Source: Planctomycetota bacterium
GTDB lineage: Bacteria > Planctomycetota > B15-G4 > SIAN01
NCBI GenBank assembly: GCA_031409275.1
Contig: JANNXA010000027.1
Location: 32,001-96,000 of the forward strand
DNA: 64,000 bases
Direction: 5' to 3'
Made by a program: the position numbers and the translations under genes. Below are positions 1 through 64,000 of this stretch, one piece after another; positions within the stretch are counted from its first letter, which is position 1, and every line of letters starts with the position of its first letter. The notes under the pieces were generated by a model that was not told the origin of the DNA, ran no database searches, and saw nothing but the letters and a program-made list of their open reading frames with translations.

Positions 1-2
1 GC

Positions 3-767
3 TCAACCACGCGCGGCTCCATCGGTACGACGGCGCCAGATCACGAAGAGGGCGACCAGCAAGGCCATGACGCCGAGGAAGATCAGCGCCAGTCGCAGCG
101 CGTGGCGCGGGTCGCTCACGATGGCGGCACCCGCATGGCTGTAGACCAGGGTTGCTGGGAGCTGTCCGAGGCCGGTGGCGAGCAGGAACGGCAGCGCGCG
201 CATCTTGGTGAGACCGCCGGCGTAGCTCACCACGTCGAAGCTCACGAACGGGATCAGTCGCAGCACCAGCACCGCCAGCAGCCCGTCGCGCGCGAAGAAG
301 CGATCGGTCCGCTCGAGCAGCGCCGCGCGAAACAGCCGCTGCACGAAGGGGCGTCCGAAGGCGCGGGCCAGCCAGAAGCAAAGCGCGGCCGCCAGCTCGG
401 CGGAGCTCCAGGAGATCAGGGCGCCAAGCCATGGCCCGTAGATCAGCGCATTCACCAGCGTGAGCGGCACCGCTGGAATCGGTGCGGCGAGCGACTGCAG
501 GATCATCAGCAGCGAGGTGACGATCCACGCGCGGTCGCCGTAGGGGGCGAGGAAGTCGCGCAGGTCGCCCACGCCTTTGGAGACATCGGGCTGCAGCAGG
601 AGCCGGCACGCAGTGGCGACGAAGGCGCGCGCGGCGGGCGACAGAGCGAAGAAGAGCGCAGTGGCCACCAGCGCCAGCAGCGCGATGCGGCGCGGCCAGG
701 GCGGTGGCGCGTCCGCCGCGGGTCGTGCGGCAGCGTCGGGCGCGCGATCGTCGCTTCGGTCGTTCAT
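3..767 (-). CDS. TVP38/TMEM64 (DedA/SNARE-associated) family membrane protein
   Basis: C-terminal part of ORF 3..1244. ATG at 767 (MNDRSDD) overlaps the upstream TGA (ATGA). Family motifs QSLAAPIPA, YGPWLGALISW, LRLIPFVSFDVVSYAGG, ATGLGQLPAT. Confidence 0.88.
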   Translation of the reverse strand: MNDRSDDRAPDAAARPAADAPPPWPRRIALLALVATALFFALSPAARAFVATACRLLLQPDVSKGVGDLRDFLAPYGDRAWIVTSLLMILQSLAAPIPAVPLTLVNALIYGPWLGALISWSSAELAAALCFWLARAFGRPFVQRLFRAALLERTDRFFARDGLLAVLVLRLIPFVSFDVVSYAGGLTKMRALPFLLATGLGQLPATLVYSHAGAAIVSDPRHALRLALIFLGVMALLVALFVIWRRRTDGAARG

Positions 768-1339
768 CGAACCTCGAGCGGAGCGGGTGGTCTTGCGGCG
801 TCGATCCACGCAAGCGCTGCGGCGGGCGCGATCGAATCGGCGAAGTGCTCGCCGTAGTGGAGCGCGACGATCTTGCCATCGCCGCCGATCAGGAAGTCGG
901 CCGGACTGCCGCCGATGCCGTCGCGCAACGCATCGCGCCAGCGCGGTGCGATGCCGTGGGCACGCGCCTCGCGGATGCGGGCGAGCGCGCGCGGTGCGAA
1001 GAGCGCCAGCAGGCTGCCGCGGATGCCGTACTCGCGGTACACCCGCTTCTGCGGATCGGCCAGCACCGGGAAGGGCAGCGCGTGCGGCCCGAACGCGTGG
1101 TCGCGCAGCGCTTCCGCCGGCGAATGGAAGATGCGCACGACGTTGACGTCGCGCCGCACGAACTCGGCATGGCGAGCGGCAAACTGCCGCGTCGAGAGCA
1201 CGCAAGTCGGTCAGGTGGCGTAGCGATGGAAGCTCAGCAGCCACATGCGTCCGAGCAGGGCGCGCGAGTCGAAGGTCGCCCCCGCGGCGCTCGGCAGCAC
1301 GAAGGGCGGTGCGACACTGCCGACCGAGAGCTTGGCCAT
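764..1339 (-). CDS. AhpC/TSA (peroxiredoxin-like) selenoprotein, Sec at codon 43 (U-P-T-C)
   Basis: ATG 1339 reads MAKLSVGSVAPPFVLPSAAGATFDSRALLGRMWLLSFHRYAT-TGA(1213-1211)-PTC and continues in frame into ORF 764..1201 (PFPVLADP, PADFLIGGDGKIVALHYG). The TGA occupies the first Cys position of a thioredoxin-fold CxxC. Confidence 0.85.
1173..1194 (-). promoter_or_regulatory. Putative bacterial SECIS hairpin
   Basis: Minus strand CGA-C-GCGGCA-GTT-TGCCGC-TCG. The upper stem starts 20 nt after the UGA, and the apical loop begins with G-U, as in bacterial SECIS models. Confidence 0.65.
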
Positions 1340-1340
1340 C

Positions 1341-3020
1341 TCAGGACTCCGCGGTGCGCAGCTTGCGCGCGCCAATCGAGACGAGGAAGAGCGCGAGCGC
1401 CACCAGCGCGGTCGCGGCGATGCCGTTCAGCAGTGGGACGCTGCGGGATGGCGAGCCGGCGCTCGATTGCGCCACCTGCGCGAAGCTGCTCCAGGCGATG
1501 CGCATCAGTGCTGCGAGCGTCGTTGCGAGCACGAACAGCAGCGGGGCCAACGCGAAAGCGAAGCGCTTCTTGCTGCGCTTCAGCCACACGGCGAAGGTCA
1601 GCAGCGCCAGCGCGGCGAGCAGCTGGTTCGAGGCGCCAAAGAGCGTCCAGTAGCGCTTGTAGTCGTCGCGCCCGCCGGCCAGCAGCAGCGCGAGCGGAGC
1701 GGCGAGCGTGAGCAGCGTCGCGCCGCTGGCGCCGATCGTGCCGCGCCATCCCAGCAGCTCCTGCACGATGTAGCGGCCGAGGCGCGTGCAGACATCGAGC
1801 GTGTCGAAGACGAAGGTGGAGAAGGCCATCGCGCCGAAGGTCGTCGCGAACGCGAGGTGCTGCTCGCCGACCACCAGCGTCACGAAGCGACCGATGCCGT
1901 CGCCGTAGATCCGTCCCGGCGAGACGCCCGCGCTTGCCGACGGCTTCACGATCATGATCGTGGCCAGCGCGACCAGCGCGACGAACGCCTCCGCCAGCAT
2001 CGCGCCGTAGCCGACCGGCCGCGCGTGGCTTTCGCGGTCGAGCTGCTTGCTGGTGGTGCCCGAGCAGACCAGGCCATGGAAGCCGGAGCAGGCGCCGCAC
2101 GCGATGGTCACGAAGAGGAAGGGCCACGCCGCGCCGGTGGCGCCGCCCGCATCGAAGCCCTTCCAGGCCGGCTGCTCGATCGTGTAGCCGCCGCAGAAGA
2201 GGCCGATGGTTCCGGCGGCGAGCGCGCTGTAGAGGACGAAGCCTCCGAGGTAGCCGCGCGGCTGCAGGAGCAGCGAAACCGGCATCACCGACGCCACGCC
2301 GCAGTAGGCGAGGATCAGCAGCGTCCAGGTGCGATGGTCCAGCACGAAGTGGTCGGCCAGCAGCGTTCCGCTCCAGGTGGCGAGGAACGTCGCCGGCACG
2401 AAGACGACGGTCAGGAGCCACAGCGGCAGGCGCGGCAGGAAGCGTTGCACCAAGCCCAGCAGCAGCGCGAGCAGCAGGTAGAGCACGCTGGCCGCGGCGA
2501 CGGCGCCGCCCTTGTGGAAGCCCTTCGCGGCGGCGAGCTCTTCGCTGCCGTCGACGAAGGTTCCCGCCGTCAGATCCGCGAAGGCGACGATCACGTACAC
2601 CAGCGCGATCGCGATGAAGGCGAGCAGCGCGCGGCCGGCCGGCGCGCCGAGCTGCTCGCGCGTGATCTCCGCGAGGCTCCGGCCACTGTGGCGCACGGAG
2701 GCGGCCAGCGCCAGGAAGTCGTGGACCGCGCCGATCAGCACGACGCCGACGGCGATCCAGACCAGGCAAGGCAACCACCCCCACGCCTGCGCGGCGACGA
2801 TCGGCCCGGCGATCGGACCGGCCGCGGCGATCGCCGAGAAGTGCTGGCCGAACAGATAGAAGGGGCGCGTCGCGACGAAATCGTTGCCGTCGGCGTGCAC
2901 ATGCGCCGGCGTCGCGCGCGCGTCGTCGAGCGCGAGCTGGCGCGCGACGTAGCGGCCGTGCAGTCGGTAGCCGACGACGAGGAGGGCGAGGAACGCGAGC
3001 GCGATCAGTGGCAGAGCCAT
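1341..3020 (-). CDS. cstA: Carbon starvation protein A (peptide/pyruvate transporter)
   Basis: FGQHFSAIAAAGPIAGP, GAVHDF, WPFLFVTIACGACSGFHGLV, GYGAMLAE, WTLFGASNQLLA. Confidence 0.95.
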   Translation of the reverse strand: MALPLIALAFLALLVVGYRLHGRYVARQLALDDARATPAHVHADGNDFVATRPFYLFGQHFSAIAAAGPIAGPIVAAQAWGWLPCLVWIAVGVVLIGAVHDFLALAASVRHSGRSLAEITREQLGAPAGRALLAFIAIALVYVIVAFADLTAGTFVDGSEELAAAKGFHKGGAVAAASVLYLLLALLLGLVQRFLPRLPLWLLTVVFVPATFLATWSGTLLADHFVLDHRTWTLLILAYCGVASVMPVSLLLQPRGYLGGFVLYSALAAGTIGLFCGGYTIEQPAWKGFDAGGATGAAWPFLFVTIACGACSGFHGLVCSGTTSKQLDRESHARPVGYGAMLAEAFVALVALATIMIVKPSASAGVSPGRIYGDGIGRFVTLVVGEQHLAFATTFGAMAFSTFVFDTLDVCTRLGRYIVQELLGWRGTIGASGATLLTLAAPLALLLAGGRDDYKRYWTLFGASNQLLAALALLTFAVWLKRSKKRFAFALAPLLFVLATTLAALMRIAWSSFAQVAQSSAGSPSRSVPLLNGIAATALVALALFLVSIGARKLRTAES

Positions 3021-3066
3021 GGAGCGGCGATGGTAGCGCCGCTTCCGGCCCCGATCCGCGCCGCGT

Positions 3067-3700
3067 TCAGGCGGTGACGGCGGCGCTCGCGGCGACCTGC
3101 TGCTCGAGCTCGCCTGCCAGCGAGTCGAGGCTGTCGGCCGCGTTCTGCGTCTCGGTGAAGCCCTGCGCGGTCGACTCGGCCGTCCCGGCGACGGTGGTCA
3201 CTCCGTCGACGATCTCGCTGACTGCGCGCTGCACGTCGGTCTGGATCGCGACGATGCTCGCCTCGATGGTGGCGTTCAGCGCCGGCAGGTTGGTCTGCTC
3301 GGCGACGTCGTGGATGACCTTGATCACGCGGTCGATCCGGGCGCTGCGCTCGTACAGCCGCCCGACCGTCTCGTTGGTGCTCTTCGCCGCGGCAACCGCC
3401 TGCGGCGCGATCGGTCGCGGACATCGCCACCAGCTTCTCGGCGGCGGCGACGTCCGTCGCGATGGCCGCCACGGTGTCGGGACTCTCCGCGACGAGCGCC
3501 GCCAGCACGTCGGCTGGCAGCGCGTCGTGCATCATGTCCCTGTTGGGCAGGTCGACGACTGCGTCGCTCACGAGCCGCTCGCGATCCAGCGTGGCGCCAG
3601 CGTTCTGCAGCGATTAGTAGCCCTCCGTGCCGACCAGCGCCGCCGTGACGGCGCCGGCGAGACGGATGGCGGTGAGCTTCTTGCGTAGCGTCCAGATCAT
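3067..3700 (-). pseudogene. Degraded methyl-accepting chemotaxis protein
   Basis: ATG 3700 (MIWTLRKKL plus a hydrophobic segment) runs into TAA at 3616-3614. The frame then continues (RDMMHDAL..DV, 4HB sensor-like), followed by a frameshift into the signalling hairpin IKVIHDVAEQTNLPALNATIEA, which lacks the ARAGE-GRGFAVVA core. Confidence 0.75.
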
Positions 3701-3712
3701 GGAGCGGTTCCT

Positions 3713-4564
3713 GTGTCTCGAGATCGACCCAACGACCGACTCGCCGACGATCCGCTGGAAGCAGTTCGGAACCGGAGTGGAGTGGTCGGAACGGCGCGGG
3801 CGAGCTGGATCGTGCTGCCGCCTGCGCACGGAGGCGCCGCGATCGTCCGACCGCTGCTCGAGCGGTTGAAGGCGCAGGTTCGAGTGTGGGCACCGCCGCT
3901 GCCGGCCGACTGCACCGCTCCGGTCGACGTGGCCACGGCGCTCGTCGCGGCGCTCGACGCGGCCGGGTCGGAGCGGGCCGGAGTGATCGGGCTGTCGCTC
4001 GGCGGGCAATTGGCGCAAGCGCTGGTCGAGCATCACCCCCAGCGCGTCGCGGCGCTGCTGTTGGTGGCTTCCGGCGCTCCCGATCGGGCGCGCGGCCGCG
4101 CGTTGGCGCGCAGCGGATGGCTCGCGCGTTGGTTGCCGCGCCGCGTGCTGCTCGCCCGCGCTCGTGCGCAACTGGCGGAGTCGCTGTCCGAAGTCGGAGT
4201 CGCGCGCGGCTCCGAACTTCTTGCCGAGATGGCGGAGGCGACTCGTGCCGAACTGGCGGCACCACGCGCACGACTGCAGGCGAGCGATCGGTTGGGCGCG
4301 GATGCGCCGGCGGCCTTCGCCGCACGACCCGCTCCGGTGCGGCTGATCGAGCTTGCAGCGGACGGCGTGATCGCCGCGTCGGAGTCGGCGCGCTTGCGCG
4401 CGTTGTTCCCGCAGGCCCAGGTCGAGGTGATCCCCGCGCTGCGCCACGCGGCGCTGATCGGCTGGCCGGTGGCGCTGCTCGAGCGCGTCGCCGCCGCGGT
4501 GATGGAGCTGTCGGCGCAGGCGGCGCTTGGACCCGTCAGCGCGGCGCCAACAGGTTCTCGCTGA
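3713..4564 (+). CDS. Alpha/beta fold hydrolase
   Basis: Nucleophile elbow GLSLGG, then HHPQRVAALLL, D-GVI and a C-terminal His (LRHAA). Start uncertain. Confidence 0.7.
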   Translation: MSRDRPNDRLADDPLEAVRNRSGVVGTARASWIVLPPAHGGAAIVRPLLERLKAQVRVWAPPLPADCTAPVDVATALVAALDAAGSERAGVIGLSLGGQLAQALVEHHPQRVAALLLVASGAPDRARGRALARSGWLARWLPRRVLLARARAQLAESLSEVGVARGSELLAEMAEATRAELAAPRARLQASDRLGADAPAAFAARPAPVRLIELAADGVIAASESARLRALFPQAQVEVIPALRHAALIGWPVALLERVAAAVMELSAQAALGPVSAAPTGSR

Positions 4565-7100
4565 AGCGCCGCTCGCCATCGAACCAGCGCGTCGCGACCT
4601 CGAAGCCGGCGTTCGCCGCGAGCGCGTCGAGCTCCTCGGGCGCGTACTTCCACGAGTCCTCGGTGTGGATCGACTCGCCCGCGGCGAAGTCGAAGCGTGC
4701 GCCGAGGAGGTCGAGGTGCACTTCCTGTGCGCGCAGGCTTTCCAGGCGCATCTCGACGCGTCCGTCGTTGGCGTGCCAGCAGGCTCGATGGCGGAACGCG
4801 GTGAGGTCGAAGTCGCCGTCGAGTTCCCGATTGAGGCGCGCCAGCAGGTTGAGGTTGAAGCTTGCGGTGACGCCGGCCGCGTCGTCGTACGCCGCTTCGA
4901 GCGTGGCCGCGTCCTTGCGCAGGTCGGCTCCCAGCAGCAGTCGATCGTCGCGCGCGAGGCGAGCGCGCACGCCGGCCAGGAACTTCGCGGCGGCGTCGCG
5001 CGTGAAGTTCCCGACGTTGCTCCCGAGCCACAGCACGAGCTTCCGGCCCGGTGCCACCGCGTCGAGCTGCGCGATGCCATCGCCGTACTCGGCCGCGATG
5101 GCGACCACCTCGAGCGTCGCGAAGCGCTCGCGCAGCGTCGCTGCACTCTGCGCGAGCGCTGTCGGCGAGATGTCGATCATCACGTAGCGCAGCGTCGCGC
5201 GCTGATCGAGCAGCGCGGCGAGCAGGCGCTGCGTCTTCGCGGCGCTGCCGCTGCCGAGCTCGACGATGGTCGCGTCGGCCGGAGTCGCCGCCGCGATCGC
5301 GTGAGCGTGGCTCGCCAGCAACTCGTCCTCGGCGCGCGTGACGTAGTACTCGGGCGTCGCGCCGATCTCCTCGAACAGGCGTGAGCCGACGTCGTCGTAG
5401 AACCAGCGGCACGGCAGCGACTTCGCTTTCGCCGAGAGTCCCGCCACCGCATCCTCGGCCAGGCGCACGAAGGGCGGGCCGCCCATGCCTTCCCGCCAAC
5501 CCGAAGCGGCGAGGCGCGCCGCGTAGCGCTGCAGGCGGTCCGCGAGCGCGCGATCGCCGTCGACGCGGCCGCGCGCGAGCGCGAGCGTGCCGGCGTCGTC
5601 CGCCTCGAACCAACCGGGGAAGGCGCTGCCCATCACCGCCAGGGTGGCAGGCGTGCGCGCGACCAGCACGGGGCGACCGCTCGCGAGTGCCGGCACCAGC
5701 TCGGCGACGTTGCGAGCGATGGCGACCGACGACGCCACGGAAGCGCGATGCGTTGCGGCCTGCGGCGCGGTGGCGTCGGCCGTGTTCGGAACCAGTTCGA
5801 CTTCGACGGTGGCGACTGCAGCGCGCGCGCGCGCGAACGCGGCGCGGCTCGAGTTCGCGTCGCTGGCGAGCACCCACGCGAGATGGGGGAACGTCTCGGG
5901 ATGGGGCGGCGCGTGCATCACGTCGCCCGGCTCGACGCAAAGTCCCGCCGTGAGCGCCGGCATCGTCGCGATCGCGGCGATGCGCGCGGCCGCGGCGGCG
6001 ACGCCGTGCACGGTGTGTTCGCCGAAATGGCAGCGGTAGGCGAGCGCGTGGCGTCGCTCGTGCGGACCGCCCTCGAGGCGGCGGTAGTCGGGCGACTCGC
6101 CCAACGCGACCGCGATGGCGAGCTCGAACGGGTCGCGACCTGCCGCCTGCGCGAAGAGCTGCCAGAGGCCGTGGTCCTCGCCGAGCCGTCCGTTCACCTC
6201 GATCACCTGCGGTCCGTGCGGCGTCGCCCGCAGCTCGACGGAGAACCCGGCGTGATCGAGTCCGAGCGCCGTCACGGCGCGCTCGCCGGTCGTGCAGAGC
6301 GCGCGGCCGCGGTCGAAATCGAGATCGGCGGGGAGCAGGTAGCCCTCGAAATAGAGATGCGGCGGCGGAGTCTGCACCTGTTCGAGCGCCCCGAAGCAGC
6401 GCGCCTTGCCGTTCCCGACGAAGCCATCGATCTCCATGGGCAGCCCGGCGGCGAAGCTCTCGCACAGGAAATGGCGGGTTGGATCGGGACCGAGTTCGAG
6501 GCCGGCGGCGCGCGCGAACTCGACGAGGCGGGCGACGTCGAGCGAATGGGGAAGCGCCGCCTGCAGCCGCTCGACCGCGGCGTCGAGCTCCTGCGCGTCG
6601 TCGACCTTCACGACGAGACGCGCCATGGTCGACGCGAACGGCTTCAAGATCACCGGAAATCCATGCGCGGCGGCGAAGGCACGTGCTTCGCCGCGTCCGC
6701 TGCAAAGGGCGAACGCCGGTTGTCCGACGTTCGTCGCCGCGAGCGCTTCGCGTGTGCGCGCCTTGCTGATCGTGCGCAGGACCGCGGCAGGCGACGGCGC
6801 GGGCCATCCGCGCGGCGCGGCGAACAGCGATCCGCTCGGCAGCGAGGCTTCGGTCTGCAGCAGGATCCCATCGAGCCGCGCCAGCGCCGGCGCCTTCGCG
6901 AGCGCCACCACCACGTCCGCGACCCGTTCCGCCGGCGGCAGGAGCACCGCATCGGCGTAGAGCGAGCGATCGGCCGGCGCGATCCAGTCGTCGCCGAGGA
7001 TCAGCTCGATCTGGTGCGCGGCGAGCCAGGCGCGGTGGCGCCCCAGCAGTTCGCGACGCACGCGCCCTTCGCCCGGGTAGAGATGGAGCAGCCGTCGCAT
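4536..7100 (-). CDS. egtD: Fusion: ATP-grasp ligase + GT4/SenB-like remnant + L-histidine N-alpha-methyltransferase (EgtD)
   Basis: ATG 7100 preceded by GAGG. ATP-grasp motifs: SKARTRE, FPVILKP, LCESFAAG, VELR..IEVNGRLG. EgtD motifs: KSLPCRWFYDDVGSRLFEEI..PEYYVTRAE, VELGSGSAAKT, WLGSNVGNF, AYDDAAGVTASFNLNLL, IHTEDSWKY. No stop between the domains. Confidence 0.85.
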   Translation of the reverse strand: MRRLLHLYPGEGRVRRELLGRHRAWLAAHQIELILGDDWIAPADRSLYADAVLLPPAERVADVVVALAKAPALARLDGILLQTEASLPSGSLFAAPRGWPAPSPAAVLRTISKARTREALAATNVGQPAFALCSGRGEARAFAAAHGFPVILKPFASTMARLVVKVDDAQELDAAVERLQAALPHSLDVARLVEFARAAGLELGPDPTRHFLCESFAAGLPMEIDGFVGNGKARCFGALEQVQTPPPHLYFEGYLLPADLDFDRGRALCTTGERAVTALGLDHAGFSVELRATPHGPQVIEVNGRLGEDHGLWQLFAQAAGRDPFELAIAVALGESPDYRRLEGGPHERRHALAYRCHFGEHTVHGVAAAAARIAAIATMPALTAGLCVEPGDVMHAPPHPETFPHLAWVLASDANSSRAAFARARAAVATVEVELVPNTADATAPQAATHRASVASSVAIARNVAELVPALASGRPVLVARTPATLAVMGSAFPGWFEADDAGTLALARGRVDGDRALADRLQRYAARLAASGWREGMGGPPFVRLAEDAVAGLSAKAKSLPCRWFYDDVGSRLFEEIGATPEYYVTRAEDELLASHAHAIAAATPADATIVELGSGSAAKTQRLLAALLDQRATLRYVMIDISPTALAQSAATLRERFATLEVVAIAAEYGDGIAQLDAVAPGRKLVLWLGSNVGNFTRDAAAKFLAGVRARLARDDRLLLGADLRKDAATLEAAYDDAAGVTASFNLNLLARLNRELDGDFDLTAFRHRACWHANDGRVEMRLESLRAQEVHLDLLGARFDFAAGESIHTEDSWKYAPEELDALAANAGFEVATRWFDGERRFSENLLAPR

Positions 7101-7181
7101 CGAGGCCTCACGTCGCATGGGAGAGCTGCGAGGGCGCGATCTTCGGCGAGCGGTCGCTCCACTGCTAGTGTTCCGTTCCTC

Positions 7182-8678
7182 ATGTGGCACCCTACTCCCG
7201 CGATTCGCCACCCGCTGCCGCCGGCGAACTGGCCAACGGCGGAGGAGGCGGCGCGCAGTCGCTGGTTCCAGCCGGTGCGCATCGCCGGCGTGACGCTGGC
7301 GCAGCGAACCTGGGTTCCGGCGATGGTGCCGTGGCGCGCCAGCGACGACGGGATGGTGACGGACGACGTCGTCGATTGGTACGCCCGCTTCGCCGCGGGT
7401 CGTCCCGGCGCGATCGTGGTCGAGGCGACCGGCATCCGCGACGTGCCGAGCGGCCCGCTGCTGCGCATCGGCGACGATCGTTTCGTGCCGGGACTGCGCC
7501 GCCTCGTCGAGGCGGTCCGGGACGCGAGCGGTGGCGCGACGCGGCTGTTCGTGCAGTTGATCGACTTCCTCGCGGTCAAGCGGCGGCCGAGCAAGGAGAA
7601 GTACTTCGGCCGTCACCTCGAATTGACGGCGCGCCATCGTTCTGCGCTGGCCGCGGCCACGGCCGACGATTCCTGGCTCGTCGCGCCGGAACCGCAGCTG
7701 CGCGACTTCCTCGCCCGCGCCGACCTGTCGCTGCTCGAATCGCTGCTCGACGCGCGCGAACTCGAGGCCTACCGCTTCGGCTACCGCGAGCGGGTCACCG
7801 ACACGCACCTAAATCACGTGCGCGACTTGCCGACGACGTTGCCGCCGCTCTTCGCCACGGCGGCGAGTCGTGCGCGTCGCGCCGGCTTCGATGGCGTCGA
7901 GCTCCACTACGCGCACGCCTACACCATGGCGTCGTTCCTCTCGCGGCTGAACACGCGCAAGGACGGCTACGGCGGTTCGCGTCCGGAGCGCGTCCGTCTT
8001 GCGCTCGAGGTGGCGCGCGCGGTCCGTCGCGCCGTCGGCAGCGACTACGCGATGGGGGTGCGCTTCCTCGGCGACGAGGGGATCGAGGGAGGCAGCCGGA
8101 TCGACGATGCGACGTGGTTCGCGCTCGAGTTCGCGCGCGCCGGCTTCGACTTCCTCTCGATCAGCAAGGGCGGCCGCTTCGAGGACGCCAAGCAGCCGGC
8201 GGTCGGCGTCGCGGTCTATCCCTACACCGGTCCGAGCGGCTACGAGTGCATGCCCACCGTGCTCTCCGACGCGCAGGGGCCGTTCGGCCGCAACGTGCCG
8301 CTCGCGGGCGCGATCCGTCGCCGACTGCGTGAAGTCGGCTACGACACGCCGGTGGTCACGGCGGGGGGCATCGCCACCTTCGAGCAGGCCGAGCAGATCC
8401 TCGCCCACGGCGACGCGGACATCGTCGCCGCCGCTCGCCAGTCGCTCGCCGATCCCGACTGGTTCCTGAAGATCCGCCTCGGCCATGGCGCCGCGGTCCG
8501 TCGCTGCGAGTTCACCAACTACTGCGAGGGGCTCGACCAGATGCACAAGCAGGTCACCTGCAAGTTGTGGGATCGGATCGACCGCGACGGTGCCGACGTC
8601 AAGCGGAGCCTCGATGGCCGCCGCCTCATCGCGCCGGCGTGGGTGCCACCGCCCGAATTGGCGCGTCCGACGAACTGA
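7182..8678 (+). CDS. NADH:flavin oxidoreductase (Old Yellow Enzyme family) with C-terminal Cys cluster
   Basis: PAMVP, AGFDGVELHYAHAYTMASFLS..N.R.DGYGGS, ADIVAAARQSLADPDW, C-terminal CEFTNYC..VTC. ATG 7182 within ORF 5748..8678. Confidence 0.9.
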   Translation: MWHPTPAIRHPLPPANWPTAEEAARSRWFQPVRIAGVTLAQRTWVPAMVPWRASDDGMVTDDVVDWYARFAAGRPGAIVVEATGIRDVPSGPLLRIGDDRFVPGLRRLVEAVRDASGGATRLFVQLIDFLAVKRRPSKEKYFGRHLELTARHRSALAAATADDSWLVAPEPQLRDFLARADLSLLESLLDARELEAYRFGYRERVTDTHLNHVRDLPTTLPPLFATAASRARRAGFDGVELHYAHAYTMASFLSRLNTRKDGYGGSRPERVRLALEVARAVRRAVGSDYAMGVRFLGDEGIEGGSRIDDATWFALEFARAGFDFLSISKGGRFEDAKQPAVGVAVYPYTGPSGYECMPTVLSDAQGPFGRNVPLAGAIRRRLREVGYDTPVVTAGGIATFEQAEQILAHGDADIVAAARQSLADPDWFLKIRLGHGAAVRRCEFTNYCEGLDQMHKQVTCKLWDRIDRDGADVKRSLDGRRLIAPAWVPPPELARPTN

Positions 8679-8687
8679 GCCGGTCGC

Positions 8688-11600
8688 TCAGCTCGACTCG
8701 TCGGTGGGCGCCAGCGCTTCCTGCGCCGACTTCCACCACGCGCGCCAGCGGGCGACCGCCTCCTTGCGCAGCCGCTCAGCGGCGTTGGCGTCGAACGCCT
8801 GGCTGCGTCCGGCGAGTGCGACCAGGAGCTCGTCGGCCCACGCGCGCGCCTGCGCCTCTTCCAGTTCGAGGCAGACCAGCAGCAGCGGCACCAAGGCGCG
8901 GCGACCGTTCTCGCGCAGCGCGGCGAGGACGGCGGCGTAGCGCTCCGGCTCGCTCGCCTTCGCCGCGGCGATCCGTGCCGGCAGCGCATGGGCATCGAGG
9001 AGGCGCAGCCCTTCGCGAACATCCGCCCGTCGCGCCGGCTCGGTGGAGAGGAAGCCCGCCTCGTCGAGCAGCATGTCGATGGCGCTGCGGTTCGACAGCG
9101 CGCGCATCGCCCGGGCGATCTCCTCCTTCACGCCGCCGTCCGGCTCGATCGTCTGGCGCGCGATCAGTGGAGCGAGAGCGGCGATGCTGCCGAGCTGGCC
9201 GAGCGTGCGTGCGGCGAAGCGGCGCACGTGGACGCGCTCGTCGGCGAGGCGGTGGGCGAGATCGGGGATGCAATCGGGGTGAGCCGCGCGGCCGACGGCA
9301 CGGAAGAGGCGCTCCTGCACCGTGGCATCCGGTTCGTCGAGCAGGCCGAGCAGGTCGGTGAGGATCGACGAGGTGGCCACGTGGGCGAGGACCTCTGCGG
9401 CGTCCTGACGCGCGACGAGGTCGCCGCTGCTCCGGAGCAGCTGCATCAGCGGCGCCTGCGCGGAGGTGCCGAGCTCCTCTTCGATGCGGCGCATCGCCAC
9501 CGCGCGCTCGACTTCGCTGCCACCACCGCCGAACTTGGCGAGGAGCGGCTTGGCGAGGTCCGCGAGCGAGCCGGTGACCGAGAGACTGCGCACGTCGGGG
9601 AACTTGTCGTAGCGGTAGTTGACCTCGAGCATCAACGCGCTCATCGCGGTCGCGTAGACGCGGCCGCCGTACTCCTGGTGGGCTCCTTGCGAGTCGAATG
9701 AGCCGCGCTTGCAGCCCTCGTTCTGCTTGTGGATCCGCTGCAGCAACGCCGGCACCAGCGCGTCGTTCCAGCGCTGCCACGAGTCGCCTCCGATCTGGAA
9801 GAGCGCCAACGTCGCGTAGTAGGCGAAGTAGAGGTCGGTGTACTCGGCGCGTGGCAGCTGCCGCAGGCACCACTCCTTGCCGACGGTGAGAGCGGGGTGG
9901 TTGCTCGGTGTGCCCAGCGCCTGGCGGCAGACCATGCCGACGGCGGTGAGGCGCGGCTCCTGCGTCGCGAAGTCGAGCGGCTGCTGGTAGCCGACCCGGT
10001 AGTAGGCCGGTTCCGTGACGCGCTCGATCCACTCGCGCGCCCCGCGGAAGCCGGCGACCTTGAGGCGGGCGTCGTGCGCAGCGACCAGCGCGAGCACCAC
10101 CCAGCCGGTGACCGAGGTGTCGGCGTCGGTGCGCGCCTCGTAGCGCCAGCCGCCGAGGTCGGGATGCTGCGCGAAGATGAGGAAGTCGACGGCGCGCTGC
10201 GCGGCCTGCTTCAGGAACGGGTCGCCGCTGGTGCCGTAGCCCTCGGCCAGCGCCTGCGTGGCGAGCGCGTGCTGGTACATGTACCAGCCGCTGGTCGTGG
10301 TGAACTTGCCGTGGTCCTGCAGTCGCGAGACCAGGAAGTCGAGCCCTCGTTTCACTGCGTCCTGGTGCGGACCGAGTTCGATGGTGCTGCCGCCATGGAT
10401 CAACGCCAGCAGCGACATGCCGGTCAACCCGACGTCGAAGTCGTAGGCGCCGGCGCCGCTGCACGCTTCGCCGCGGCAACGGGTCGCGAAGCCCTGCGCG
10501 CCGAAGCTCCCGTTGGCGGATTGATGGCGGACGAGCCAGTCGAGCGCCTGGGCGACGGCCGCCTCGGTCTGGCGACTGCCCCCCAGCCGTCGCGCCAGTG
10601 CGAAGCGCTCCTCGGGCGAGAAGACCTTGATCGGCGCATCTGGCGACTGGCGCTTCTTGCCGCTGGCGAGCGGAGAGGCGGCGTCGAACGCCTCGATCTC
10701 TTCTGGCTTCGTTTCGAGGCGCGGGGTGAACTCCTCGCGCGCCCCTTTCCACCAGTCGCGCCACCGCTTGACGGCTGCCGCGCGCGCGGGCGACTCGAGG
10801 TTGGCGCCAAAGCCGAAGCTCTTCGCGGTGACGTGCAGCAGCGCGAGGTTCGCCTCGCCGCGCACCACGCTCGAGGAATCCTCGAGCAACTCCAGCAGCG
10901 TTTCGACGGCAAGGTCGCTCGCCTGCGGGATCCCCTCCGTGACCGCCGAAACCGCCAACGCGCGCGCGAGCCGCGTCGCGTAGCCGCGCTTCTCGGCGGC
11001 GACGTCGGTGCGTGCCGTCGTGAGCGCGCGACTGATGGCCGGCAACGCCTTGCTGCCGAGCTCGAGCAACGCTTCGAGTTCGTCGCGGCAAGTGTCGTGC
11101 TTCGTGCGTGCCAGCTTCGCCAGCGCGGTCTCGATCGCCTGCTGCTGCTCGAACGTCAACGTCGGGAACCAGCGGCGCCACCCCCAATCGGTGCCGGCGA
11201 AGTTCTGCGTCCAGAGTCCGTGCGTCGTGTCCGCACCGACACCGAGGTGCGGCCCTGCCGAGACCATGCCGCGATGGTGGCCGGGGCTGTGGTACCACGC
11301 TTCGAACGCGCCGCGTCCGCCGCCTCCGCCCGCGTAGCAGTTCTCGCCGGCGCCGCCGCCGTAGCCGGCGACGCGCACCCGATCGGAGGGGGTGCGCAGC
11401 TTGTCGGTCGGTGAATCGTGGCCGAAGTATTGGAGGTCCTTCATCTCCTGCGAGTGGCCGCGCGCTGCGACCACGAGGCGCTCGTCGAGTTCGAAGGGGG
11501 CGAGCAGCAGCGTGCGGCGGTACTCGTTGGTCGCGACGTAGTTGGCGTACTCCTCCGGATCGGCGCTCGTCAGCGCGCGCGCGTTGTAGAGGTCGAGCGC

Positions 11601-12983
11601 GTCCCACTCGAAGTCGCGCAGCACGATCCGCTCCCACGGCGAGAGGTCGGCGCGCAGCAGTTCTTCGGCGCGCTGCAGGAACGACAGCACGCGGCCCGCT
11701 TTCCAGTGAACCAGCGCGAAGAGCACCTCTTCGAGGCCGGCGCCCGTGCGTCCGGGCAGCACGTGCACCTTCGCGCCTTGCGGCGAGACGGCAGGGAACG
11801 GATCGGCCACCTCGCCGTGCCAGGCGCGCCGGTAGTCGAGCAGTGCCGCCAGCGCCGGTTCGAGCCGCTCGAAGCGAGCGAGCAGCGCCTCGGCGGCGCG
11901 CGGATCGAGGCGCGCGAAGGCGATCTCGTCGTTCTTTCGCAGCTGGGCGTAGAGCTTCGCCTTCTCGGCCAGCTGCTTCCTGAACTCGTCGACCTGCGGC
12001 TGTTGCGGCTTGTCGTACTTGGAGATCAGGTCGAGCGCTGCGGTCGCGATCGGCTGCCAGGCGTCGATCTGGAACAGTCGCTGGCGACGCAGGCTGCTGC
12101 TTTGCCGGTAGGACTGGAGCCAATCGCGCGGCTCCTCGTAGAGCTGCGCGAGCTCGACGACGACGCGGTCGGTCGCCGTCGCGAGGCGCGGTGCGAAGGC
12201 GTCGATGGCACCCGCGGGCGCCGCGATCACCTCGTCGAGCCGCAGCGGAGCGCCGTCGGCGAGCGCCTGTTCGAGGCGCACCGCCAACGCTTCGAGCGCG
12301 CGCCGACGATTGACTTCGGCGGCCGGCAGGAAGGCGGTGCGATGCCATTCGTAGCCACCGTTGGGAGTCGCTTCGCCGCGCTCCTTCGCCAGCAGCGCGT
12401 CGATCCGCTCCTTCTGCGCCGGGTCGGCCATGAGCGCGACGTGGAGCTGCTCGATGGCGGCGGGGTCGAGGTCGCGCCAGAACGCGAAGCGCGCCAGCTC
12501 GACGCGTTCGCCGGGTGCGAGCGGCAGGGTGACGAGGAACGGGAACGTGAGCGATGGCGGGAAGCTCGCCCACGGTTTCTTCGCGACGACGCCTTCGCGC
12601 GTGAGCGTGACGCCGTCGAGGTCGGCGCCGCTCACCACCAGGTCACCGTCGGGCCATCGCAGCGGCTGACCCTGGTGGGCGGCGTCCTCGATGCGTGCGA
12701 CGAGCTGCGAGAAGAGGCTCGCCTCGGCGAGGAAGTCGGCGGCATCGCTCGCCAGCTGGCGCGCGAGCGCTTCATCGGTGATCCGCGCGACGAGTGTCGC
12801 GAGCTCCGCCTTCGCCGGCGCGAAGGCCAGCGCACGCCGCGCCTCCTGCAGACGGAGCTGCAGCGCCGCGGTCTCTTCGGGGGTGACGGGTGCCGTGGCG
12901 GCGACCGGCGCTGCGACCGGCGGCGCGGGGGCCGCTGCCTCCTGAATCGCCAGGACGACGAGGCTGAAGATCAGTTCGAACAT
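8688..12983 (-). CDS. Large exported multidomain protein: CAP/SCP domain + prenyltransferase/squalene-cyclase repeats + HEAT repeats
   Basis: N-terminal signal-like stretch. CAP motifs: AARGHSQEM..YFGH..GEN..WYHSPGHHRGM. Prenyltransferase repeats: ALDWLVRHQSANGSF, GGWRYE..DTSVTGW, GGRVYATAM. C-terminal HEAT repeats (VRRFAARTLGQLG). Confidence 0.8.
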   Translation of the reverse strand: MFELIFSLVVLAIQEAAAPAPPVAAPVAATAPVTPEETAALQLRLQEARRALAFAPAKAELATLVARITDEALARQLASDAADFLAEASLFSQLVARIEDAAHQGQPLRWPDGDLVVSGADLDGVTLTREGVVAKKPWASFPPSLTFPFLVTLPLAPGERVELARFAFWRDLDPAAIEQLHVALMADPAQKERIDALLAKERGEATPNGGYEWHRTAFLPAAEVNRRRALEALAVRLEQALADGAPLRLDEVIAAPAGAIDAFAPRLATATDRVVVELAQLYEEPRDWLQSYRQSSSLRRQRLFQIDAWQPIATAALDLISKYDKPQQPQVDEFRKQLAEKAKLYAQLRKNDEIAFARLDPRAAEALLARFERLEPALAALLDYRRAWHGEVADPFPAVSPQGAKVHVLPGRTGAGLEEVLFALVHWKAGRVLSFLQRAEELLRADLSPWERIVLRDFEWDALDLYNARALTSADPEEYANYVATNEYRRTLLLAPFELDERLVVAARGHSQEMKDLQYFGHDSPTDKLRTPSDRVRVAGYGGGAGENCYAGGGGGRGAFEAWYHSPGHHRGMVSAGPHLGVGADTTHGLWTQNFAGTDWGWRRWFPTLTFEQQQAIETALAKLARTKHDTCRDELEALLELGSKALPAISRALTTARTDVAAEKRGYATRLARALAVSAVTEGIPQASDLAVETLLELLEDSSSVVRGEANLALLHVTAKSFGFGANLESPARAAAVKRWRDWWKGAREEFTPRLETKPEEIEAFDAASPLASGKKRQSPDAPIKVFSPEERFALARRLGGSRQTEAAVAQALDWLVRHQSANGSFGAQGFATRCRGEACSGAGAYDFDVGLTGMSLLALIHGGSTIELGPHQDAVKRGLDFLVSRLQDHGKFTTTSGWYMYQHALATQALAEGYGTSGDPFLKQAAQRAVDFLIFAQHPDLGGWRYEARTDADTSVTGWVVLALVAAHDARLKVAGFRGAREWIERVTEPAYYRVGYQQPLDFATQEPRLTAVGMVCRQALGTPSNHPALTVGKEWCLRQLPRAEYTDLYFAYYATLALFQIGGDSWQRWNDALVPALLQRIHKQNEGCKRGSFDSQGAHQEYGGRVYATAMSALMLEVNYRYDKFPDVRSLSVTGSLADLAKPLLAKFGGGGSEVERAVAMRRIEEELGTSAQAPLMQLLRSSGDLVARQDAAEVLAHVATSSILTDLLGLLDEPDATVQERLFRAVGRAAHPDCIPDLAHRLADERVHVRRFAARTLGQLGSIAALAPLIARQTIEPDGGVKEEIARAMRALSNRSAIDMLLDEAGFLSTEPARRADVREGLRLLDAHALPARIAAAKASEPERYAAVLAALRENGRRALVPLLLVCLELEEAQARAWADELLVALAGRSQAFDANAAERLRKEAVARWRAWWKSAQEALAPTDESS

Positions 12984-13279
12984 GGGCCCTGAGTTAGCGC
13001 ATTTCCTTCGTTTCGTCACGCGCGCGACGCCATCGACCCGCGCATCGGCGATCGCGGGCTAGCCCGGCTTGTTCATGATCCCCGTCGCGAGACGACGGGA
13101 TGTCGGCGCTGGACGAGGAGGGGACGTGCGACTTCGACGATGCGGGTTTGCTGACCCGCTGAGGAAGAAGCGCGCGTTCTCGACGAAGTACGGAGTCGGC
13201 AGACCGAGCCGCAGCAGGGGTTTCATGAAAAAGACGGGCTAGAGTCTTTGCCCGTTCTGAACTCGGTGGGGCGCGCGAC

Positions 13280-16200
13280 GTGAAACGAGACTGGCCGTTG
13301 TTGCTGGCGTTGACCATGACCGGGCTGGCCGCGTTGGCGCTCGAGGTGCTGTGGTCGCGAGCGATGATCCCGTGGGTCGGCGGCACCGCGTTGTCGCAGA
13401 TCACCACCGTCGGGATCTACATGGCCGGCCTCTTCGTCGGCTCGGCCTGCGCGGTGCCCCGCCTGGCCAAGGTCGCCGATCCGCGGGCGACCTTCTTCCG
13501 GACCGAGCTGGCCGCCGCGCTGCTGTCGCTGCTCGCGGTGCTGTGCATGCCGCTCGCCGACCCGCTCTTCGCCCTCTTCTCGCGCGGCGAGCTGCTCGGC
13601 AGCGCGACCGGTTCGGTGCTGCGCGGGCTGGTGGGCGCCGGGTTGATGATCCCGGCCACCATCTTGATGGGCTACTCGTTCCCGCTCGCCATCGCCGCCT
13701 TCGAGAAGAGCCAGGGCGGTCGCGGCAATGCGGCGCTCGCCTATGGCGTGAACACGGTGGGCGCGACGCTCGGCACGTTGATCGGCGGCTTCCTGCTGGT
13801 GCCCAAGCTCGGCGTCGTGAACGGCGCGCTCGCCGTCGTGATCGCCGATGTCGTCGCGCTGGTGGTGTTGATGCGCCTGCCGCCGCCACCACCGGTCGAC
13901 GAGCGACTCGCGCGGCGCGACGATCCGCAGCGCCGCGAAGCGATGCCGGCGAGATCGGGCGCGGCCGGGCCCGCTCCCGCTGCGGCGACCAACGATTGGC
14001 CGATGCTGCTCTCGATCTTCATCGGCGGCATGGTGTCGCTCGGATTGCAGGCCGTGCTGTTCCGCGTGCTCGGGTTGCTGCTCGGCCCCACGGCCCGCGC
14101 CTTCACCGTCGTGCTCGCGGTCTACGTGGGCGGGCTTGGTCTTGGGTCGCTGCTGGCCAAGCGCTTCGTCGAGCGCGGCACGCGCAGCGCGAGCGCGCTC
14201 TACCTCGCCTGCTGGTGGATCGTCGGCCTGTGGGGAATGCTGGTCCTGATGCGCGTCGAGGCGCTGACCGGGATCGTCTCCGATCGCCGCGGCGCGGGCA
14301 CCTTCTCGCTGTCCGATCAGCTCCAGCTGCGCGCGCTGATCGCCACCGTGGTCCTGCTGCCGATCACGGCGGCCTTCGGTGCGTCGTACTCGGCGGCCGT
14401 CGCTGCCGCACCCTCCGGCGATGCGCGCCGCGCGAGCCGCCTCTACGCGGCGCTCACGCTCGGCAACATCGTCGGGCTCGGGATCGTGGCGTGGGGCGTG
14501 CTCCCGAACTTCCGGCTCGATCGCGCGCTGCTGCTGGTGCTGGCCGTGGCGTTGGTGACACCGCTGCCGGCGCTGGTCCGATTGCCGCTCGCGCGCGCCA
14601 CGCGCGTCGCGGCCGCGGTGGCGGGCGTCGCGATGGCGCTCGCCGCGTGGCTCGCGCTGCCGGGTTGGCCGCTCAAGGTGATGCACACGGCGGCCTACAT
14701 CCCGGGCTATGCCGAAGGCGCGCCGCGCCAGACCAAGGAAGTGGTCCGCTTCCATCGCTCGGCGTTCGAGACCTCGGTCACCGTCGTGCAGGTGGGGGAG
14801 GACCGTTTCCTGCAGCTCGACGGCAAGACCACCGGATCGACCGACGTGGACGACCAGTCGACGCAAGGGCTGCTCGGCGCATTGCCGACGGCGCTCCATC
14901 CCGACCCCAAGCGCGCCTTCGTCATCGGACTCGGCACCGGCCACACGCCGGCGGAGGTGCTGCGGTACGCCGCAGTGGAGCACGTCGATTGCGCCGAGAT
15001 CAGCCCGGAAGTCGTCGACACCATGTCGCTGTTCGCCGCCGTGAACCGCCGCTGCGACCGCGATCCGCGCTTCCGGATGCTCGAAGCGGATGGCCGGACG
15101 GTCCTGCGTTACGGCGGTGATCGCTACGACCTCGTCATCTCCGAGCCGAGCAACGTCTGGATCCCGGGAGTCGCCCACCTCTTCACGCTCGAGTCGTTCA
15201 GCGACGTGCGTGGCTGCCTCGATCCCGAGGACGGCCTGTGCCTGCAGTGGGTGCAGGGCTACGGCATGCAGATCGACACGCTGCGCACCATCGTGCGCAC
15301 CTTCCTGACCGTCTTCCCGCACGCGTCGCTGTGGTTCTCGTCGTTCGGGCAGCCCGACATCTTCCTGCTCGGGTCGATGGCGCCCTTCGCGATCGACTTC
15401 GACGCGCTCGAGAAGCGGTTGGCGGCGGCGCAGGTGCCCGACGCCATCGCGGGCGGCCGACCGCTCGACGCGATCGAGCTGCTGCGCCATTTCGTGGCCG
15501 GCCCGGCGACCTTGCGCGCGTTCGCCGGCGATGGCCCGCTCACGACCGATGCGCGGCCGAGTCTCGAGTACGCAGCGGAAGAGGCGCTGATGGGCAACGG
15601 CGAATCGCCCGGCACCAACCTCATCGCGAACCTCGCCAAGCCGCCCTTCGAGCTGCTCGCCGACGGCGGCGCGTCGTTGCCGGCGGCGACGCGGGCGACG
15701 ATCGAGCGGCGCGCGGCGGCCAATCGCGAGATCGTGCTGCGTCTCGCCGACACCTCGCGGGCTGCGGCGTTGCTGTCGTCGCGCGGGCTTGCCGAGTGCG
15801 AGGCGCTGCTGGCCCGTTTCCCCGACGATCGTGCGGCGCGCTACGCGATGGTCGGGGCGCTGATGTACGGCTTGTCGCTGCAGTTGCAGCAGGGCGAGAG
15901 CGCGGAGCTGCTTGGCCTGATGAGCCGCGCGGCGAAGCTCGATCCGGACCATCCCGAGTCGCTCAAGTTCGAGGCGATCCGCCGGCTGCCGGAGCGCGAC
16001 GCCGCGCCGGTGCTCGCGTTGATGGACCGCCATGCGGCGGCGCTCGAGCCGTGGCGGCAGATGGCGCAAGTCGATCGCGCGCGCTGCCTCGTCCAGCTCG
16101 GCCAGATTCCGACCGCCATTGTGCAGCTCGAGGAAGTGGTGGCGCGCGACCCGTGGTTCATGTCGGCGTGGCGCGAGCTCGAGAACGCCGCGACGCAGGC

Positions 16201-16342
16201 CGGTCGTCTGGCGCTCGCCGCGAAGGCACGCGCCCGCCTCGACGAGCTCGGCGACGAAGGCCGCAGCCGAGCCAGCCAGGAACGGTTGGAGGCGGAGATG
16301 GCGGAACTCGCGGCCGCGGAGTCCCATCCAGCCGAGCGTTGA
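13280..16342 (+). CDS. Fused MFS-like membrane domain / spermidine synthase-like methyltransferase with C-terminal TPR-like region
   Basis: GLAALALEVLWSR, YGVNTVGATLG, LQLDGK, VIGLGTGHT, DCAEISPEV, DGRTVL..YDLVISEPSN.W..GVAHLFT.E. GTG start. Confidence 0.85.
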   Translation: MKRDWPLLLALTMTGLAALALEVLWSRAMIPWVGGTALSQITTVGIYMAGLFVGSACAVPRLAKVADPRATFFRTELAAALLSLLAVLCMPLADPLFALFSRGELLGSATGSVLRGLVGAGLMIPATILMGYSFPLAIAAFEKSQGGRGNAALAYGVNTVGATLGTLIGGFLLVPKLGVVNGALAVVIADVVALVVLMRLPPPPPVDERLARRDDPQRREAMPARSGAAGPAPAAATNDWPMLLSIFIGGMVSLGLQAVLFRVLGLLLGPTARAFTVVLAVYVGGLGLGSLLAKRFVERGTRSASALYLACWWIVGLWGMLVLMRVEALTGIVSDRRGAGTFSLSDQLQLRALIATVVLLPITAAFGASYSAAVAAAPSGDARRASRLYAALTLGNIVGLGIVAWGVLPNFRLDRALLLVLAVALVTPLPALVRLPLARATRVAAAVAGVAMALAAWLALPGWPLKVMHTAAYIPGYAEGAPRQTKEVVRFHRSAFETSVTVVQVGEDRFLQLDGKTTGSTDVDDQSTQGLLGALPTALHPDPKRAFVIGLGTGHTPAEVLRYAAVEHVDCAEISPEVVDTMSLFAAVNRRCDRDPRFRMLEADGRTVLRYGGDRYDLVISEPSNVWIPGVAHLFTLESFSDVRGCLDPEDGLCLQWVQGYGMQIDTLRTIVRTFLTVFPHASLWFSSFGQPDIFLLGSMAPFAIDFDALEKRLAAAQVPDAIAGGRPLDAIELLRHFVAGPATLRAFAGDGPLTTDARPSLEYAAEEALMGNGESPGTNLIANLAKPPFELLADGGASLPAATRATIERRAAANREIVLRLADTSRAAALLSSRGLAECEALLARFPDDRAARYAMVGALMYGLSLQLQQGESAELLGLMSRAAKLDPDHPESLKFEAIRRLPERDAAPVLALMDRHAAALEPWRQMAQVDRARCLVQLGQIPTAIVQLEEVVARDPWFMSAWRELENAATQAGRLALAAKARARLDELGDEGRSRASQERLEAEMAELAAAESHPAER

Positions 16343-16401
16343 CTTGCGTAGCGACCGCTCCGATCGTTCGCCGCATCGACCTCCAGGAGAACTTGGGTTC
16401 C

Positions 16402-17394
16402 ATGACCGCCGAATCGATCGATGCTGCGAGCGACGCCCGGCGCGAGGCCGTGCGCGACGTCTACGCCCAGGCCGCGCTCGAGCCCGACACGAGCCTCTGC
16501 TGCGTCGATGGCGGCACGTGGACGCTGCCCGACCTCGTCTTCCCGCCGCGCATGCTGGAGATGAACTACGGCTGCGGCTCGACCGTGAACCCCTCCGATC
16601 TTTCCGGGACGCGGCCGATCCTCTACGTCGGCGTCGGCGGCGGCCTCGAGGCGCTGCAGTTCGCCTACTTCCGTCGCCAGCGCGGCGGCGTCATCGCCGT
16701 CGACCCGGTCGGCGAGATGCGCGCGGCCGCGCGCGCCAACCTGCTCGAAGCGGAACGGCTCAATCCGTGGTTCAAGAGCGAGTTCGTCGACGTGGTCGAT
16801 TGTCGCGCCGAGGAGCTGCCGGTCGCCGACCACACCGTCGACGTGGTGGCGCAGAACTGCCTCTTCAACGTCTTCGTCGACGGCGATCTCGCCAAGGCGC
16901 TCGCCGAGGTCGCGCGCGTGCTGCGCGTCGGCGGTCGTTTCTCCACCAGCGATCCCGTCACTCCGCGCCCGATCCCGCAGGCGCTTCGCGATGACCACAC
17001 GCTACGGGCGCGCTGCGTGTCCGGCTGCGTGCTCTACGACGAATACCTCGCGGCGATCCATGCCGCCGGCTTCCAGCAGATCGTGGTGCGGGCGCGGCGG
17101 CCGTATCGACTCCTGACGCCGGCCGAGTTCCCCGCGCTGCGCGAGGAGCTGCTGCTCGAGAGCCTTGAAGTGCTGGCCATCAAGGGGCCGCGCCTCGAGG
17201 CGAAGCCCGACCTCTACACCGGTCGCTGCGCCACCTTCGTCGGCGCGGGCACCTGGTATCGCGACGACAAGTTCCCGTTCCCATCCGGGACGCCGATGCA
17301 GGTCTCCGATCGAGTCGCGCTCGAGCTCGGCGCGCGCGCCGACTTCCGCGTCACTCCGCCGACGTTCCACGCGCGCGGGCCGGGGTGCTGCTGA
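16402..17394 (+). CDS. arsM: Arsenite S-adenosylmethionine methyltransferase (arsenosugar-cluster type ArsM)
   Basis: VY..AA..P...LCC, MNYGCGSTV, LYVGVGGGLEALQFAYF, AQNCLFN, RCVSG and a C-terminal GCC. ATG 16402 within ORF 15238..17394. Confidence 0.8.
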   Translation: MTAESIDAASDARREAVRDVYAQAALEPDTSLCCVDGGTWTLPDLVFPPRMLEMNYGCGSTVNPSDLSGTRPILYVGVGGGLEALQFAYFRRQRGGVIAVDPVGEMRAAARANLLEAERLNPWFKSEFVDVVDCRAEELPVADHTVDVVAQNCLFNVFVDGDLAKALAEVARVLRVGGRFSTSDPVTPRPIPQALRDDHTLRARCVSGCVLYDEYLAAIHAAGFQQIVVRARRPYRLLTPAEFPALREELLLESLEVLAIKGPRLEAKPDLYTGRCATFVGAGTWYRDDKFPFPSGTPMQVSDRVALELGARADFRVTPPTFHARGPGCC

Positions 17395-18509
17395 TGGCCG
17401 GCGACCCGAAGCGAGTGCGTTTTCACGTCATCGGCGGCTTCCTCGGCGCCGGCAAGACGACCGCGCTGCTGCGCCTCGCCGCGGAGTTCCAGGCGCAGGG
17501 GCTGAAGGTCGGCCTCATCACCAACGACCAGGCCGCGAACCTCGTCGACACGGGGGCGGCGCGCGCGGGGGGCTTTCGCGTCGAGGAGGTCGCCGGCGCC
17601 TGCTTCTGCTGCAAGTTCGATGACCTCGCGCGCCTTGCCGAGAAGCTGCGTGTCGAAGATCGCCCCGACGTGCTGATCGGCGAGCCGGTCGGCAGCTGCA
17701 CCGATCTCGCGGCGACCGTCGTGAAGCCGTTGCAGCGCCTCTACGGCGACCGCTACTCGCTCGCGCCCTACTCGGTCCTCGTCGATCCGACGCGCGCGCG
17801 GCAGATCGTGCTCGATCGCGGATTCGGCGGCTTTTCCGCCAAGGTGGCGTACGTCTTCCAGAAGCAGCTCGAGGAGGCCGACCTGATCGGCCTCAACAAG
17901 ATCGACCTGCTCACGGCTGCGCAGCGCGACGAACTGCAGGGCGCGCTCGCTCGCGAGTTCCCGAAGGCGCGCGTGCTGCCGCTTTCCGGCCTCACCGGCG
18001 CCGGCTTCGCGGAGTGGCGCGCTGCGCTCGCCGAGCCGGTCGCGTCCGGCGGCAACGCGGCCGAAGTCGACTACGACCTCTACGCGGAAGGCGAAGCGGA
18101 ACTCGGTTGGTTGAACCTCGCGTTCGATCTCGCGGCCGCGCGGCCGTTCGCGGCCGAGGTCCTGGTGCGCGATGCCGTGACCGCGTTGCAGCGGGATCTG
18201 CAGGGCCGCGGCGAAGTCGCGCACGCGAAGGTGCTGTTCGAATCGAACGGCGCGACGGTGATCGCCAACCACGTGGGCGGCGGGACGAGCGTGCGCGTGT
18301 CGCGGCCAGGTGCCTTGCTGGCGAGCACGGGGCGATTGGTGGTGAACGCTCGTGTCCACCTTGCGCCCGAGCTCCTGCGCGCCGCAGCGGACCGCGCGCT
18401 CGCCGAGGTCCTCGCGGCGCACGGTGCCGTCGCCACCTTGATCGAGGCCGCGCAATTTCGGCCGGGGCGGCCGGTTCCGACCCACCGCGACCTGCCGGTC
18501 GAGGGATGA
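17394..18509 (+). CDS. CobW/HypB/UreG-family (G3E) GTP-binding metallochaperone
   Basis: GGFLGAGKTT, LITNDQ, GACFCCKF, EPVGSCTD, LNKIDL. ATG overlaps the arsM stop (TGATG). Confidence 0.88.
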   Translation: MAGDPKRVRFHVIGGFLGAGKTTALLRLAAEFQAQGLKVGLITNDQAANLVDTGAARAGGFRVEEVAGACFCCKFDDLARLAEKLRVEDRPDVLIGEPVGSCTDLAATVVKPLQRLYGDRYSLAPYSVLVDPTRARQIVLDRGFGGFSAKVAYVFQKQLEEADLIGLNKIDLLTAAQRDELQGALAREFPKARVLPLSGLTGAGFAEWRAALAEPVASGGNAAEVDYDLYAEGEAELGWLNLAFDLAAARPFAAEVLVRDAVTALQRDLQGRGEVAHAKVLFESNGATVIANHVGGGTSVRVSRPGALLASTGRLVVNARVHLAPELLRAAADRALAEVLAAHGAVATLIEAAQFRPGRPVPTHRDLPVEG

Positions 18510-18559
18510 CTCCGTAGAGTCGCGCGCGAGGCCAGCCCCGAGTTCGGGAGTCGACGCGC

Positions 18560-21500
18560 GTGGTGGATCCGGATCGACCTGCGAGCGACAGCGAAGGTGC
18601 GGCCGCGCTGCGCGATCTCGTCGCCGAGTGCGTCAAGCGCTACGAGGCGGAGGGCGATCGGGCGCTCGAACTGCTGTGCGCCGCGCACCCCGCGCACGCC
18701 ACGTCGCTGCGCCGCCGCGTCGACCGGTTGCGACTCCTCGGCCTCCTCGGCCGTGGACCGAAGAAGCCGGAGTTGCCGACGCAGCTCGGGGACTTCCGGC
18801 TGCTCGAGCGGATCGGCGAAGGCGGGATGGGAGTGGTCCACCTCGCCGAGCAGCAATCGTTGCAGCGGCGCGTCGCGCTCAAGCTGATCCGACCCGAGCT
18901 GCTCCATTTCGGTCACACGCGCGAGCGCTTCCGTCGCGAGATCGAGTCGATCGCGCGACTCCACCATCCCGGCATCATCACCATCCATGCGGTCGGCGAG
19001 GATGCCGGCCTGCCGTGGTACGCGATGGAGCATGTCGCCGGCGCCACGCTCTCGGCGGCGCTCCTGGCGCTGCGCGGACGTGATCCGGCAACGCTCGCCG
19101 GCTCCGACCTCGCCGCCGTGGTGGCCCAGCGCGCGCACGCCACGATGCCGGCCGCCGGCCGCGAAGAGACCGACGGTGACGCGAGCTGGCTCTTCGAGGG
19201 CAGCTACGCCGAGTGCTGCCTGCGCATCGCGCGCCAGGTCGCCGATGCGCTCGACCACGCGCATCGGCGCGGCGTGCTGCACCGTGACGTCAAGCCGTCG
19301 AACGTGATGCTGACTCCCACCGGCCGCGTGCTGCTGCTCGATTTCGGGCTCGCCGTCGGCAGCGGCTCGGAACGGCTCACCCGCTCGCAGAGCTGGCTCG
19401 GCTCGCTCTCCTATTCGGCGCCGGAGCAACTGCGCGGTGATGGGGCGGCGATCGACGCCAGGAGCGACGTCTATGCGCTCGGCATCACCCTCTACGAACT
19501 GCTGACGCTGTCGTTGCCGCACGTCGGCAAGAGCGTCGAGGAGCTGGCGCGCGCCATCGAGGCGGGGCGGCCGCCTTCGCCGCGCCAGCGCCATCGCGGG
19601 CTGTCGTGGGAGGCGGAGACGGTCTGTCTCGCCGCGATGGAGCTCGACCCGGCGCGGCGCTACGCCAGCGCCGCCGACTTCGCGCGCGATCTGGGCAACG
19701 TGCTGCAGCACCGACCGATCGAGGCGCGCCGTCCGGGGCTGATGCTGCGCGCCCGGCGCCTCGCGCAACGCCATCCCGCGCGTGCCGCGGCCGCGATCTT
19801 CGGGACGCTGCTGCTCCTGGTGGCGCCGATCACGTGGGCGCTGGCGGAGCAGGAGAAGCGGCGCGAACTGACTGCGGCGTTCGTTCGCGAGTCGGCGGCG
19901 CACAACCAGTCCGATCGCGAACGGCGTCGCGGCGACGGGCTGCGCCTCGCGGCGCTCGCGCAGAGCCTCGCCAGCAGCGATCCGACGTTGGCGCTGCTGC
20001 TGGCCATCGAAGCGGCGCAACGCACTCCCGGCGCGCTCGCCAATGACGCGCTGCTGGCCACGCTGGCGACCTGCCACGAGGAAGCGGCGCTGATCGACCG
20101 CGAGAGCGACTGCCTCGACGTCGCCTTCAGCCCCGACGGCACGCTGCTCGCCACTGCCGGATCGAAGGGGTTGGTGCGCCTCTGGTCGGTCGAGTCACGG
20201 CGCATCGTCTTCACCCTCTCGGGTCACGACGATGCCGTGCGGTCGCTCGCGTTCTCGCCCGACGGCAGTGCCATCGCGACCGCCGGCGATGACCGGGTCG
20301 TGCGCCTGTGGAGCGTGGCCGATGGCGTCCTGCGTGGCCGCGTCGAGGGGTTCGCCGGCGCGGTGCGTGGAGTGGTCTGGCTCGATGCGCAGCGCGTCGT
20401 GGCGTGGGGCGCGGAGCCGCTGCTCTTCGTCGCCAGCGCGGCCGACGGGGCGCTCGAACGCACCATCGACCTGGCCGTCGACGGCGCTCCCGCCCAGCCA
20501 CTGGCGGTGCGCTTCCATCCTCGCCAGCCACTCGCCGCCATCGCCACCGACAGGGGAGCGGCGCTGGTCGTCGACCTCGCGCGCGCGGCCACCGCGGCGC
20601 CGCGACGATTCGGGCGGCATGAGGGTTCGCTCAGTGCGGCGGAGTTCCATCCGTTGCAGCCGCTGCTGCTGACGGCTGGCCGCGACGGTCGCGCGGAACT
20701 GCACGACCTCGAGAGCGCAGCGTTGGTGAGCGAACTGCAGAGCAGCGGCGTCGACCTGCTCGCCGCGCAGTTCGCGCCCGATGGCAGCGGGATCGCGACC
20801 ATGTCCCTCGACCATCGCTTGCGCCTCTACGGCATGGCTCGCGCGGAACCGCGCGTCGAGCTGGTGGCGTCCTGGAAGTCGGCCGCGAAGATGGCGTGGT
20901 CCCCCGACAGCCTTCAACTTGCCGTCGGTGGCACCGACGAGTCGACGCGCCTGGTGCGGGCCGAGGATGGCGCCGTCGTCGCGACCTTGACCGTCCACGA
21001 GCGCGACGTGCAGGCGGTGCGATTCAGCGCCGATGGCCGGCGGCTGGCGACCGCGACGCGCGATGCGCATCTCTGGAGCACGCCCGCTCTGGCGGTGCGC
21101 CCGGAGATCGAGGGGCATCGCGATCACGTGGTCTGGGGCACGCTGATCGCCGACGGGCAGCGCTTCGTCACCGTGTCGACCGACAGCGCCGCGATCGCTT
21201 GGGATGCCGCGACGCGGCGCAGCGTCGCGCGCTTCCATCACGACAAGGGCTACCCCAGTCGCGTCGCCGAGAGCCGCGACGGGACGCTGCTGGCGACCAG
21301 CGGCAAGGATGGCGCGGTGCGGGTCTTCGCCGCGCGCAGCGGCCTCCTGCTGAACCGTTTCGAGCCCGGTGGCAACGTGCGCATCATCGAGTTCGCCCCC
21401 GATGGCGATCACGTCGTCATCGACGATCCGACCCACGTGCCCCGCCTCCTGGAGTGGAAGAGTGGTCGCCTCGCGGCGATGCCGGCGAAGGGAGTGCGAG

Positions 21501-22636
21501 GCCATGACGCGTCGATCATGCAGTTCGTCTTCGATCCGAGCGGGCAGCGGCTGCTGAGCGTGGCGCGCGATCACATGCCGATCGTCTGGAGCGTGCCCGG
21601 CTTCGAGCGGCAGTTCGTCCTTGGCGGTCCCGGCAACGCACCGGACGAAGATCGCGGTCACACCGACCAGGTGCACTGCGGAGCGTGGAGTCACGACGGC
21701 AAGCTCCTCGCGACCGGCAGCTTCGACACCACGGTGCGACTCTGGGACGCCGCCACCGGTGCGGCCCGTGCCGTCATCAACGCGCACGACTTCGCCCTCA
21801 CGTCGCTCGCCTTCTCGCCCGACGACACGCTGCTCGCCTCCACGGGCCAGGACGGCGTGGGGAAGCTCTGGCGTGTCGCCAGCGGCGAGCGGCGGATGAC
21901 CTTCTCGGGGTTCGACGAGCTGGTCTGGTCGACGTGCTTCACCCCCGATGGGGCGACCGTCGTCGTCGCTGCCGCAGACGGCAAGGTGCGCCGCTTCCCG
22001 ATCGATCCGCTCGCGCAGGCGCAGCGCCGCCGACCGCGCGACTTCACCGCCGCGGAGCGGCAGGCGTGGGAGCTCGACGGTGCCGCCGACTGGATCGCCG
22101 CCGCCTCGCTGGTGGAGCGCCTCGCCGCCACCCACGTGCGTGCGCAAGAGGTCGCGGTCGCGCTCGCCGCCGACACCTCGCTCTCCGCGGCTGTTTCCGC
22201 CGCGGCGCTGACGCTCTGCGCGGAGCTCGCCGATTCGCCGCGGGATCTGTCGCGCCGCGCCTGGGCCGTCTTTCGCGCGCCGGGTGCAGCCGCGGATCCG
22301 CTGAACCTGCAGCGGGCGGAACTCGCAGTCGCGCTGGCGCCCGACGCGACCGACCATGTCCGCAGCCTTGCCGTCGCCAGGCTTCGCTGCGGCGATCCCG
22401 CCGGCGCGCAATTGCTGCTCGAGCGCAAGGATGTGCTCGACGCGCGCGGCGACCTGCTCGAGGCGCTGACGAGTCGCGCGTTCCTCGCGCTCGCGTTGTG
22501 GCAACAGGGCGCCCGGCCCGCCGCGCGCGAGCGTCTCGCCGAAGCGCTTGCGCTGCGCGCCCAGATCGCGGCCCAGAGCTCGCTGCGTTGGGCCGACTAC
22601 TTCCTGGAAGAGCCGCTGGCCACGGTCACCGAGTGA
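18560..22636 (+). CDS. Serine/threonine protein kinase with transmembrane segment and WD40 repeats
   Basis: GEGGMGVVH, VALK, HRDVKPSN, LDFGLA, YSAPEQ, DVYALG, then many GH..V..AFSPDG..LAT...D..VRLW repeats. Confidence 0.93.
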   Translation: MVDPDRPASDSEGAAALRDLVAECVKRYEAEGDRALELLCAAHPAHATSLRRRVDRLRLLGLLGRGPKKPELPTQLGDFRLLERIGEGGMGVVHLAEQQSLQRRVALKLIRPELLHFGHTRERFRREIESIARLHHPGIITIHAVGEDAGLPWYAMEHVAGATLSAALLALRGRDPATLAGSDLAAVVAQRAHATMPAAGREETDGDASWLFEGSYAECCLRIARQVADALDHAHRRGVLHRDVKPSNVMLTPTGRVLLLDFGLAVGSGSERLTRSQSWLGSLSYSAPEQLRGDGAAIDARSDVYALGITLYELLTLSLPHVGKSVEELARAIEAGRPPSPRQRHRGLSWEAETVCLAAMELDPARRYASAADFARDLGNVLQHRPIEARRPGLMLRARRLAQRHPARAAAAIFGTLLLLVAPITWALAEQEKRRELTAAFVRESAAHNQSDRERRRGDGLRLAALAQSLASSDPTLALLLAIEAAQRTPGALANDALLATLATCHEEAALIDRESDCLDVAFSPDGTLLATAGSKGLVRLWSVESRRIVFTLSGHDDAVRSLAFSPDGSAIATAGDDRVVRLWSVADGVLRGRVEGFAGAVRGVVWLDAQRVVAWGAEPLLFVASAADGALERTIDLAVDGAPAQPLAVRFHPRQPLAAIATDRGAALVVDLARAATAAPRRFGRHEGSLSAAEFHPLQPLLLTAGRDGRAELHDLESAALVSELQSSGVDLLAAQFAPDGSGIATMSLDHRLRLYGMARAEPRVELVASWKSAAKMAWSPDSLQLAVGGTDESTRLVRAEDGAVVATLTVHERDVQAVRFSADGRRLATATRDAHLWSTPALAVRPEIEGHRDHVVWGTLIADGQRFVTVSTDSAAIAWDAATRRSVARFHHDKGYPSRVAESRDGTLLATSGKDGAVRVFAARSGLLLNRFEPGGNVRIIEFAPDGDHVVIDDPTHVPRLLEWKSGRLAAMPAKGVRGHDASIMQFVFDPSGQRLLSVARDHMPIVWSVPGFERQFVLGGPGNAPDEDRGHTDQVHCGAWSHDGKLLATGSFDTTVRLWDAATGAARAVINAHDFALTSLAFSPDDTLLASTGQDGVGKLWRVASGERRMTFSGFDELVWSTCFTPDGATVVVAAADGKVRRFPIDPLAQAQRRRPRDFTAAERQAWELDGAADWIAAASLVERLAATHVRAQEVAVALAADTSLSAAVSAAALTLCAELADSPRDLSRRAWAVFRAPGAAADPLNLQRAELAVALAPDATDHVRSLAVARLRCGDPAGAQLLLERKDVLDARGDLLEALTSRAFLALALWQQGARPAARERLAEALALRAQIAAQSSLRWADYFLEEPLATVTE

Positions 22637-24440
22637 GGCCGCTGCCCTTCGGCGCGTCGATCGGCAATTCGAGACTCAGGTAGCCCACGAGCATCTCGTC
22701 GAACGTCTGCTCGCCGAAGCGCACCCTCGCGCTGGGGTCGGGGTTGCTCGGGTTGGCGGCCGAGTTGTCGAACACCGCCGTCACGCGCACCGTGTCCCCG
22801 GCGTCGAGTTCGATGGGGTGCTCGAACTGGTAGGTGTGCTGCCACTCGAAGTCGTAGCGCGGCACGTCGAGCAGGATGCGCGCGACGCCGGCGCGTTCGA
22901 GCTCGACACGGAACGACTTGCCGCGCACATGCAGATGCGGCATCAACGACAGGAGGCGTGTCGGCGCGCGGAACGTCGAGCTGGCGGAGAACTCGGCCGC
23001 CTCCGCATGCGGCGGAATGACGAAGCTCATGTTCATCACGGCGCGCGCCGCGACTTCGTGAGTCGGCGTCTGGCGCGCGAAACGGAGCGCCATGCGCGTG
23101 CGATCGCGAGTCGCCTTGCCGTTGGGCGTGTAGTGGAGCTGGAACAGGAAGCGAGCGCCAGCCGGGACTCGCTTGGCGCGACCGTCGGTGAGTTCGATGG
23201 CGCGACCGCCCGGCACGAGCTGCGCGAAGTGGTTCGTGCCCGACTGCGCTTCAGGGCCCGCCAGCGCCTGCTGGGCGGTCTGGCCCGGGCCGATCAGGAA
23301 GACCATCACGTGGTGGGTCACCGCCGGCGCGGTCGGTTGGATCTCGACGCCATCGACCCAATGCTCCTGCGTGAAGCCCGGATCGACGACCACGTAGCGA
23401 TAGGGGAGGACGCCGGTCGCGGCGATCTCCTGCGGCTCGGGAAGCTCGACCACCGCGTCGGGCGCGCCGATCGCCCAGGTCGCATCGGCGAAGGTCGGCT
23501 CCCGCGGCGCGTCGGCCCGATCGCCGAGTTTCGCGCCGCTCGCCGCCCACAGCTCGAGCGTGCGAATCTCGGTCTCGGTGAGGCGTCGTTCGTTGCGGAA
23601 GTGGCCGAAGCGCGGGTTCGCGTGCCATGGCGGCATGCGGCCCTCGCCGGTCACCTCGGCGATCATCGGCGCGAAGCCCGCTGCCGTCTCGGCATCGAGC
23701 AGGCTCATCGGGCCCGCCTGGCCGGGGCGGTGGCATTCGCCGCAGTTCGTCCAGAGGATCGGCGCCACGTCGCGGAAGAAGGTGACGTCGGCCTGCTCCG
23801 GTTTGCGGTTCACCCGGCCGACGAGGCAGCCTGGCGCCTCGGTGCGGACCGGATCGATCGTCTCGCCCGCCAGCGCCGCTTCGAGCGCGTCGATCAGGAA
23901 GTCGTTCAGCGGTTGCGGGCGCGACGCGCCGACGGAGTACTGGTCGTCGACGGCGCCGCGGTAGAGCAGGCGGAACTCCGCGTCGAGTACGAAGACTTCG
24001 GTGGTGCGCTCGACGCCGAGGCGATCGGTCACCACCTGCTGCGGATCGAGCAGGATCGGGAAGTCGATCTGCGCGTCGCGCGCGAACTGCGTGACCTCGT
24101 CGGCGTCATCCTGCAGGTTCGGGTCGATGCCGAGGAAGCGCACGCCGCGGTCGCGGTAGTCGCGCTCGAGGCGGCCGAGTCGCGGCGCGAGCTTGCGCGT
24201 GATCGGGCACTCGACGCCGGTGAACGCGAGCACGGTGAGCGTGCGCCCCTCCTGCTCGACGACCAGCGAGCGGCGGGAACCATCCGCGGCGTCGAGGAGG
24301 AAGTCGTCGAGCGGGATGGGAGAGGCCATGACCTCGAGATCTTCGGGAAGCGCCTCCATTCGGCACGGGCGGTCACCGAGGGGCGCCACCTCCTGAACCG
24401 GCGGCAGCGCCAGCAGCAGCGCGAGCGCGGCGGCGGTCAT
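22626..24440 (-). CDS. Secreted redoxin + c-type heme + copper type II (PHM/DBH-like) monooxygenase protein, copy 3
   Basis: Redoxin (ECPI, YRGAVDDQY, PGCLV); CGECH; MPPW; THHV, QLHY, PHLHVRG, YDFEWQ, EQTFDEM. Confidence 0.8.
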   Translation of the reverse strand: MTAAALALLLALPPVQEVAPLGDRPCRMEALPEDLEVMASPIPLDDFLLDAADGSRRSLVVEQEGRTLTVLAFTGVECPITRKLAPRLGRLERDYRDRGVRFLGIDPNLQDDADEVTQFARDAQIDFPILLDPQQVVTDRLGVERTTEVFVLDAEFRLLYRGAVDDQYSVGASRPQPLNDFLIDALEAALAGETIDPVRTEAPGCLVGRVNRKPEQADVTFFRDVAPILWTNCGECHRPGQAGPMSLLDAETAAGFAPMIAEVTGEGRMPPWHANPRFGHFRNERRLTETEIRTLELWAASGAKLGDRADAPREPTFADATWAIGAPDAVVELPEPQEIAATGVLPYRYVVVDPGFTQEHWVDGVEIQPTAPAVTHHVMVFLIGPGQTAQQALAGPEAQSGTNHFAQLVPGGRAIELTDGRAKRVPAGARFLFQLHYTPNGKATRDRTRMALRFARQTPTHEVAARAVMNMSFVIPPHAEAAEFSASSTFRAPTRLLSLMPHLHVRGKSFRVELERAGVARILLDVPRYDFEWQHTYQFEHPIELDAGDTVRVTAVFDNSAANPSNPDPSARVRFGEQTFDEMLVGYLSLELPIDAPKGSGLTR

Positions 24441-24444
24441 TGGC

Positions 24445-26187
24445 TCACTCCTGCGCGCCCGCCGGCGGCGGCGCGGTCGGGTCGTACCAGTCGAAGTAGC
24501 CGATCATCATCTCTTCGAACGACTGGTCGCCCCAGGTGACCGTCTTGCTCGGATCGGGGTTGTGGGGGTTCTCCTTCGAATTGTCGTAGATCGCGGTCAG
24601 GTGGATCTTGTCGCCACGCTTGAGTTTGATCGGGACGAGCGGCTCGTAGGAGATCTGCCAGTTGAAGTCGTAGCGCGGCACGTCGAGCAGGATGCGCCGC
24701 TCGCCGTCGCGCTCGAGTTCGTAGCGCATCGACTTGCCGCGCACGTGCATGTGGGGCGTCATCTCGAGCAGCAGCCCGTCCTGCTCAACCTTGCGGATCG
24801 CGGTGAAGGTCGCCTCCCCGTCATGCGGCTTGATCCGGAAGTCGAACTTCATGACGGCGTCGTTCTTCAACTCGGTCGTCACCGGCACGCGCGTGCGCCG
24901 GAACGCGACGCGAGTGCGATCGGTGGCGGCGGTGCCGTTGGGGTTGTAGTGCAGCTCGAAGAGGAGCGTCGACCCCTTGGCGATGCGGATCGCCTGGCCG
25001 TCGGGGAGGTTGAGCGGGTCGGTGCCGGGCGCCCAGCCGGCCAGCGCGCCGAGCGAGAGGACGCCGATCGGGTTGCTCAGCACCTCGCTCGCCTTCTTGC
25101 CGGGCGGCAGCACGTAGGCGATCACGTGGTGAGTCTGCTTGCGGGCGGTCGGGGCGCAGTCGGAAGCCTGGATCCACTGATCTTCGGTGAAGCCCGGGTC
25201 GACCTCGGCGTAGCGGTACTGCACCACGCCCTCGGCCGGGATCGGCTGCGGCTCGGGCAGCTCGACGACGACGTCGGGCGACTCGATGCGCCACTCCGGA
25301 TCGGCGAAGGTCGGTGGTGCGGGCGCCTTGGCGAGGTCGCCCTTGGGCGCACCCTGCGCCGCGAAAAGTTCGAGCGTCTTCTTCTCCGTTTCGGTCAGGC
25401 GGCGCTCGTTCTTCCAGTGGCCGTGGCGCGGGTCGGCGAACCACGGCGGCATCCGGGTCGACGCCGTCACCTCGGCGATCATGGGCGCCCAGCTGGCCGC
25501 GTCGTCGTAGTCGAGCAGTTCCATCGGCGCCGGCTGCCCCGGCCGATGGCACTCGGCGCAATGGCGGTGGAGCAGCGGCGCGACGTGCTCGGCGAAGTTG
25601 ACCGCGCGCGGCTTGGCGCTGGCCCAGAGGTCGGCGCCGTTCTCCGCCACTCCGGCGGGATCGATCTCCTCGCCGGCGAGGAAGGCGTCCAGCGCGTTGC
25701 CGAGGTAGTCGTTGTTCGCCGTCGCGGCGAGGCGCTTGCCATCGAAGCGGTCGTTCGCCGGGCCGCGGTAGACGACCGTGAAGTCACTGTCGAGCAGCAG
25801 GAGCGTGCCCGCCTGCTTCACGCCCGCATCCATGGCGACCACGAGATCGGGATCGAGCAACACCGGCACCTGCGCTTTGGCGAGTTCGGCGAAGAGCGGC
25901 TCGCTGCCGCCCCGCGCGCTGAGCGCGAGCCAGGTGATCTCGCCGCTGCCCCGTTCGACGGCGGCGGCCGCCAGTGCTTCGATCGCGGCGCGCGACGCGG
26001 GATCGTCCGGCTCGATGAAGGCGAGCACCGTCGCAAGGCGCCCAGCGCGTTCGGAGTAGAGGCTGTGGCGCGCGCCGTTGCCGTCGGCGAGCAGGAACTC
26101 GGCGAGCGTGCGGCCTGCCGGCGCGGCGTCATCGCCGGCAGAGGAGGAGAGCGTCGCGAGCGTGAACGCGTGGAACAGGAAACTCAT
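24445..26187 (-). CDS. Secreted redoxin-like + c-type heme + copper type II monooxygenase protein, copy 2
   Basis: Cys-less redoxin fold (EPDDPAS, YRGPAND); CAECH; MPPW; THHV, ELHY, PHMHVRG, YDFNWQ, DQSFEEMM. Confidence 0.8.
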   Translation of the reverse strand: MSFLFHAFTLATLSSSAGDDAAPAGRTLAEFLLADGNGARHSLYSERAGRLATVLAFIEPDDPASRAAIEALAAAAVERGSGEITWLALSARGGSEPLFAELAKAQVPVLLDPDLVVAMDAGVKQAGTLLLLDSDFTVVYRGPANDRFDGKRLAATANNDYLGNALDAFLAGEEIDPAGVAENGADLWASAKPRAVNFAEHVAPLLHRHCAECHRPGQPAPMELLDYDDAASWAPMIAEVTASTRMPPWFADPRHGHWKNERRLTETEKKTLELFAAQGAPKGDLAKAPAPPTFADPEWRIESPDVVVELPEPQPIPAEGVVQYRYAEVDPGFTEDQWIQASDCAPTARKQTHHVIAYVLPPGKKASEVLSNPIGVLSLGALAGWAPGTDPLNLPDGQAIRIAKGSTLLFELHYNPNGTAATDRTRVAFRRTRVPVTTELKNDAVMKFDFRIKPHDGEATFTAIRKVEQDGLLLEMTPHMHVRGKSMRYELERDGERRILLDVPRYDFNWQISYEPLVPIKLKRGDKIHLTAIYDNSKENPHNPDPSKTVTWGDQSFEEMMIGYFDWYDPTAPPPAGAQE

Positions 26188-26188
26188 C

Positions 26189-27964
26189 TCAGCGCTCCTC
26201 GATGTAGTCGATGTAGCCGATCATCATTTCCTCGTACGTCTGGTCGCCCCAGCTCACCGCGGTGTCGGGATTGGGATTGAAGGGGTTGCTCTTCGAGTTG
26301 TTGTAGGCGGCGGTGCAGAAGATCGTCTCGCCAGCGGCGAAGCGGACCGTCTCCTTCGGCAGATAGAAGTTCTGCCAGTTGAAGTCGTAGACGGGGACAT
26401 CGCACAGGACGGTGCGAACTTCGTCCTCGCCCTTGGCCGAGAGGCGTTCGAACTTGAAGGCGGTCCCGCGCGTGTGCATGTGCGGGAACATCGAGATCAG
26501 ACGCGTCGCCTTCGGGAAGGTGAACTGCGCGGTCGTCTCGTAGCGCGGGGTATTCGCCGGGATGCGCAGCTTGTAGGAGAAGACGCCGCGCGTCTTCACC
26601 TCGTCCTTCGGGGGGCTCTTGCAGAACTTGAGCCCGAGCATGGTCTGGTCGCTGGTCGCCTTGCCGTTGGGCGTGTAGTGCAGCTGGAAGAGGAACTTCG
26701 CCCCCTTCTCGATCTTCTTGCCGGCCCCCTCGGGATAGAGGTTGGGTCGGCAGCCTGGCACCTGCACCGCGAAGTAGCCGGCGCCAATGATCGAGCCATC
26801 CTGCAATCCGGTCAGCGCCGACATCGGCGTCTTGCCGGGCGGGATGTAGAGCGCGAGCACGTGGTGGGTGGCGTCGCGCGCGGTCGGACGGATCTCGCAG
26901 GCCTGGACCCAGCGATCTTCGGTGAAGTGCGGATCGACGAGTTCGTAGCGATAGTCGAGGTAGCCGTCTGCCGGGATCGACTGCGGCTTGTCGAGCTGCA
27001 CGATCAGGTCGGGCGTGCCCATCGCCCAGCCGTCGTCGGCGAAGGTCGGAGGCGCCGCCTTCCTGGTGGCGTCGCCCGCGGGCGCCCCTTCCGCCGCCCA
27101 TCGGGTGAGCAGCGCCTTCTCGGTGTCGGTCAGGCGCCGCTCGTTCTCGAAGTGGCCGTAGCGGGGATCGGCGTGCCAAGGCGGCATGCGGCCGCTTCCG
27201 ACCACCTCGGAGATCTGCGGTGCCCATCCCTGCGCGTCGTCGAAGTCGAGCAGCGCCATCGGTCCGACCTGGCCGGGCCGGTGGCACTCTGCGCATTGCG
27301 TGTGCAGGATCGGCGCGACTTCGCCGTGGAAGGTCACCTTGCGCTTGCTGCCGGCGAGCGGCTGGCCGGGCGCCGGCGTCGTCGCCGTGGCAGGCGCCTC
27401 TTCGATCAGCAGCGCTTCGAGCGCATCGGCCACCCATTCGTGGCTGGCGTGCGCCGCGCTGCCGCTCGCCGTGTGGCGATCGTCGATTGCTCCGCGATAG
27501 ACCGGCACGAGGTGGCGATCGATCACGACGGCGGCCGCTCCGCGGTCGAGCTCGAAGCGCGGGGCGACCACGTTCTGCGGATCGAGCAGCAGTGGCTGCG
27601 GCAGCCCGAGGCGCTTGCCGAAGGTAGTAGCGGACGCTCGGTCGCAATCGGCGGTCGCGTCGATGAAGAGGAAGGTGAAGCCCTGGTCGACGTAGTCGGC
27701 GGCGAGCTTCGCGAGGGTGGGACCGTACTTCGCGCTCACCGCGCAGCGCTCATCGAGGAACGCGACGACGGTGCCGACGCGACCCGGGCGCTCGGCCCAG
27801 AGCGAGACGTGCTCGCCGGCCGACGACTCGAGCACGAATTCGGGCGCGATGGCGGGCGGCTCCGCTTCGTTGGCCACCTCTCCGACGCTGGCGACGCGCG
27901 CGAAGGCGGTTGCTGCAAAGCCGCAGAGCGCGAATGGGGCGACGAGGCGGGTGCGAAGGGCCAT
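26189..27964 (-). CDS. Secreted redoxin + c-type heme + copper type II monooxygenase protein, copy 1
   Basis: ATG 27964 (MALRTRLV). RCAVS, YRGAIDD; CAECH; MPPW; THHV, QLHY, PHMHTRG, YDFNWQ, DQTYEEMM. Confidence 0.8.
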   Translation of the reverse strand: MALRTRLVAPFALCGFAATAFARVASVGEVANEAEPPAIAPEFVLESSAGEHVSLWAERPGRVGTVVAFLDERCAVSAKYGPTLAKLAADYVDQGFTFLFIDATADCDRASATTFGKRLGLPQPLLLDPQNVVAPRFELDRGAAAVVIDRHLVPVYRGAIDDRHTASGSAAHASHEWVADALEALLIEEAPATATTPAPGQPLAGSKRKVTFHGEVAPILHTQCAECHRPGQVGPMALLDFDDAQGWAPQISEVVGSGRMPPWHADPRYGHFENERRLTDTEKALLTRWAAEGAPAGDATRKAAPPTFADDGWAMGTPDLIVQLDKPQSIPADGYLDYRYELVDPHFTEDRWVQACEIRPTARDATHHVLALYIPPGKTPMSALTGLQDGSIIGAGYFAVQVPGCRPNLYPEGAGKKIEKGAKFLFQLHYTPNGKATSDQTMLGLKFCKSPPKDEVKTRGVFSYKLRIPANTPRYETTAQFTFPKATRLISMFPHMHTRGTAFKFERLSAKGEDEVRTVLCDVPVYDFNWQNFYLPKETVRFAAGETIFCTAAYNNSKSNPFNPNPDTAVSWGDQTYEEMMIGYIDYIEER

Positions 27965-28035
27965 CGAGCGATCCTCAGAAGTCGGCGGCGAACCGGGATC
28001 GCGGCGTTCTAGCACACCGCGAACCGCAGTCGGAG

Positions 28036-28506
28036 TCAGCTCGACGCGTCTGCGCTGGCGGAGTCGTCCGACGCGGAGAGGGTTGGAATCGGCTCTTTCG
28101 GTGCGGGTCGCTGCCAGCGGCCGAGCCGCCGGTCGCGCATCGCCTTGGCGAAGCGCTGCTCGGCGTGGCAGGCGACTGTCGCAACGCGCCCGCACCAGCC
28201 CGGCCAACGGGAACTCGCCCGAAGCAACAGCTTGCCGCGCGTGCGAAACCAGCGGATCACTGGATGGTGGCGCCCGATCAATGCGACGCCGCATGGGATC
28301 ACGATCACCGCCGGATTGAGCGGCATCACGATGCCGAGCAGGCCGACCCCCAGCACGATCCAGCCGGCGATTGCGCGCAGTTGCGCCAACACGGTGCGCC
28401 GCGCGTTCGCATGGACGCGCAGCCGAGGCGGCAGCGAGCGCGGGTGGCCGCCGGTCAGAAGACGCGGCAGCGAGGCGCGCCGATGGCAACGCGGCGCGGC
28501 CCTCAT
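28036..28506 (-). CDS. Hypothetical small membrane protein (PGPGW-like hairpin)
   Basis: IAGWIVLGVGLLGIVMPLNPAVIVIPCGVALIG. ATG overlaps the mqnD stop. Confidence 0.55.
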   Translation of the reverse strand: MRAAPRCHRRASLPRLLTGGHPRSLPPRLRVHANARRTVLAQLRAIAGWIVLGVGLLGIVMPLNPAVIVIPCGVALIGRHHPVIRWFRTRGKLLLRASSRWPGWCGRVATVACHAEQRFAKAMRDRRLGRWQRPAPKEPIPTLSASDDSASADASS

Positions 28507-29336
28507 GTTCCGAGCACTTCAAGTGGCGGGGACGTTGCCGCCACGACGCCCGCGCTTCGCAACGCCGTAGCGAAACGGTGGAGCGCGTCGGCGCCGCGTG
28601 CGCCGAGCGTGTGGGTGAGTTCGTTCACGTAGAGATCGACGTGTTGCCAGATCGCCGCCGGCGCGAGTTCCTGCGCGTGACGCTGCATGGTCGCGAACGC
28701 GGCGTCTCGATCGGCGTGCGCCGCCGCGAGCGACGCGCGCAACGCTCGCGTGAGGCGCGCGTGCACGTCGGCTCCCAGATCGCGGCGCGCCAGCAGTCCG
28801 CCCAGCGGCTGCGGCGCGCGCCACTGCTCCTCGTAGCGCGCACCGAGGTCCGCTCGACAATGAAGTCCGCGCTCGCGATAGGTGAAGCGCCCTTCATGGA
28901 TCACGACTCCGGCGTCCGCCTCGCCGCGCAACAGCGCCGGCATGATCTGCGCGAAGTGGACGTGACGCACGTGGGTCACTTCTGGCAGCAGCAGGCGCAG
29001 CAGTGCGTTCGCCGTGGTGCCGCCACCGGGAGTCAACACCTTCGCGTCGGCAGCGGGGGGCGGGCCTGGCGTGCGCGCCACCACCAGCGGCCCGACTCCG
29101 AGTCCGATCGCCGCGCCCACCGGCAGCACTCCGAAGAGGTGCGCCAGATGGAACGCCTGCGCGAAGCTCGCCTTGCCGACCGCCAGCGCGCCGCTGGCGA
29201 GCTGCAAGTTCAACTCCTCGATGTCGAGCAGTACGAACTCGAGGTCGAGGCCGGCGCGATCGCTGGTTCCGGAAAGGAGGCCATGGAACGCGAAGGTGTC
29301 GTTGGGGCAGGTCGAGAGGCCGACGCGCAGCTTCAT
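28503..29336 (-). CDS. mqnD: 1,4-dihydroxy-6-naphthoate synthase (futalosine pathway)
   Basis: GLSTCPNDTFAF, DIEELN, PGGGTTANAL, GVVIHEGRFTY, PLGG, HVDLYVN. Confidence 0.93.
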   Translation of the reverse strand: MKLRVGLSTCPNDTFAFHGLLSGTSDRAGLDLEFVLLDIEELNLQLASGALAVGKASFAQAFHLAHLFGVLPVGAAIGLGVGPLVVARTPGPPPAADAKVLTPGGGTTANALLRLLLPEVTHVRHVHFAQIMPALLRGEADAGVVIHEGRFTYRERGLHCRADLGARYEEQWRAPQPLGGLLARRDLGADVHARLTRALRASLAAAHADRDAAFATMQRHAQELAPAAIWQHVDLYVNELTHTLGARGADALHRFATALRSAGVVAATSPPLEVLGT

Positions 29337-30015
29337 TGCGGCAGCGCCTCGATCCAGGCGTCGAGCGCGCGCCGGCAGGCTGCGAGCGCCGGCTCCATGC
29401 GCCAGCCGGAATGGTCGCGATCGCCCGCCTCATTGCTGGCGCCGCGCAGGATGGTCAGCGGCACGCGCGCGACGCGAGCGGCCAGCGCGACGGCGTAGCC
29501 CTCCATCTCTTCGGCGAGCGCTTGGGGATGGCGGCGTCGGCGCGCCTGCGCTTGCGAGCGCGAGCCGGCGGCCGCAGCAACCGAAAGCAGGGCGCCGTGC
29601 ACGAGATCGCGTCGCGTCGGCGTCGTCAGCGCGATGGGCGCGAGCGATCCATCCCCAGCCAACGCCACCGGCAGCGGCGGCTCGGCGAGCGGCGCGAAGC
29701 TTTCGCCGTCGCCGGCGCCGATCCCGTCGCAGGCGACGCTCTCCGCCACCATCACGCGGCCGATCGGGAACGCTTCGGGGTCGAGCGTGCCGGCACTGCC
29801 GACCAGGAGCGCCGCGTCGGGCGCCAGCTTCGCGAACCAGCGGCCGCAGGTCGCGCCGGCGGCGGCGAGTCCGCAGCCGCTCAGCGCCACGCGCACGCTG
29901 CGGCCGGCGAGGGTGGCGAGTCGCGGTGCCCCGAGTCCTTGGCCGAGGTTGCCCAGCAGCAGCTCCGCTTCGCGAAGCGTCGGCACCAGCACCAGCAATC
30001 GCGAACGGCGTGCGC

Positions 30016-30019
<4 letters not shown>
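29333..30019 (-). CDS. mqnB: Futalosine hydrolase (PNP/MTAN fold)
   Basis: VPTLREA, GCGLAAAG, LVGSAG, EEMEGYAVA, LRGASN.AGDRD. Translationally coupled to mqnD. Confidence 0.85.
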
Positions 30020-31107
<1,088 letters not shown>

Positions 31108-31122
31108 GCGCTCTCCTTCGCG

Positions 31123-31680
31123 TCAGGCGCGCGGCGCCAGGAACTTCGCTCGGTAGTGCTTGAGCTCGATCAGCGAGGCGCGGATGTCATCGAGCGCGCG
31201 GTGGGTCTCGGGCTTCTGCGGGGCCGAGCTCGCGATCTCCGGTCGCCAGCGCCGCGCGAGCTCCTTCAGCGTGCTGACGTCGATGCAGCGGTGGTGGAGG
31301 AAGCGGTCGACGGCGCCCATCTGGCGATTCAGGAAGAGGCGATCCATCCAGATGGAGTTGCCGCACAGCGGTGCGGTGCGCTCCTTCAAGTGCTGCTGGA
31401 AGAAGCGCAGCGTCTCGAACTCCGCCTGCGATGGGCCGACGGTCGCGACGCGGCAGCGTTCCGTCAGGCCGTTCTTCGCATGCATGTCGCGCACGATCGG
31501 CTGCATCGAGTCGAGCACCTCGGCCGACCGCGCGATGGCGTGGCAGGGGCCCTCGGCGACGATCTCGAGCGAGTTGTCGGTGATCAGCGTGGCGATCTCG
31601 AGGATCACGTCCTTTCCGGGGTCGAGCCCGGTCATCTCGAGGTCCATCCAGACCAGCAGATCGTCGCGCGGTGGTGCCAT
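31123..31680 (-). CDS. orn: Oligoribonuclease
   Basis: LVWMDLEMTGLDP, PLCGNSI..DR.FL, IDVSTLKELARRW, HRALDDIR.S..ELKHYR. Confidence 0.96.
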   Translation of the reverse strand: MAPPRDDLLVWMDLEMTGLDPGKDVILEIATLITDNSLEIVAEGPCHAIARSAEVLDSMQPIVRDMHAKNGLTERCRVATVGPSQAEFETLRFFQQHLKERTAPLCGNSIWMDRLFLNRQMGAVDRFLHHRCIDVSTLKELARRWRPEIASSAPQKPETHRALDDIRASLIELKHYRAKFLAPRA

Positions 31681-31708
31681 GGCGCGGGATTGTAGCCCGC
31701 GCGCGACC

Positions 31709-33022
31709 TTAGCTCGCGGACGCTTCGTCGCGGCTGACCTGCCAGCGCGCGGGCAGCCAGCTCGCGAGCAGCGCCGCCGCCGGCACGACGTAGAGCGCCG
31801 CGTCGGCGTCGCGAAAGCGGATCGAGCCGTAGAAGAGCAGCGCGGTGAGCAGCGTCGACGCCACCGGCGCGAGCACGACGACCAGCGCCGCTCGCCGACG
31901 CCACCAGCACCAGAGCAGCCCCAGCAGTGCCAGCGGCCCGACCACTAGCCAGCTCGCCGCGAAGCTCCAATAGACCGCGCGATTGGTGGTAGTCCGAAAC
32001 GCCGAGAAATGGCGCACGACCTTCATCGCCAGCAACCGCGGCAAGTCGCCTTGGTGCTGCTTCAAGTAGTCGACGCCGTAGCGCCAGCACGCGGCGTCGT
32101 TCTCGAGTTCGGTGCCATCGAGCGGATGGTCGGCGTCGATCAGCGGTTCGATCGGCATCCATGAGCCGACGAGCTCGGGATCGGCCGCCAGCAGCGCGTT
32201 GTTCGCGCCCCAGAAGGTGAAGCCGCCGATGGTGGAGAGCGTCGCCTTGCCCAGCTGCTGCTGGTTGCGCACGACCCACGGAACGAGCAGCAACGTCGAT
32301 GCGAGGCCGACCACGACCACCGCGCGCAGGCGCGCCATTCGGCGTACTTGCGGCGACAGCAGCGCTCCGACGAGGACGACGAGCCCGGCGAAAGCGACTT
32401 GCGGTCGCGTCAGCAGCGCCGCGCCAAAGCACAGTCCGGTCGCGAGCGACGCCGCGACCCACGGTCGCTTGTCGTCCACGCGTCGCAGCAGACGGATGCC
32501 GAACCAGCAGGTCAGCGCGATGAAGAACCCATAGGGCACTTCGGAGAGGAAGTGCATCGAGTAGTAGAAATGGCCCGGCAGCAGCGCCACCGCCAAGGCG
32601 GCCAGCAAGGCAGCGATGGCGCCGAAGAGCTCGAACGCGATGAGCCCAGAGAGCAGGCAGCTGCCGGCCGAGATCGCGGCGAACCAGACGCGCGCAGCGG
32701 CGTAGTCGCGGCCGAACAGCGCGTAGATCGGCAGGAGCGTCATCGACGTTCCAGGCGGGCGGCGCGCGGTGGGGGTGCCGTCGCTGAGCGTGTAGCCCTC
32801 TCCGCATGCGAGGCGCCACGCGAAGAGCTCGTAGTCGAGCTGGTCGGGGTTGCTCTCGGCATCGGGCGGGGCGGAGAGGCCCTGAAATTTCGCGGCGACA
32901 CCGATTCGCAGCGCGAATGCCGCCGCCGCGATCGCGAGCAGCAGCCAGCGCCAATGGGCGATGAAGAAGGGACGCGGTTCGCGAGCGGTCACGGGCGCGG
33001 ACGATAGCGCCCGATCGCTCAC
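31709..33022 (-). CDS. GT-C (ArnT/PMT, family 39-like) membrane glycosyltransferase
   Basis: GTG 33022 overlaps the upstream stop. PDQLDY, TARRPPG, FLSEVP, LTRP, PWVVRN, GGFTFWGANN, YGSIRFR. Confidence 0.8.
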   Translation of the reverse strand: MSDRALSSAPVTAREPRPFFIAHWRWLLLAIAAAAFALRIGVAAKFQGLSAPPDAESNPDQLDYELFAWRLACGEGYTLSDGTPTARRPPGTSMTLLPIYALFGRDYAAARVWFAAISAGSCLLSGLIAFELFGAIAALLAALAVALLPGHFYYSMHFLSEVPYGFFIALTCWFGIRLLRRVDDKRPWVAASLATGLCFGAALLTRPQVAFAGLVVLVGALLSPQVRRMARLRAVVVVGLASTLLLVPWVVRNQQQLGKATLSTIGGFTFWGANNALLAADPELVGSWMPIEPLIDADHPLDGTELENDAACWRYGVDYLKQHQGDLPRLLAMKVVRHFSAFRTTTNRAVYWSFAASWLVVGPLALLGLLWCWWRRRAALVVVLAPVASTLLTALLFYGSIRFRDADAALYVVPAAALLASWLPARWQVSRDEASAS

Positions 33023-35022
33023 CTCGATCGCAGGTCGAGGTGCCGCACGCGAGGCCACATCGACAATCGCTGATGGCGCGTCAGCGGCCGGCGCAACGCA
33101 TCGACCGGCGCGCGCCACTCCACCTTCACGTTCGCCGCCCGGAGCGCCAGGACGCACTCCTCGAGCTCGAAGCGCGAACAGGCGTCGGTCAGGAAGAGCG
33201 CCTCGGGCTGCCCTTGCGAGAGCAGGCCGAAGCGCGGTTCGGCGCGCACCGAATCGAGCGGGCGGCGCAGCAGCATTTCGAAGCTCGGCGGGGCGTCGCG
33301 CGTCACGACGCTCTCGATCTGCTCCGGTGCACGCGTTGCGGCCAGCAGCACGACGACACCCCACGCTCCTTCGCCGAAGAGGCGGCACTTTCCTGCCGCA
33401 CCGTCGCGGCCGCGGCGCGTGATCAGCTCGACCAGCGTGGCGACCGCGGCATCGAGCGAGTCGATCGCGCCGCCGCAGCCGATCAGAACGGCTTGCGGGT
33501 CGAGTCTTTCGAACTCCGCGCGGCCCGCGAAGAGCGCGGCGCGCGGGCCGAAGTCGGAGGCGCAGATCAGGTCGGCTCGAAGCGCCCCAGCGGCGACGGT
33601 TCGCGGAAGCTCGGTGACCGTCCCGGCGCGCGATTCGAGCAGCGTGAGAGGTCGCGCGCCCGGCGTCGGTTGGAGCGCGCCCATCCGCTCCAGCAGCGGC
33701 CGCTGCCGATCGGGCAGGGCCACATGTTCGCGCCGAGCCAGCGCCATCCGCAGCAGGTCGGAGTCGAAGCGCGCTCGCAAGTACTCCTCGCCGAAGACGG
33801 CGGCGTCGGCGAGCGTCACGCTGGCAGGACGAGGAGCGGCGGGGCCGGTGCCGATGGAATCGCCATCGACCGCAACGCCGGCGCCGAGTGCGAGCGCGGC
33901 CACGTCGTCGAGCACGACCCGAATCGAGCACCCGGTTGATTCCGGGCGCGTCGCCATCCACGCGCTGATCTGCGCGAGTTCGTCGAGGGCAACTTCGGCC
34001 GGCGAACTTCCGACGAGGCGCAGCTCCGGATCGTCGCAGCCATCGAAGCTCGCGTTCACGCGCCGCTCGCCGCCTCCGAGGAAGTCGAACGTCGCGACGC
34101 ATTCGCCATTCGCCAACCACCCGGCGCATGCGGCGAGCAGCTCGGGATCGGCTTTTCCGAGCGGCCGGCCACATGCGAGCAGGGTGACGCGCGCCGGCGC
34201 GGCGCTGCGGTTCGCCACGACCGCCGGACGCGCGATCAGCGTCGCCACTTCGACGTCGGGGCGCACTTCGAGGATCAGTCGCTCGATCGTCCCTTCGGGC
34301 GCAGTCACCGTGTCGATCGGTCGCACGGCGTAGAGCGGCGGCACGCCGCGTGGCGAAAGCTCGACCCCGAAGCAGGGGACGCGCGCGAGTGCGGTCGGAG
34401 TCGGCGGCGCGCGGGGCTGCGGTGGCGTCGCGGTGGCGGTGGCGGAGAGTCGAGCGAGCGCTGCCGCGAGATCGGCGTCGCCCACGTTCAAGAGTTCCCC
34501 CACCGTGAGGTCGTGCAGCGCGCCGCTCGATCGCACGGTCGCCATCCGTGGTCCGGGCCCAGGCAGCGTCGAGACCAGCAGCACGGCGCCCTCCGGCGTG
34601 GCCACCGTGAGTCCACCGCCGGCGTGGAAGGTGAACTGCAGCGCGTAGCGCAGCCCTTGCGGCTCGGCGAAGTGGGTCAGCGGCGCCGCGGTGGTGCTGC
34701 GGCCCGCCGCGTCGAAGGCGCGGTCGTCGGTCGCGGCGGCGTCGCGCACCGTCCAGTGCCAGCGCGCCCCTTCGAAGGGCTCGAACTGCAGGTCGAGCCG
34801 CTCGATGGTCGAGTCGCTGGCGGGCGGCGCGGTCGTTGGAGTGGCGGTGGAGCGCAGTTCGACCGAAAGGTCGCAGCGTCCCTCTTCGCCAAGCACGAAC
34901 GACAGTTCGAATCGCTGCGGCCGCGAACTCGCGTCGAGCGCGATCTGGCGATCGTCAGGAGCGCGTGCGGCGCAGAGCAGCGAAGCGAAGCAGCCCACGC
35001 GGGCGATCGACCCAAGCGACAT
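33019..35022 (-). CDS. Hypothetical exported protein with degenerate alpha/beta-hydrolase-like domains
   Basis: ATG 35022 with a signal-like N-terminus. ERLILEVRPD, ATFDFLGGGER and LFGEGAWG..LLAA resemble acetylxylan-esterase-like folds, but there is no GxSxG. Confidence 0.55.
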   Translation of the reverse strand: MSLGSIARVGCFASLLCAARAPDDRQIALDASSRPQRFELSFVLGEEGRCDLSVELRSTATPTTAPPASDSTIERLDLQFEPFEGARWHWTVRDAAATDDRAFDAAGRSTTAAPLTHFAEPQGLRYALQFTFHAGGGLTVATPEGAVLLVSTLPGPGPRMATVRSSGALHDLTVGELLNVGDADLAAALARLSATATATPPQPRAPPTPTALARVPCFGVELSPRGVPPLYAVRPIDTVTAPEGTIERLILEVRPDVEVATLIARPAVVANRSAAPARVTLLACGRPLGKADPELLAACAGWLANGECVATFDFLGGGERRVNASFDGCDDPELRLVGSSPAEVALDELAQISAWMATRPESTGCSIRVVLDDVAALALGAGVAVDGDSIGTGPAAPRPASVTLADAAVFGEEYLRARFDSDLLRMALARREHVALPDRQRPLLERMGALQPTPGARPLTLLESRAGTVTELPRTVAAGALRADLICASDFGPRAALFAGRAEFERLDPQAVLIGCGGAIDSLDAAVATLVELITRRGRDGAAGKCRLFGEGAWGVVVLLAATRAPEQIESVVTRDAPPSFEMLLRRPLDSVRAEPRFGLLSQGQPEALFLTDACSRFELEECVLALRAANVKVEWRAPVDALRRPLTRHQRLSMWPRVRHLDLRSR

Positions 35023-35048
35023 CACGATCCTCCGCGCGCGAGCGACGC

Positions 35049-35198
35049 TCACGCCTCGGCGGCGCCGCGCTCCTTGTCCTCGTACTTGCCCTTGCGCGCG
35101 AAGCGCAGCACGATTCCGAGCAGCGTGCCGAGCACGAAAGCCGTGGCCACCACGCCCCAAACCGGGAAGCCGTCGATCCAATCGGTCAGCGCCTTCAA
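35049..35198 (-). CDS. Small single-pass membrane protein (49 aa)
   Basis: TTG 35198 preceded by AAGGAGA. LKALTDWIDGFPVWGVVATAFVLGTLLGIVLRFARKGKY. Confidence 0.65.
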   Translation of the reverse strand: MKALTDWIDGFPVWGVVATAFVLGTLLGIVLRFARKGKYEDKERGAAEA

Positions 35199-35241
35199 CG
35201 AATGTCTCCTTGCCGCGGTTCGTCGCGACTCGCCTTCGAGT

Positions 35242-36207
35242 TCAGCGTCCGGCCCCGGCGGCCTTCGCGCCCTGCTTCTTCGCTGCGACAGCGGCGCGTG
35301 CGAAGGCGGCGCCGTGGAAGGCGAGCGACTCGTGCACGTATTCGCTGAAGTAGTCCTTCCCGTGGCCGCCGCTGCGCAAGAACCACTGATGGGAGACCTT
35401 GCGCTTCTCGAGGATCTGGTGCAGTTCCTCGTTGGTCTTGTTGAAGCCGTAGCGGTCGCTGTCACCGCAGTCGAAATAGAGGTCGAGCTGCGTGAGCGAT
35501 TCGACCGGCAGCGTGGCGGCGAGTTCGAGCGGGTTCCACTGCTTCCAATGGTCGACGTCGATCGGCCAGCCGTAGATCGGCTTCCACTGCGGCGCGAACT
35601 GCTTGATGCGCTCGGGCAGGCTGGCGGGATCGACGGGGTAGATCGCGGCGCTGTGGGCGCTGACGGAGCCGAAGACGTCGGGGTGCTTGAAGGCGACGTT
35701 CAACGCCCCGTAGCCGCCCATCGAGTCGCCGTTGATCCCGCGCGACTCGCGCGCGGCGAGCGTCCGGAACTTCGCGTCGATGGTCTCGACGAGTTCGGTG
35801 GCGAGGAAGTCGCCCCAAGGCGCCTTCGACTCGAGCGCGTTGACGTACATCGAGTTCTGCCCATCGGGGCAGACGACGATCATCGGCGGCACGGTGCGCG
35901 CTTCGATGAGCTGGTCGAGCTTGGCCGGCGTCCCACGCTCGGCCCACTTGCCGGCGCTGCCCCACAAGCCGTGCAGGAAATAGAGGACCGGGTAGCGCTC
36001 GCCGCTCTCGTCGTAGCCGGGCGGCAAGTAGATGCCGACATTCAGCGTGGTGTCGAGCAGCTTCGACTCGTGGGTCACGTACTCCATGCGGCTGTCGCTC
36101 AGCGCCGGCGCGGCCGGAACCGCGGTTCGCACGGGAGCGGGAGTCTCCTGCGCCGGCCCCGTGAGGAGCGCGGCGAAGAGGCCAGCGGCAGCGGCGGCGT
36201 GCGACAT
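35242..36207 (-). CDS. Secreted putative esterase (alpha/beta hydrolase, XynZ/Fes-like)
   Basis: IYLPPGY..RYPVLYFLHG, GDSMGGYGA, DCGDSD, GGH. Confidence 0.88.
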   Translation of the reverse strand: MSHAAAAAGLFAALLTGPAQETPAPVRTAVPAAPALSDSRMEYVTHESKLLDTTLNVGIYLPPGYDESGERYPVLYFLHGLWGSAGKWAERGTPAKLDQLIEARTVPPMIVVCPDGQNSMYVNALESKAPWGDFLATELVETIDAKFRTLAARESRGINGDSMGGYGALNVAFKHPDVFGSVSAHSAAIYPVDPASLPERIKQFAPQWKPIYGWPIDVDHWKQWNPLELAATLPVESLTQLDLYFDCGDSDRYGFNKTNEELHQILEKRKVSHQWFLRSGGHGKDYFSEYVHESLAFHGAAFARAAVAAKKQGAKAAGAGR

Positions 36208-36253
36208 CGATCGACCTCCCTGGACGCGCCTGGCGTGGTTCGAGCGCGGCGTT

Positions 36254-36808
36254 CTATCCGTGGCGCGCGGCTACGGCCACCGCCCGTTCGCGCGCCGCGT
36301 GCGGCAGGACGCCTTCGAGCGTCAGCAACTGGACCTTCTTGTCGAGCCCGCCGCCGTAGCCGACGAGCTTGGCGTCGGCGCCAATCACGCGGTGGCAGGG
36401 GATCACGATCGCGATCGGATTCTCGTGGTTGGCGCGACCAATGGCGCGTGCCGCGGTCGGGGTTCCGATGGCGCGCGCGATGGCGCCGTAGCTGGCCGTT
36501 GCGCCGTACGGAATCTGCTGGAGCGCCGCCCACACGCGTTCCTGGAACGGCGTTCCGCGCGCGGCGAGCGGTGCGCTGAAGGTGCGGCGCTGGCCGGCGA
36601 AGTACTCGGAGAGCTCGCGTTCGAGGCGGTCGATCAGTCGCACCGCCGCGCGCGGGGCGACCGGCGCCATCGCCCGCGACAGCGGTCGCTCGGAACCGGC
36701 TTCGACGAAACGCAGCGCGCGGACGGCAAAGCGATCGGCGATCAGACGGAGCGTCCCGACCGGAGAGTCGATCCAGCGTTGCGCGAGAAGGGCGTTGTCG
36801 AGTTCCAT
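36254..36808 (-). CDS. ogt: Methylated-DNA--protein-cysteine methyltransferase
   Basis: GTPFQ.RVW..L..IPYG, ARAIG.AN..NPIAIVIPCHRVIG, GYGGG..K..LL.LE. Confidence 0.95.
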   Translation of the reverse strand: MELDNALLAQRWIDSPVGTLRLIADRFAVRALRFVEAGSERPLSRAMAPVAPRAAVRLIDRLERELSEYFAGQRRTFSAPLAARGTPFQERVWAALQQIPYGATASYGAIARAIGTPTAARAIGRANHENPIAIVIPCHRVIGADAKLVGYGGGLDKKVQLLTLEGVLPHAARERAVAVAARHG

Positions 36809-36923
36809 CGGCGGCTCCGGGCTCCGACCGCAGGCTTCGCCGGTCGCAGCGCAAGGACTCTACGGCCCGCCGCCGCCGCCGTTCCCGTCGGTTCCGTGGC
36901 GCAGGGATATGCTCTCGCCCGTC

Positions 36924-37175
36924 ATGCGACTGCTCACCCTCCACCGCATCCTGATCGCGACGATGATCCTCTTCCTCGGCTATTTCGGCTGGTACCAGGC
37001 GCGCGCCTGGCAGGCGAGCGGCTCCGGCGTCGCGTTGGGGATGACGGTGGGCTGCGCCCTGATCGCCGTTGCGCTCACCTGGTACCTGACCAACCTGAAG
37101 CGTTACGTCCACCTCGACGATTCGGTGAAGAGTGGTGTGCCGCCCGCCTCCCCTCCGTCGGAGAAACCGCAGTGA
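36924..37175 (+). CDS. Small two-TM membrane protein
   Basis: MRLLTLHRILIATMILFLGYFGWY...VALTWYL. Its stop overlaps the next GTG. Confidence 0.65.
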   Translation: MRLLTLHRILIATMILFLGYFGWYQARAWQASGSGVALGMTVGCALIAVALTWYLTNLKRYVHLDDSVKSGVPPASPPSEKPQ

Positions 37176-37849
37176 GCGATCGCGCAACCGGCTTGCTCGA
37201 ACCGCCGCCAACGGCTCCGCGCGACGGGGACGGCAAGGGCCCGACGCATCGCGGCGGCGGCGGCGGTGGCGGCAATGACGGCGGGGCGCAGAGCGGCGCC
37301 GGCCTGCCGGTCTCGAACTCGCGCCTGCTGCTGCTGTTGGCGCTGATGGCGTCGACGATGCTCTTCTCCGGCTTGATCGGCGCCTTCATCGTGTTGCGCA
37401 ACGCGGCGCCGACGTGGCCGCCCGCGGGATCACCGCCGCTCCCCGACTGGTTGACCTGGAATACGGCGCTGATCGTTGCCAGCAGCTTCGTGCTCGGCGG
37501 CGCGCACGTCGCGCAGCGGCGCGGCCATGCCGCGACGATGAAGGCCGGGCTCCTGGTCGCCACGCTGCTCGCGCTCGCGTTCCTCGGCGTGCAGTGGGTG
37601 GGCTGGCAGCAGTTGCGAGCGGATGGCTTCCTCCCGAGCAGCAACAACTACGGCGGCAACTTCTGGCTGCTGACGACGCTCCACTTCGCGCACGCCTCGG
37701 TCGGCACGCTGCTGCTCGTTCGGGCAAGCGTCCTGGCATTGCGCGGGTACTTGCCGGTGCGGCTCGCGACTTCGGTCGAAGTGGCGTCCGTTTCGTGGCA
37801 CTTCATCGACGTGGCCTGGCTGGTCATCTACTTCGTCCTCCATGCCTGA
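37172..37849 (+). CDS. Heme-copper oxidase subunit III family protein
   Basis: MLFSGLIGAF, WPP, NTALIVASS, FLGVQW..W, FWLLTTLHFAH, WHFIDVAWLVIY. Confidence 0.85.
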   Translation: MSDRATGLLEPPPTAPRDGDGKGPTHRGGGGGGGNDGGAQSGAGLPVSNSRLLLLLALMASTMLFSGLIGAFIVLRNAAPTWPPAGSPPLPDWLTWNTALIVASSFVLGGAHVAQRRGHAATMKAGLLVATLLALAFLGVQWVGWQQLRADGFLPSSNNYGGNFWLLTTLHFAHASVGTLLLVRASVLALRGYLPVRLATSVEVASVSWHFIDVAWLVIYFVLHA

Positions 37850-37906
37850 GAGCCTCGCGGCGCGCGCGCGGCGAAGGGCCGCGGTTGGGCGCATCGGAGG
37901 TGGGCG

Positions 37907-39271
37907 ATGGTGGAACCGTTGCGGTCCGGGCGCTCCTCGCTGCGCCGCGTGCTGCTGTTCTGGTCGATCCTGTGGCTGGCACCGATCGCCTTGGCACGCG
38001 GCGACGAATTCACGCCGCTCGATCGACAAGTGATGGCGACGCTCACCGTCACCACCGAATCGCCGCGCGCGACGTTCCACCACGAGCCGGGCGCGCTCGC
38101 TCCCGCCGAGCTCGAAGCGGCGGTGGCGGCGAACGTCGCGGCGCTGCAGTCGCTCGAGAAGACGCTCGCGATGAAGTACCGCGGCAAGGTCCACTTCTTC
38201 CTCTACCGCTCGGTCGCCGAGATGGCGGTGCGCACCGGCGCGGCGGATGGCACGGTCGCCTTCTCGACTGGCACGGTCAGCGTCCATCAGGCGCATGACT
38301 TCCGCGGCTGCCACGAACTCGTCCACATCTTCGCGCTGCAGTTCCCGCCGTGCGCGGACGGCGCCGGGGCCGACGGATTCGTGGTCGAGGGGCTCGCCAC
38401 CGCGCTTGCCGAGAGCGACGAAGGCGTGCCGATCGCCGCTTGGGGCCGCGCCTACGCGGAACTCGGCCTGCTGCCCGATTCGCTGCAGGAGTTCCGTCGT
38501 CATTGGCCGCAAGGCGCGAAGAACGGCGTGCACCCCTACCACGTCGCGGGCAGCTTCGTCGGTTGGCTGGTCGAGAAGCACGGCATCGCGAAGGTGAAGC
38601 AGTGGTACGTCGACGCCACCGAAGCGCACCGCTGGTTGGGAAAGAGCTTCGGACAGCTCGAGCGCGAGTGGCGCGAAGAGACGGCGAAGCGACCGATCGC
38701 GAAGGAGCATCTCGCTCACGTGCGCCGCAAGCTCGGACTCGAGCTCGACCCGCTGCCCGCGGCGTACGCGAACGCGAAGGGGACGCCGCTCTTCGTGGGT
38801 GGCGCTGGCGGCGGCGGGCTGCGCAGCGACCTCGCGGCCGAGCGACCCGACTGCTGGACCGTAGAGGGGGGCGCGCTGGTCGGACGGAACGAGCTGGCGT
38901 GGACTCACCTCGCGACGACGGCGGCCCACCCCGCGCGCGTCGGCGTGCGCGTCAAGTTGCGACTCGTGCGCGGCGACGCCGTGAAGCTGCGCGTGAATGG
39001 CGATCGCGAGGTGGTCCTGGCGAACTGGTCGAGCTACCTCTCGGCCGGCGGCGCCTTCGTCGGCAACGAGCGACAGAAGCTGATCGTCGGCCAATGGCAC
39101 GAGGTGGTGCTGGTGAACGATGGCGGCCGCGCTCGCGTCTGGCTCGACGGTGCCGGCCTCTTCGACCTGCCGGGCGGCTGGGCCGACGCCGGCGCCGGGA
39201 CGCTCGGCATCGCCGTCGAGAAGGGCGAGATCGAAGTGGAGCGGTGGGAGCGGTTCGAGTTGCCGCGCTAG
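37907..39271 (+). CDS. Exported gluzincin (peptidase MA-like) domain protein with C-terminal beta-sandwich domain
   Basis: HELVH, then EGLAT and Y..AGSFV.WL. The C-terminal WTVEGGALVG / QWHEV / GTLGI pattern resembles DUF1080/ConA-like folds. Confidence 0.65.
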   Translation: MVEPLRSGRSSLRRVLLFWSILWLAPIALARGDEFTPLDRQVMATLTVTTESPRATFHHEPGALAPAELEAAVAANVAALQSLEKTLAMKYRGKVHFFLYRSVAEMAVRTGAADGTVAFSTGTVSVHQAHDFRGCHELVHIFALQFPPCADGAGADGFVVEGLATALAESDEGVPIAAWGRAYAELGLLPDSLQEFRRHWPQGAKNGVHPYHVAGSFVGWLVEKHGIAKVKQWYVDATEAHRWLGKSFGQLEREWREETAKRPIAKEHLAHVRRKLGLELDPLPAAYANAKGTPLFVGGAGGGGLRSDLAAERPDCWTVEGGALVGRNELAWTHLATTAAHPARVGVRVKLRLVRGDAVKLRVNGDREVVLANWSSYLSAGGAFVGNERQKLIVGQWHEVVLVNDGGRARVWLDGAGLFDLPGGWADAGAGTLGIAVEKGEIEVERWERFELPR

Positions 39272-39300
39272 CGCGCTTCATCCCGGTCCGCATCCGCGAG

Positions 39301-40128
39301 TCACACCGCCACGTCGAACTCGCGCAGCGCCTGGTTCAAGCTCGTCTTCAGGTCGGTGGAGGCCTTCCTCTCGCCGATCAGCAGCGCGCACGGCGTCCCG
39401 AACTCGCCGCCCGGGAACTTCTTCGGGAGCGTGCCAGGGATCACCACCGCGCGCGGCGGGATGCGGCCGCGCGTGATGGTGGCGGGCACCGCGTTCACGT
39501 CGATGATCGGCGTCGAGGCGGTCAGCACGACACCGGCACCGAGCACGGCCTGCTCCTCGACTAGCACCCCTTCGACGACGATCGCGCGGCTGCCGATGAA
39601 GCAGCCATCTTCGATGATGACCGGCTGCGCTTGCGGCGGTTCGAGGACGCCGCCGATGCCCACGCCACCCGACAGGTGGACGTCGCGACCGACTTGCGCG
39701 CAGCTGCCGACCGTCGCCCAGGTGTCGACCATCGTGCCGCTGCCGACCCGCGCGCCGATGTTCACGTAGCTCGGCATCATCACGACGCCGCGCTCGAGGA
39801 ACGCCCCGTAGCGGCAGATTCCGTGCGGAACGATGCGTACGCCGGCGGCGGCGAGGTTTCGCTTGAGCGGCACCTTGTCGTGGAACTCGAAGGGCCCGAC
39901 GGTCACCGTCTCGAGGCCGCGCAGCCGGAAGTAGAGGAGGATCGCCTGCTTGATCCAGCCATGCGTCGTCCACGTCGCGCGCCCATCGGGACCGGCGAGC
40001 TTCTCCGCGACCCGCAGCGTCCCGTCATCGAGGCGGGCGATGGTCGCCTCGACCGCGGCGAGGAGCGCCGCTCGCTCGGCGGTGAGGTCGCCGGTGGCGA
40101 AGGCGCGTTCGATGATGGCGACGTTCAA
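39301..40128 (-). CDS. dapD: Tetrahydrodipicolinate N-succinyltransferase
   Basis: LDDGTLRVAEK, WIKQAILLYF, DKVPLK, MPSYVNIGA..TMVDTWATVGSCAQ..HLSGGVGIGGVLEP. TTG 40128 overlaps the dapC stop. Confidence 0.95.
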   Translation of the reverse strand: MNVAIIERAFATGDLTAERAALLAAVEATIARLDDGTLRVAEKLAGPDGRATWTTHGWIKQAILLYFRLRGLETVTVGPFEFHDKVPLKRNLAAAGVRIVPHGICRYGAFLERGVVMMPSYVNIGARVGSGTMVDTWATVGSCAQVGRDVHLSGGVGIGGVLEPPQAQPVIIEDGCFIGSRAIVVEGVLVEEQAVLGAGVVLTASTPIIDVNAVPATITRGRIPPRAVVIPGTLPKKFPGGEFGTPCALLIGERKASTDLKTSLNQALREFDVAV

Positions 40129-41288
40129 GCGGTGAGTCCTTCGAGTCGCGCGACCGCTGCGCGGCAGTCCGCTTCGGTGGCGACCAGCGCAAATCGCACG
40201 TGCTGCTCGCCGCCGACGCCAAGCCAGGAGCCCGGCGTCACCAGCAGCCCGAGCTCGAGCAGCTTCTCCGCGAGCTGGACGGAGTCCTTGAAGCCGGCCG
40301 GCACGCGCCACCAGAGGTAGAAGGTCGCGGCACCGCCGTCATGGTGCCACCCCTTCTTGCGGAAGAGCGCGAGGAAGAGCTCGCGACGGCGTCGGTAGGT
40401 GTCGATCACGCCGGTCACGTGAGCGTCGTCGTTCCACGCGGCGGTGGCCGCCGCCTGCACGAAATCGGGGGTCGCCACGCCGACGGCTGGCCGGAAGCGG
40501 GCGAGCGCCGCGATCAGCCGCGGATCGCCGGCGACGAAACCGCTGCGATAGCCGGTCATCGAGCTGCGCTTGCTGCAGCTGTGGAACGCCAGCACGTTCG
40601 CGAACTTCGGTGCATCGGCCGCGACCAGCACGCTCGCGGAGGGCTGCTCGAAATAGAGGTCGGCGTAGCACTCATCCGACCCGAGCACGAAGTCGTGCTT
40701 GCGAGCCAGCGCGACGAGGCGCGCGTAGAGCTTTGCATCGGCCTCGGCACCCGTCGGGTTGTGCGGGTAGTTGACCCACATCAACGCGGTGCGATCGAGC
40801 AGCTGCGGCGAGAGCGCGGCAAGGTCGGGACGGAAGCCATGCGCGCGATCGAGCTTGACCGCGTGGTGGGTCGCTCCGGCGTAGGCGGCGCCCTGCTCGT
40901 AGACCGGGTACGCGGGCTCGAAGGTGACCACCGTCTTCTTGCTCGATGCCGGATCGATCAGCGCGAGGTGGGTCGTGAAGATCCCCTCCTTCGTGCCGTT
41001 CACCGGAAGCACGTGCGTCTCCGGATCGAGCGGCACGCCGAAGCGTCGCGCCACGTAGCTGCAGATGGCGCCGCGCAGCTTCGCGCTCCCCTTCACGCTC
41101 GGGTACGACGAGATCTCGGGCACCGCCGCCTTCATCGCGTCGCGCAGGAAGGCGGGCGTCGGCTCGCGCGGATCGCCCATCGAGAAGTCGAGCATGCGCT
41201 GGCCCGCGGCCTCGCGCTGCCGCTTGATCTCCATCAGCTTCGCGAAGGGGTACTCGCGCGCCGCTTCGAGGATCGGATTCAATTTCAC
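40125..41288 (-). CDS. dapC: Succinyldiaminopimelate transaminase (PLP, class I/II)
   Basis: YPF, GDPREPTP, VNGTKEGIF, NYPHNPTG, SDECY, SCSKRSSMTGYRSGF. Lies between dapE and dapD. Confidence 0.88.
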   Translation of the reverse strand: MKLNPILEAAREYPFAKLMEIKRQREAAGQRMLDFSMGDPREPTPAFLRDAMKAAVPEISSYPSVKGSAKLRGAICSYVARRFGVPLDPETHVLPVNGTKEGIFTTHLALIDPASSKKTVVTFEPAYPVYEQGAAYAGATHHAVKLDRAHGFRPDLAALSPQLLDRTALMWVNYPHNPTGAEADAKLYARLVALARKHDFVLGSDECYADLYFEQPSASVLVAADAPKFANVLAFHSCSKRSSMTGYRSGFVAGDPRLIAALARFRPAVGVATPDFVQAAATAAWNDDAHVTGVIDTYRRRRELFLALFRKKGWHHDGGAATFYLWWRVPAGFKDSVQLAEKLLELGLLVTPGSWLGVGGEQHVRFALVATEADCRAAVARLEGLTA

Positions 41289-41298
41289 GGGACGCCCT

Positions 41299-42516
41299 TC
41301 ATGACGGGTCGGCGGCGAGGCCGAGGAAGGAACGGAAGAGCGCCAGCGAAGCGACCATCTTCGCGATCGAAGCGTGCTCCGCCTGCTGGTGCGCGAGCTC
41401 GGGCGCGCCTGGACCGCAGCTGACCGCATCGAGTCCCATGGCCGTGAAGCGCCCCACGTCGGTCCACGCCTGCTTGGCGCGCGCCACACCGGAGAGTTGC
41501 ACCAGCCGATCGCACCAGCGGTTGCCCTGCGCGACGCGGCCCGCGGGCGCGAGGTCCTTGAAGGCGACTTCGGCGAGGCCGTCGGCGAGCTGCGTCACCT
41601 GCGCGCGCGCGTCGTCCGGCGTGCGATCGGGCGCGAAGCGGAAGTTCAGGTTCATCACGCAGTCGTCGGGAATGACGTTCTTCGCCTTGCCGCCGCGGAT
41701 GCCGGTGATCGACATCACCTCGCGATACTCGATGTCGGGGCGGCCGGGCGGCGACCAGCGCCGCTCGGCGCGCTCCGCCACCTGGTGCAGCAGCGGCAGC
41801 GCGGCGTGGATCGCGTTCTTGCCGAGCCACGGTCGCGCCGCGTGGGCCGCCTTGCCGCGCACGGTCAGCTCCGCGTGCAGCGTCCCGAGGCAGCCGAGCT
41901 CGACCGCGTTGCTGGTCGGCTCGACGCAGATCGCGAACTGCGCCTCGCTCAACGCCGGCCAGTCGCGCGCCACCTCGATCAGCCCCGACTCGGCGAAGGC
42001 GATCTCCTCGCGCGCGTAGAAGACGAAGGCGGGCGAGCAGGGCAGCCGCGTCGCCGCCGCCGGATCGCGCGCGAGCCACTCCGAAAGTTGATCGAGCAGC
42101 TTCCAGAGCACCGCGATCCCGCTCTTCAGGTCGCTCGTGCCGAGCCCGTGGATCAGGTCGCCTTCGCGCCGCGGCGGCAGGTTGCCGTTGACCGGCACGG
42201 TGTCGAGATGGCCGCAGAAGACGACGAGCGGCTTGCCGGCGAGCGTCGGCAGCGTGACGACGAGGTTGTCGCCCGTGCGGAGCACGAAGCGGCCGGGCAC
42301 GGCGCGCAGCCGCGTCTCGAGCCAGTCGCACAGCGCCTTTTCGTCGCGACTCACCGACGGGATCGAGGCGAGCTCGAGCAGCCGGCGCGCAAGCTCCTCG
42401 CCGAGCGCTGCGCTGCCGCCGTTCGCCGTTCCCGCGCTGTCGATCGCTGCCACCACGGCCTCGCTTCGGGTCTCGCTCGCTGTCGCGTGATCTCTCGCGA
42501 CGAAGTGTGGGAGCAT
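41299..42516 (-). CDS. dapE: Succinyl-diaminopimelate desuccinylase (M20)
   Basis: GHLDTVP, GLGTSDLKSG, FYAREEI, EPT..ELGCLG, AHAARPWLG.NAIH, KQAWTDV, AHQQAE. Start uncertain. Confidence 0.9.
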   Translation of the reverse strand: MLPHFVARDHATASETRSEAVVAAIDSAGTANGGSAALGEELARRLLELASIPSVSRDEKALCDWLETRLRAVPGRFVLRTGDNLVVTLPTLAGKPLVVFCGHLDTVPVNGNLPPRREGDLIHGLGTSDLKSGIAVLWKLLDQLSEWLARDPAAATRLPCSPAFVFYAREEIAFAESGLIEVARDWPALSEAQFAICVEPTSNAVELGCLGTLHAELTVRGKAAHAARPWLGKNAIHAALPLLHQVAERAERRWSPPGRPDIEYREVMSITGIRGGKAKNVIPDDCVMNLNFRFAPDRTPDDARAQVTQLADGLAEVAFKDLAPAGRVAQGNRWCDRLVQLSGVARAKQAWTDVGRFTAMGLDAVSCGPGAPELAHQQAEHASIAKMVASLALFRSFLGLAADPS

Positions 42517-42555
42517 AGCGGTGCGTCATCTCCCGCCCGATCGGAGGAGCTCGCC

Positions 42556-42894
42556 ATGCCGTCGCCGTTCATCGCCGATCCCAAGTCACTCGCCGCCTGG
42601 AACGCCGCCAGGATGGGCAAGGCGACGCTCTTTGCTGGATCCCATCTCATGGCGGGTTGGAACGCCTTCGAGCCGGGGCAGGAACACGCGAGCCACGCGC
42701 ACGCCGGCACCGACAAGCTCTACGTCGTGGTCGAGGGCGAAGGCGAGTTCGAAGTCGCTGGCGTACGGCAACGCCTCGCCGCCGGCGCGCACGTCTTCGC
42801 ACCAGCCGGCGTCTCGCATGGGGTGAAGAACGTCGGGACTGGCCGGCTGTTGGTGCTCGCGGTGATGGCGCCGCCGCCGAGATCGAGCGGGTGA
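42556..42894 (+). CDS. Cupin domain protein
   Basis: GGAGG SD before the ATG. FEPGQEHASHAH...KLYVVVEGEG..APAGVSHGVKN. Confidence 0.85.
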   Translation: MPSPFIADPKSLAAWNAARMGKATLFAGSHLMAGWNAFEPGQEHASHAHAGTDKLYVVVEGEGEFEVAGVRQRLAAGAHVFAPAGVSHGVKNVGTGRLLVLAVMAPPPRSSG

Positions 42895-43007
42895 ACGGCG
42901 CGACCGCCGCGGAGGCGCCATAGCAGGTGGCGCGGCGGCGTCGCGAGCGGCGCTATCGTTCGCCGCCCTGATTCCGGTCGGATCCCTCGCGGAACGCTCC
43001 CCTCGCC

Positions 43008-43790
43008 ATGTTCTTCGTCTTCCTCGGCATCGCGCTCGCGGACCTGCTCTTCCTCGCGACCTGGCTCGTGCTCGGCTTCCAGGTCGACGGTGAGGCCGCG
43101 CGCGCGCAGTACCACCAGATCGGCGGCCTCATGGTCGCGATCCTCACGGTCTTCGCGCACAGCGTGACCTTCGTCTACTTCCTCGGCACCGGGCTCGCCG
43201 TGAAAGAGGCGCGCAAGAACTGGGGGATCGACACCGACTTCATCCGCCAGACGCGGCGCTTCAAGCTGCAGGCCTACCCGATCTCGATGGTGGCGATCGG
43301 CTTCACGTGTGCCACCGGCATCCTCGGCGGCGCGGTACGCAGCGGGGACGCGCCGATCCTGGTGCACCGCCTGCTCGCGTTCGCGGCGACGCTGACGACG
43401 CTCGCCTCGTTCGTCGTCTCGCTGCGGCTCATGCTGCGCAACGGCTACATGATGGCGGTGATCCGCGGTGAGGTCGTGCAGATCAAGGCGGCGGCCGCGC
43501 GCGGCGAAGCGGTGCTGGGCATCGGCGGCGGCAAGCCGGAGCTGCTCAAGCGTCCCGACGAAGTGAAGCAGGCGCCATCGGGCTTCCTCGCGTCGCGTGC
43601 CTGCCTCTTCCTCGCGATCAGCACGTGGGGGCTCTACGCCTTCCTGTGGGCGCAGCACCGCGCGCACGGCAAGTGGGCCGACTTCGGAACCGTCGGCTGG
43701 ATCCCGTTCGCGGCCGTGTCGCTGCCGCTGCTGGTGGGGGCGGTGTGGTTGAAGGGGAGGTATCCGCTACCACGCGACGTCGACTTCTAG
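43008..43790 (+). CDS. Hypothetical multi-pass membrane protein
   Basis: Several TM segments containing His (YHQIGG, FAHS..FVYFLGTG, LVHRLLA); genome-typical codon usage. Confidence 0.7.
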   Translation: MFFVFLGIALADLLFLATWLVLGFQVDGEAARAQYHQIGGLMVAILTVFAHSVTFVYFLGTGLAVKEARKNWGIDTDFIRQTRRFKLQAYPISMVAIGFTCATGILGGAVRSGDAPILVHRLLAFAATLTTLASFVVSLRLMLRNGYMMAVIRGEVVQIKAAAARGEAVLGIGGGKPELLKRPDEVKQAPSGFLASRACLFLAISTWGLYAFLWAQHRAHGKWADFGTVGWIPFAAVSLPLLVGAVWLKGRYPLPRDVDF

Positions 43791-43928
43791 GCGGCTTGCG
43801 GCGGCGGGTCATCTGCGTCGTCGGGGCGCCCATCGCAGTGTCCTGCGGACACAGCTTCGGGACGCCCCTCCTCGCATCTGACCCACCGGCGCGGCGCCGC
43901 CGGCGCAAGCGGGGCGAGCGGTGGTTGC

Positions 43929-44095
43929 GCGAGCGGCTGCGGGTACGCAGCGCTCGGCGTCGGTGACGGGGCGAGCGGCTGCGGGTACGCAGCGCTCGGC
44001 GACGGTGACGGGGCGAGCGGCTGCGAGGACGCAGCGCTCGGCGATGGTGACGGGGCGAGCGGCTGCGAGGACGCAGCGCTCGGCGATGGTGACGG
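43929..44095. repeat. Four tandem 42-bp palindromic (REP-like) units
   Basis: Units start at 43929, 43971, 44013 and 44055. Each contains CGAGC-G-GCTGCG-[GGTA/AGGA]-CGCAGC-GCTCG followed by GCG(TC/AC/AT)GGTGACGG. Confidence 0.9.
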
Positions 44096-44112
44096 CGCTA
44101 GGGAGGGTGGCG

Positions 44113-45024
44113 ATGTTGCTTGGGGCGCATGTGTCGGTGGCGGGCGGGTTGGTGAATGGGGCGGTCGAGGGGCGGGCGATTGGCGCGGAGGTGATTCAGG
44201 TCTTTACGCGCAATCAACGGCAGTGGGCGGCGAAGCCGGTTACCGATGAAGAGGCGGTCGGGTTTCGCGACAGTCTCGGAGCGCAGCGGATCGGCGCGGT
44301 GATGTCGCACGCTTCGTATCTGCTGAACCTGTGCGCCCCCAATCTCGAGGCGCGGCGCAAGTCGGCGGCGGCCTTCATCGCGGAGATCGAGCGCTGCGCG
44401 AAGCTCGGCGTGACGCTGCTCAACTTCCATCCGGGCGCGCATCTGGGTTCGGGCGAGTCGGCGGCGATCGAGGCAGCGGCGCAGATCCTGCGCGAGGCGA
44501 TCGAAGAGACGCCCGATGCGACGCAGGTGCGTCTGGTGATCGAGAACACGGCCGGACAAGGCTCCTGCATCGGCCATCGCTTCGAGCACCTCGCCGAGCT
44601 GCTCGAGAAGGTCGGAGACGAGAAGCGCACCGGGATCTGTCTCGATACGCAACACGCCTACGCCGCGGGTTACGACGTGAAGAGTGCGACCGGATTCGAA
44701 GGGGTGATCGCGGACTTGGAGCGGACCGTCGGCCTGAAGCGGCTGCACGCCTTCCACCTGAACGACTCGAAGGTCGCGCTCGGCGGAAAAGTCGATCGTC
44801 ATCAGTGCCTCGGCGACGGCACCATCGGCTGGGAGCTCTTCGAGCGGCTCGCCGTCGACCCGCGCTTCGCCACGACCCCGGGGTTCCTCGAGACGCCGGC
44901 CGGGCCGTCAGGGTGGCAGAAGGAGATCGCCCATCTGCGCGCGGTCAGCGCAGCTCCGCAAGCTGCGTCAACTGCTGGCGCGCCGTCGCGGCGTGAGCGC
45001 TCGTCCCCGAAGCGAGCACGCTGA
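44113..45024 (+). CDS. nfo: Endonuclease IV
   Basis: MLLGAHVSVAGG, QVFTRNQRQW, HASYLLNL, HPG, IENTAGQG, CLDTQH, HLNDSK...DRH, LETP. Confidence 0.96.
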   Translation: MLLGAHVSVAGGLVNGAVEGRAIGAEVIQVFTRNQRQWAAKPVTDEEAVGFRDSLGAQRIGAVMSHASYLLNLCAPNLEARRKSAAAFIAEIERCAKLGVTLLNFHPGAHLGSGESAAIEAAAQILREAIEETPDATQVRLVIENTAGQGSCIGHRFEHLAELLEKVGDEKRTGICLDTQHAYAAGYDVKSATGFEGVIADLERTVGLKRLHAFHLNDSKVALGGKVDRHQCLGDGTIGWELFERLAVDPRFATTPGFLETPAGPSGWQKEIAHLRAVSAAPQAASTAGAPSRRERSSPKRAR

Positions 45025-45493
45025 GCTCGCGCGTCGCTTCGTCGGCGCGCGACAGTTCGAGCAGCAGCTGGACCAGCGCGAAACGGGCATCGTCCTGCAG
45101 CGGAGGCGCTGCGAGCTGCACGGCATCTTGCAGGCTCGCGAGTCCTTGGGCGGGGTGGCGATCCTGCAGGCAGGCGAGTCCGTGCAGGTAGCGGATGCCG
45201 GCGTGCGCCAGCGTCGGCTCGACGCGCTCGAGCGCGACGGCGAGCGTCGCGAAGTGGCCGGCAGCGAGGTGGCCAAGCAGCTCGTCGCGCAGCTTTGCCG
45301 GCAGCGCGTCGCCGAGCAGCGCGCTCGCCTGCGCTGCGTCGGGCAGCGCCAGCGGAAGCGCCAGCGCGGCGACGGCGCGCGCCTGCGGCGGGAAGAAGCG
45401 GTCGCGAAACGGCCCGACCACCAACGCAACCGGCACACAGACGGCGACGGCGAGGAAGAGGAGCAGGCGGCGGTTGCTGGTGGGGTGCGACAT
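44945..45493 (-). CDS. Hypothetical membrane-anchored TPR-like protein
   Basis: ATG 45493, an N-terminal TM segment, and helical repeats YLHGLACLQ / ARFALVQLLL. Overlaps the nfo 3' end convergently. Confidence 0.55.
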   Translation of the reverse strand: MSHPTSNRRLLLFLAVAVCVPVALVVGPFRDRFFPPQARAVAALALPLALPDAAQASALLGDALPAKLRDELLGHLAAGHFATLAVALERVEPTLAHAGIRYLHGLACLQDRHPAQGLASLQDAVQLAAPPLQDDARFALVQLLLELSRADEATRELSVLASGTSAHAATARQQLTQLAELR

Positions 45494-45549
45494 CGGGCGC
45501 CCGTCATAATGCGTCGCGTCGCGAAACGTGCCGGAGTTGCAAAGCCGCC

Positions 45550-47751
45550 TTGATCCCGATCGTCTCCGGCAACCTCGGCGTCGACCTGCTGCTCCACCGG
45601 CAGACGGGCGCGGCGGCCCCATTGGCGGCCGCCACCGTTGCAGCGATCGAGCGGATGGCGGCGCTCGGGGCCGGTGCGGTCGAGGAGTACCTGGCGTGGG
45701 CGCTCGTCGAGCCGGAGCGCGGCCGCTTCGAGTGGGGCCGCGCGCGTGCGACGGCGGCGGCGGCCCACGCTCGCGGGTTGCGCTACGTGGTCTACCCGTG
45801 GCTGCACGTCGTGCCCACGTGGTTCCTGCGCGACGCGGAGTTCGTTCCCTACCGCTGCCTCGAGCACGACCAGAGTTGCGGCTGGCCTTCACCGTTCGCG
45901 CCGACCACGCGCGCCGCGTTCGCCCGCTTCTTCGCCGCGCTTCGCGACGGACTCGGAACCGAGATCGATGCGCTGTGCGTCGCCTTTCCGGCCGACTACG
46001 GCGAGGCGGGCTTTCCGACTGGAATGGCGACCTGGGTCAATCCGCTGGCGCCGCCGCACGATCATGTCCACGCCGGATTCTGGTGCGGCGATCGGCACGC
46101 GCGGGCGGCATGGGAGCGCTTCGCCACGCGGCACGGCGCGCCGCTCGATCCGGCGCTCGCATTCGCGGCGCCGGAGGGGCGCGCCACGCTCGCTCGCTTC
46201 CTGGCCGAGGCGATGGCGGACTTCGCCGACGCGATCCTCGCCGCGGCGCGTGCGGCGTTTCCGGCGCTGCCGATCTGGATCAAGGTGGGGCACGGCGGTG
46301 AGCTCGCCGAGTACGGCGTCGACGCGACCCTGTTGGTGCGTGCCGCGGCGCGCCACGGCGCTGGCGTGCGCACCACGCAAGCGACGCTGCCGTGGCTGCA
46401 TCAGCAGCGACTCGCGACGCCGTGCCACTGGTTCGCGGTCCCATTCGCGAGCGAGCCGCCCGCCGACGTCGGGCGTGAGGCGGTGGCGGCTCGCTTGTTC
46501 GATGACGCCGCGACTGGAGTGGTCGAGGCGTTCGACTATCCGGAGTACCTCGAAGGGGCGTGCGACCTGCTCGCGCGAGATGGCGCGCTGCGTTGCGGAG
46601 CGCTGCCGCGGGTCGACGTCGCGCTCCACTTCGCCAGCGATGCGCTGCACGCGCAGGAGGCGATGGCGATGCCGCCGCGGCTCCATCGCCTTGCGGAAGC
46701 GCTGCGTGACCGTTTCGACTTCGCGGTGGTCGATCGGACGCTGATCGCGGCGGGTGTGCTCAGCGGGCAGCGGGTCGTGGCGCTGCTCGAAGGGTGCTTC
46801 GACGACGTCGACGAGCAGCGGGCGCTCCTGCAGTTCGTCGCGACGGGAGGCACGCTCCTGTGCGGCGCTGGCGTGCGCTGCGCCGAGGGCCCTTTGTCGC
46901 ATGCGCTGGCTCGCGCGCCGGATGCCAGTGGCGCCGTGCTCCTCCACGCGAAACCGTCGGCCTCGCATGTCGTGCGTTTCGGAACGCCGGGCGAAGAGCA
47001 GTGGCTCTTTGGCGAATGGCATGCGGCGGAGGAGGCGTGCCAGTTCGTCGGCGGGCCGCCGCGGGGCGAACGGGCGCGCTGGAGCGGCGCGGGCGCCGGG
47101 CTGTTGCTGGCGCGGCCGGCGGGGCGGCGCGCGCTGCTCGAAATTGAGTGCTGGAGCCATCCGCTCTTCGTCGGGCAGAAGCGCGTCGTCGAGCTCGACG
47201 GGGTCGTGCTGGGCGAACTCGATCGCGCGGGGCTGCAGCGTTTCGCGGCGTGGATGCCGGCCCCATGCGACGACTGCGCCTCGCGCCTCACGTTCGGTGG
47301 CGACCTCGTCGTGCCGTCGCAGCGCGGGATGAGCCGCGACCCGCGCGCGCTCGGCGTCGCGATGTTGTGGCTGCGCGTGACGGCGGAGGGCGAGGCCGCG
47401 GCAGCGGTCGCGAGTGCGCCGCCGCCTCGCTACGACGCGACGGTCGATGGCGAGCACCTCGCCACCGAGGAGCTTGAAGGCGGCCGCGGCGTCCTGCTGC
47501 GTCTCGCCGATGGCCCGGAGCTGCGCTTCGTGGCGCTGCTCGAGTGGCTGGTGCGCGCGCGATCGGCGTGGGGCCGGGCGGCGCCGTCGGCACCGCCGGG
47601 CGTGCGGCTCGCTCGCTTCGCGGACCACTGGCTGGCATGGAATCGGACCTCGAATCGAGTGAAGCTCGCGGCGACGCCCACCACTGCCGCAGTGGAACTC
47701 GGCGCCGGCGCACTCGCCCGGCTGCCGTTGCTCGAAGAGGAGCGCTCGTGA
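45550..47751 (+). CDS. Glycoside hydrolase, GH14/GH42-like TIM barrel with additional C-terminal domains
   Basis: EYLAWALVEPERGRFEW, YPWLHVVPTW, DYGEAGFP and FASEPP (candidate catalytic Glu pair), then a GATase-like RFDFAVVD segment. Start (TTG 45550) uncertain. Confidence 0.6.
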   Translation: MIPIVSGNLGVDLLLHRQTGAAAPLAAATVAAIERMAALGAGAVEEYLAWALVEPERGRFEWGRARATAAAAHARGLRYVVYPWLHVVPTWFLRDAEFVPYRCLEHDQSCGWPSPFAPTTRAAFARFFAALRDGLGTEIDALCVAFPADYGEAGFPTGMATWVNPLAPPHDHVHAGFWCGDRHARAAWERFATRHGAPLDPALAFAAPEGRATLARFLAEAMADFADAILAAARAAFPALPIWIKVGHGGELAEYGVDATLLVRAAARHGAGVRTTQATLPWLHQQRLATPCHWFAVPFASEPPADVGREAVAARLFDDAATGVVEAFDYPEYLEGACDLLARDGALRCGALPRVDVALHFASDALHAQEAMAMPPRLHRLAEALRDRFDFAVVDRTLIAAGVLSGQRVVALLEGCFDDVDEQRALLQFVATGGTLLCGAGVRCAEGPLSHALARAPDASGAVLLHAKPSASHVVRFGTPGEEQWLFGEWHAAEEACQFVGGPPRGERARWSGAGAGLLLARPAGRRALLEIECWSHPLFVGQKRVVELDGVVLGELDRAGLQRFAAWMPAPCDDCASRLTFGGDLVVPSQRGMSRDPRALGVAMLWLRVTAEGEAAAAVASAPPPRYDATVDGEHLATEELEGGRGVLLRLADGPELRFVALLEWLVRARSAWGRAAPSAPPGVRLARFADHWLAWNRTSNRVKLAATPTTAAVELGAGALARLPLLEEERS

Positions 47752-48920
47752 TTTCGCAGAAGCTCGTCCCGTTCGGCACGACCATCTTGAGCGAGATGAC
47801 GGCGCTCGCGCAGCAGCACGGCGCGATCAACCTCGCCCAGGGCTTCCCCGACTTCGAGGGACCGCGCGCGATCGTCGAGGCGGCGCAGCGCGCGCTGGGC
47901 GCGGGCGAGAACCAGTACGCCCGCTCGCTCGGCCATCCGGCGCTGGTGAAGGCGCTGGCGGCCAAGTACCGCCGTCGGCAGGGACTCGAGTTCGATCCGC
48001 AGAGCGAAGTGGTCATCTTCTGCGGCGCCACCGAAGGAATCGCGAGCTCGCTGCTCGGCCTGCTCGATCCCGGCGACGAGGTGATCCTCTTCGAGCCGTA
48101 CTACGACAGCTATCCGGTCGCGGTGGCGTTGGCGGGCGCGAAGCCGCGCTTCTGCACGCTCCGCTTCCCCGACTTCCGCATCGACGAAGCGGCGCTCGCG
48201 GCCTGCTTCACGGCGCGCACCAAGGTCCTCCTCCTCAACACTCCGCACAACCCGACCGGCAAGGTCTTCACGCGCGCGGAGCTCGAGGTCATCGCGCGGC
48301 TCTGCCATCAGCACGACGTCGTGGTGGTGGCCGACGAGGTCTACGAGCACCTCACCTACGACGGCGCCGAGGCGATCTCGATCGCCACCTTGCCCGGCAT
48401 GCGCGAGCGGACGCTCACGCTGTCGTCGAGCGGCAAGTGCTTTTCGCTGACGGGCTGGAAGATCGGCTGGGGCGTCGGACCGCGCGCCCTGGTGGCGGCG
48501 GCGCAGGCGGCCCATCAGTACGTGACGTTCTCGGTGGCGACGCCGCTGCAGGTCGCCATCGCGGAGGCGATCGAACAGTTCCAGGACGACTACTTCGCGC
48601 AGTTGCAGCGCGACTACACCGCGCGGCGCGACTTCCTGGTGGGCGTGCTGCGCGAAGTCGGATTCGAGGTCGCGCTGCCGCGCGGCGCCTACTTCGTGCT
48701 GGCCGACTTCACGCGCCGTTTCCCGCGCGAGCGCCATGGCGACGATCGCGCGGTGGCGCGAATGCTGGTCGAGCAGTTCGGCGTCGCCGCCATTCCGCCG
48801 AGCGTCTTCTATGCGCAGGACGACGACGGCAAACGGCTGCTGCGTTTCGCCTTCTGCAAGCGCATGGAGACGCTGGAGGCCGCGGCGAAGCGGCTGCGCG
48901 CGATGGGAGCTCCACGATGA
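47748..48920 (+). CDS. Methionine/glutamine aminotransferase (YbdL/KAT-like, class I/II)
   Basis: AINLAQGFPDF, GATEG, EPYYDSY, LNTPHNPTGKVF, DEVYEHL, SSGKCFSLTGWKIGW, RFAFCK. Confidence 0.9.
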   Translation: MISQKLVPFGTTILSEMTALAQQHGAINLAQGFPDFEGPRAIVEAAQRALGAGENQYARSLGHPALVKALAAKYRRRQGLEFDPQSEVVIFCGATEGIASSLLGLLDPGDEVILFEPYYDSYPVAVALAGAKPRFCTLRFPDFRIDEAALAACFTARTKVLLLNTPHNPTGKVFTRAELEVIARLCHQHDVVVVADEVYEHLTYDGAEAISIATLPGMRERTLTLSSSGKCFSLTGWKIGWGVGPRALVAAAQAAHQYVTFSVATPLQVAIAEAIEQFQDDYFAQLQRDYTARRDFLVGVLREVGFEVALPRGAYFVLADFTRRFPRERHGDDRAVARMLVEQFGVAAIPPSVFYAQDDDGKRLLRFAFCKRMETLEAAAKRLRAMGAPR

Positions 48921-49711
48921 TCGTCGCCGGATTGCAGCTCGATCTGGCGTGGGAGGATCCCGACGAGAACTTCCGCCGCGCGCAGTCGGCGGCGCAGCGA
49001 GCGGTCGCGGCTGGTGCGCGCTTGCTGGTGCTGCCCGAGATGTTCAACACCGGCTTCTCGATGGACGCCGCGCGTTGTGCCGCGGCGGCGGATCGGACCC
49101 GCGCCTGGCTCGTGGCGCTCGCGCGCTCGCTCCAGTGCTACGTGGGGGGCGGCTTCGCGGAGCCGGCGCCGACGAGTGGCAGCGGTGCGGCGGGGCGACC
49201 GCGCAACGCCTTCGCGCTGTTCGCGCCCGATGGCCGCGAGCTGCTCCACTACCAGAAGGTGCACCCCTTCGCGCTCGCGGGCGAGGCGGACCACTACGCG
49301 GCCGGCGCGACGTTGCCGAGCGCGACCATCGAAGGCGTTCGCGTGACGGCGGTCATCTGCTACGACCTGCGCTTCCCCGAGCTCTTCAGAGTGGCGGCCG
49401 AGCGCACCGATCTCTTCCTCGTGCCCGCGAACTGGCCGGCGAAGCGCCGTCATGCGTGGCAGACGCTGCTGGCGGCGCGCGCCATCGAGAACCAGTGCTT
49501 CGTGCTGGGCGTCAATCGGGTCGGCGAGGCGAGCGGCGAGCCGCACAGCGGCGACAGCGCGCTGCTCGATCCCTTCGGCGTGGCGCGCGCGAGCGCCAGC
49601 GAGCAGCCGGCCTTGGTGGTCGGCGACGTGGACGCCGCCGAGGTTGCGCGCGTGCGAGCGCGCTTCCCTTTCCTGCGCGATCGGCGGGCCGACCTCTACC
49701 CGAAGCTGTGA
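48917..49711 (+). CDS. Carbon-nitrogen hydrolase (omega-amidase, YafV/Nit2-like)
   Basis: LPEMFNTGF, YQKVHPF, ICYDLRFPE, ANWP, ARAIENQ, GVNRVG (E-K-C triad). ATGA overlap with the aminotransferase. Confidence 0.9.
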   Translation: MIVAGLQLDLAWEDPDENFRRAQSAAQRAVAAGARLLVLPEMFNTGFSMDAARCAAAADRTRAWLVALARSLQCYVGGGFAEPAPTSGSGAAGRPRNAFALFAPDGRELLHYQKVHPFALAGEADHYAAGATLPSATIEGVRVTAVICYDLRFPELFRVAAERTDLFLVPANWPAKRRHAWQTLLAARAIENQCFVLGVNRVGEASGEPHSGDSALLDPFGVARASASEQPALVVGDVDAAEVARVRARFPFLRDRRADLYPKL

Positions 49712-49724
49712 CTCGCGCGCAGGA

Positions 49725-50342
49725 TCAGACGCGCCAGCGCCCTTCGAGCACGAGGGCGCGAGCCGGCGCGGCGTGATCGAAGAGATGCGCCTGGATGCCC
49801 TCCGCCCGCGCGCCGTCGATGTTGTCGCGGCGGTCGTCGAAGAAGACGGTCTGCTTGGGGTCGAGTGCGAACTGGCTCAAGAGGTGGCGGTAGATCGCGG
49901 CGTCCGGCTTCACCAATCGCACCTGCGCGGAGATGACGATGCCCGCGAATCGCGACCAGAAGTCATGGCGCGGCCGCAGGTAGTCCCAGGTGTCGTGCGA
50001 CATGTTCGAGAGGCAGTAGAGCGCGACGCCGGCGCGATGGAGCTCCTCGAGGAACGCCAGGCTCTCGGGCATCGGCGTGAGCGAGGTCTTCGACGCATGC
50101 ACCAGCCGCGTCAGCAGATCGAGCGGGGCCCCGGTGCGTTCGCGGAATCGCAGCAAGGCGTCCGCCTCGTCGAGCGTGCCGCGATCGAGGTCGACCCAGT
50201 CGGAGTGGTCGAAGATCGAGCGACGGAAGTGGTCGGCGTCGCTGCCGGTCGGCAGGTGATCGCGCACCAACGCGCCCGGATTCCACGACAACAGCACGTT
50301 GCCGACGTCGAAGACGACGTTTCGCGGGAGCTTGGCAGCCAT
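49725..50342 (-). CDS. HAD family phosphatase (YihX-like)
   Basis: FDVGNVLL, LSN, KPDAAIY, FFDDRRDN..GA..GI. Confidence 0.88.
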   Translation of the reverse strand: MAAKLPRNVVFDVGNVLLSWNPGALVRDHLPTGSDADHFRRSIFDHSDWVDLDRGTLDEADALLRFRERTGAPLDLLTRLVHASKTSLTPMPESLAFLEELHRAGVALYCLSNMSHDTWDYLRPRHDFWSRFAGIVISAQVRLVKPDAAIYRHLLSQFALDPKQTVFFDDRRDNIDGARAEGIQAHLFDHAAPARALVLEGRWRV

Positions 50343-50405
50343 CCTCGTCCCTCCCGCCTCGCCTCGCGCGAGCCGCGGTCGCCGCCCAGCGGCGACCGCC
50401 ACGTT

Positions 50406-51194
50406 TCAGATCCCCATCGCGTGGAAGCCGGCGTCGACGAAGAGCACCTCGCCGGTGATCCCGCGCGCCATCTCCGAGAGGAGGAAGACGCTCGCATCGG
50501 CGACCTCTTCCGTGGTGACGTTCTTGCGCAGGGGGGCGCGCTCGGGCATCTGGTCGAGCAGCGTCGAGAAGCTGCTGACCCCCGCAGCGGAGAGCGTCTT
50601 GATCGGGCCGGCCGAGACGGCGTTGACGCGGATGCCGTTGGGGCCAAGGTCCGCGGCGAGGTAGCGCACCGAAGCCTCGAGCGCCGCCTTGGCGACGCCC
50701 ATCACGTTGTAGTTCGGGACGACGCGCTGCCCGCCGAGGTAGGTGAGGGTGAGCACGCTGGTGGTGCGCCCCTCCGTGTTCCCGTCGGTGCGCGCCATCA
50801 TCGGCCGCAGCGCGCGGCACAGCGCCGTCAGCGAGAAGCTCGAGATGTCCTGCGCGAGGTGATAGCCCTCGCGGCTGGTGTCGACGAAGCCGCCAGCGAG
50901 CTCCTCCTTCTTGGCGAAGGCGACGGCGTGGACCAGGAAGTCGAGGGTGCCAAACGTCGCCTTCAGCTGCGCGGCCAGCTGGGCGATTTCCTCGTCGCGG
51001 CCGACATCGCACGGGAAGTAGTGCTTCACGCCGAGCGTGTTGCCGAGATCGACGACGCCTTCCTTGAAGCGATCGTTGGCGTAGGTCAGCGCGATCTCGG
51101 CGCCGTGCTCATGGGCCGCCTTGGCGATCGCCCACGCGATGCTGCGTTTGTTGGCGATGCCGAGGATGACGCCTTTGCGGCCCTTCAGGAGCAT
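50406..51194 (-). CDS. fabI: Enoyl-ACP reductase
   Basis: GIANKRSIAWAIA, LVHAVAFA, YNVMGVAKAALEASVRYLA, VNAVSAGPIKTL, TGEVLFVDAG. Confidence 0.96.
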   Translation of the reverse strand: MLLKGRKGVILGIANKRSIAWAIAKAAHEHGAEIALTYANDRFKEGVVDLGNTLGVKHYFPCDVGRDEEIAQLAAQLKATFGTLDFLVHAVAFAKKEELAGGFVDTSREGYHLAQDISSFSLTALCRALRPMMARTDGNTEGRTTSVLTLTYLGGQRVVPNYNVMGVAKAALEASVRYLAADLGPNGIRVNAVSAGPIKTLSAAGVSSFSTLLDQMPERAPLRKNVTTEEVADASVFLLSEMARGITGEVLFVDAGFHAMGI

Positions 51195-51246
51195 GGAGGT
51201 CCCTTTCGTGCGCGTGCACTGGAGGCGTCACGCGAAGCGCGGCACG

Positions 51247-53589
51247 TTACTGGCCTTGCACGCGAGGCTCAACCGGCACGACGCTCTGCGGCGGCGGACC
51301 ATCGTGCAGGAGGAGGGTCGTGACGCGCCTGGCGGCGGCGGGAGTCGCCGGGCGCGCTGGCGCCATCGGGAGCGCGCGCGGCGGCGTGATCGGCAGCGAA
51401 TCGAGCGTGTCGACGAGGTGCGCGGCGACCAGCAGCGTCGCGCCCGTGTCGAACGCTCCGACCAGCTCGAAGGCGACCGTTACCGGCTCGCGCGTTTCGG
51501 CGATCTGCCACTCGAAACGCCCTTCGCTCGCCGGATGAGCGGGGCCCGGCACCACCGCGTCGGCAGGCGCGACGACCTGCGCTTCGATGGTGAACGGCGT
51601 CGCCGGCGGTGGTTCCACCGCGACGCGCAGCCGCAGCTCCTCTGCGCGGAAGCGCGGCGTCGCGAAGAGCACCTCGATGCGCACGCCGCGCGCGGTTCGC
51701 TCGAGCGCTCGCAGCGTCGCTGCAAACGGCGTCGCGGCCGTTCGTCGTTGGAACGCCGGTGCGCTGCCGAGCCGAGCGCTGGCGAGGATGCGCCGTTCAC
51801 GGCGGTCGAACCAGTCGAAGGAGTGCGTGGTCCCTTGCGCGAGCAGCAGCGTGGCCGACTTTCCATCGGAGCCGAAGGCGAAGCGGCCGGGACGCGGCAG
51901 CAGCTCGTAGCTGCTGGCGGATGGGTCCACTGCGCCGAGCGGCACGAAGAGCGCTGTCTCGCCCGCGGCCATCTCGACCGCCAGCGGTGCGTCGCCGCGC
52001 GGTTCGAGCCACTCGCACCACGGGTAGAGCCGCAGCCAGCCGTGCGCGCGTGCCGGCAGCTCGAACGGTTGCGGTCGCCAGCCGGCGTTCTCGCGCAGCC
52101 ACGGCACGAAGTCGCCTTGCGCCGGAGCCTCACGCCAGAAGGAGAGTCCGGCCGCGGCGATCGCGAGGCGTTCCGAGCGATCGCCGTCGGGGTGGTCGGT
52201 GAGCGCGGGCGGCAACGCGATCAGCGGCTCTTGCGCCATGGCGCCGGCCGCGAAGCGTGCCGCGACGGCGTCGATCTCGCCGTCGATGGGCAGCGGCCGC
52301 GGCGGCTCCATCACCACGTCGACGAAGCGGCGCCAGAACGGCGACAGCGTCGTCCCCGCTGGTGCTTGCAGCGCGACCACCACGTCGCGGCAGAGCTTGC
52401 GCTCGGTCTGGAACAGCTCGATCCAGCCGGCCGCGAGCTGCGCCTGCTGCGTCGCATCCTGCGGCCAGCGGGCGGGCCATTCGTGGATGAGCCAGCGCGG
52501 CGCGTGCAGCTGCCCGCTCGATTGCAGCAGGGCGACCAGCGCCTTCTTCGCCGTGCGCTGCTCGGCGCTGCTGGCGATGGGCAAGGGCGCTCCCTCGGCG
52601 TCAGCGAGCGGCACCGTGAGCGCGAGCGGCGTCGCGCTGCTCTTCAACGCGGCGAGCGCCGCGCCGATGGCGCCAGGCGGAAGGTCGGCAGCGGGTGCGA
52701 ACCAGGAGCTGCGCGCCAGCGCGGCGACGTCGAGCAACGCGATGGTCGGCGTATTCGCGGGGCCGAGTCTGGCGGCGACGACGCCGCGCGGTGCGAAGGT
52801 CGTCGCGAGCTCGCTGGCGGGGCCTTTCAACTCCTGTGCAGCGATGGGCACCATCGGTTGCGCGCTGCGCGGCGGCGCCAACCCGGCGAGCCACCGGAAG
52901 GCGACTGCACCGCTGCGATCGAGGCCGACGGTCGCGGTCGACGACCATGGCCAGACGAAGTCGCCGCTCTCCGTCGCGGCGGCGCTGCGCAGCGGTCGCT
53001 CGCGCAGGACGACGGCCGCGCCGTCGACGACGCACTCGGCCAACGGATGGTCGAGCGCCGCGAAGAGCCCGGAATCGCTGCGCACGATGGTGCCGCTCCC
53101 GCTGCCCGTGAAGCGTCCGCTCTGGAAGGTGAAACGCTCGACCTCGACTTCCGTCAGCAACACGGTCGCCTGGTGCGCGTCGCGGGTGGAGAGTTGCACT
53201 CGTTTTGTCAGCCACGGCTCCTCGCCGCCGGCGCCATAGGCCACGGTCACCGCGAACGGGCTGGAGGCAGCTTCGAAGCGCAGCGTGACGCCGCGCCCAC
53301 CGAACTCGGCGGGCAGGGCGGCGATGCGCGTGAGCGGCAGTTCCGCTGGGGTGATCTCGCGGCCATCGGCCAGCACGAATCGGAACTCCTGGCTGGTCAG
53401 CGCAAGCACGGCGCCGCCGAACTCGAAGCGAGTGGTGGTCGCGCTGCGAGCGTCGCTCCCGAGCTTGAAGCAGCGCCGCGCGGCTCCGTTGTCCACGGCG
53501 AGTTCGGGGCGCCCGGCAGTGGCGGCGAGCGGTGGTGCGAACAGCCCGGCCGCGAGCAGTGCGGCACCGCAACCCTTGCGGAATCTCAT
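51247..53589 (-). CDS. Hypothetical exported protein (possibly a degenerate glycoside-hydrolase-like fold)
   Basis: Long ORF with a signal peptide (MRFRKGCGAALLAAGLFA), divergent from the next gene. No catalytic motif recognised. Confidence 0.55.
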   Translation of the reverse strand: MRFRKGCGAALLAAGLFAPPLAATAGRPELAVDNGAARRCFKLGSDARSATTTRFEFGGAVLALTSQEFRFVLADGREITPAELPLTRIAALPAEFGGRGVTLRFEAASSPFAVTVAYGAGGEEPWLTKRVQLSTRDAHQATVLLTEVEVERFTFQSGRFTGSGSGTIVRSDSGLFAALDHPLAECVVDGAAVVLRERPLRSAAATESGDFVWPWSSTATVGLDRSGAVAFRWLAGLAPPRSAQPMVPIAAQELKGPASELATTFAPRGVVAARLGPANTPTIALLDVAALARSSWFAPAADLPPGAIGAALAALKSSATPLALTVPLADAEGAPLPIASSAEQRTAKKALVALLQSSGQLHAPRWLIHEWPARWPQDATQQAQLAAGWIELFQTERKLCRDVVVALQAPAGTTLSPFWRRFVDVVMEPPRPLPIDGEIDAVAARFAAGAMAQEPLIALPPALTDHPDGDRSERLAIAAAGLSFWREAPAQGDFVPWLRENAGWRPQPFELPARAHGWLRLYPWCEWLEPRGDAPLAVEMAAGETALFVPLGAVDPSASSYELLPRPGRFAFGSDGKSATLLLAQGTTHSFDWFDRRERRILASARLGSAPAFQRRTAATPFAATLRALERTARGVRIEVLFATPRFRAEELRLRVAVEPPPATPFTIEAQVVAPADAVVPGPAHPASEGRFEWQIAETREPVTVAFELVGAFDTGATLLVAAHLVDTLDSLPITPPRALPMAPARPATPAAARRVTTLLLHDGPPPQSVVPVEPRVQGQ

Positions 53590-53661
53590 TGGAAGAGGTG
53601 ACGATGAGCGCATGGCGGTCATATTGCCGACCGCCGTGGCGATCGCGAGGAGGCCCGTTGC

Positions 53662-55137
53662 ATGCGTTATCCCGCCGCTTGGTTCGTTGCGCTCGGAGCG
53701 ATCGCGGGCGGGGTGGTTGGCGGTGGGCTCGCAACCTGGCTGCTCGATCCGCCGCGTTCCGCTGGCATCGGTGCCGCAGCGACCGCCGCTCCTTCGGTCG
53801 CGGCGCTCGAAGCGAGGATCGATCAGCTCGAGCAGCAGCTCGCGACGCGAGAAGTGCCATCGGCCGTCCGAGTGGAGGCGACGACGCTGCCGCGGTTGCC
53901 GGTGGTGGCCGTCGCGCCGCGCTCAGGCGCCGCGACGGTCGCCGAGGCGGCGCTCGATCCGCGACGACTGCTCGCCGAGTACGTCGCCTCCTTCGAGGGC
54001 GGTGGCACCGGCTCCGACTTCTTCCGGATGGCGGTCGCGGCCTATGCATGGCCGCTGCGCCGCGACCTGCACGCGATCGTGGCCGATCGCCTCGCGCCCG
54101 ATCCGCTGCGGTTGCAGGTGCTGGCGATGTTGAGTGGCGGCAGCTTCCGCGGCGACGCGGAGACGATCGACACGCTGCTGGCGCTGCTGCGCGAGGGGGG
54201 CTTCGAGGCCGCAGAATTGCAGGCGCTTGCACTCCTGGCGCAGCTTGGCGATCGCCGCACCGCCGACTTGATCGAGGCGCTCGCGCCGGCGCTCTCGCCA
54301 CTGCGCGTGCGCGCCGCTGCGTGGGACGCGCTGGTCGCGCTGTGCGAGCGCGACGCCGAGAGCGTGCTGCTGCGACTGCTCGAACGCGAGGGGGATCCGC
54401 AGGCGCAGGAGCAGCTGCTGCGCCGTTTCCACGGCAGCGATCCGCTGGCGACGCGGCGTGCGCTCGAGCTCGCGTCACGTTTCGCCGACCGCTCGCCGAG
54501 GCTGCGCGGCGCCACGCTGATCGGCACCCAGCGTGAACCGGAGTTCGTCGCGCTTGCGCAGGAGTGGCATGGGCGGGAGCCCGACGACGAAGTGCGCGCC
54601 CGCCTCGCCGCCTCGCTCGATCAGCAGAAGTCGATTCCAGGCTGGCACGAGCTGCAGGCGACCGGCGCGCCGAACGCTGCGGTCGGCAACGACGACCAGC
54701 ATGCGTGGGCTTGCGCGAGCGCGGATGGCGGCCGTGAGTGGATCGAACTCGACTACCCCCAACCGCAGCGCGCCGACCGCGTCACGGTCCATCAGACTTG
54801 CGTGCCGGGATGCATCGTCGAGGTGGCCGTCGCGACTCGCGCGGGCGGCTGGCAGATCGTCTGGAGCGGTCGCGGAGGGCCCGCCGTGGCGGGACCGTTC
54901 GTCGTGCGTTTCGACGCGGTCGAGGACGCGGCGCGCGTGCGAGTCGTGCTCGACACTTCGTTGCAGAACGGCTGGAACGAGATCGACGCGGTCGAACTCG
55001 CCGGTCCCGAGGGCGCCACATGGGCCAGCGGCGCGCGTGCGAGCAGCCGCTACGGCCAAGGGAGCAGTTGGAGCGAGTTCGACACGAGCCTCACCCGCTT
55101 CTCCTTCGGCGATCTCGGCGTGTCGAAGGAGCGCTGA
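53662..55137 (+). CDS. Membrane-anchored HEAT-repeat protein with C-terminal galactose-binding-like (discoidin-type) domain
   Basis: N-terminal TM segment, coiled coil and helical repeats; QATGAPN..AWA...EWIELDY..WNEIDAVEL. Confidence 0.7.
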   Translation: MRYPAAWFVALGAIAGGVVGGGLATWLLDPPRSAGIGAAATAAPSVAALEARIDQLEQQLATREVPSAVRVEATTLPRLPVVAVAPRSGAATVAEAALDPRRLLAEYVASFEGGGTGSDFFRMAVAAYAWPLRRDLHAIVADRLAPDPLRLQVLAMLSGGSFRGDAETIDTLLALLREGGFEAAELQALALLAQLGDRRTADLIEALAPALSPLRVRAAAWDALVALCERDAESVLLRLLEREGDPQAQEQLLRRFHGSDPLATRRALELASRFADRSPRLRGATLIGTQREPEFVALAQEWHGREPDDEVRARLAASLDQQKSIPGWHELQATGAPNAAVGNDDQHAWACASADGGREWIELDYPQPQRADRVTVHQTCVPGCIVEVAVATRAGGWQIVWSGRGGPAVAGPFVVRFDAVEDAARVRVVLDTSLQNGWNEIDAVELAGPEGATWASGARASSRYGQGSSWSEFDTSLTRFSFGDLGVSKER

Positions 55138-55392
55138 GCGCCTGAGAGGAAATCCCTCCCGTCGCCCGACAGGCGGCGCACCCCGCCCGGCGGCGTTGCG
55201 CCTCCTCGCCGTATCTCTCCGTGGATACGCCTCGTCGGCGCGCCTTGCCATGCGGGCGCGGCGCTTCGTCGCGCTCGGTCCGGGATTCCATCTCAGGCTC
55301 TGAGCGGCCGTTGTCGTGGTGCTCGGTGTAGCTTGGTTCCGCCGGGTCGTTGACGGAACCGGCCGACTCCATCTGGTTCGAAGGTTGCAGTC

Positions 55393-57645
55393 ATGTGGTC
55401 ACTCGTAGTTTCGGTCGCCGCGATCGCGCTGACGATGGCGCGTCCGCAGGCGAGCCCGGACGACGCCTCGCGGTCGTCGGTCGATCCGCGCGGGCCAGGG
55501 ACGATCGCGATGGCCAAGCGGCTCGCGGAGATCGCCGCGCGCCAGGACCCCGATCGCATTCGCTGGCTGTCGCGCGAGCGCGTGGCCTTGAAGCGCGCGG
55601 CGGTGCGGCAGGCGGGGTCGGCCAAGGAGGCCAACAACCGCCTCGAACTGGCGATCGAGCTGTTGCAGTCCAACGAGCCGGAGGAGGCGCTCGCCGAGAT
55701 CGAGCGCGCCGGCGCCGCGGCGCAGCCTGGCGGCGCCCCTTCGCCCGAATTCGCGCGCTCGCTGCGAAGCTGGCGCGCGATCTCATGGCTCCGACTCGGC
55801 GAGGTCGAGAACTGCCTCGCGCGCCACGTCTGCGAGTCGTGCATCCTGCCGATCGCGCACGGTGCGCACCACCTCGAGCGGCGCGGTTCCGAGAACGCGA
55901 TCCGCGAGTACGAGGCGCTGCTGGCCGACGATCCCGAGGATCGCGAGTCGCGCTGGTTGCTGAACGTGGCGCATATGACGCTCGGCAGTTGGCCCGACGG
56001 CGTGCCGGAGCGCTTCCGGCTGCCGGCCACGGCGTTCGCCTCCGATCGCGACTTCCCGCGCTTCCGCGACGTCTCCGGCGGGTGCGGCGTCGACCTCTGC
56101 GTGCTGTCGGGCGGCATCGTCACCGAGGATCTCGATGGCGATGCGCGGCTCGACCTCGTGATGACCTCGATGGGGCCGCTCGATCGCATGTGGGTCTATC
56201 GCAACCGCGGCGATGGCACCTTCGAGGAGCGCGCGATGGCCGCTGGCCTCGAGGGGATCACCGGCGGATTGAACCTCATCCACGGCGACTACGACAACGA
56301 CGGCGATGCCGACCTCTTCGTGCTGCGCGGCGGCTGGTTCGGCGAGGAGGGGGCGATCCCCAACTCGCTGCTGCGCAACCGCGGCGACGGCAACTTCGAC
56401 GATGTCACGGTCGAGGCTGGTGTGCTCAGCCTTCATCCGACGCAGACGGGCGTCTTCACCGACATCGATCTCGATGGCTGGCTCGACCTGGTGATCGGCA
56501 ACGAGTCGATCCCCGAGGCAGGCATGCGCGACCGCTGCGAGCTCTTCCTCAACCAGCGCGACGGCACCTTCCGCGACGTGGCAGACGCGGTCGGCGCGGC
56601 GATTGACGACTACGTGAAGGGGGTGGCGGCGGGCGACTTCGACAACGACGGCCGCATCGACCTCTTCTACTCGTGCCGCGGCGGCGTCAACCGGCTGCTG
56701 AAGAACGAGAAGAGCGCGAACGCGCCCGGCTTCCGCTTCCGCAACGTCGCCGACGTGGCGCGCGTCGAGCTGCCGCGGATGAGCTTCCCGGCGTGGTTCT
56801 TCGACTACGACAACGACGGCTGGCAAGACCTCTACGTCGGCGTGAATCCCGCCTTCGGCGGCGATCGCACCGAGGAGGTCTGGCACATGTACGCGGGTGA
56901 GAAGCGCATCGCCGAGACGCCGCGCCTCTACCACAACGAGAAGGGGAAGTTCCGCGACGTCACCAGCGAGACCGGTATGTCACGGGCCGGCTTCGTGATG
57001 GGCTGCAACTACGGCGATCTCGACAACGACGGCTGGCTCGATTTCTACCTCGGCACCGGCGCTCCCGACTTCCGAGCGCTGCTGCCCAACAAGATGTTTC
57101 GCAACGCCGGCGGCGTGAGGTTCGAGGACGTCACCACGGCCGGCGGCTTCGGCCATCTGCAGAAGGGCCACGGCATCGCCTTCGCCGACCTCGACGACGA
57201 CGGCGACCAGGACGTCGTGGCGCGGATGGGCGGCGGCTACACCGGCGACATCTACCGCACCTCTCTCTACGAGAACCCCGGTTTCGAGGGGGCGCGCTTC
57301 GTCACGCTCCGGCTGCGCGGCACGCGCTGCAATCGCAGCGCGGTCGGGGCGAGGATCGCCGTGACGGTGGCGGACGACGCGGGCATCCGCACGATCCATG
57401 TCACCGTCGGCACCGGTGCGAGTTTTGGAAGCAGCTCGCTGCAGCAGGAAATCGGGCTCGGTCAGGCGTTCGAGATCGTCTCGATCGAGGTGCGCTGGCC
57501 CGGCGATCCGAAGCCGCAGCAATTCACCGCCGTGCCGCTCGACTCGATCGTCGAGCTGGAGCAGGATCGCGCGGAGTGGAAGAAGCTCGACGCGAAGCCG
57601 TTCCGGCTCGGCCGCGCGCCAGCACCGGCGAAGTCGCACGAGTAG
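55393..57645 (+). CDS. CRTAC1-family protein (TPR-like N-terminus, FG-GAP repeats, ASPIC/UnbV)
   Basis: Repeated DxDxDGxxD loops, GFGHLQKGHG, NRSAVGARI, SFGSSSL.QEIGLG. Confidence 0.9.
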   Translation: MWSLVVSVAAIALTMARPQASPDDASRSSVDPRGPGTIAMAKRLAEIAARQDPDRIRWLSRERVALKRAAVRQAGSAKEANNRLELAIELLQSNEPEEALAEIERAGAAAQPGGAPSPEFARSLRSWRAISWLRLGEVENCLARHVCESCILPIAHGAHHLERRGSENAIREYEALLADDPEDRESRWLLNVAHMTLGSWPDGVPERFRLPATAFASDRDFPRFRDVSGGCGVDLCVLSGGIVTEDLDGDARLDLVMTSMGPLDRMWVYRNRGDGTFEERAMAAGLEGITGGLNLIHGDYDNDGDADLFVLRGGWFGEEGAIPNSLLRNRGDGNFDDVTVEAGVLSLHPTQTGVFTDIDLDGWLDLVIGNESIPEAGMRDRCELFLNQRDGTFRDVADAVGAAIDDYVKGVAAGDFDNDGRIDLFYSCRGGVNRLLKNEKSANAPGFRFRNVADVARVELPRMSFPAWFFDYDNDGWQDLYVGVNPAFGGDRTEEVWHMYAGEKRIAETPRLYHNEKGKFRDVTSETGMSRAGFVMGCNYGDLDNDGWLDFYLGTGAPDFRALLPNKMFRNAGGVRFEDVTTAGGFGHLQKGHGIAFADLDDDGDQDVVARMGGGYTGDIYRTSLYENPGFEGARFVTLRLRGTRCNRSAVGARIAVTVADDAGIRTIHVTVGTGASFGSSSLQQEIGLGQAFEIVSIEVRWPGDPKPQQFTAVPLDSIVELEQDRAEWKKLDAKPFRLGRAPAPAKSHE

Positions 57646-57703
57646 CGCGTCGCCGCCATCGGCGACCGCTACATTTCAGCGCGTCGCCGCCATCGGCGAC
57701 CGC
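57644..57703. repeat. Two 26-bp direct repeats, each a hairpin, between convergent genes (possible bidirectional terminator/REP)
   Basis: AGCGCGTCGCCGCCATCGGCGACCGC at 57644-57669 and 57678-57703; stem GTCGCCG/CGGCGAC, loop CCAT. Confidence 0.8.
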
Positions 57704-57709
57704 CGCGTC

Positions 57710-59989
57710 TCAGCGCGTTCCGCCGCCGAGCTTCACCGGCTTGCGCACGACCGTCTCGAACTTGTCGGCCCCCTCGATCAGGCGGTAGCTGCCGTCGAGC
57801 GGCGGGCCGGGCAGCGTCTGCTGGGTGCCGGAACCGGGCCAGCGCACGTGGATCGCGGTGATGGCTGTGGCGTTGCCGAGCCCGATCTCCTGCTGCAGCG
57901 AACTGCTGCCGAAGCTGCCGCCCGTGTTGACCGCGACGTGGATCGAGCGCGCGCCGTCGGGGGTGGTGACATCGACGCGGATGCGGGCGCCGATGGCGCT
58001 GCGGTTCGCCTTCACGCCTTGCAGGCGCAGCGTGATCGAGTGGTTGCCGTTGCCGGGATTCTCGAAGAGGACCTTCGGATAGACGTCGCCGGGGAAGAAC
58101 CCGCCGACGGCGAGGAAGAGATCCTGGTCTCCATCGTCGTCGAGGTCGGCGAAGGCGACGCCGTGGCCCTTCTGCAGGTGGCCCATACCGACGGCGGCGG
58201 TGACGTCCTGGAAGCCGTTGCCGGCGTCGTTGCGAAACGCCCGGTTGGGCAGCAGCGCCGCGAAGTCGGGCGCTCCGTTGCCGAGGTAGAAGTCGAGCCA
58301 GCCGTCATTGTCGAAGTCGCCAAAGTTCGATCCCATGGAGAGGATCGAGCGGTCGACCCGCTGTTCGCGCGAAACGTCCTTGAAGCGCCCGTCGCCCTCG
58401 TTGTGGTAGAGGCGCGGCATCTCGGTCCGCGCTTCGACGCGGCCCGCCATGAACTTCCCGACCTCCTCGTTCATGCCAGGCGTGAAGCCGGAGTTCGAGC
58501 CGACGAAGAGGTCCTGGCGCCCGTCGTTGTCGTAGTCGAAGAACCAGCACGGGAAGCTCATCTTCGGGTTCTCGACGCGCGCCTTCTGGGTGGCGTCGAC
58601 GAAGCGGAAGCCGGCCGAGCCGGGGGTCGGGTCGGGGACGTTGCGCAGCAGCAGGTTCGTGTTGGCGCGACGCGAGACGAAGAGGTCGGGGCGGCCGTCG
58701 TCGTCGACGTCGCCAGCGATGACCCCTTTGACGAAAGCGGAGACGACGAAACCGACCTTCGTCGCCACCGATTCGAAGGTGCCGTCACGCCGATTGAGCC
58801 AGAGCTCGCTCGGGTGATCGGGACCGCCGGGCGAAGTTTCGTTGCCGACGGCGAGGTCGAGCCAGCCGTCGCCGTCGAAGTCGCTCCACGTCGCGGTCTG
58901 GGTCGGATGAAACGACAGCAGCCCGGCCGCGACGGTGACGTCCTCGAACGTCCCGTCGCCGCGGTTGCGCAGCAGCGAGTTCGGGATGCATCCGTCCTCT
59001 TGCAGCCACGCGCCGCGCAGCACGAAGACGTCCTCCCAGCCGTCGTTGTCGAAGTCGGCGTGGACGAGGTTCAACCCGCCGCACAGCCCATCGAGCTGAG
59101 CTGCATGCGAGGCGTCGCGAAAGGTGCCGTCGCCGTTCGCGAGGAACAGGCGAAGCGGATCGGCGAACCCGATCGAACTCGTCATGACATCGAGGTGACC
59201 GTCATGGTTGAAGTCCTCGATGGCGACGCCGCCGGAGATCGTGGCGTTGTCGATGCCCGCCGCGACGGCGACGTCGGCGAAGCGCGGCATCGGATGCTCG
59301 CTGGTGTAGTACGCCGGCGTCATGCGAAACGCCTCCGGGACCCCGTCGGGCCAGGTGCCGAGCGTGCTGTGGGCGAGGTTCAGGAGCCAGCGCGCCTCGT
59401 CGTCCTTCGGGTCGCGGGCCAGGATCTGCTCGAGAACGGCGATTGCGCCGAGCGATCCACGCGTCTCCGCGTGCTGAGCGTCCAGGGCGAACGGGGCGAT
59501 GCAGGAGGCGCAGCAGTGGCGCGCGAGGCAGTTCTCGACTTCGCCGAGGCGCAGCCAGGAGACGCCACGCGTCCGTTCGATCGCCGTGCGCACGGGGGCT
59601 GCCTTGTCAGGCGGGATGGTCGCGAGCGCCGCCTCGGCACGGCCGAGCTCCTCGATCGCGGCGAGTGGGTCGCCACTCTGCAGCATTTCGACGGCGAGCT
59701 TCTGGCGCAGGTCGGCTTCGCGTGGCGTTCCTTGGTTGCGAGACACCTTGTCGCGAAAGAGCTTGACGCGTTCGATGCTCAGGAAGCGACAGCGCTCGGG
59801 GTCGACCTGCTTGGCGCATTCGAGGAGCTGCGCGGCCATCGCCACGTTCGAGGGATAGCAAGCGGTTGGAGCGGGCGCGGCGACGTCCTGGGCGACGCAC
59901 ACCGTGCTTCCCAACGCGGCGAGAAGAAGTCCCCGAGAAATGGCGACGAGGGACGGACGAACGACCGGACGAAGAGCGGGGAAGGGCAT
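57710..59989 (-). CDS. CRTAC1-family protein (paralogue of 55393..57645)
   Basis: Same architecture: WLRLGEVENCLARH, DFDNDGW repeats, GMGHLQKGHG, NRSAIGARI. Start at 59989 or 60001. Confidence 0.9.
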   Translation of the reverse strand: MPFPALRPVVRPSLVAISRGLLLAALGSTVCVAQDVAAPAPTACYPSNVAMAAQLLECAKQVDPERCRFLSIERVKLFRDKVSRNQGTPREADLRQKLAVEMLQSGDPLAAIEELGRAEAALATIPPDKAAPVRTAIERTRGVSWLRLGEVENCLARHCCASCIAPFALDAQHAETRGSLGAIAVLEQILARDPKDDEARWLLNLAHSTLGTWPDGVPEAFRMTPAYYTSEHPMPRFADVAVAAGIDNATISGGVAIEDFNHDGHLDVMTSSIGFADPLRLFLANGDGTFRDASHAAQLDGLCGGLNLVHADFDNDGWEDVFVLRGAWLQEDGCIPNSLLRNRGDGTFEDVTVAAGLLSFHPTQTATWSDFDGDGWLDLAVGNETSPGGPDHPSELWLNRRDGTFESVATKVGFVVSAFVKGVIAGDVDDDGRPDLFVSRRANTNLLLRNVPDPTPGSAGFRFVDATQKARVENPKMSFPCWFFDYDNDGRQDLFVGSNSGFTPGMNEEVGKFMAGRVEARTEMPRLYHNEGDGRFKDVSREQRVDRSILSMGSNFGDFDNDGWLDFYLGNGAPDFAALLPNRAFRNDAGNGFQDVTAAVGMGHLQKGHGVAFADLDDDGDQDLFLAVGGFFPGDVYPKVLFENPGNGNHSITLRLQGVKANRSAIGARIRVDVTTPDGARSIHVAVNTGGSFGSSSLQQEIGLGNATAITAIHVRWPGSGTQQTLPGPPLDGSYRLIEGADKFETVVRKPVKLGGGTR

Positions 59990-60135
59990 GGGCTGCACCA
60001 CGGCGGGGCTGGCGACATCCCGCGTGAGATCGCGGCGGTCGGGAACCCGGCGCGGCGCCGATTATGCACTCCGCGTGCCAGAGCGGCGGCCCTCGCCGCC
60101 CACCCCGGCACGCCGTGATGGAAGCCGATCAAGCC

Positions 60136-60525
60136 TCACTGCTTTCGCGGGGCCGCTTCTGGCGCGGCCGGAGGCGCGATTGCCTGCTTCACTTCCGCGG
60201 CGAGTTCAGTGATGCCAGCGAGCAGCGCGGTGCGCGCCGCTGGGTTGGGACCCGCCGCCTCGAAGCCTTGAGCGCGCGCGACCTCGCCGGCGGTCGCGAG
60301 TTTCGCGATGCCGGCCGCAAGTCCGGCGCTCAGGCGGCCGAGACGCGCGAGCTCTGCCTGCTGCTCGGCCACCAACTTCTCGAGCGCTTCGACGCGGCTC
60401 TCGGTCGTCGGCGGCGCCGGCACCACGGGCGTCTCCTGGTGGCGCTGCCCGAACGCCAGCAGCGTCGCGCCCGTGAAGGCGAGGGCGACGAAGGCGAAGG
60501 TGCGGCTTAGCGGCGAAGGAACCAT
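60136..60525 (-). CDS. Hypothetical exported coiled-coil protein
   Basis: ATG 60525 preceded by GGAG; signal peptide; RVEALEKLVAEQ coiled coil; GFEAAGPNP. Confidence 0.65.
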   Translation of the reverse strand: MVPSPLSRTFAFVALAFTGATLLAFGQRHQETPVVPAPPTTESRVEALEKLVAEQQAELARLGRLSAGLAAGIAKLATAGEVARAQGFEAAGPNPAARTALLAGITELAAEVKQAIAPPAAPEAAPRKQ

Positions 60526-60576
60526 TCGATCTCCTCCCTCTTCCGACCGGCGGTGGACAGCCGATACTCTGCGTCC

Positions 60577-61344
60577 ATGCATCGACCAATTTTTGCCCTG
60601 GCTTGCGGATTCCTGGTGGTGACGGCGGCGTGCTGCGGTCCTGTAGCTGCGCCGGCGCCCGAGGTCGTCGCCGCCGTCGCTCCCGACACGAAGTGGCACT
60701 TCGTCCCGGAGAAGAGCGAGAACCTCGACCTGCGCGTGGGCGAGCGCCAGACCTTCCTGATCGAAGTGGTGGGTGAGGGCGAGATCGACTGGAAGAGCGT
60801 GCGTCTCAGCACGACCTGCGAGTGTCTCTCCGCCGAGTTCATCGGCAAGGCGAACGGCAACCGGGCGACGGTCCGCGTCACCCTCCACGGGTTGGAGGAA
60901 GAAGACATCGATGGCGGCGTGGTGCTCGAAGGGGCCGACCACGTGCGCCTCGCCGAGCACCTCGCGCGCATCGCCATTCGCCGCGGGCCGTTCACCGATC
61001 CGCGCGAAGTCGACATCGCTCCCACGCCGGAGGGGCGCTTCGAGTTGACCGTGGGGCAGTCCTTCAAGCTCGACGCAAAGCTTCCCGATTCGATCCTGGT
61101 CGATCTCTCGATCGACGCGCTCGACGCCACCAAGATCGAATTGCTCGAGATGGAGGACGGCAAGGCGAACTGGCCGACGCAGGCGCCGAAGAGCGTCGTC
61201 CTGACGACCAGGCTCTCGTTCGTGGTCGTCGCGCAGGACAAGAGCCTGCCGTTCGAAACGACGATCCCCGTCGAGTTCGGCGAGCCCGCCGTGAAGCGGG
61301 TCGTGAAGGTCCGCTGGCCAGGTCTCCCGAAGGCCGGCCATTGA
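60577..61344 (+). CDS. Hypothetical lipoprotein with Ig-like (DUF1573-like) segment
   Basis: Lipobox-like VTAAC and an STTCECLSA motif. Confidence 0.65.
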   Translation: MHRPIFALACGFLVVTAACCGPVAAPAPEVVAAVAPDTKWHFVPEKSENLDLRVGERQTFLIEVVGEGEIDWKSVRLSTTCECLSAEFIGKANGNRATVRVTLHGLEEEDIDGGVVLEGADHVRLAEHLARIAIRRGPFTDPREVDIAPTPEGRFELTVGQSFKLDAKLPDSILVDLSIDALDATKIELLEMEDGKANWPTQAPKSVVLTTRLSFVVVAQDKSLPFETTIPVEFGEPAVKRVVKVRWPGLPKAGH

Positions 61345-61589
61345 TTCGCCTCCCCGTGCGCGTACCCTTTCACCGTCTTGCTTCCGTTCGCATCGGGTCT
61401 AGCGCTCCGCTTTCGCGGTGCGCGTCTTTGCTGGTTCGACGAGCGACTCGGCCCTGCCGTGGCGCATTCGATCGACGCTCCGGCGCCCCCTTGTCCGCGG
61501 GTGCCGGCGTTCTGCCGCGTGCCCTTCCGGCCACGCTGGCGCTTTCGGACCGCACCCGATGCGGACCGTCTTTTTGAGGTTCCTCCTGC

Positions 61590-63215
61590 TTGAACGACAC
61601 TCCTGAACTTCCGGCTCCCGCTGTTCCCCCCGCGGTCGAGCCGCCCGCGCTGGCCACCGACTTCCCGTCGCTTGGCCTCTCGGCGCCGATCCTCGCCGAC
61701 CTCGCCGAGCTCAAATTCGTCACTCCGACGCCGATCCAGGCCGCGGCGATCCCGGTCGCGCTGACTGGCAAGGATGTGATCGGCATCGCGCAAACGGGCA
61801 CCGGCAAGACCGCTGCCTTCTGCCTTCCGATCATCGAACGACTGCCGGCCGACGGCGGTCTGCGGGCGCTCGTGCTGTCACCGACGCGCGAGCTGACGCT
61901 GCAGACGTTCCAGTGCGTGCAGCAGATGGGCAAGAGCAAGGGGTTCCGCGCCGCCGCGATCATCGGTGGCGAAGGCTTCGCCGAGCAGAACCGCGCGCTC
62001 GCCAGCAATCCGGCCATGGTGGTCGGCACGCCGGGCCGCGTCCTCGATCAGATGGAGCGCGGCAACCTCGATCCGCGCCACGTCGAGGTGCTCGTCCTCG
62101 ACGAGGCCGACCGGCTGCTCGACATGGGCTTCGCCGAGCAGATCGAGTCGATCATCCGCCGCATCCCGAACGACCGCCAGACGATGGTCTTCACCGCGAC
62201 CATGCCCTCAGGCATCCAGGCGATCGCGCGCATCTACATGCGGGAGCCGGTCGAGGTCTCGGTCGGCGCGCGCATGACCGTCGTCGATCGCTGCAAGCAG
62301 GAGCTCTACTCGTGCACGCCGCGCGAGAAGGTCATCCTGCTCAAGTGGCTGCTGCGTGACGAGGATGGGCAGGTCATCATCTTCACGCGCACCAAGCGCG
62401 GTGCCGACCAGCTCGAGCGCGAGCTTCAGCGCGGCACGCGCAAGATCGCGGCGCTCCACGCCGACCGCTCGCAGGAGGAGCGCACCTCCGCGATGAGGCG
62501 CTTCCGCGAAGGCGACGTGCAGATCCTCGTCGCCACCGACCTTGCCTCGCGCGGCCTCGACGTCGATGGCATCGCGCGCGTGGTCAACTACGACGTCCCG
62601 CCGACGGGCGAGGACTACCTCCATCGCATCGGCCGCACCGCGCGCGCTCATCGTGAAGGCGTCGCGTCCACCTTCGCGACCATCGAAGACCTCTCCTCGC
62701 TGCGCTCGATCGAAGCGGTCATCAAGCAGCGCATCACGTCGGTCTACGTGAAACGCGACGAGCTCATGGCCTTCGCTGCCGAAGAGTCGGCGCGTGAGGC
62801 GGAGCTCGCGCGCACGCGTCCGGCGCCGCGCCCGATGGAGCCGCGGCGTGAGATGGGCGGCTCGCGTGGCGGAGATCGCCACGGTCGCGGTGGCGGTCGC
62901 GGTGGCGGTGGCGGTGGCGGTGGCGGTGGCGGTGGCGGCGGCGGCGGGCGGTTCGGCGGCGGTGGTGGCGGTCGCGGCGGAGATCGAGGCGGCGAGCGTT
63001 CGCACGGCGCTCCGCGCTACGACGACGGACCGCGTCCGCCTCCTTCGGCGCCGCGCGAAATGCCGCGCGCACCCGCGCCTCCTCCGCCTCCTCCGCCGCG
63101 CGCGCCGGCTCCACCGCGTCCGGCCGCGCCCCCGCGCGACGGGATGGAAGAGCTGATCCGGCGGCGGCGCGAACGGCGACGCAGCGGCGGCGACGACGTC
63201 AAAACCGGAGGTTGA
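61590..63215 (+). CDS. DEAD-box RNA helicase (RhlE-like) with Gly/Arg/Pro-rich tail
   Basis: PTPIQ, AQTGTGKT, PTREL, TPGR, DEAD, TAT, SRGLD, HRIGRTAR. Confidence 0.95.
   Translation: MNDTPELPAPAVPPAVEPPALATDFPSLGLSAPILADLAELKFVTPTPIQAAAIPVALTGKDVIGIAQTGTGKTAAFCLPIIERLPADGGLRALVLSPTRELTLQTFQCVQQMGKSKGFRAAAIIGGEGFAEQNRALASNPAMVVGTPGRVLDQMERGNLDPRHVEVLVLDEADRLLDMGFAEQIESIIRRIPNDRQTMVFTATMPSGIQAIARIYMREPVEVSVGARMTVVDRCKQELYSCTPREKVILLKWLLRDEDGQVIIFTRTKRGADQLERELQRGTRKIAALHADRSQEERTSAMRRFREGDVQILVATDLASRGLDVDGIARVVNYDVPPTGEDYLHRIGRTARAHREGVASTFATIEDLSSLRSIEAVIKQRITSVYVKRDELMAFAAEESAREAELARTRPAPRPMEPRREMGGSRGGDRHGRGGGRGGGGGGGGGGGGGGGGRFGGGGGGRGGDRGGERSHGAPRYDDGPRPPPSAPREMPRAPAPPPPPPPRAPAPPRPAAPPRDGMEELIRRRRERRRSGGDDVKTGG
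62901..62948 (+). repeat. (GGTGGC)6-based simple repeat encoding a 16-Gly run
   Basis: Six GGTGGC units from 62901, then GGC GGC GGC GGG, in frame in the helicase tail. Confidence 0.85.
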
Positions 63216-64000
63216 GCCCGGCGACGGCGCCGGAGAGAGTCACGTCGCCGTTGAACGTCTGTCCGCTCGAGACGCCATCGAACTGGATCATCAGGTAGCG
63301 CCAGCCGGCGAACACGCCGAAGGCGCCGAAGCGCCAGCGCAACAGTGCTTCGACGTCGAGGATGGTGCCGTCGATGTCGGCGAACGTCGCCTTCATCCCG
63401 GCGGCCGCCAACTCGAACGACAGCGGCACGAGGCCGAGCGCGCCAAGGTCGAGGGCGGCACGCGCCGCCAGCAGCGGCACCGCCTGCTGCACGTCGATCG
63501 ACTCGTCGAGCCCGAAGACGACCTCATGGACATCGAGCTGCACATCGACCCATTCGGCGGCGAGGCCGACCCCGACTTCGAGCGCCGGAGTGTCGAGGAA
63601 GTCGCACAGCAGGCGCAGCTGTCCGAGCTTGAGGTCGAGATCGCTGACGACTTCGGAGCCGGCCGTGATGTCGCCGAAGTCCGCGCTCGCGGTCCCGCGG
63701 CCGCTGGCCTTGGTCGCGAAGCCCCACGCACCGATGTCGAGCATCCCGAAGTCGAGTTCCGCGCGCGGCATGACGGCGAGGTCGGCGTCGTCCAGCGAGA
63801 GCTCGCTCGACAGGTCGATCGCGTCGAGGTCGGTCAGCGTCGAACTCGCCAGCCCGAGCGACCCGTCGAGCTTCGGCGCGTGGACGCCGACATCGAAGGT
63901 GAACGCGGCGTTGTCGCCGATGCAGCCGCTGCCAAGCAGCGTGGCGAGGGCGGCGGCGAAACGCGCCAATCGCCGGCCAGCGGCTGGACGGAGGGTGGGG
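63199..64000 (-). CDS. Outer-membrane beta-barrel lipoprotein (5' end probably outside the window)
   Basis: Lipobox LLGSGC, alternating beta-strand pattern, FAGWRY, terminal Phe (LNLRF). The frame is open to the window end. Confidence 0.7.
   Translation of the reverse strand, partial: PTLRPAAGRRLARFAAALATLLGSGCIGDNAAFTFDVGVHAPKLDGSLGLASSTLTDLDAIDLSSELSLDDADLAVMPRAELDFGMLDIGAWGFATKASGRGTASADFGDITAGSEVVSDLDLKLGQLRLLCDFLDTPALEVGVGLAAEWVDVQLDVHEVVFGLDESIDVQQAVPLLAARAALDLGALGLVPLSFELAAAGMKATFADIDGTILDVEALLRWRFGAFGVFAGWRYLMIQFDGVSSGQTFNGDVTLSGAVAGLNLRF

Follow-up and report, generated by a model that had tools for sequence, protein, structure and literature searches.

We found that an ATP-grasp ligase joined in frame to the histidine trimethyltransferase EgtD, encoded in a 64,000-nucleotide stretch of Planctomycetota DNA (the window), belongs to an unnamed family that very probably works in thio- and seleno-histidine-betaine metabolism. 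We put at roughly 0.4 the probability that this ligase forms an amide conjugate by activating the carboxylate of ergothioneine or selenoneine, or else that of hercynine. The ligase travels with a trimethylating enzyme and with three unrelated sulfur- or selenium-inserting chemistries, which points to tailoring of the betaine and possibly to a new selenium metabolite. Ergothioneine and selenoneine are usually regarded as end products; if the proposal is true, these bacteria make betaine amides of an undescribed class that contain sulfur or selenium, among them the first tailored selenoneine.

The fused gene and its domains

An earlier, sequence-only reading of the window had proposed an uninterrupted 854-residue frame made of an ATP-grasp ligase and EgtD. 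The frame translates without a stop, and the motifs named in that reading are all present, both in the ATP-grasp part (ILKP, residues 151–154; ESFAAG, 214–219; IEVNGRLG, 300–307) and in the EgtD part (WFYD, 566–569; PEYY, 583–586; ELGSGS, 614–619; HTEDSWKY, 812–819). A Pfam scan placed ATP-grasp_4 at residues 147–307 (E = 2.5e-8, 34.2 bits, cut-off 27) and Methyltransf_33 at residues 548–851 (E = 7e-105). The two-part anatomy was thus right for its two domains, but it overlooked a remnant of SenB between them. The features of the locus are as follows.

4536..7100, minus strand: ATP-grasp ligase, SenB remnant and EgtD in one 854-residue ORF (translation, Pfam/NCBIfam matches, AlphaFold model)
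5790..7100, minus strand: L-amino-acid-ligase-type ATP-grasp domain of the unnamed family, residues 1–437 (Pfam, PDB sequence match, fold comparison, family alignment)
5490..5714, minus strand: degenerate C-terminal SenB remnant, now a linker, residues ~463–537 (TIGR04348 match, SenB comparison, low pLDDT)
4539..5465, minus strand: EgtD histidine N-alpha-trimethyltransferase domain, residues 546–854 (profile match, histidine-pocket residues)
7182..8678, plus strand: divergent Old Yellow Enzyme (OYE)-family gene, a syntenic marker limited to the close relatives' clade
3713..4564, plus strand: convergent alpha/beta hydrolase gene, a syntenic marker

Upstream, the open frame continues to 7808; the ATG at 7100 is the predicted start codon, since it matches the N-termini of all three aligned fused homologues. 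A scan of 4300–7400 returned 0 promoter and 0 terminator sites. Misassembly, raised in the sequence-only reading together with a stop or frameshift at the junction, was rejected: the X1 and X2 contigs, which may be source runs, each cover 4300–7400 unbroken with 0 differences, an X3 contig from the same study covers 5182–6139 with 0 differences, and the genome of a relative (G004) carries an equivalent three-part ORF at 70% identity. In an AlphaFold model of the full protein (mean pLDDT 90.4, pTM 0.62), two confident domains flank a low-confidence middle, with pLDDT mostly 40–70 across residues 441–510. Because the pTM of 0.62 reflects no confident packing between the domains, we do not propose channelling between them.

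The middle segment matches TIGR04348 only over model positions 230–292 (E = 7.5e-5, 21.9 bits against a cut-off of 300). Searches with it matched five of five SenB proteins (E 6e-8 to 7e-4) and none of the other ORFs in its own genome, and the SenB-to-EgtD junction motif is common to this genome (G000) and to SenB:EgtD fusions. SenB is a two-domain GT-B enzyme with key residues N20/T23, K158, E231 and E239 (PMC10891094). The remnant lacks the N-terminal domain and the K158 region, and its EGGA..E motif is degenerate. A functional glycosyltransferase was rejected for this segment on these grounds.

The EgtD domain scored 351.9 bits against NCBIfam egtD (TIGR03438; cut-off 290.9) over model positions 2–297 of 301. 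When it was aligned to M. tuberculosis EgtD, the histidine-binding residues Y39, F47, Y56, N166, Y206, T213, E282 and S284, whose roles are described in PMC8593015, were all kept (here Y568, F576, Y585, N698, Y738, T745, E814 and S816). The domain resembles mycobacterial EgtD (PDB 4UY6, 4PIM, 7SCF) in its full length and histidine pocket, and differs in a 545-residue N-terminal extension and in having Asn (N695) at the position of Thr163. According to the same source, Y56, Y206, S284 and N166 hold the free carboxylate and amine of histidine; because they are kept, the domain should use free histidine and not a histidine peptide, and hercynine is its likely product. The retained L-histidine-binding residues make a betaine of Trp or Tyr unlikely. 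No other EgtD turned up in the genome.

Probable decay of a selenoneine operon

As the sequence-only reading stated, no egtB, egtC or senA lies within the window. Elsewhere in the genome, which is 92.9% complete, the sole egtB above cut-off lies on another contig (C14), and its product is nearest to the cysteine-using EgtB of C. thermophilum (E = 7e-115; the gamma-Glu-Cys type gave 2e-33). In the same genome egtC was not found, neither senA nor senB exceeded its cut-off (the only senA-profile match, below the senA cut-off, was the C14 egtB), and selD is present.

Comparison with relatives suggests how the fusion formed. One locus (L069) reads OYE, ATP-grasp, senB:egtD and senA, followed by hydrolase, CstA, AhpC and VTT genes. 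In G002 the ATP-grasp gene ends in its own stop and is followed by a full SenB:EgtD, with both parts over cut-off, and by senA. The window's genome and G004 share the ATP-grasp::remnant::EgtD arrangement with equivalent flanks and no senA; at L069 senA sits between egtD and the hydrolase gene, and at our locus it is absent. In two further relatives (G003, L070) ATP-grasp and egtD are separate neighbouring genes. In all likelihood, the fusion goes back to an operon of the order ATP-grasp, senB:egtD, senA from which senA and the greater part of senB disappeared, a loss that would have joined the ligase in frame to EgtD. The locus then cleanly captures a selenoneine operon in decay, on its way back to ergothioneine with the ligase kept, and it is not itself a selenoneine cluster, because senA and a functional senB have been lost from the genome. 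The OYE gene is probably outside the pathway; OYE, CstA, AhpC, VTT and hydrolase genes were rejected as pathway members, since their synteny is limited to the close clade.

Fusion to EgtD appears to have arisen at least twice. An AU test rejected monophyly of the eight fused rows (p-AU 0.0004; 26 of 75 tree rows on a quick LG+G4 tree, with the group set by architecture when the FastTree result was already known), and in a distant family member (P0092) the fusion partner is a divergent Methyltransf_33 domain. Longer fused forms were limited to P0001 and P0002 among 7,994 candidates. The fusion had been put forward as the mark of a candidate new system; because most family members are stand-alone genes, it is better seen as a derived by-product of deletion.

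The ligase family and its gene neighbourhoods

The family is compact, comes mostly from Planctomycetota and has one uniform, remodelled active site, with pocket motifs that do not vary with gene context. For the ATP-grasp domain studied here, the closest PDB sequence match is BL00235 (3VOT, E = 4.8e-28), and among the structural matches listed, the predicted structure (pLDDT 96) reached its highest query TM-score, 0.77, with 3VOT_A. The three-domain ATP-grasp fold, the ATP/Mg residues and the catalytic Arg are all present, and the domain keeps 63 of 65 family-conserved columns; K113, K153, E214, E289, E301, N303 and R305 are 97–100% conserved in 141 family rows. Compared with 52 outgroup rows, these 141 rows differ in the P-loop (GxGSxG in the outgroup; S-T/A-M/L-x-R-L, as in STMARL, and not Gly-rich in the family) and in the donor site (Glu 84%, His 69% and His 94% in the outgroup; I/F/L/V, Tyr 99% and Ser 87% in the family). 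A conserved Lys of the outgroup is Gln in the family, and an Arg has changed to His. We take the outgroup Glu/His/His to be the acyl-donor (donor-amine) residues, as in BacD; by analogy, a hydrophobic/Tyr/Ser site would suit a trimethylammonium donor. Because the Gly-rich P-loop is missing and the conserved Lys is Gln, the chemistry of the family may depart from amide ligation. Selenocysteine in the ligase was rejected: one TGA was flagged in each of three genome matches, and TGA is the terminal stop in all 74 domain matches examined.

A neighbourhood census covered 74 loci found through the ligase, which gave 35 informative clusters (90% identity, at least 1.5 kb upstream). In 19 of the 35, egtD, a sulfoxide/selenoxide synthase (senA/egtB), senB, MES or an EgtU-like permease lay within 4 kb, and in 16 there was no such pathway neighbour; the fraction was 14/20 for clusters with both flanks of at least 3 kb, and about 0.3% of the window's own genome falls within an equal distance of egtD or egtB. 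The largest clade (27 loci, many of them short) had a pathway neighbour in only 5–6 loci. A senA over cut-off adjoins the ligase in 11 loci and egtB does so at some; these synthases score as SenA or EgtB and stay far below the OvoA cut-off. At three loci (L103, L109, L110) the ligase lies beside egtD and a Mo-enzyme::cysteine-desulfurase, the architecture of the anaerobic synthase MES (PMC9516567). OpuAC-permease fusions near the ligase had EgtUC as their best PDB match (E = 4e-43); the matches to betaine/choline binders (E 1e-38 to 1e-34) are too close for the EgtU-like assignment to be distinguished from them. Other neighbours include an FAD oxidoreductase (five loci) and a VIT1 iron exporter; neither egtA nor senC was beside the ligase at any locus examined. 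The association recurs across five or more separate clades, with four partner types and differing gene orders, which strengthens the link to histidine betaines made in the sequence-only reading.

Genome content agreed with this pattern. In a sample of 401 genomes from the phylum, in which kin are not independent, eight of nine ligase carriers have egtD (91/401 overall) and five of nine have senA (31/401 overall). The ligase is accessory, needed for neither ergothioneine nor selenoneine, because only 8 of the 91 egtD genomes and 5 of the 31 senA genomes carry it. One carrier that is 90% complete (G384) has neither egtD nor a full-length synthase match. Among five genomes with both senA and the ligase, selD was over cut-off in four, which are all the near-complete ones.

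Proposed role and relation to known systems

In the mechanism that we favour, the fused EgtD would make hercynine, which in this genome would be sulfurised by the cysteine-using EgtB and a general C-S lyase; the ligase would then spend ATP on the carboxylate of ergothioneine, selenoneine or hercynine and couple it to an amine, so that a betaine amide conjugate would result. What the SenA/SenB, EgtB, MES and EgtU contexts have in common is the hercynine scaffold alone, and an amide ligase would be limited to the carboxylate of these compounds because their nitrogen is quaternary. Given a role in this metabolism, the weakest step is the betaine as acyl donor, to which we give slightly less than even odds. 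More tentatively, the family may be the first to conjugate ergothioneine and selenoneine themselves through the carboxylate, with a polarity opposite to that of the thiohistidine dipeptide ligases, and may have been recruited to the SenA/SenB, EgtB and MES routes and to an uptake system. A 2026 survey called tailoring in this class 'exceedingly rare', and the ligases described there need an unmethylated amine (PMC13674229); the literature that we searched held no natural ergothioneine carboxamide conjugate.

One alternative, which we consider unlikely, is that the ligase works ahead of trimethylation, attaching an amino or other acid to the free alpha-amine of histidine, 2-thiohistidine or 2-selenohistidine. 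There is precedent in AshB, of similar broad ligase type and encoded beside a sulfoxide synthase, which makes Phe-2-thiohistidine, and in TgiB, which makes gamma-Glu-2-thiohistidine (PMC13674229), and the remodelled donor site is compatible with a non-standard acid. However, the enzymes that accompany this ligase (SenA, C. thermophilum-type EgtB, MES) use hercynine according to the literature consulted, the published clusters all have OvoA-branch synthases acting on histidine, and the Gly-rich P-loop and HxE motif of AshB are, by eye, missing in the family. Moreover, the ligase has been fused at least twice to EgtD, the enzyme that removes the required amine. It is marginally less probable that the ligase forms no stable amide, and instead phosphorylates, thioesterifies, recycles or simply binds the betaine or its oxidation product. 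The atypical P-loop, the Gln and His that stand in place of a Lys and an Arg of ordinary L-amino acid ligases, the FAD oxidoreductase and VIT1 neighbours and the loci beside an uptake transporter would fit such a role, whereas the invariant ATP/Mg residues and catalytic Arg of ATP-grasp ligases, and dipeptide ligases as both best sequence match and top TM-score, argue for ligation.

The ligase could also have an unrelated job, with the fusion a deletion accident tolerated because both domains still fold. The degenerate linker of a deletion product, the 16 clusters without a pathway neighbour, the ligase carrier without egtD and the equally syntenic OYE, CstA and VTT genes of close relatives are consistent with this, but OYE and CstA track one clade only, whereas the ligase keeps its association across clades, partner types and gene orders, and egtD and senA are enriched among ligase carriers at the genome level; we regard such an accident as improbable. 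Least probable by some distance is a role in precursor supply, in which the ligase would stand in for EgtA (gamma-Glu-Cys) or SenC (selenophosphate). ATP-grasp enzymes are capable of gamma-glutamyl peptide synthesis and phosphate transfer, and egtA and senC are missing beside the ligase loci examined. Nevertheless, the genome's own EgtB is of the cysteine-using kind and egtC was not found, selD is present in this genome and in most of the senA-plus-ligase genomes tested, and the ligase persists beside MES and EgtB, where neither precursor is needed.

Among known systems, the sulfur-inserting step most resembles the cysteine-using EgtB of Chloracidobacterium (6QKI, 6O6L), with a type II-like EgtB on another contig and no EgtC. 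Like the selenoneine cluster senABC (Kayrouz et al., bioRxiv 10.1101/2022.04.13.486033; SenB structure, PMC10891094), relatives hold senA and senB, both over cut-off, in one operon with egtD; the differences are that senC lies at another place in the genome, that senB and egtD are fused and that an ATP-grasp gene has been added, and our locus keeps only a scrap of SenB in a genome with neither senA nor a functional senB. The L-amino acid ligases BL00235 (3VOT), BacD/YwfE (3VMM) and RizA (4WD3) share the three-domain fold (TM 0.67–0.77), the ATP/Mg residues and the catalytic Arg, but structural identity is 14–18%, and the family lacks the Gly-rich P-loop, has its donor-site Glu/His/His replaced and carries an inserted DxxRxxxF helix and a C-terminal APPHPxxxPH motif.

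The closest parallels are AshA/AshB (ash), which lead to actinothioneine, and TgiA/TgiB (tgi), which lead to thioglutine (Abbott et al., JACS 2026, PMC13674229); the words Planctomyc and EgtD are absent from the supplement text of that paper. There, too, an ATP-grasp gene adjoins a non-haem-iron sulfoxide/selenoxide synthase, and AshB is also of L-amino-acid-ligase type; all the other ligases are termed RimK-like, except one YbdK-like enzyme. Judged by eye, the motifs of AshB and TgiB differ from those of our ligase, which RimK profiles match weakly, and AshB keeps the Gly-rich P-loop and HxE motif that the family lacks. By eye, the canonical Glu/His pair is missing from AshB too, an enzyme whose Phe substrate carries a free alpha-amine, and the pocket argument is weak on this account. 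Histidine is the substrate of the ash/tgi synthases, which belong to the OvoA branch, and the ligases of these clusters use 2-thiohistidine as the amine (C-terminal) partner; by contrast, the family described here lies beside SenA, type II EgtB, MES, EgtU-like transporters and EgtD, all of them hercynine-based, and is fused to EgtD.

An ATP-grasp::EgtD fusion with a SenB remnant

The sequence-only reading of one uninterrupted 854-aa frame with ATP-grasp and EgtD domains was borne out by translation and domain search, which placed ATP-grasp_4 at aa 147-307 and Methyltransf_33 at aa 548-851; the C-terminal domain scored above the egtD equivalog cut-off, and the start at 7100 agreed with homologues. 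Contigs from three runs of one study, two of which may be the assembly's source, crossed the junction with 0 differences. This ORF recurs in G004, another species of the genus, at 70% identity, and the junction is no misassembly.

Features of the window (L numbers, related loci)
3067-3531, minus: short fragment of methyl-accepting chemotaxis signalling type, lying between CstA and hydrolase; appears truncated
4536-7100, minus: ATP-grasp::SenB remnant::EgtD ORF, single 854-aa frame
8688-13019, minus: protein of 1443 aa that combines CAP, prenyltransferase/squalene-cyclase-like and HEAT domains; synteny kept in L049, L069, L086
13280-16342 and 16400-18509, plus: membrane protein carrying a fused spermidine-synthase domain and TPRs; next come an ArsM-like methyltransferase (by eye) and a CobW-type GTPase
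22626-26220, minus: tandem pair of paralogues; each ends in a weak copper type II monooxygenase C-terminal domain, and one carries a redoxin domain at its N-terminus

This EgtD is the only one in the window's genome (G000, 92.9% complete), where we found no egtC, senA or full senB. An EgtB above cut-off stands alone on contig C14 and is nearest to the Chloracidobacterium enzyme, whose substrate is cysteine (PMC10903977). The genome also has selD (C40:252211-253134, L016), with an in-frame TGA that probably encodes selenocysteine, as do genomes G045, G242, G359 and G380. The relatives bear Planctomycetota names.

Roughly 95 residues separate the two domains; the three other fused proteins that we aligned lack them. 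This segment matched TIGR04348 (SenB) weakly and, in a search of all six-frame ORFs of G000 plus five SenB proteins, only itself and all five SenB proteins (E 6e-8 to 7e-4); the genome's other GT4 enzymes gave no match in that search. It lacks the N-terminal domain, K158 region and E231/E239 motif that SenB needs (PMC10891094) and is the lowest-confidence part of the predicted structure. The segment is a SenB remnant acting as a linker.

In L069, the order is ATP-grasp, senB:egtD and senA, with the same flanks as in the window (OYE upstream; hydrolase, CstA, AhpC and VTT downstream). In G002 the ATP-grasp gene ends in a stop and is followed by a full SenB:EgtD fusion, with senA last before the contig breaks off; the three-part ORF of G000 and G004 comes without senA; in G003 and L070, ATP-grasp and egtD adjoin as separate genes; and G005 has egtB followed by ATP-grasp::EgtD with no remnant. 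The simplest reading is that senA was lost and that an in-frame deletion took out the ligase stop together with the greater part of senB; the fusion is then a scar left by a selenoneine operon. In a tree built from 26 of the 75 rows, remnant-bearing fusions were sister to unfused genes (SH-aLRT 100) and remnant-free fusions formed another clade; monophyly of all eight fused rows was rejected (p-AU 0.0004).

Natural SenB::EgtD fusions occur at L052:414-2489 (G002), L069:9332-11326, L074:9350-11305 and L146:9697-11676 (G242); in the G242 gene an in-frame TGA stands near the start of the EgtD part, from a broken gene or a sequence error. The available text of the sen preprint (bioRxiv 10.1101/2022.04.13.486033) mentions only co-localised egtD; example clusters from that work may have a bearing on the senB:egtD fusion. 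P0092 (740 aa) is a distant ligase-family member, placed far off in the tree. It is joined to a divergent domain that matches Methyltransf_33 (E 1.4e-12) and lacks the EgtD motifs WFYD and PEYY, making it the third separate case of a ligase fused with an EgtD-like fold.

The ligase family and its gene neighbourhood

Searching with aa 1-437 gave 73 matches among 7998 candidates, 58 of them at 39-60% identity and with E no higher than 2e-50, before a drop to 5e-17. A profile search of 1.84 billion representatives recovered the same compact family, which in the ESM Atlas is one 146-member 'hypothetical protein' cluster, most commonly from Planctomycetota. Among solved structures it comes nearest to L-amino acid ligases, of which BL00235 is closest by sequence (E 4.8e-28) and TM-score (0.77), and 4DIM (annotated phosphoribosylglycinamide synthetase) ranks first by Foldseek E-value. 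Across 141 partly redundant family rows compared with 52 ordinary ligases, the ATP/Mg residues and catalytic Arg were 97-100% conserved, whereas the Gly-rich P-loop was absent, a DxxRxxxF helix was added and six positions had changed: E to hydrophobic (251), H to Y (254), H to S (287), K to Q (241), G to W/E (308) and R to H (406). Because the active-site motifs are the same in every gene context, the family looks isofunctional.

The ligase was present in 61 of 67 candidate metagenome stretches, 6 of 42 genomes of the order and 9 of 401 of the phylum, with just four candidates scored per genome in the phylum sample. Neighbourhoods were located with the ligase alignment alone; leaving out L129, a weak fragment, 74 loci formed 57 clusters at 90% identity, 35 with at least 1.5 kb upstream, and a cluster was counted as positive if any member was. 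A partner (egtD, sulfoxide/selenoxide synthase, senB, MES or EgtU-like permease) lay within 4 kb of the ligase in 19 of the 35, and in 14 of the 20 flanked by 3 kb or more on both sides; about 0.3% of G000 lies that close to egtD or egtB. Partner types vary by clade of the ligase tree.

Gene contexts of the ligase (G, genomes; L, loci)
senA directly upstream: G045, G380, L075, L076, L078, L083
egtD-senA upstream, FAD oxidoreductase downstream: G359, L124
ligase-senB-egtD-senA: G002, G242, L069, L074
egtB upstream: G005
Lower-GC clade, molybdopterin::cysteine-desulfurase gene with egtD: L103, L109, L110
Lower-GC clade, OpuAC-permease fusions: L101, L103, L106

The molybdopterin::cysteine-desulfurase gene shows the architecture of MES, the anaerobic synthase (PMC9516567); at L110:~3360-6760 (also L109, L103) it is an open frame of 1133 codons with a Cys motif at its C-terminal end. 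Next comes egtD, and in L103 an EgtU-like ABC importer follows both. For the OpuAC-permease fusions, EgtUC was the best PDB match, with betaine binders close behind.

Several further arrangements were observed. A membrane protein of the VIT1 family, extended by ~110 aa at its N-terminus, lies upstream of senA or the ligase in L054, L077, L078, L080, L083, L085, L095 and L116. Five loci have only VIT1-ligase in place of the VIT1-senA-ligase order, so senA was lost and the ligase retained here for a second time. In one clade, a FAD-dependent oxidoreductase (DAO/ThiO-like) is directly downstream of the ligase (L081:9185-10087, L115:9122-10021, L124:8963-9748, L145:4088-5011, L147 ~9634), followed in L081 and L115 by a further conserved gene, which in L115 encodes a solute-binding protein. 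G009 has an operon of senA, senB, a deacetylase-like gene (HDAC-type motifs by eye) and egtD (L055:8489-12735), with its ligase at the end of another contig. In G026 (L064:6972-8705), a second EgtD-like domain, below cut-off, is fused behind another SAM methyltransferase near canonical egtD; similar second matches occur in G034, G038, G039 and G013.

A candidate reaction and its alternatives

The new element is an unnamed ligase family linked to histidine-betaine antioxidants. The EgtD domain retains the residues by which histidine is held at its imidazole, its amine and its free carboxylate (PMC8593015) and thus, as established for its family, should make hercynine from free histidine. A role of the ligase in precursor supply is unlikely. 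SenA, type II EgtB and MES differ in S/Se donor and share the hercynine scaffold (PMC9516567, PMC10903977). Because the ligase is recruited to SenA, EgtB, MES, the methylase and the importer, it would most simply act on that scaffold. ATP-grasp ligases first turn a carboxylate into an acyl phosphate, and an amine then takes over the acyl group (PMC9486568, PMC6920838); a betaine could serve as the carboxylate partner only; an amide of ergothioneine or selenoneine (or hercynine) is therefore the best reading, with a probability of about 0.4. The histidine-betaine conjugate first proposed is supported in part, through its pathway link.

Loss of the usual donor-amine residues fits the amide. Their role is taken over from BacD, however, and AshB, by eye, is without them as well, so the loss is not diagnostic. 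An AshB-like reaction on the unmethylated amine is rather improbable, a non-amide role for the ligase about equally so, and a hitchhiking ligase more improbable still. Several observations count against the link to the pathway: 16 of the 35 clusters have no pathway partner nearby, a partner occurs in just 5-6 of 27 low-GC loci, G384 has the ligase and no egtD, and the majority of egtD genomes and of senA genomes lack the ligase. In the phylum sample, egtD occurs in 8 of 9 ligase carriers versus 91 of 401 overall (Fisher p 4e-5) and senA in 5 of 9 versus 31 of 401 (p 2e-4), both values being overstated by kinship. The window's ligase is not decaying, as branch lengths are alike (fused 0.29/0.22, unfused sisters 0.30/0.20) and 63 of 65 family-conserved columns are kept.

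Among the matches listed for literature on EgtD or selenoneine with ATP-grasp, on sen and on ergothioneine conjugates, a set that most subscription papers fall outside, the family, its EgtD fusion and a betaine amide were not described. According to the available text of PMC13674229, ATP-grasp genes adjoin 0.3% of the sulfoxide/selenoxide synthases, every synthase it covers falls on the OvoA branch, and the characterised AshB and TgiB place Phe or gamma-Glu on the 2-thiohistidine amine; its Figure 2 network might hold a member of our family. Compared with those systems as described there, the ligase family lacks the defining features but resembles them in how it would work.
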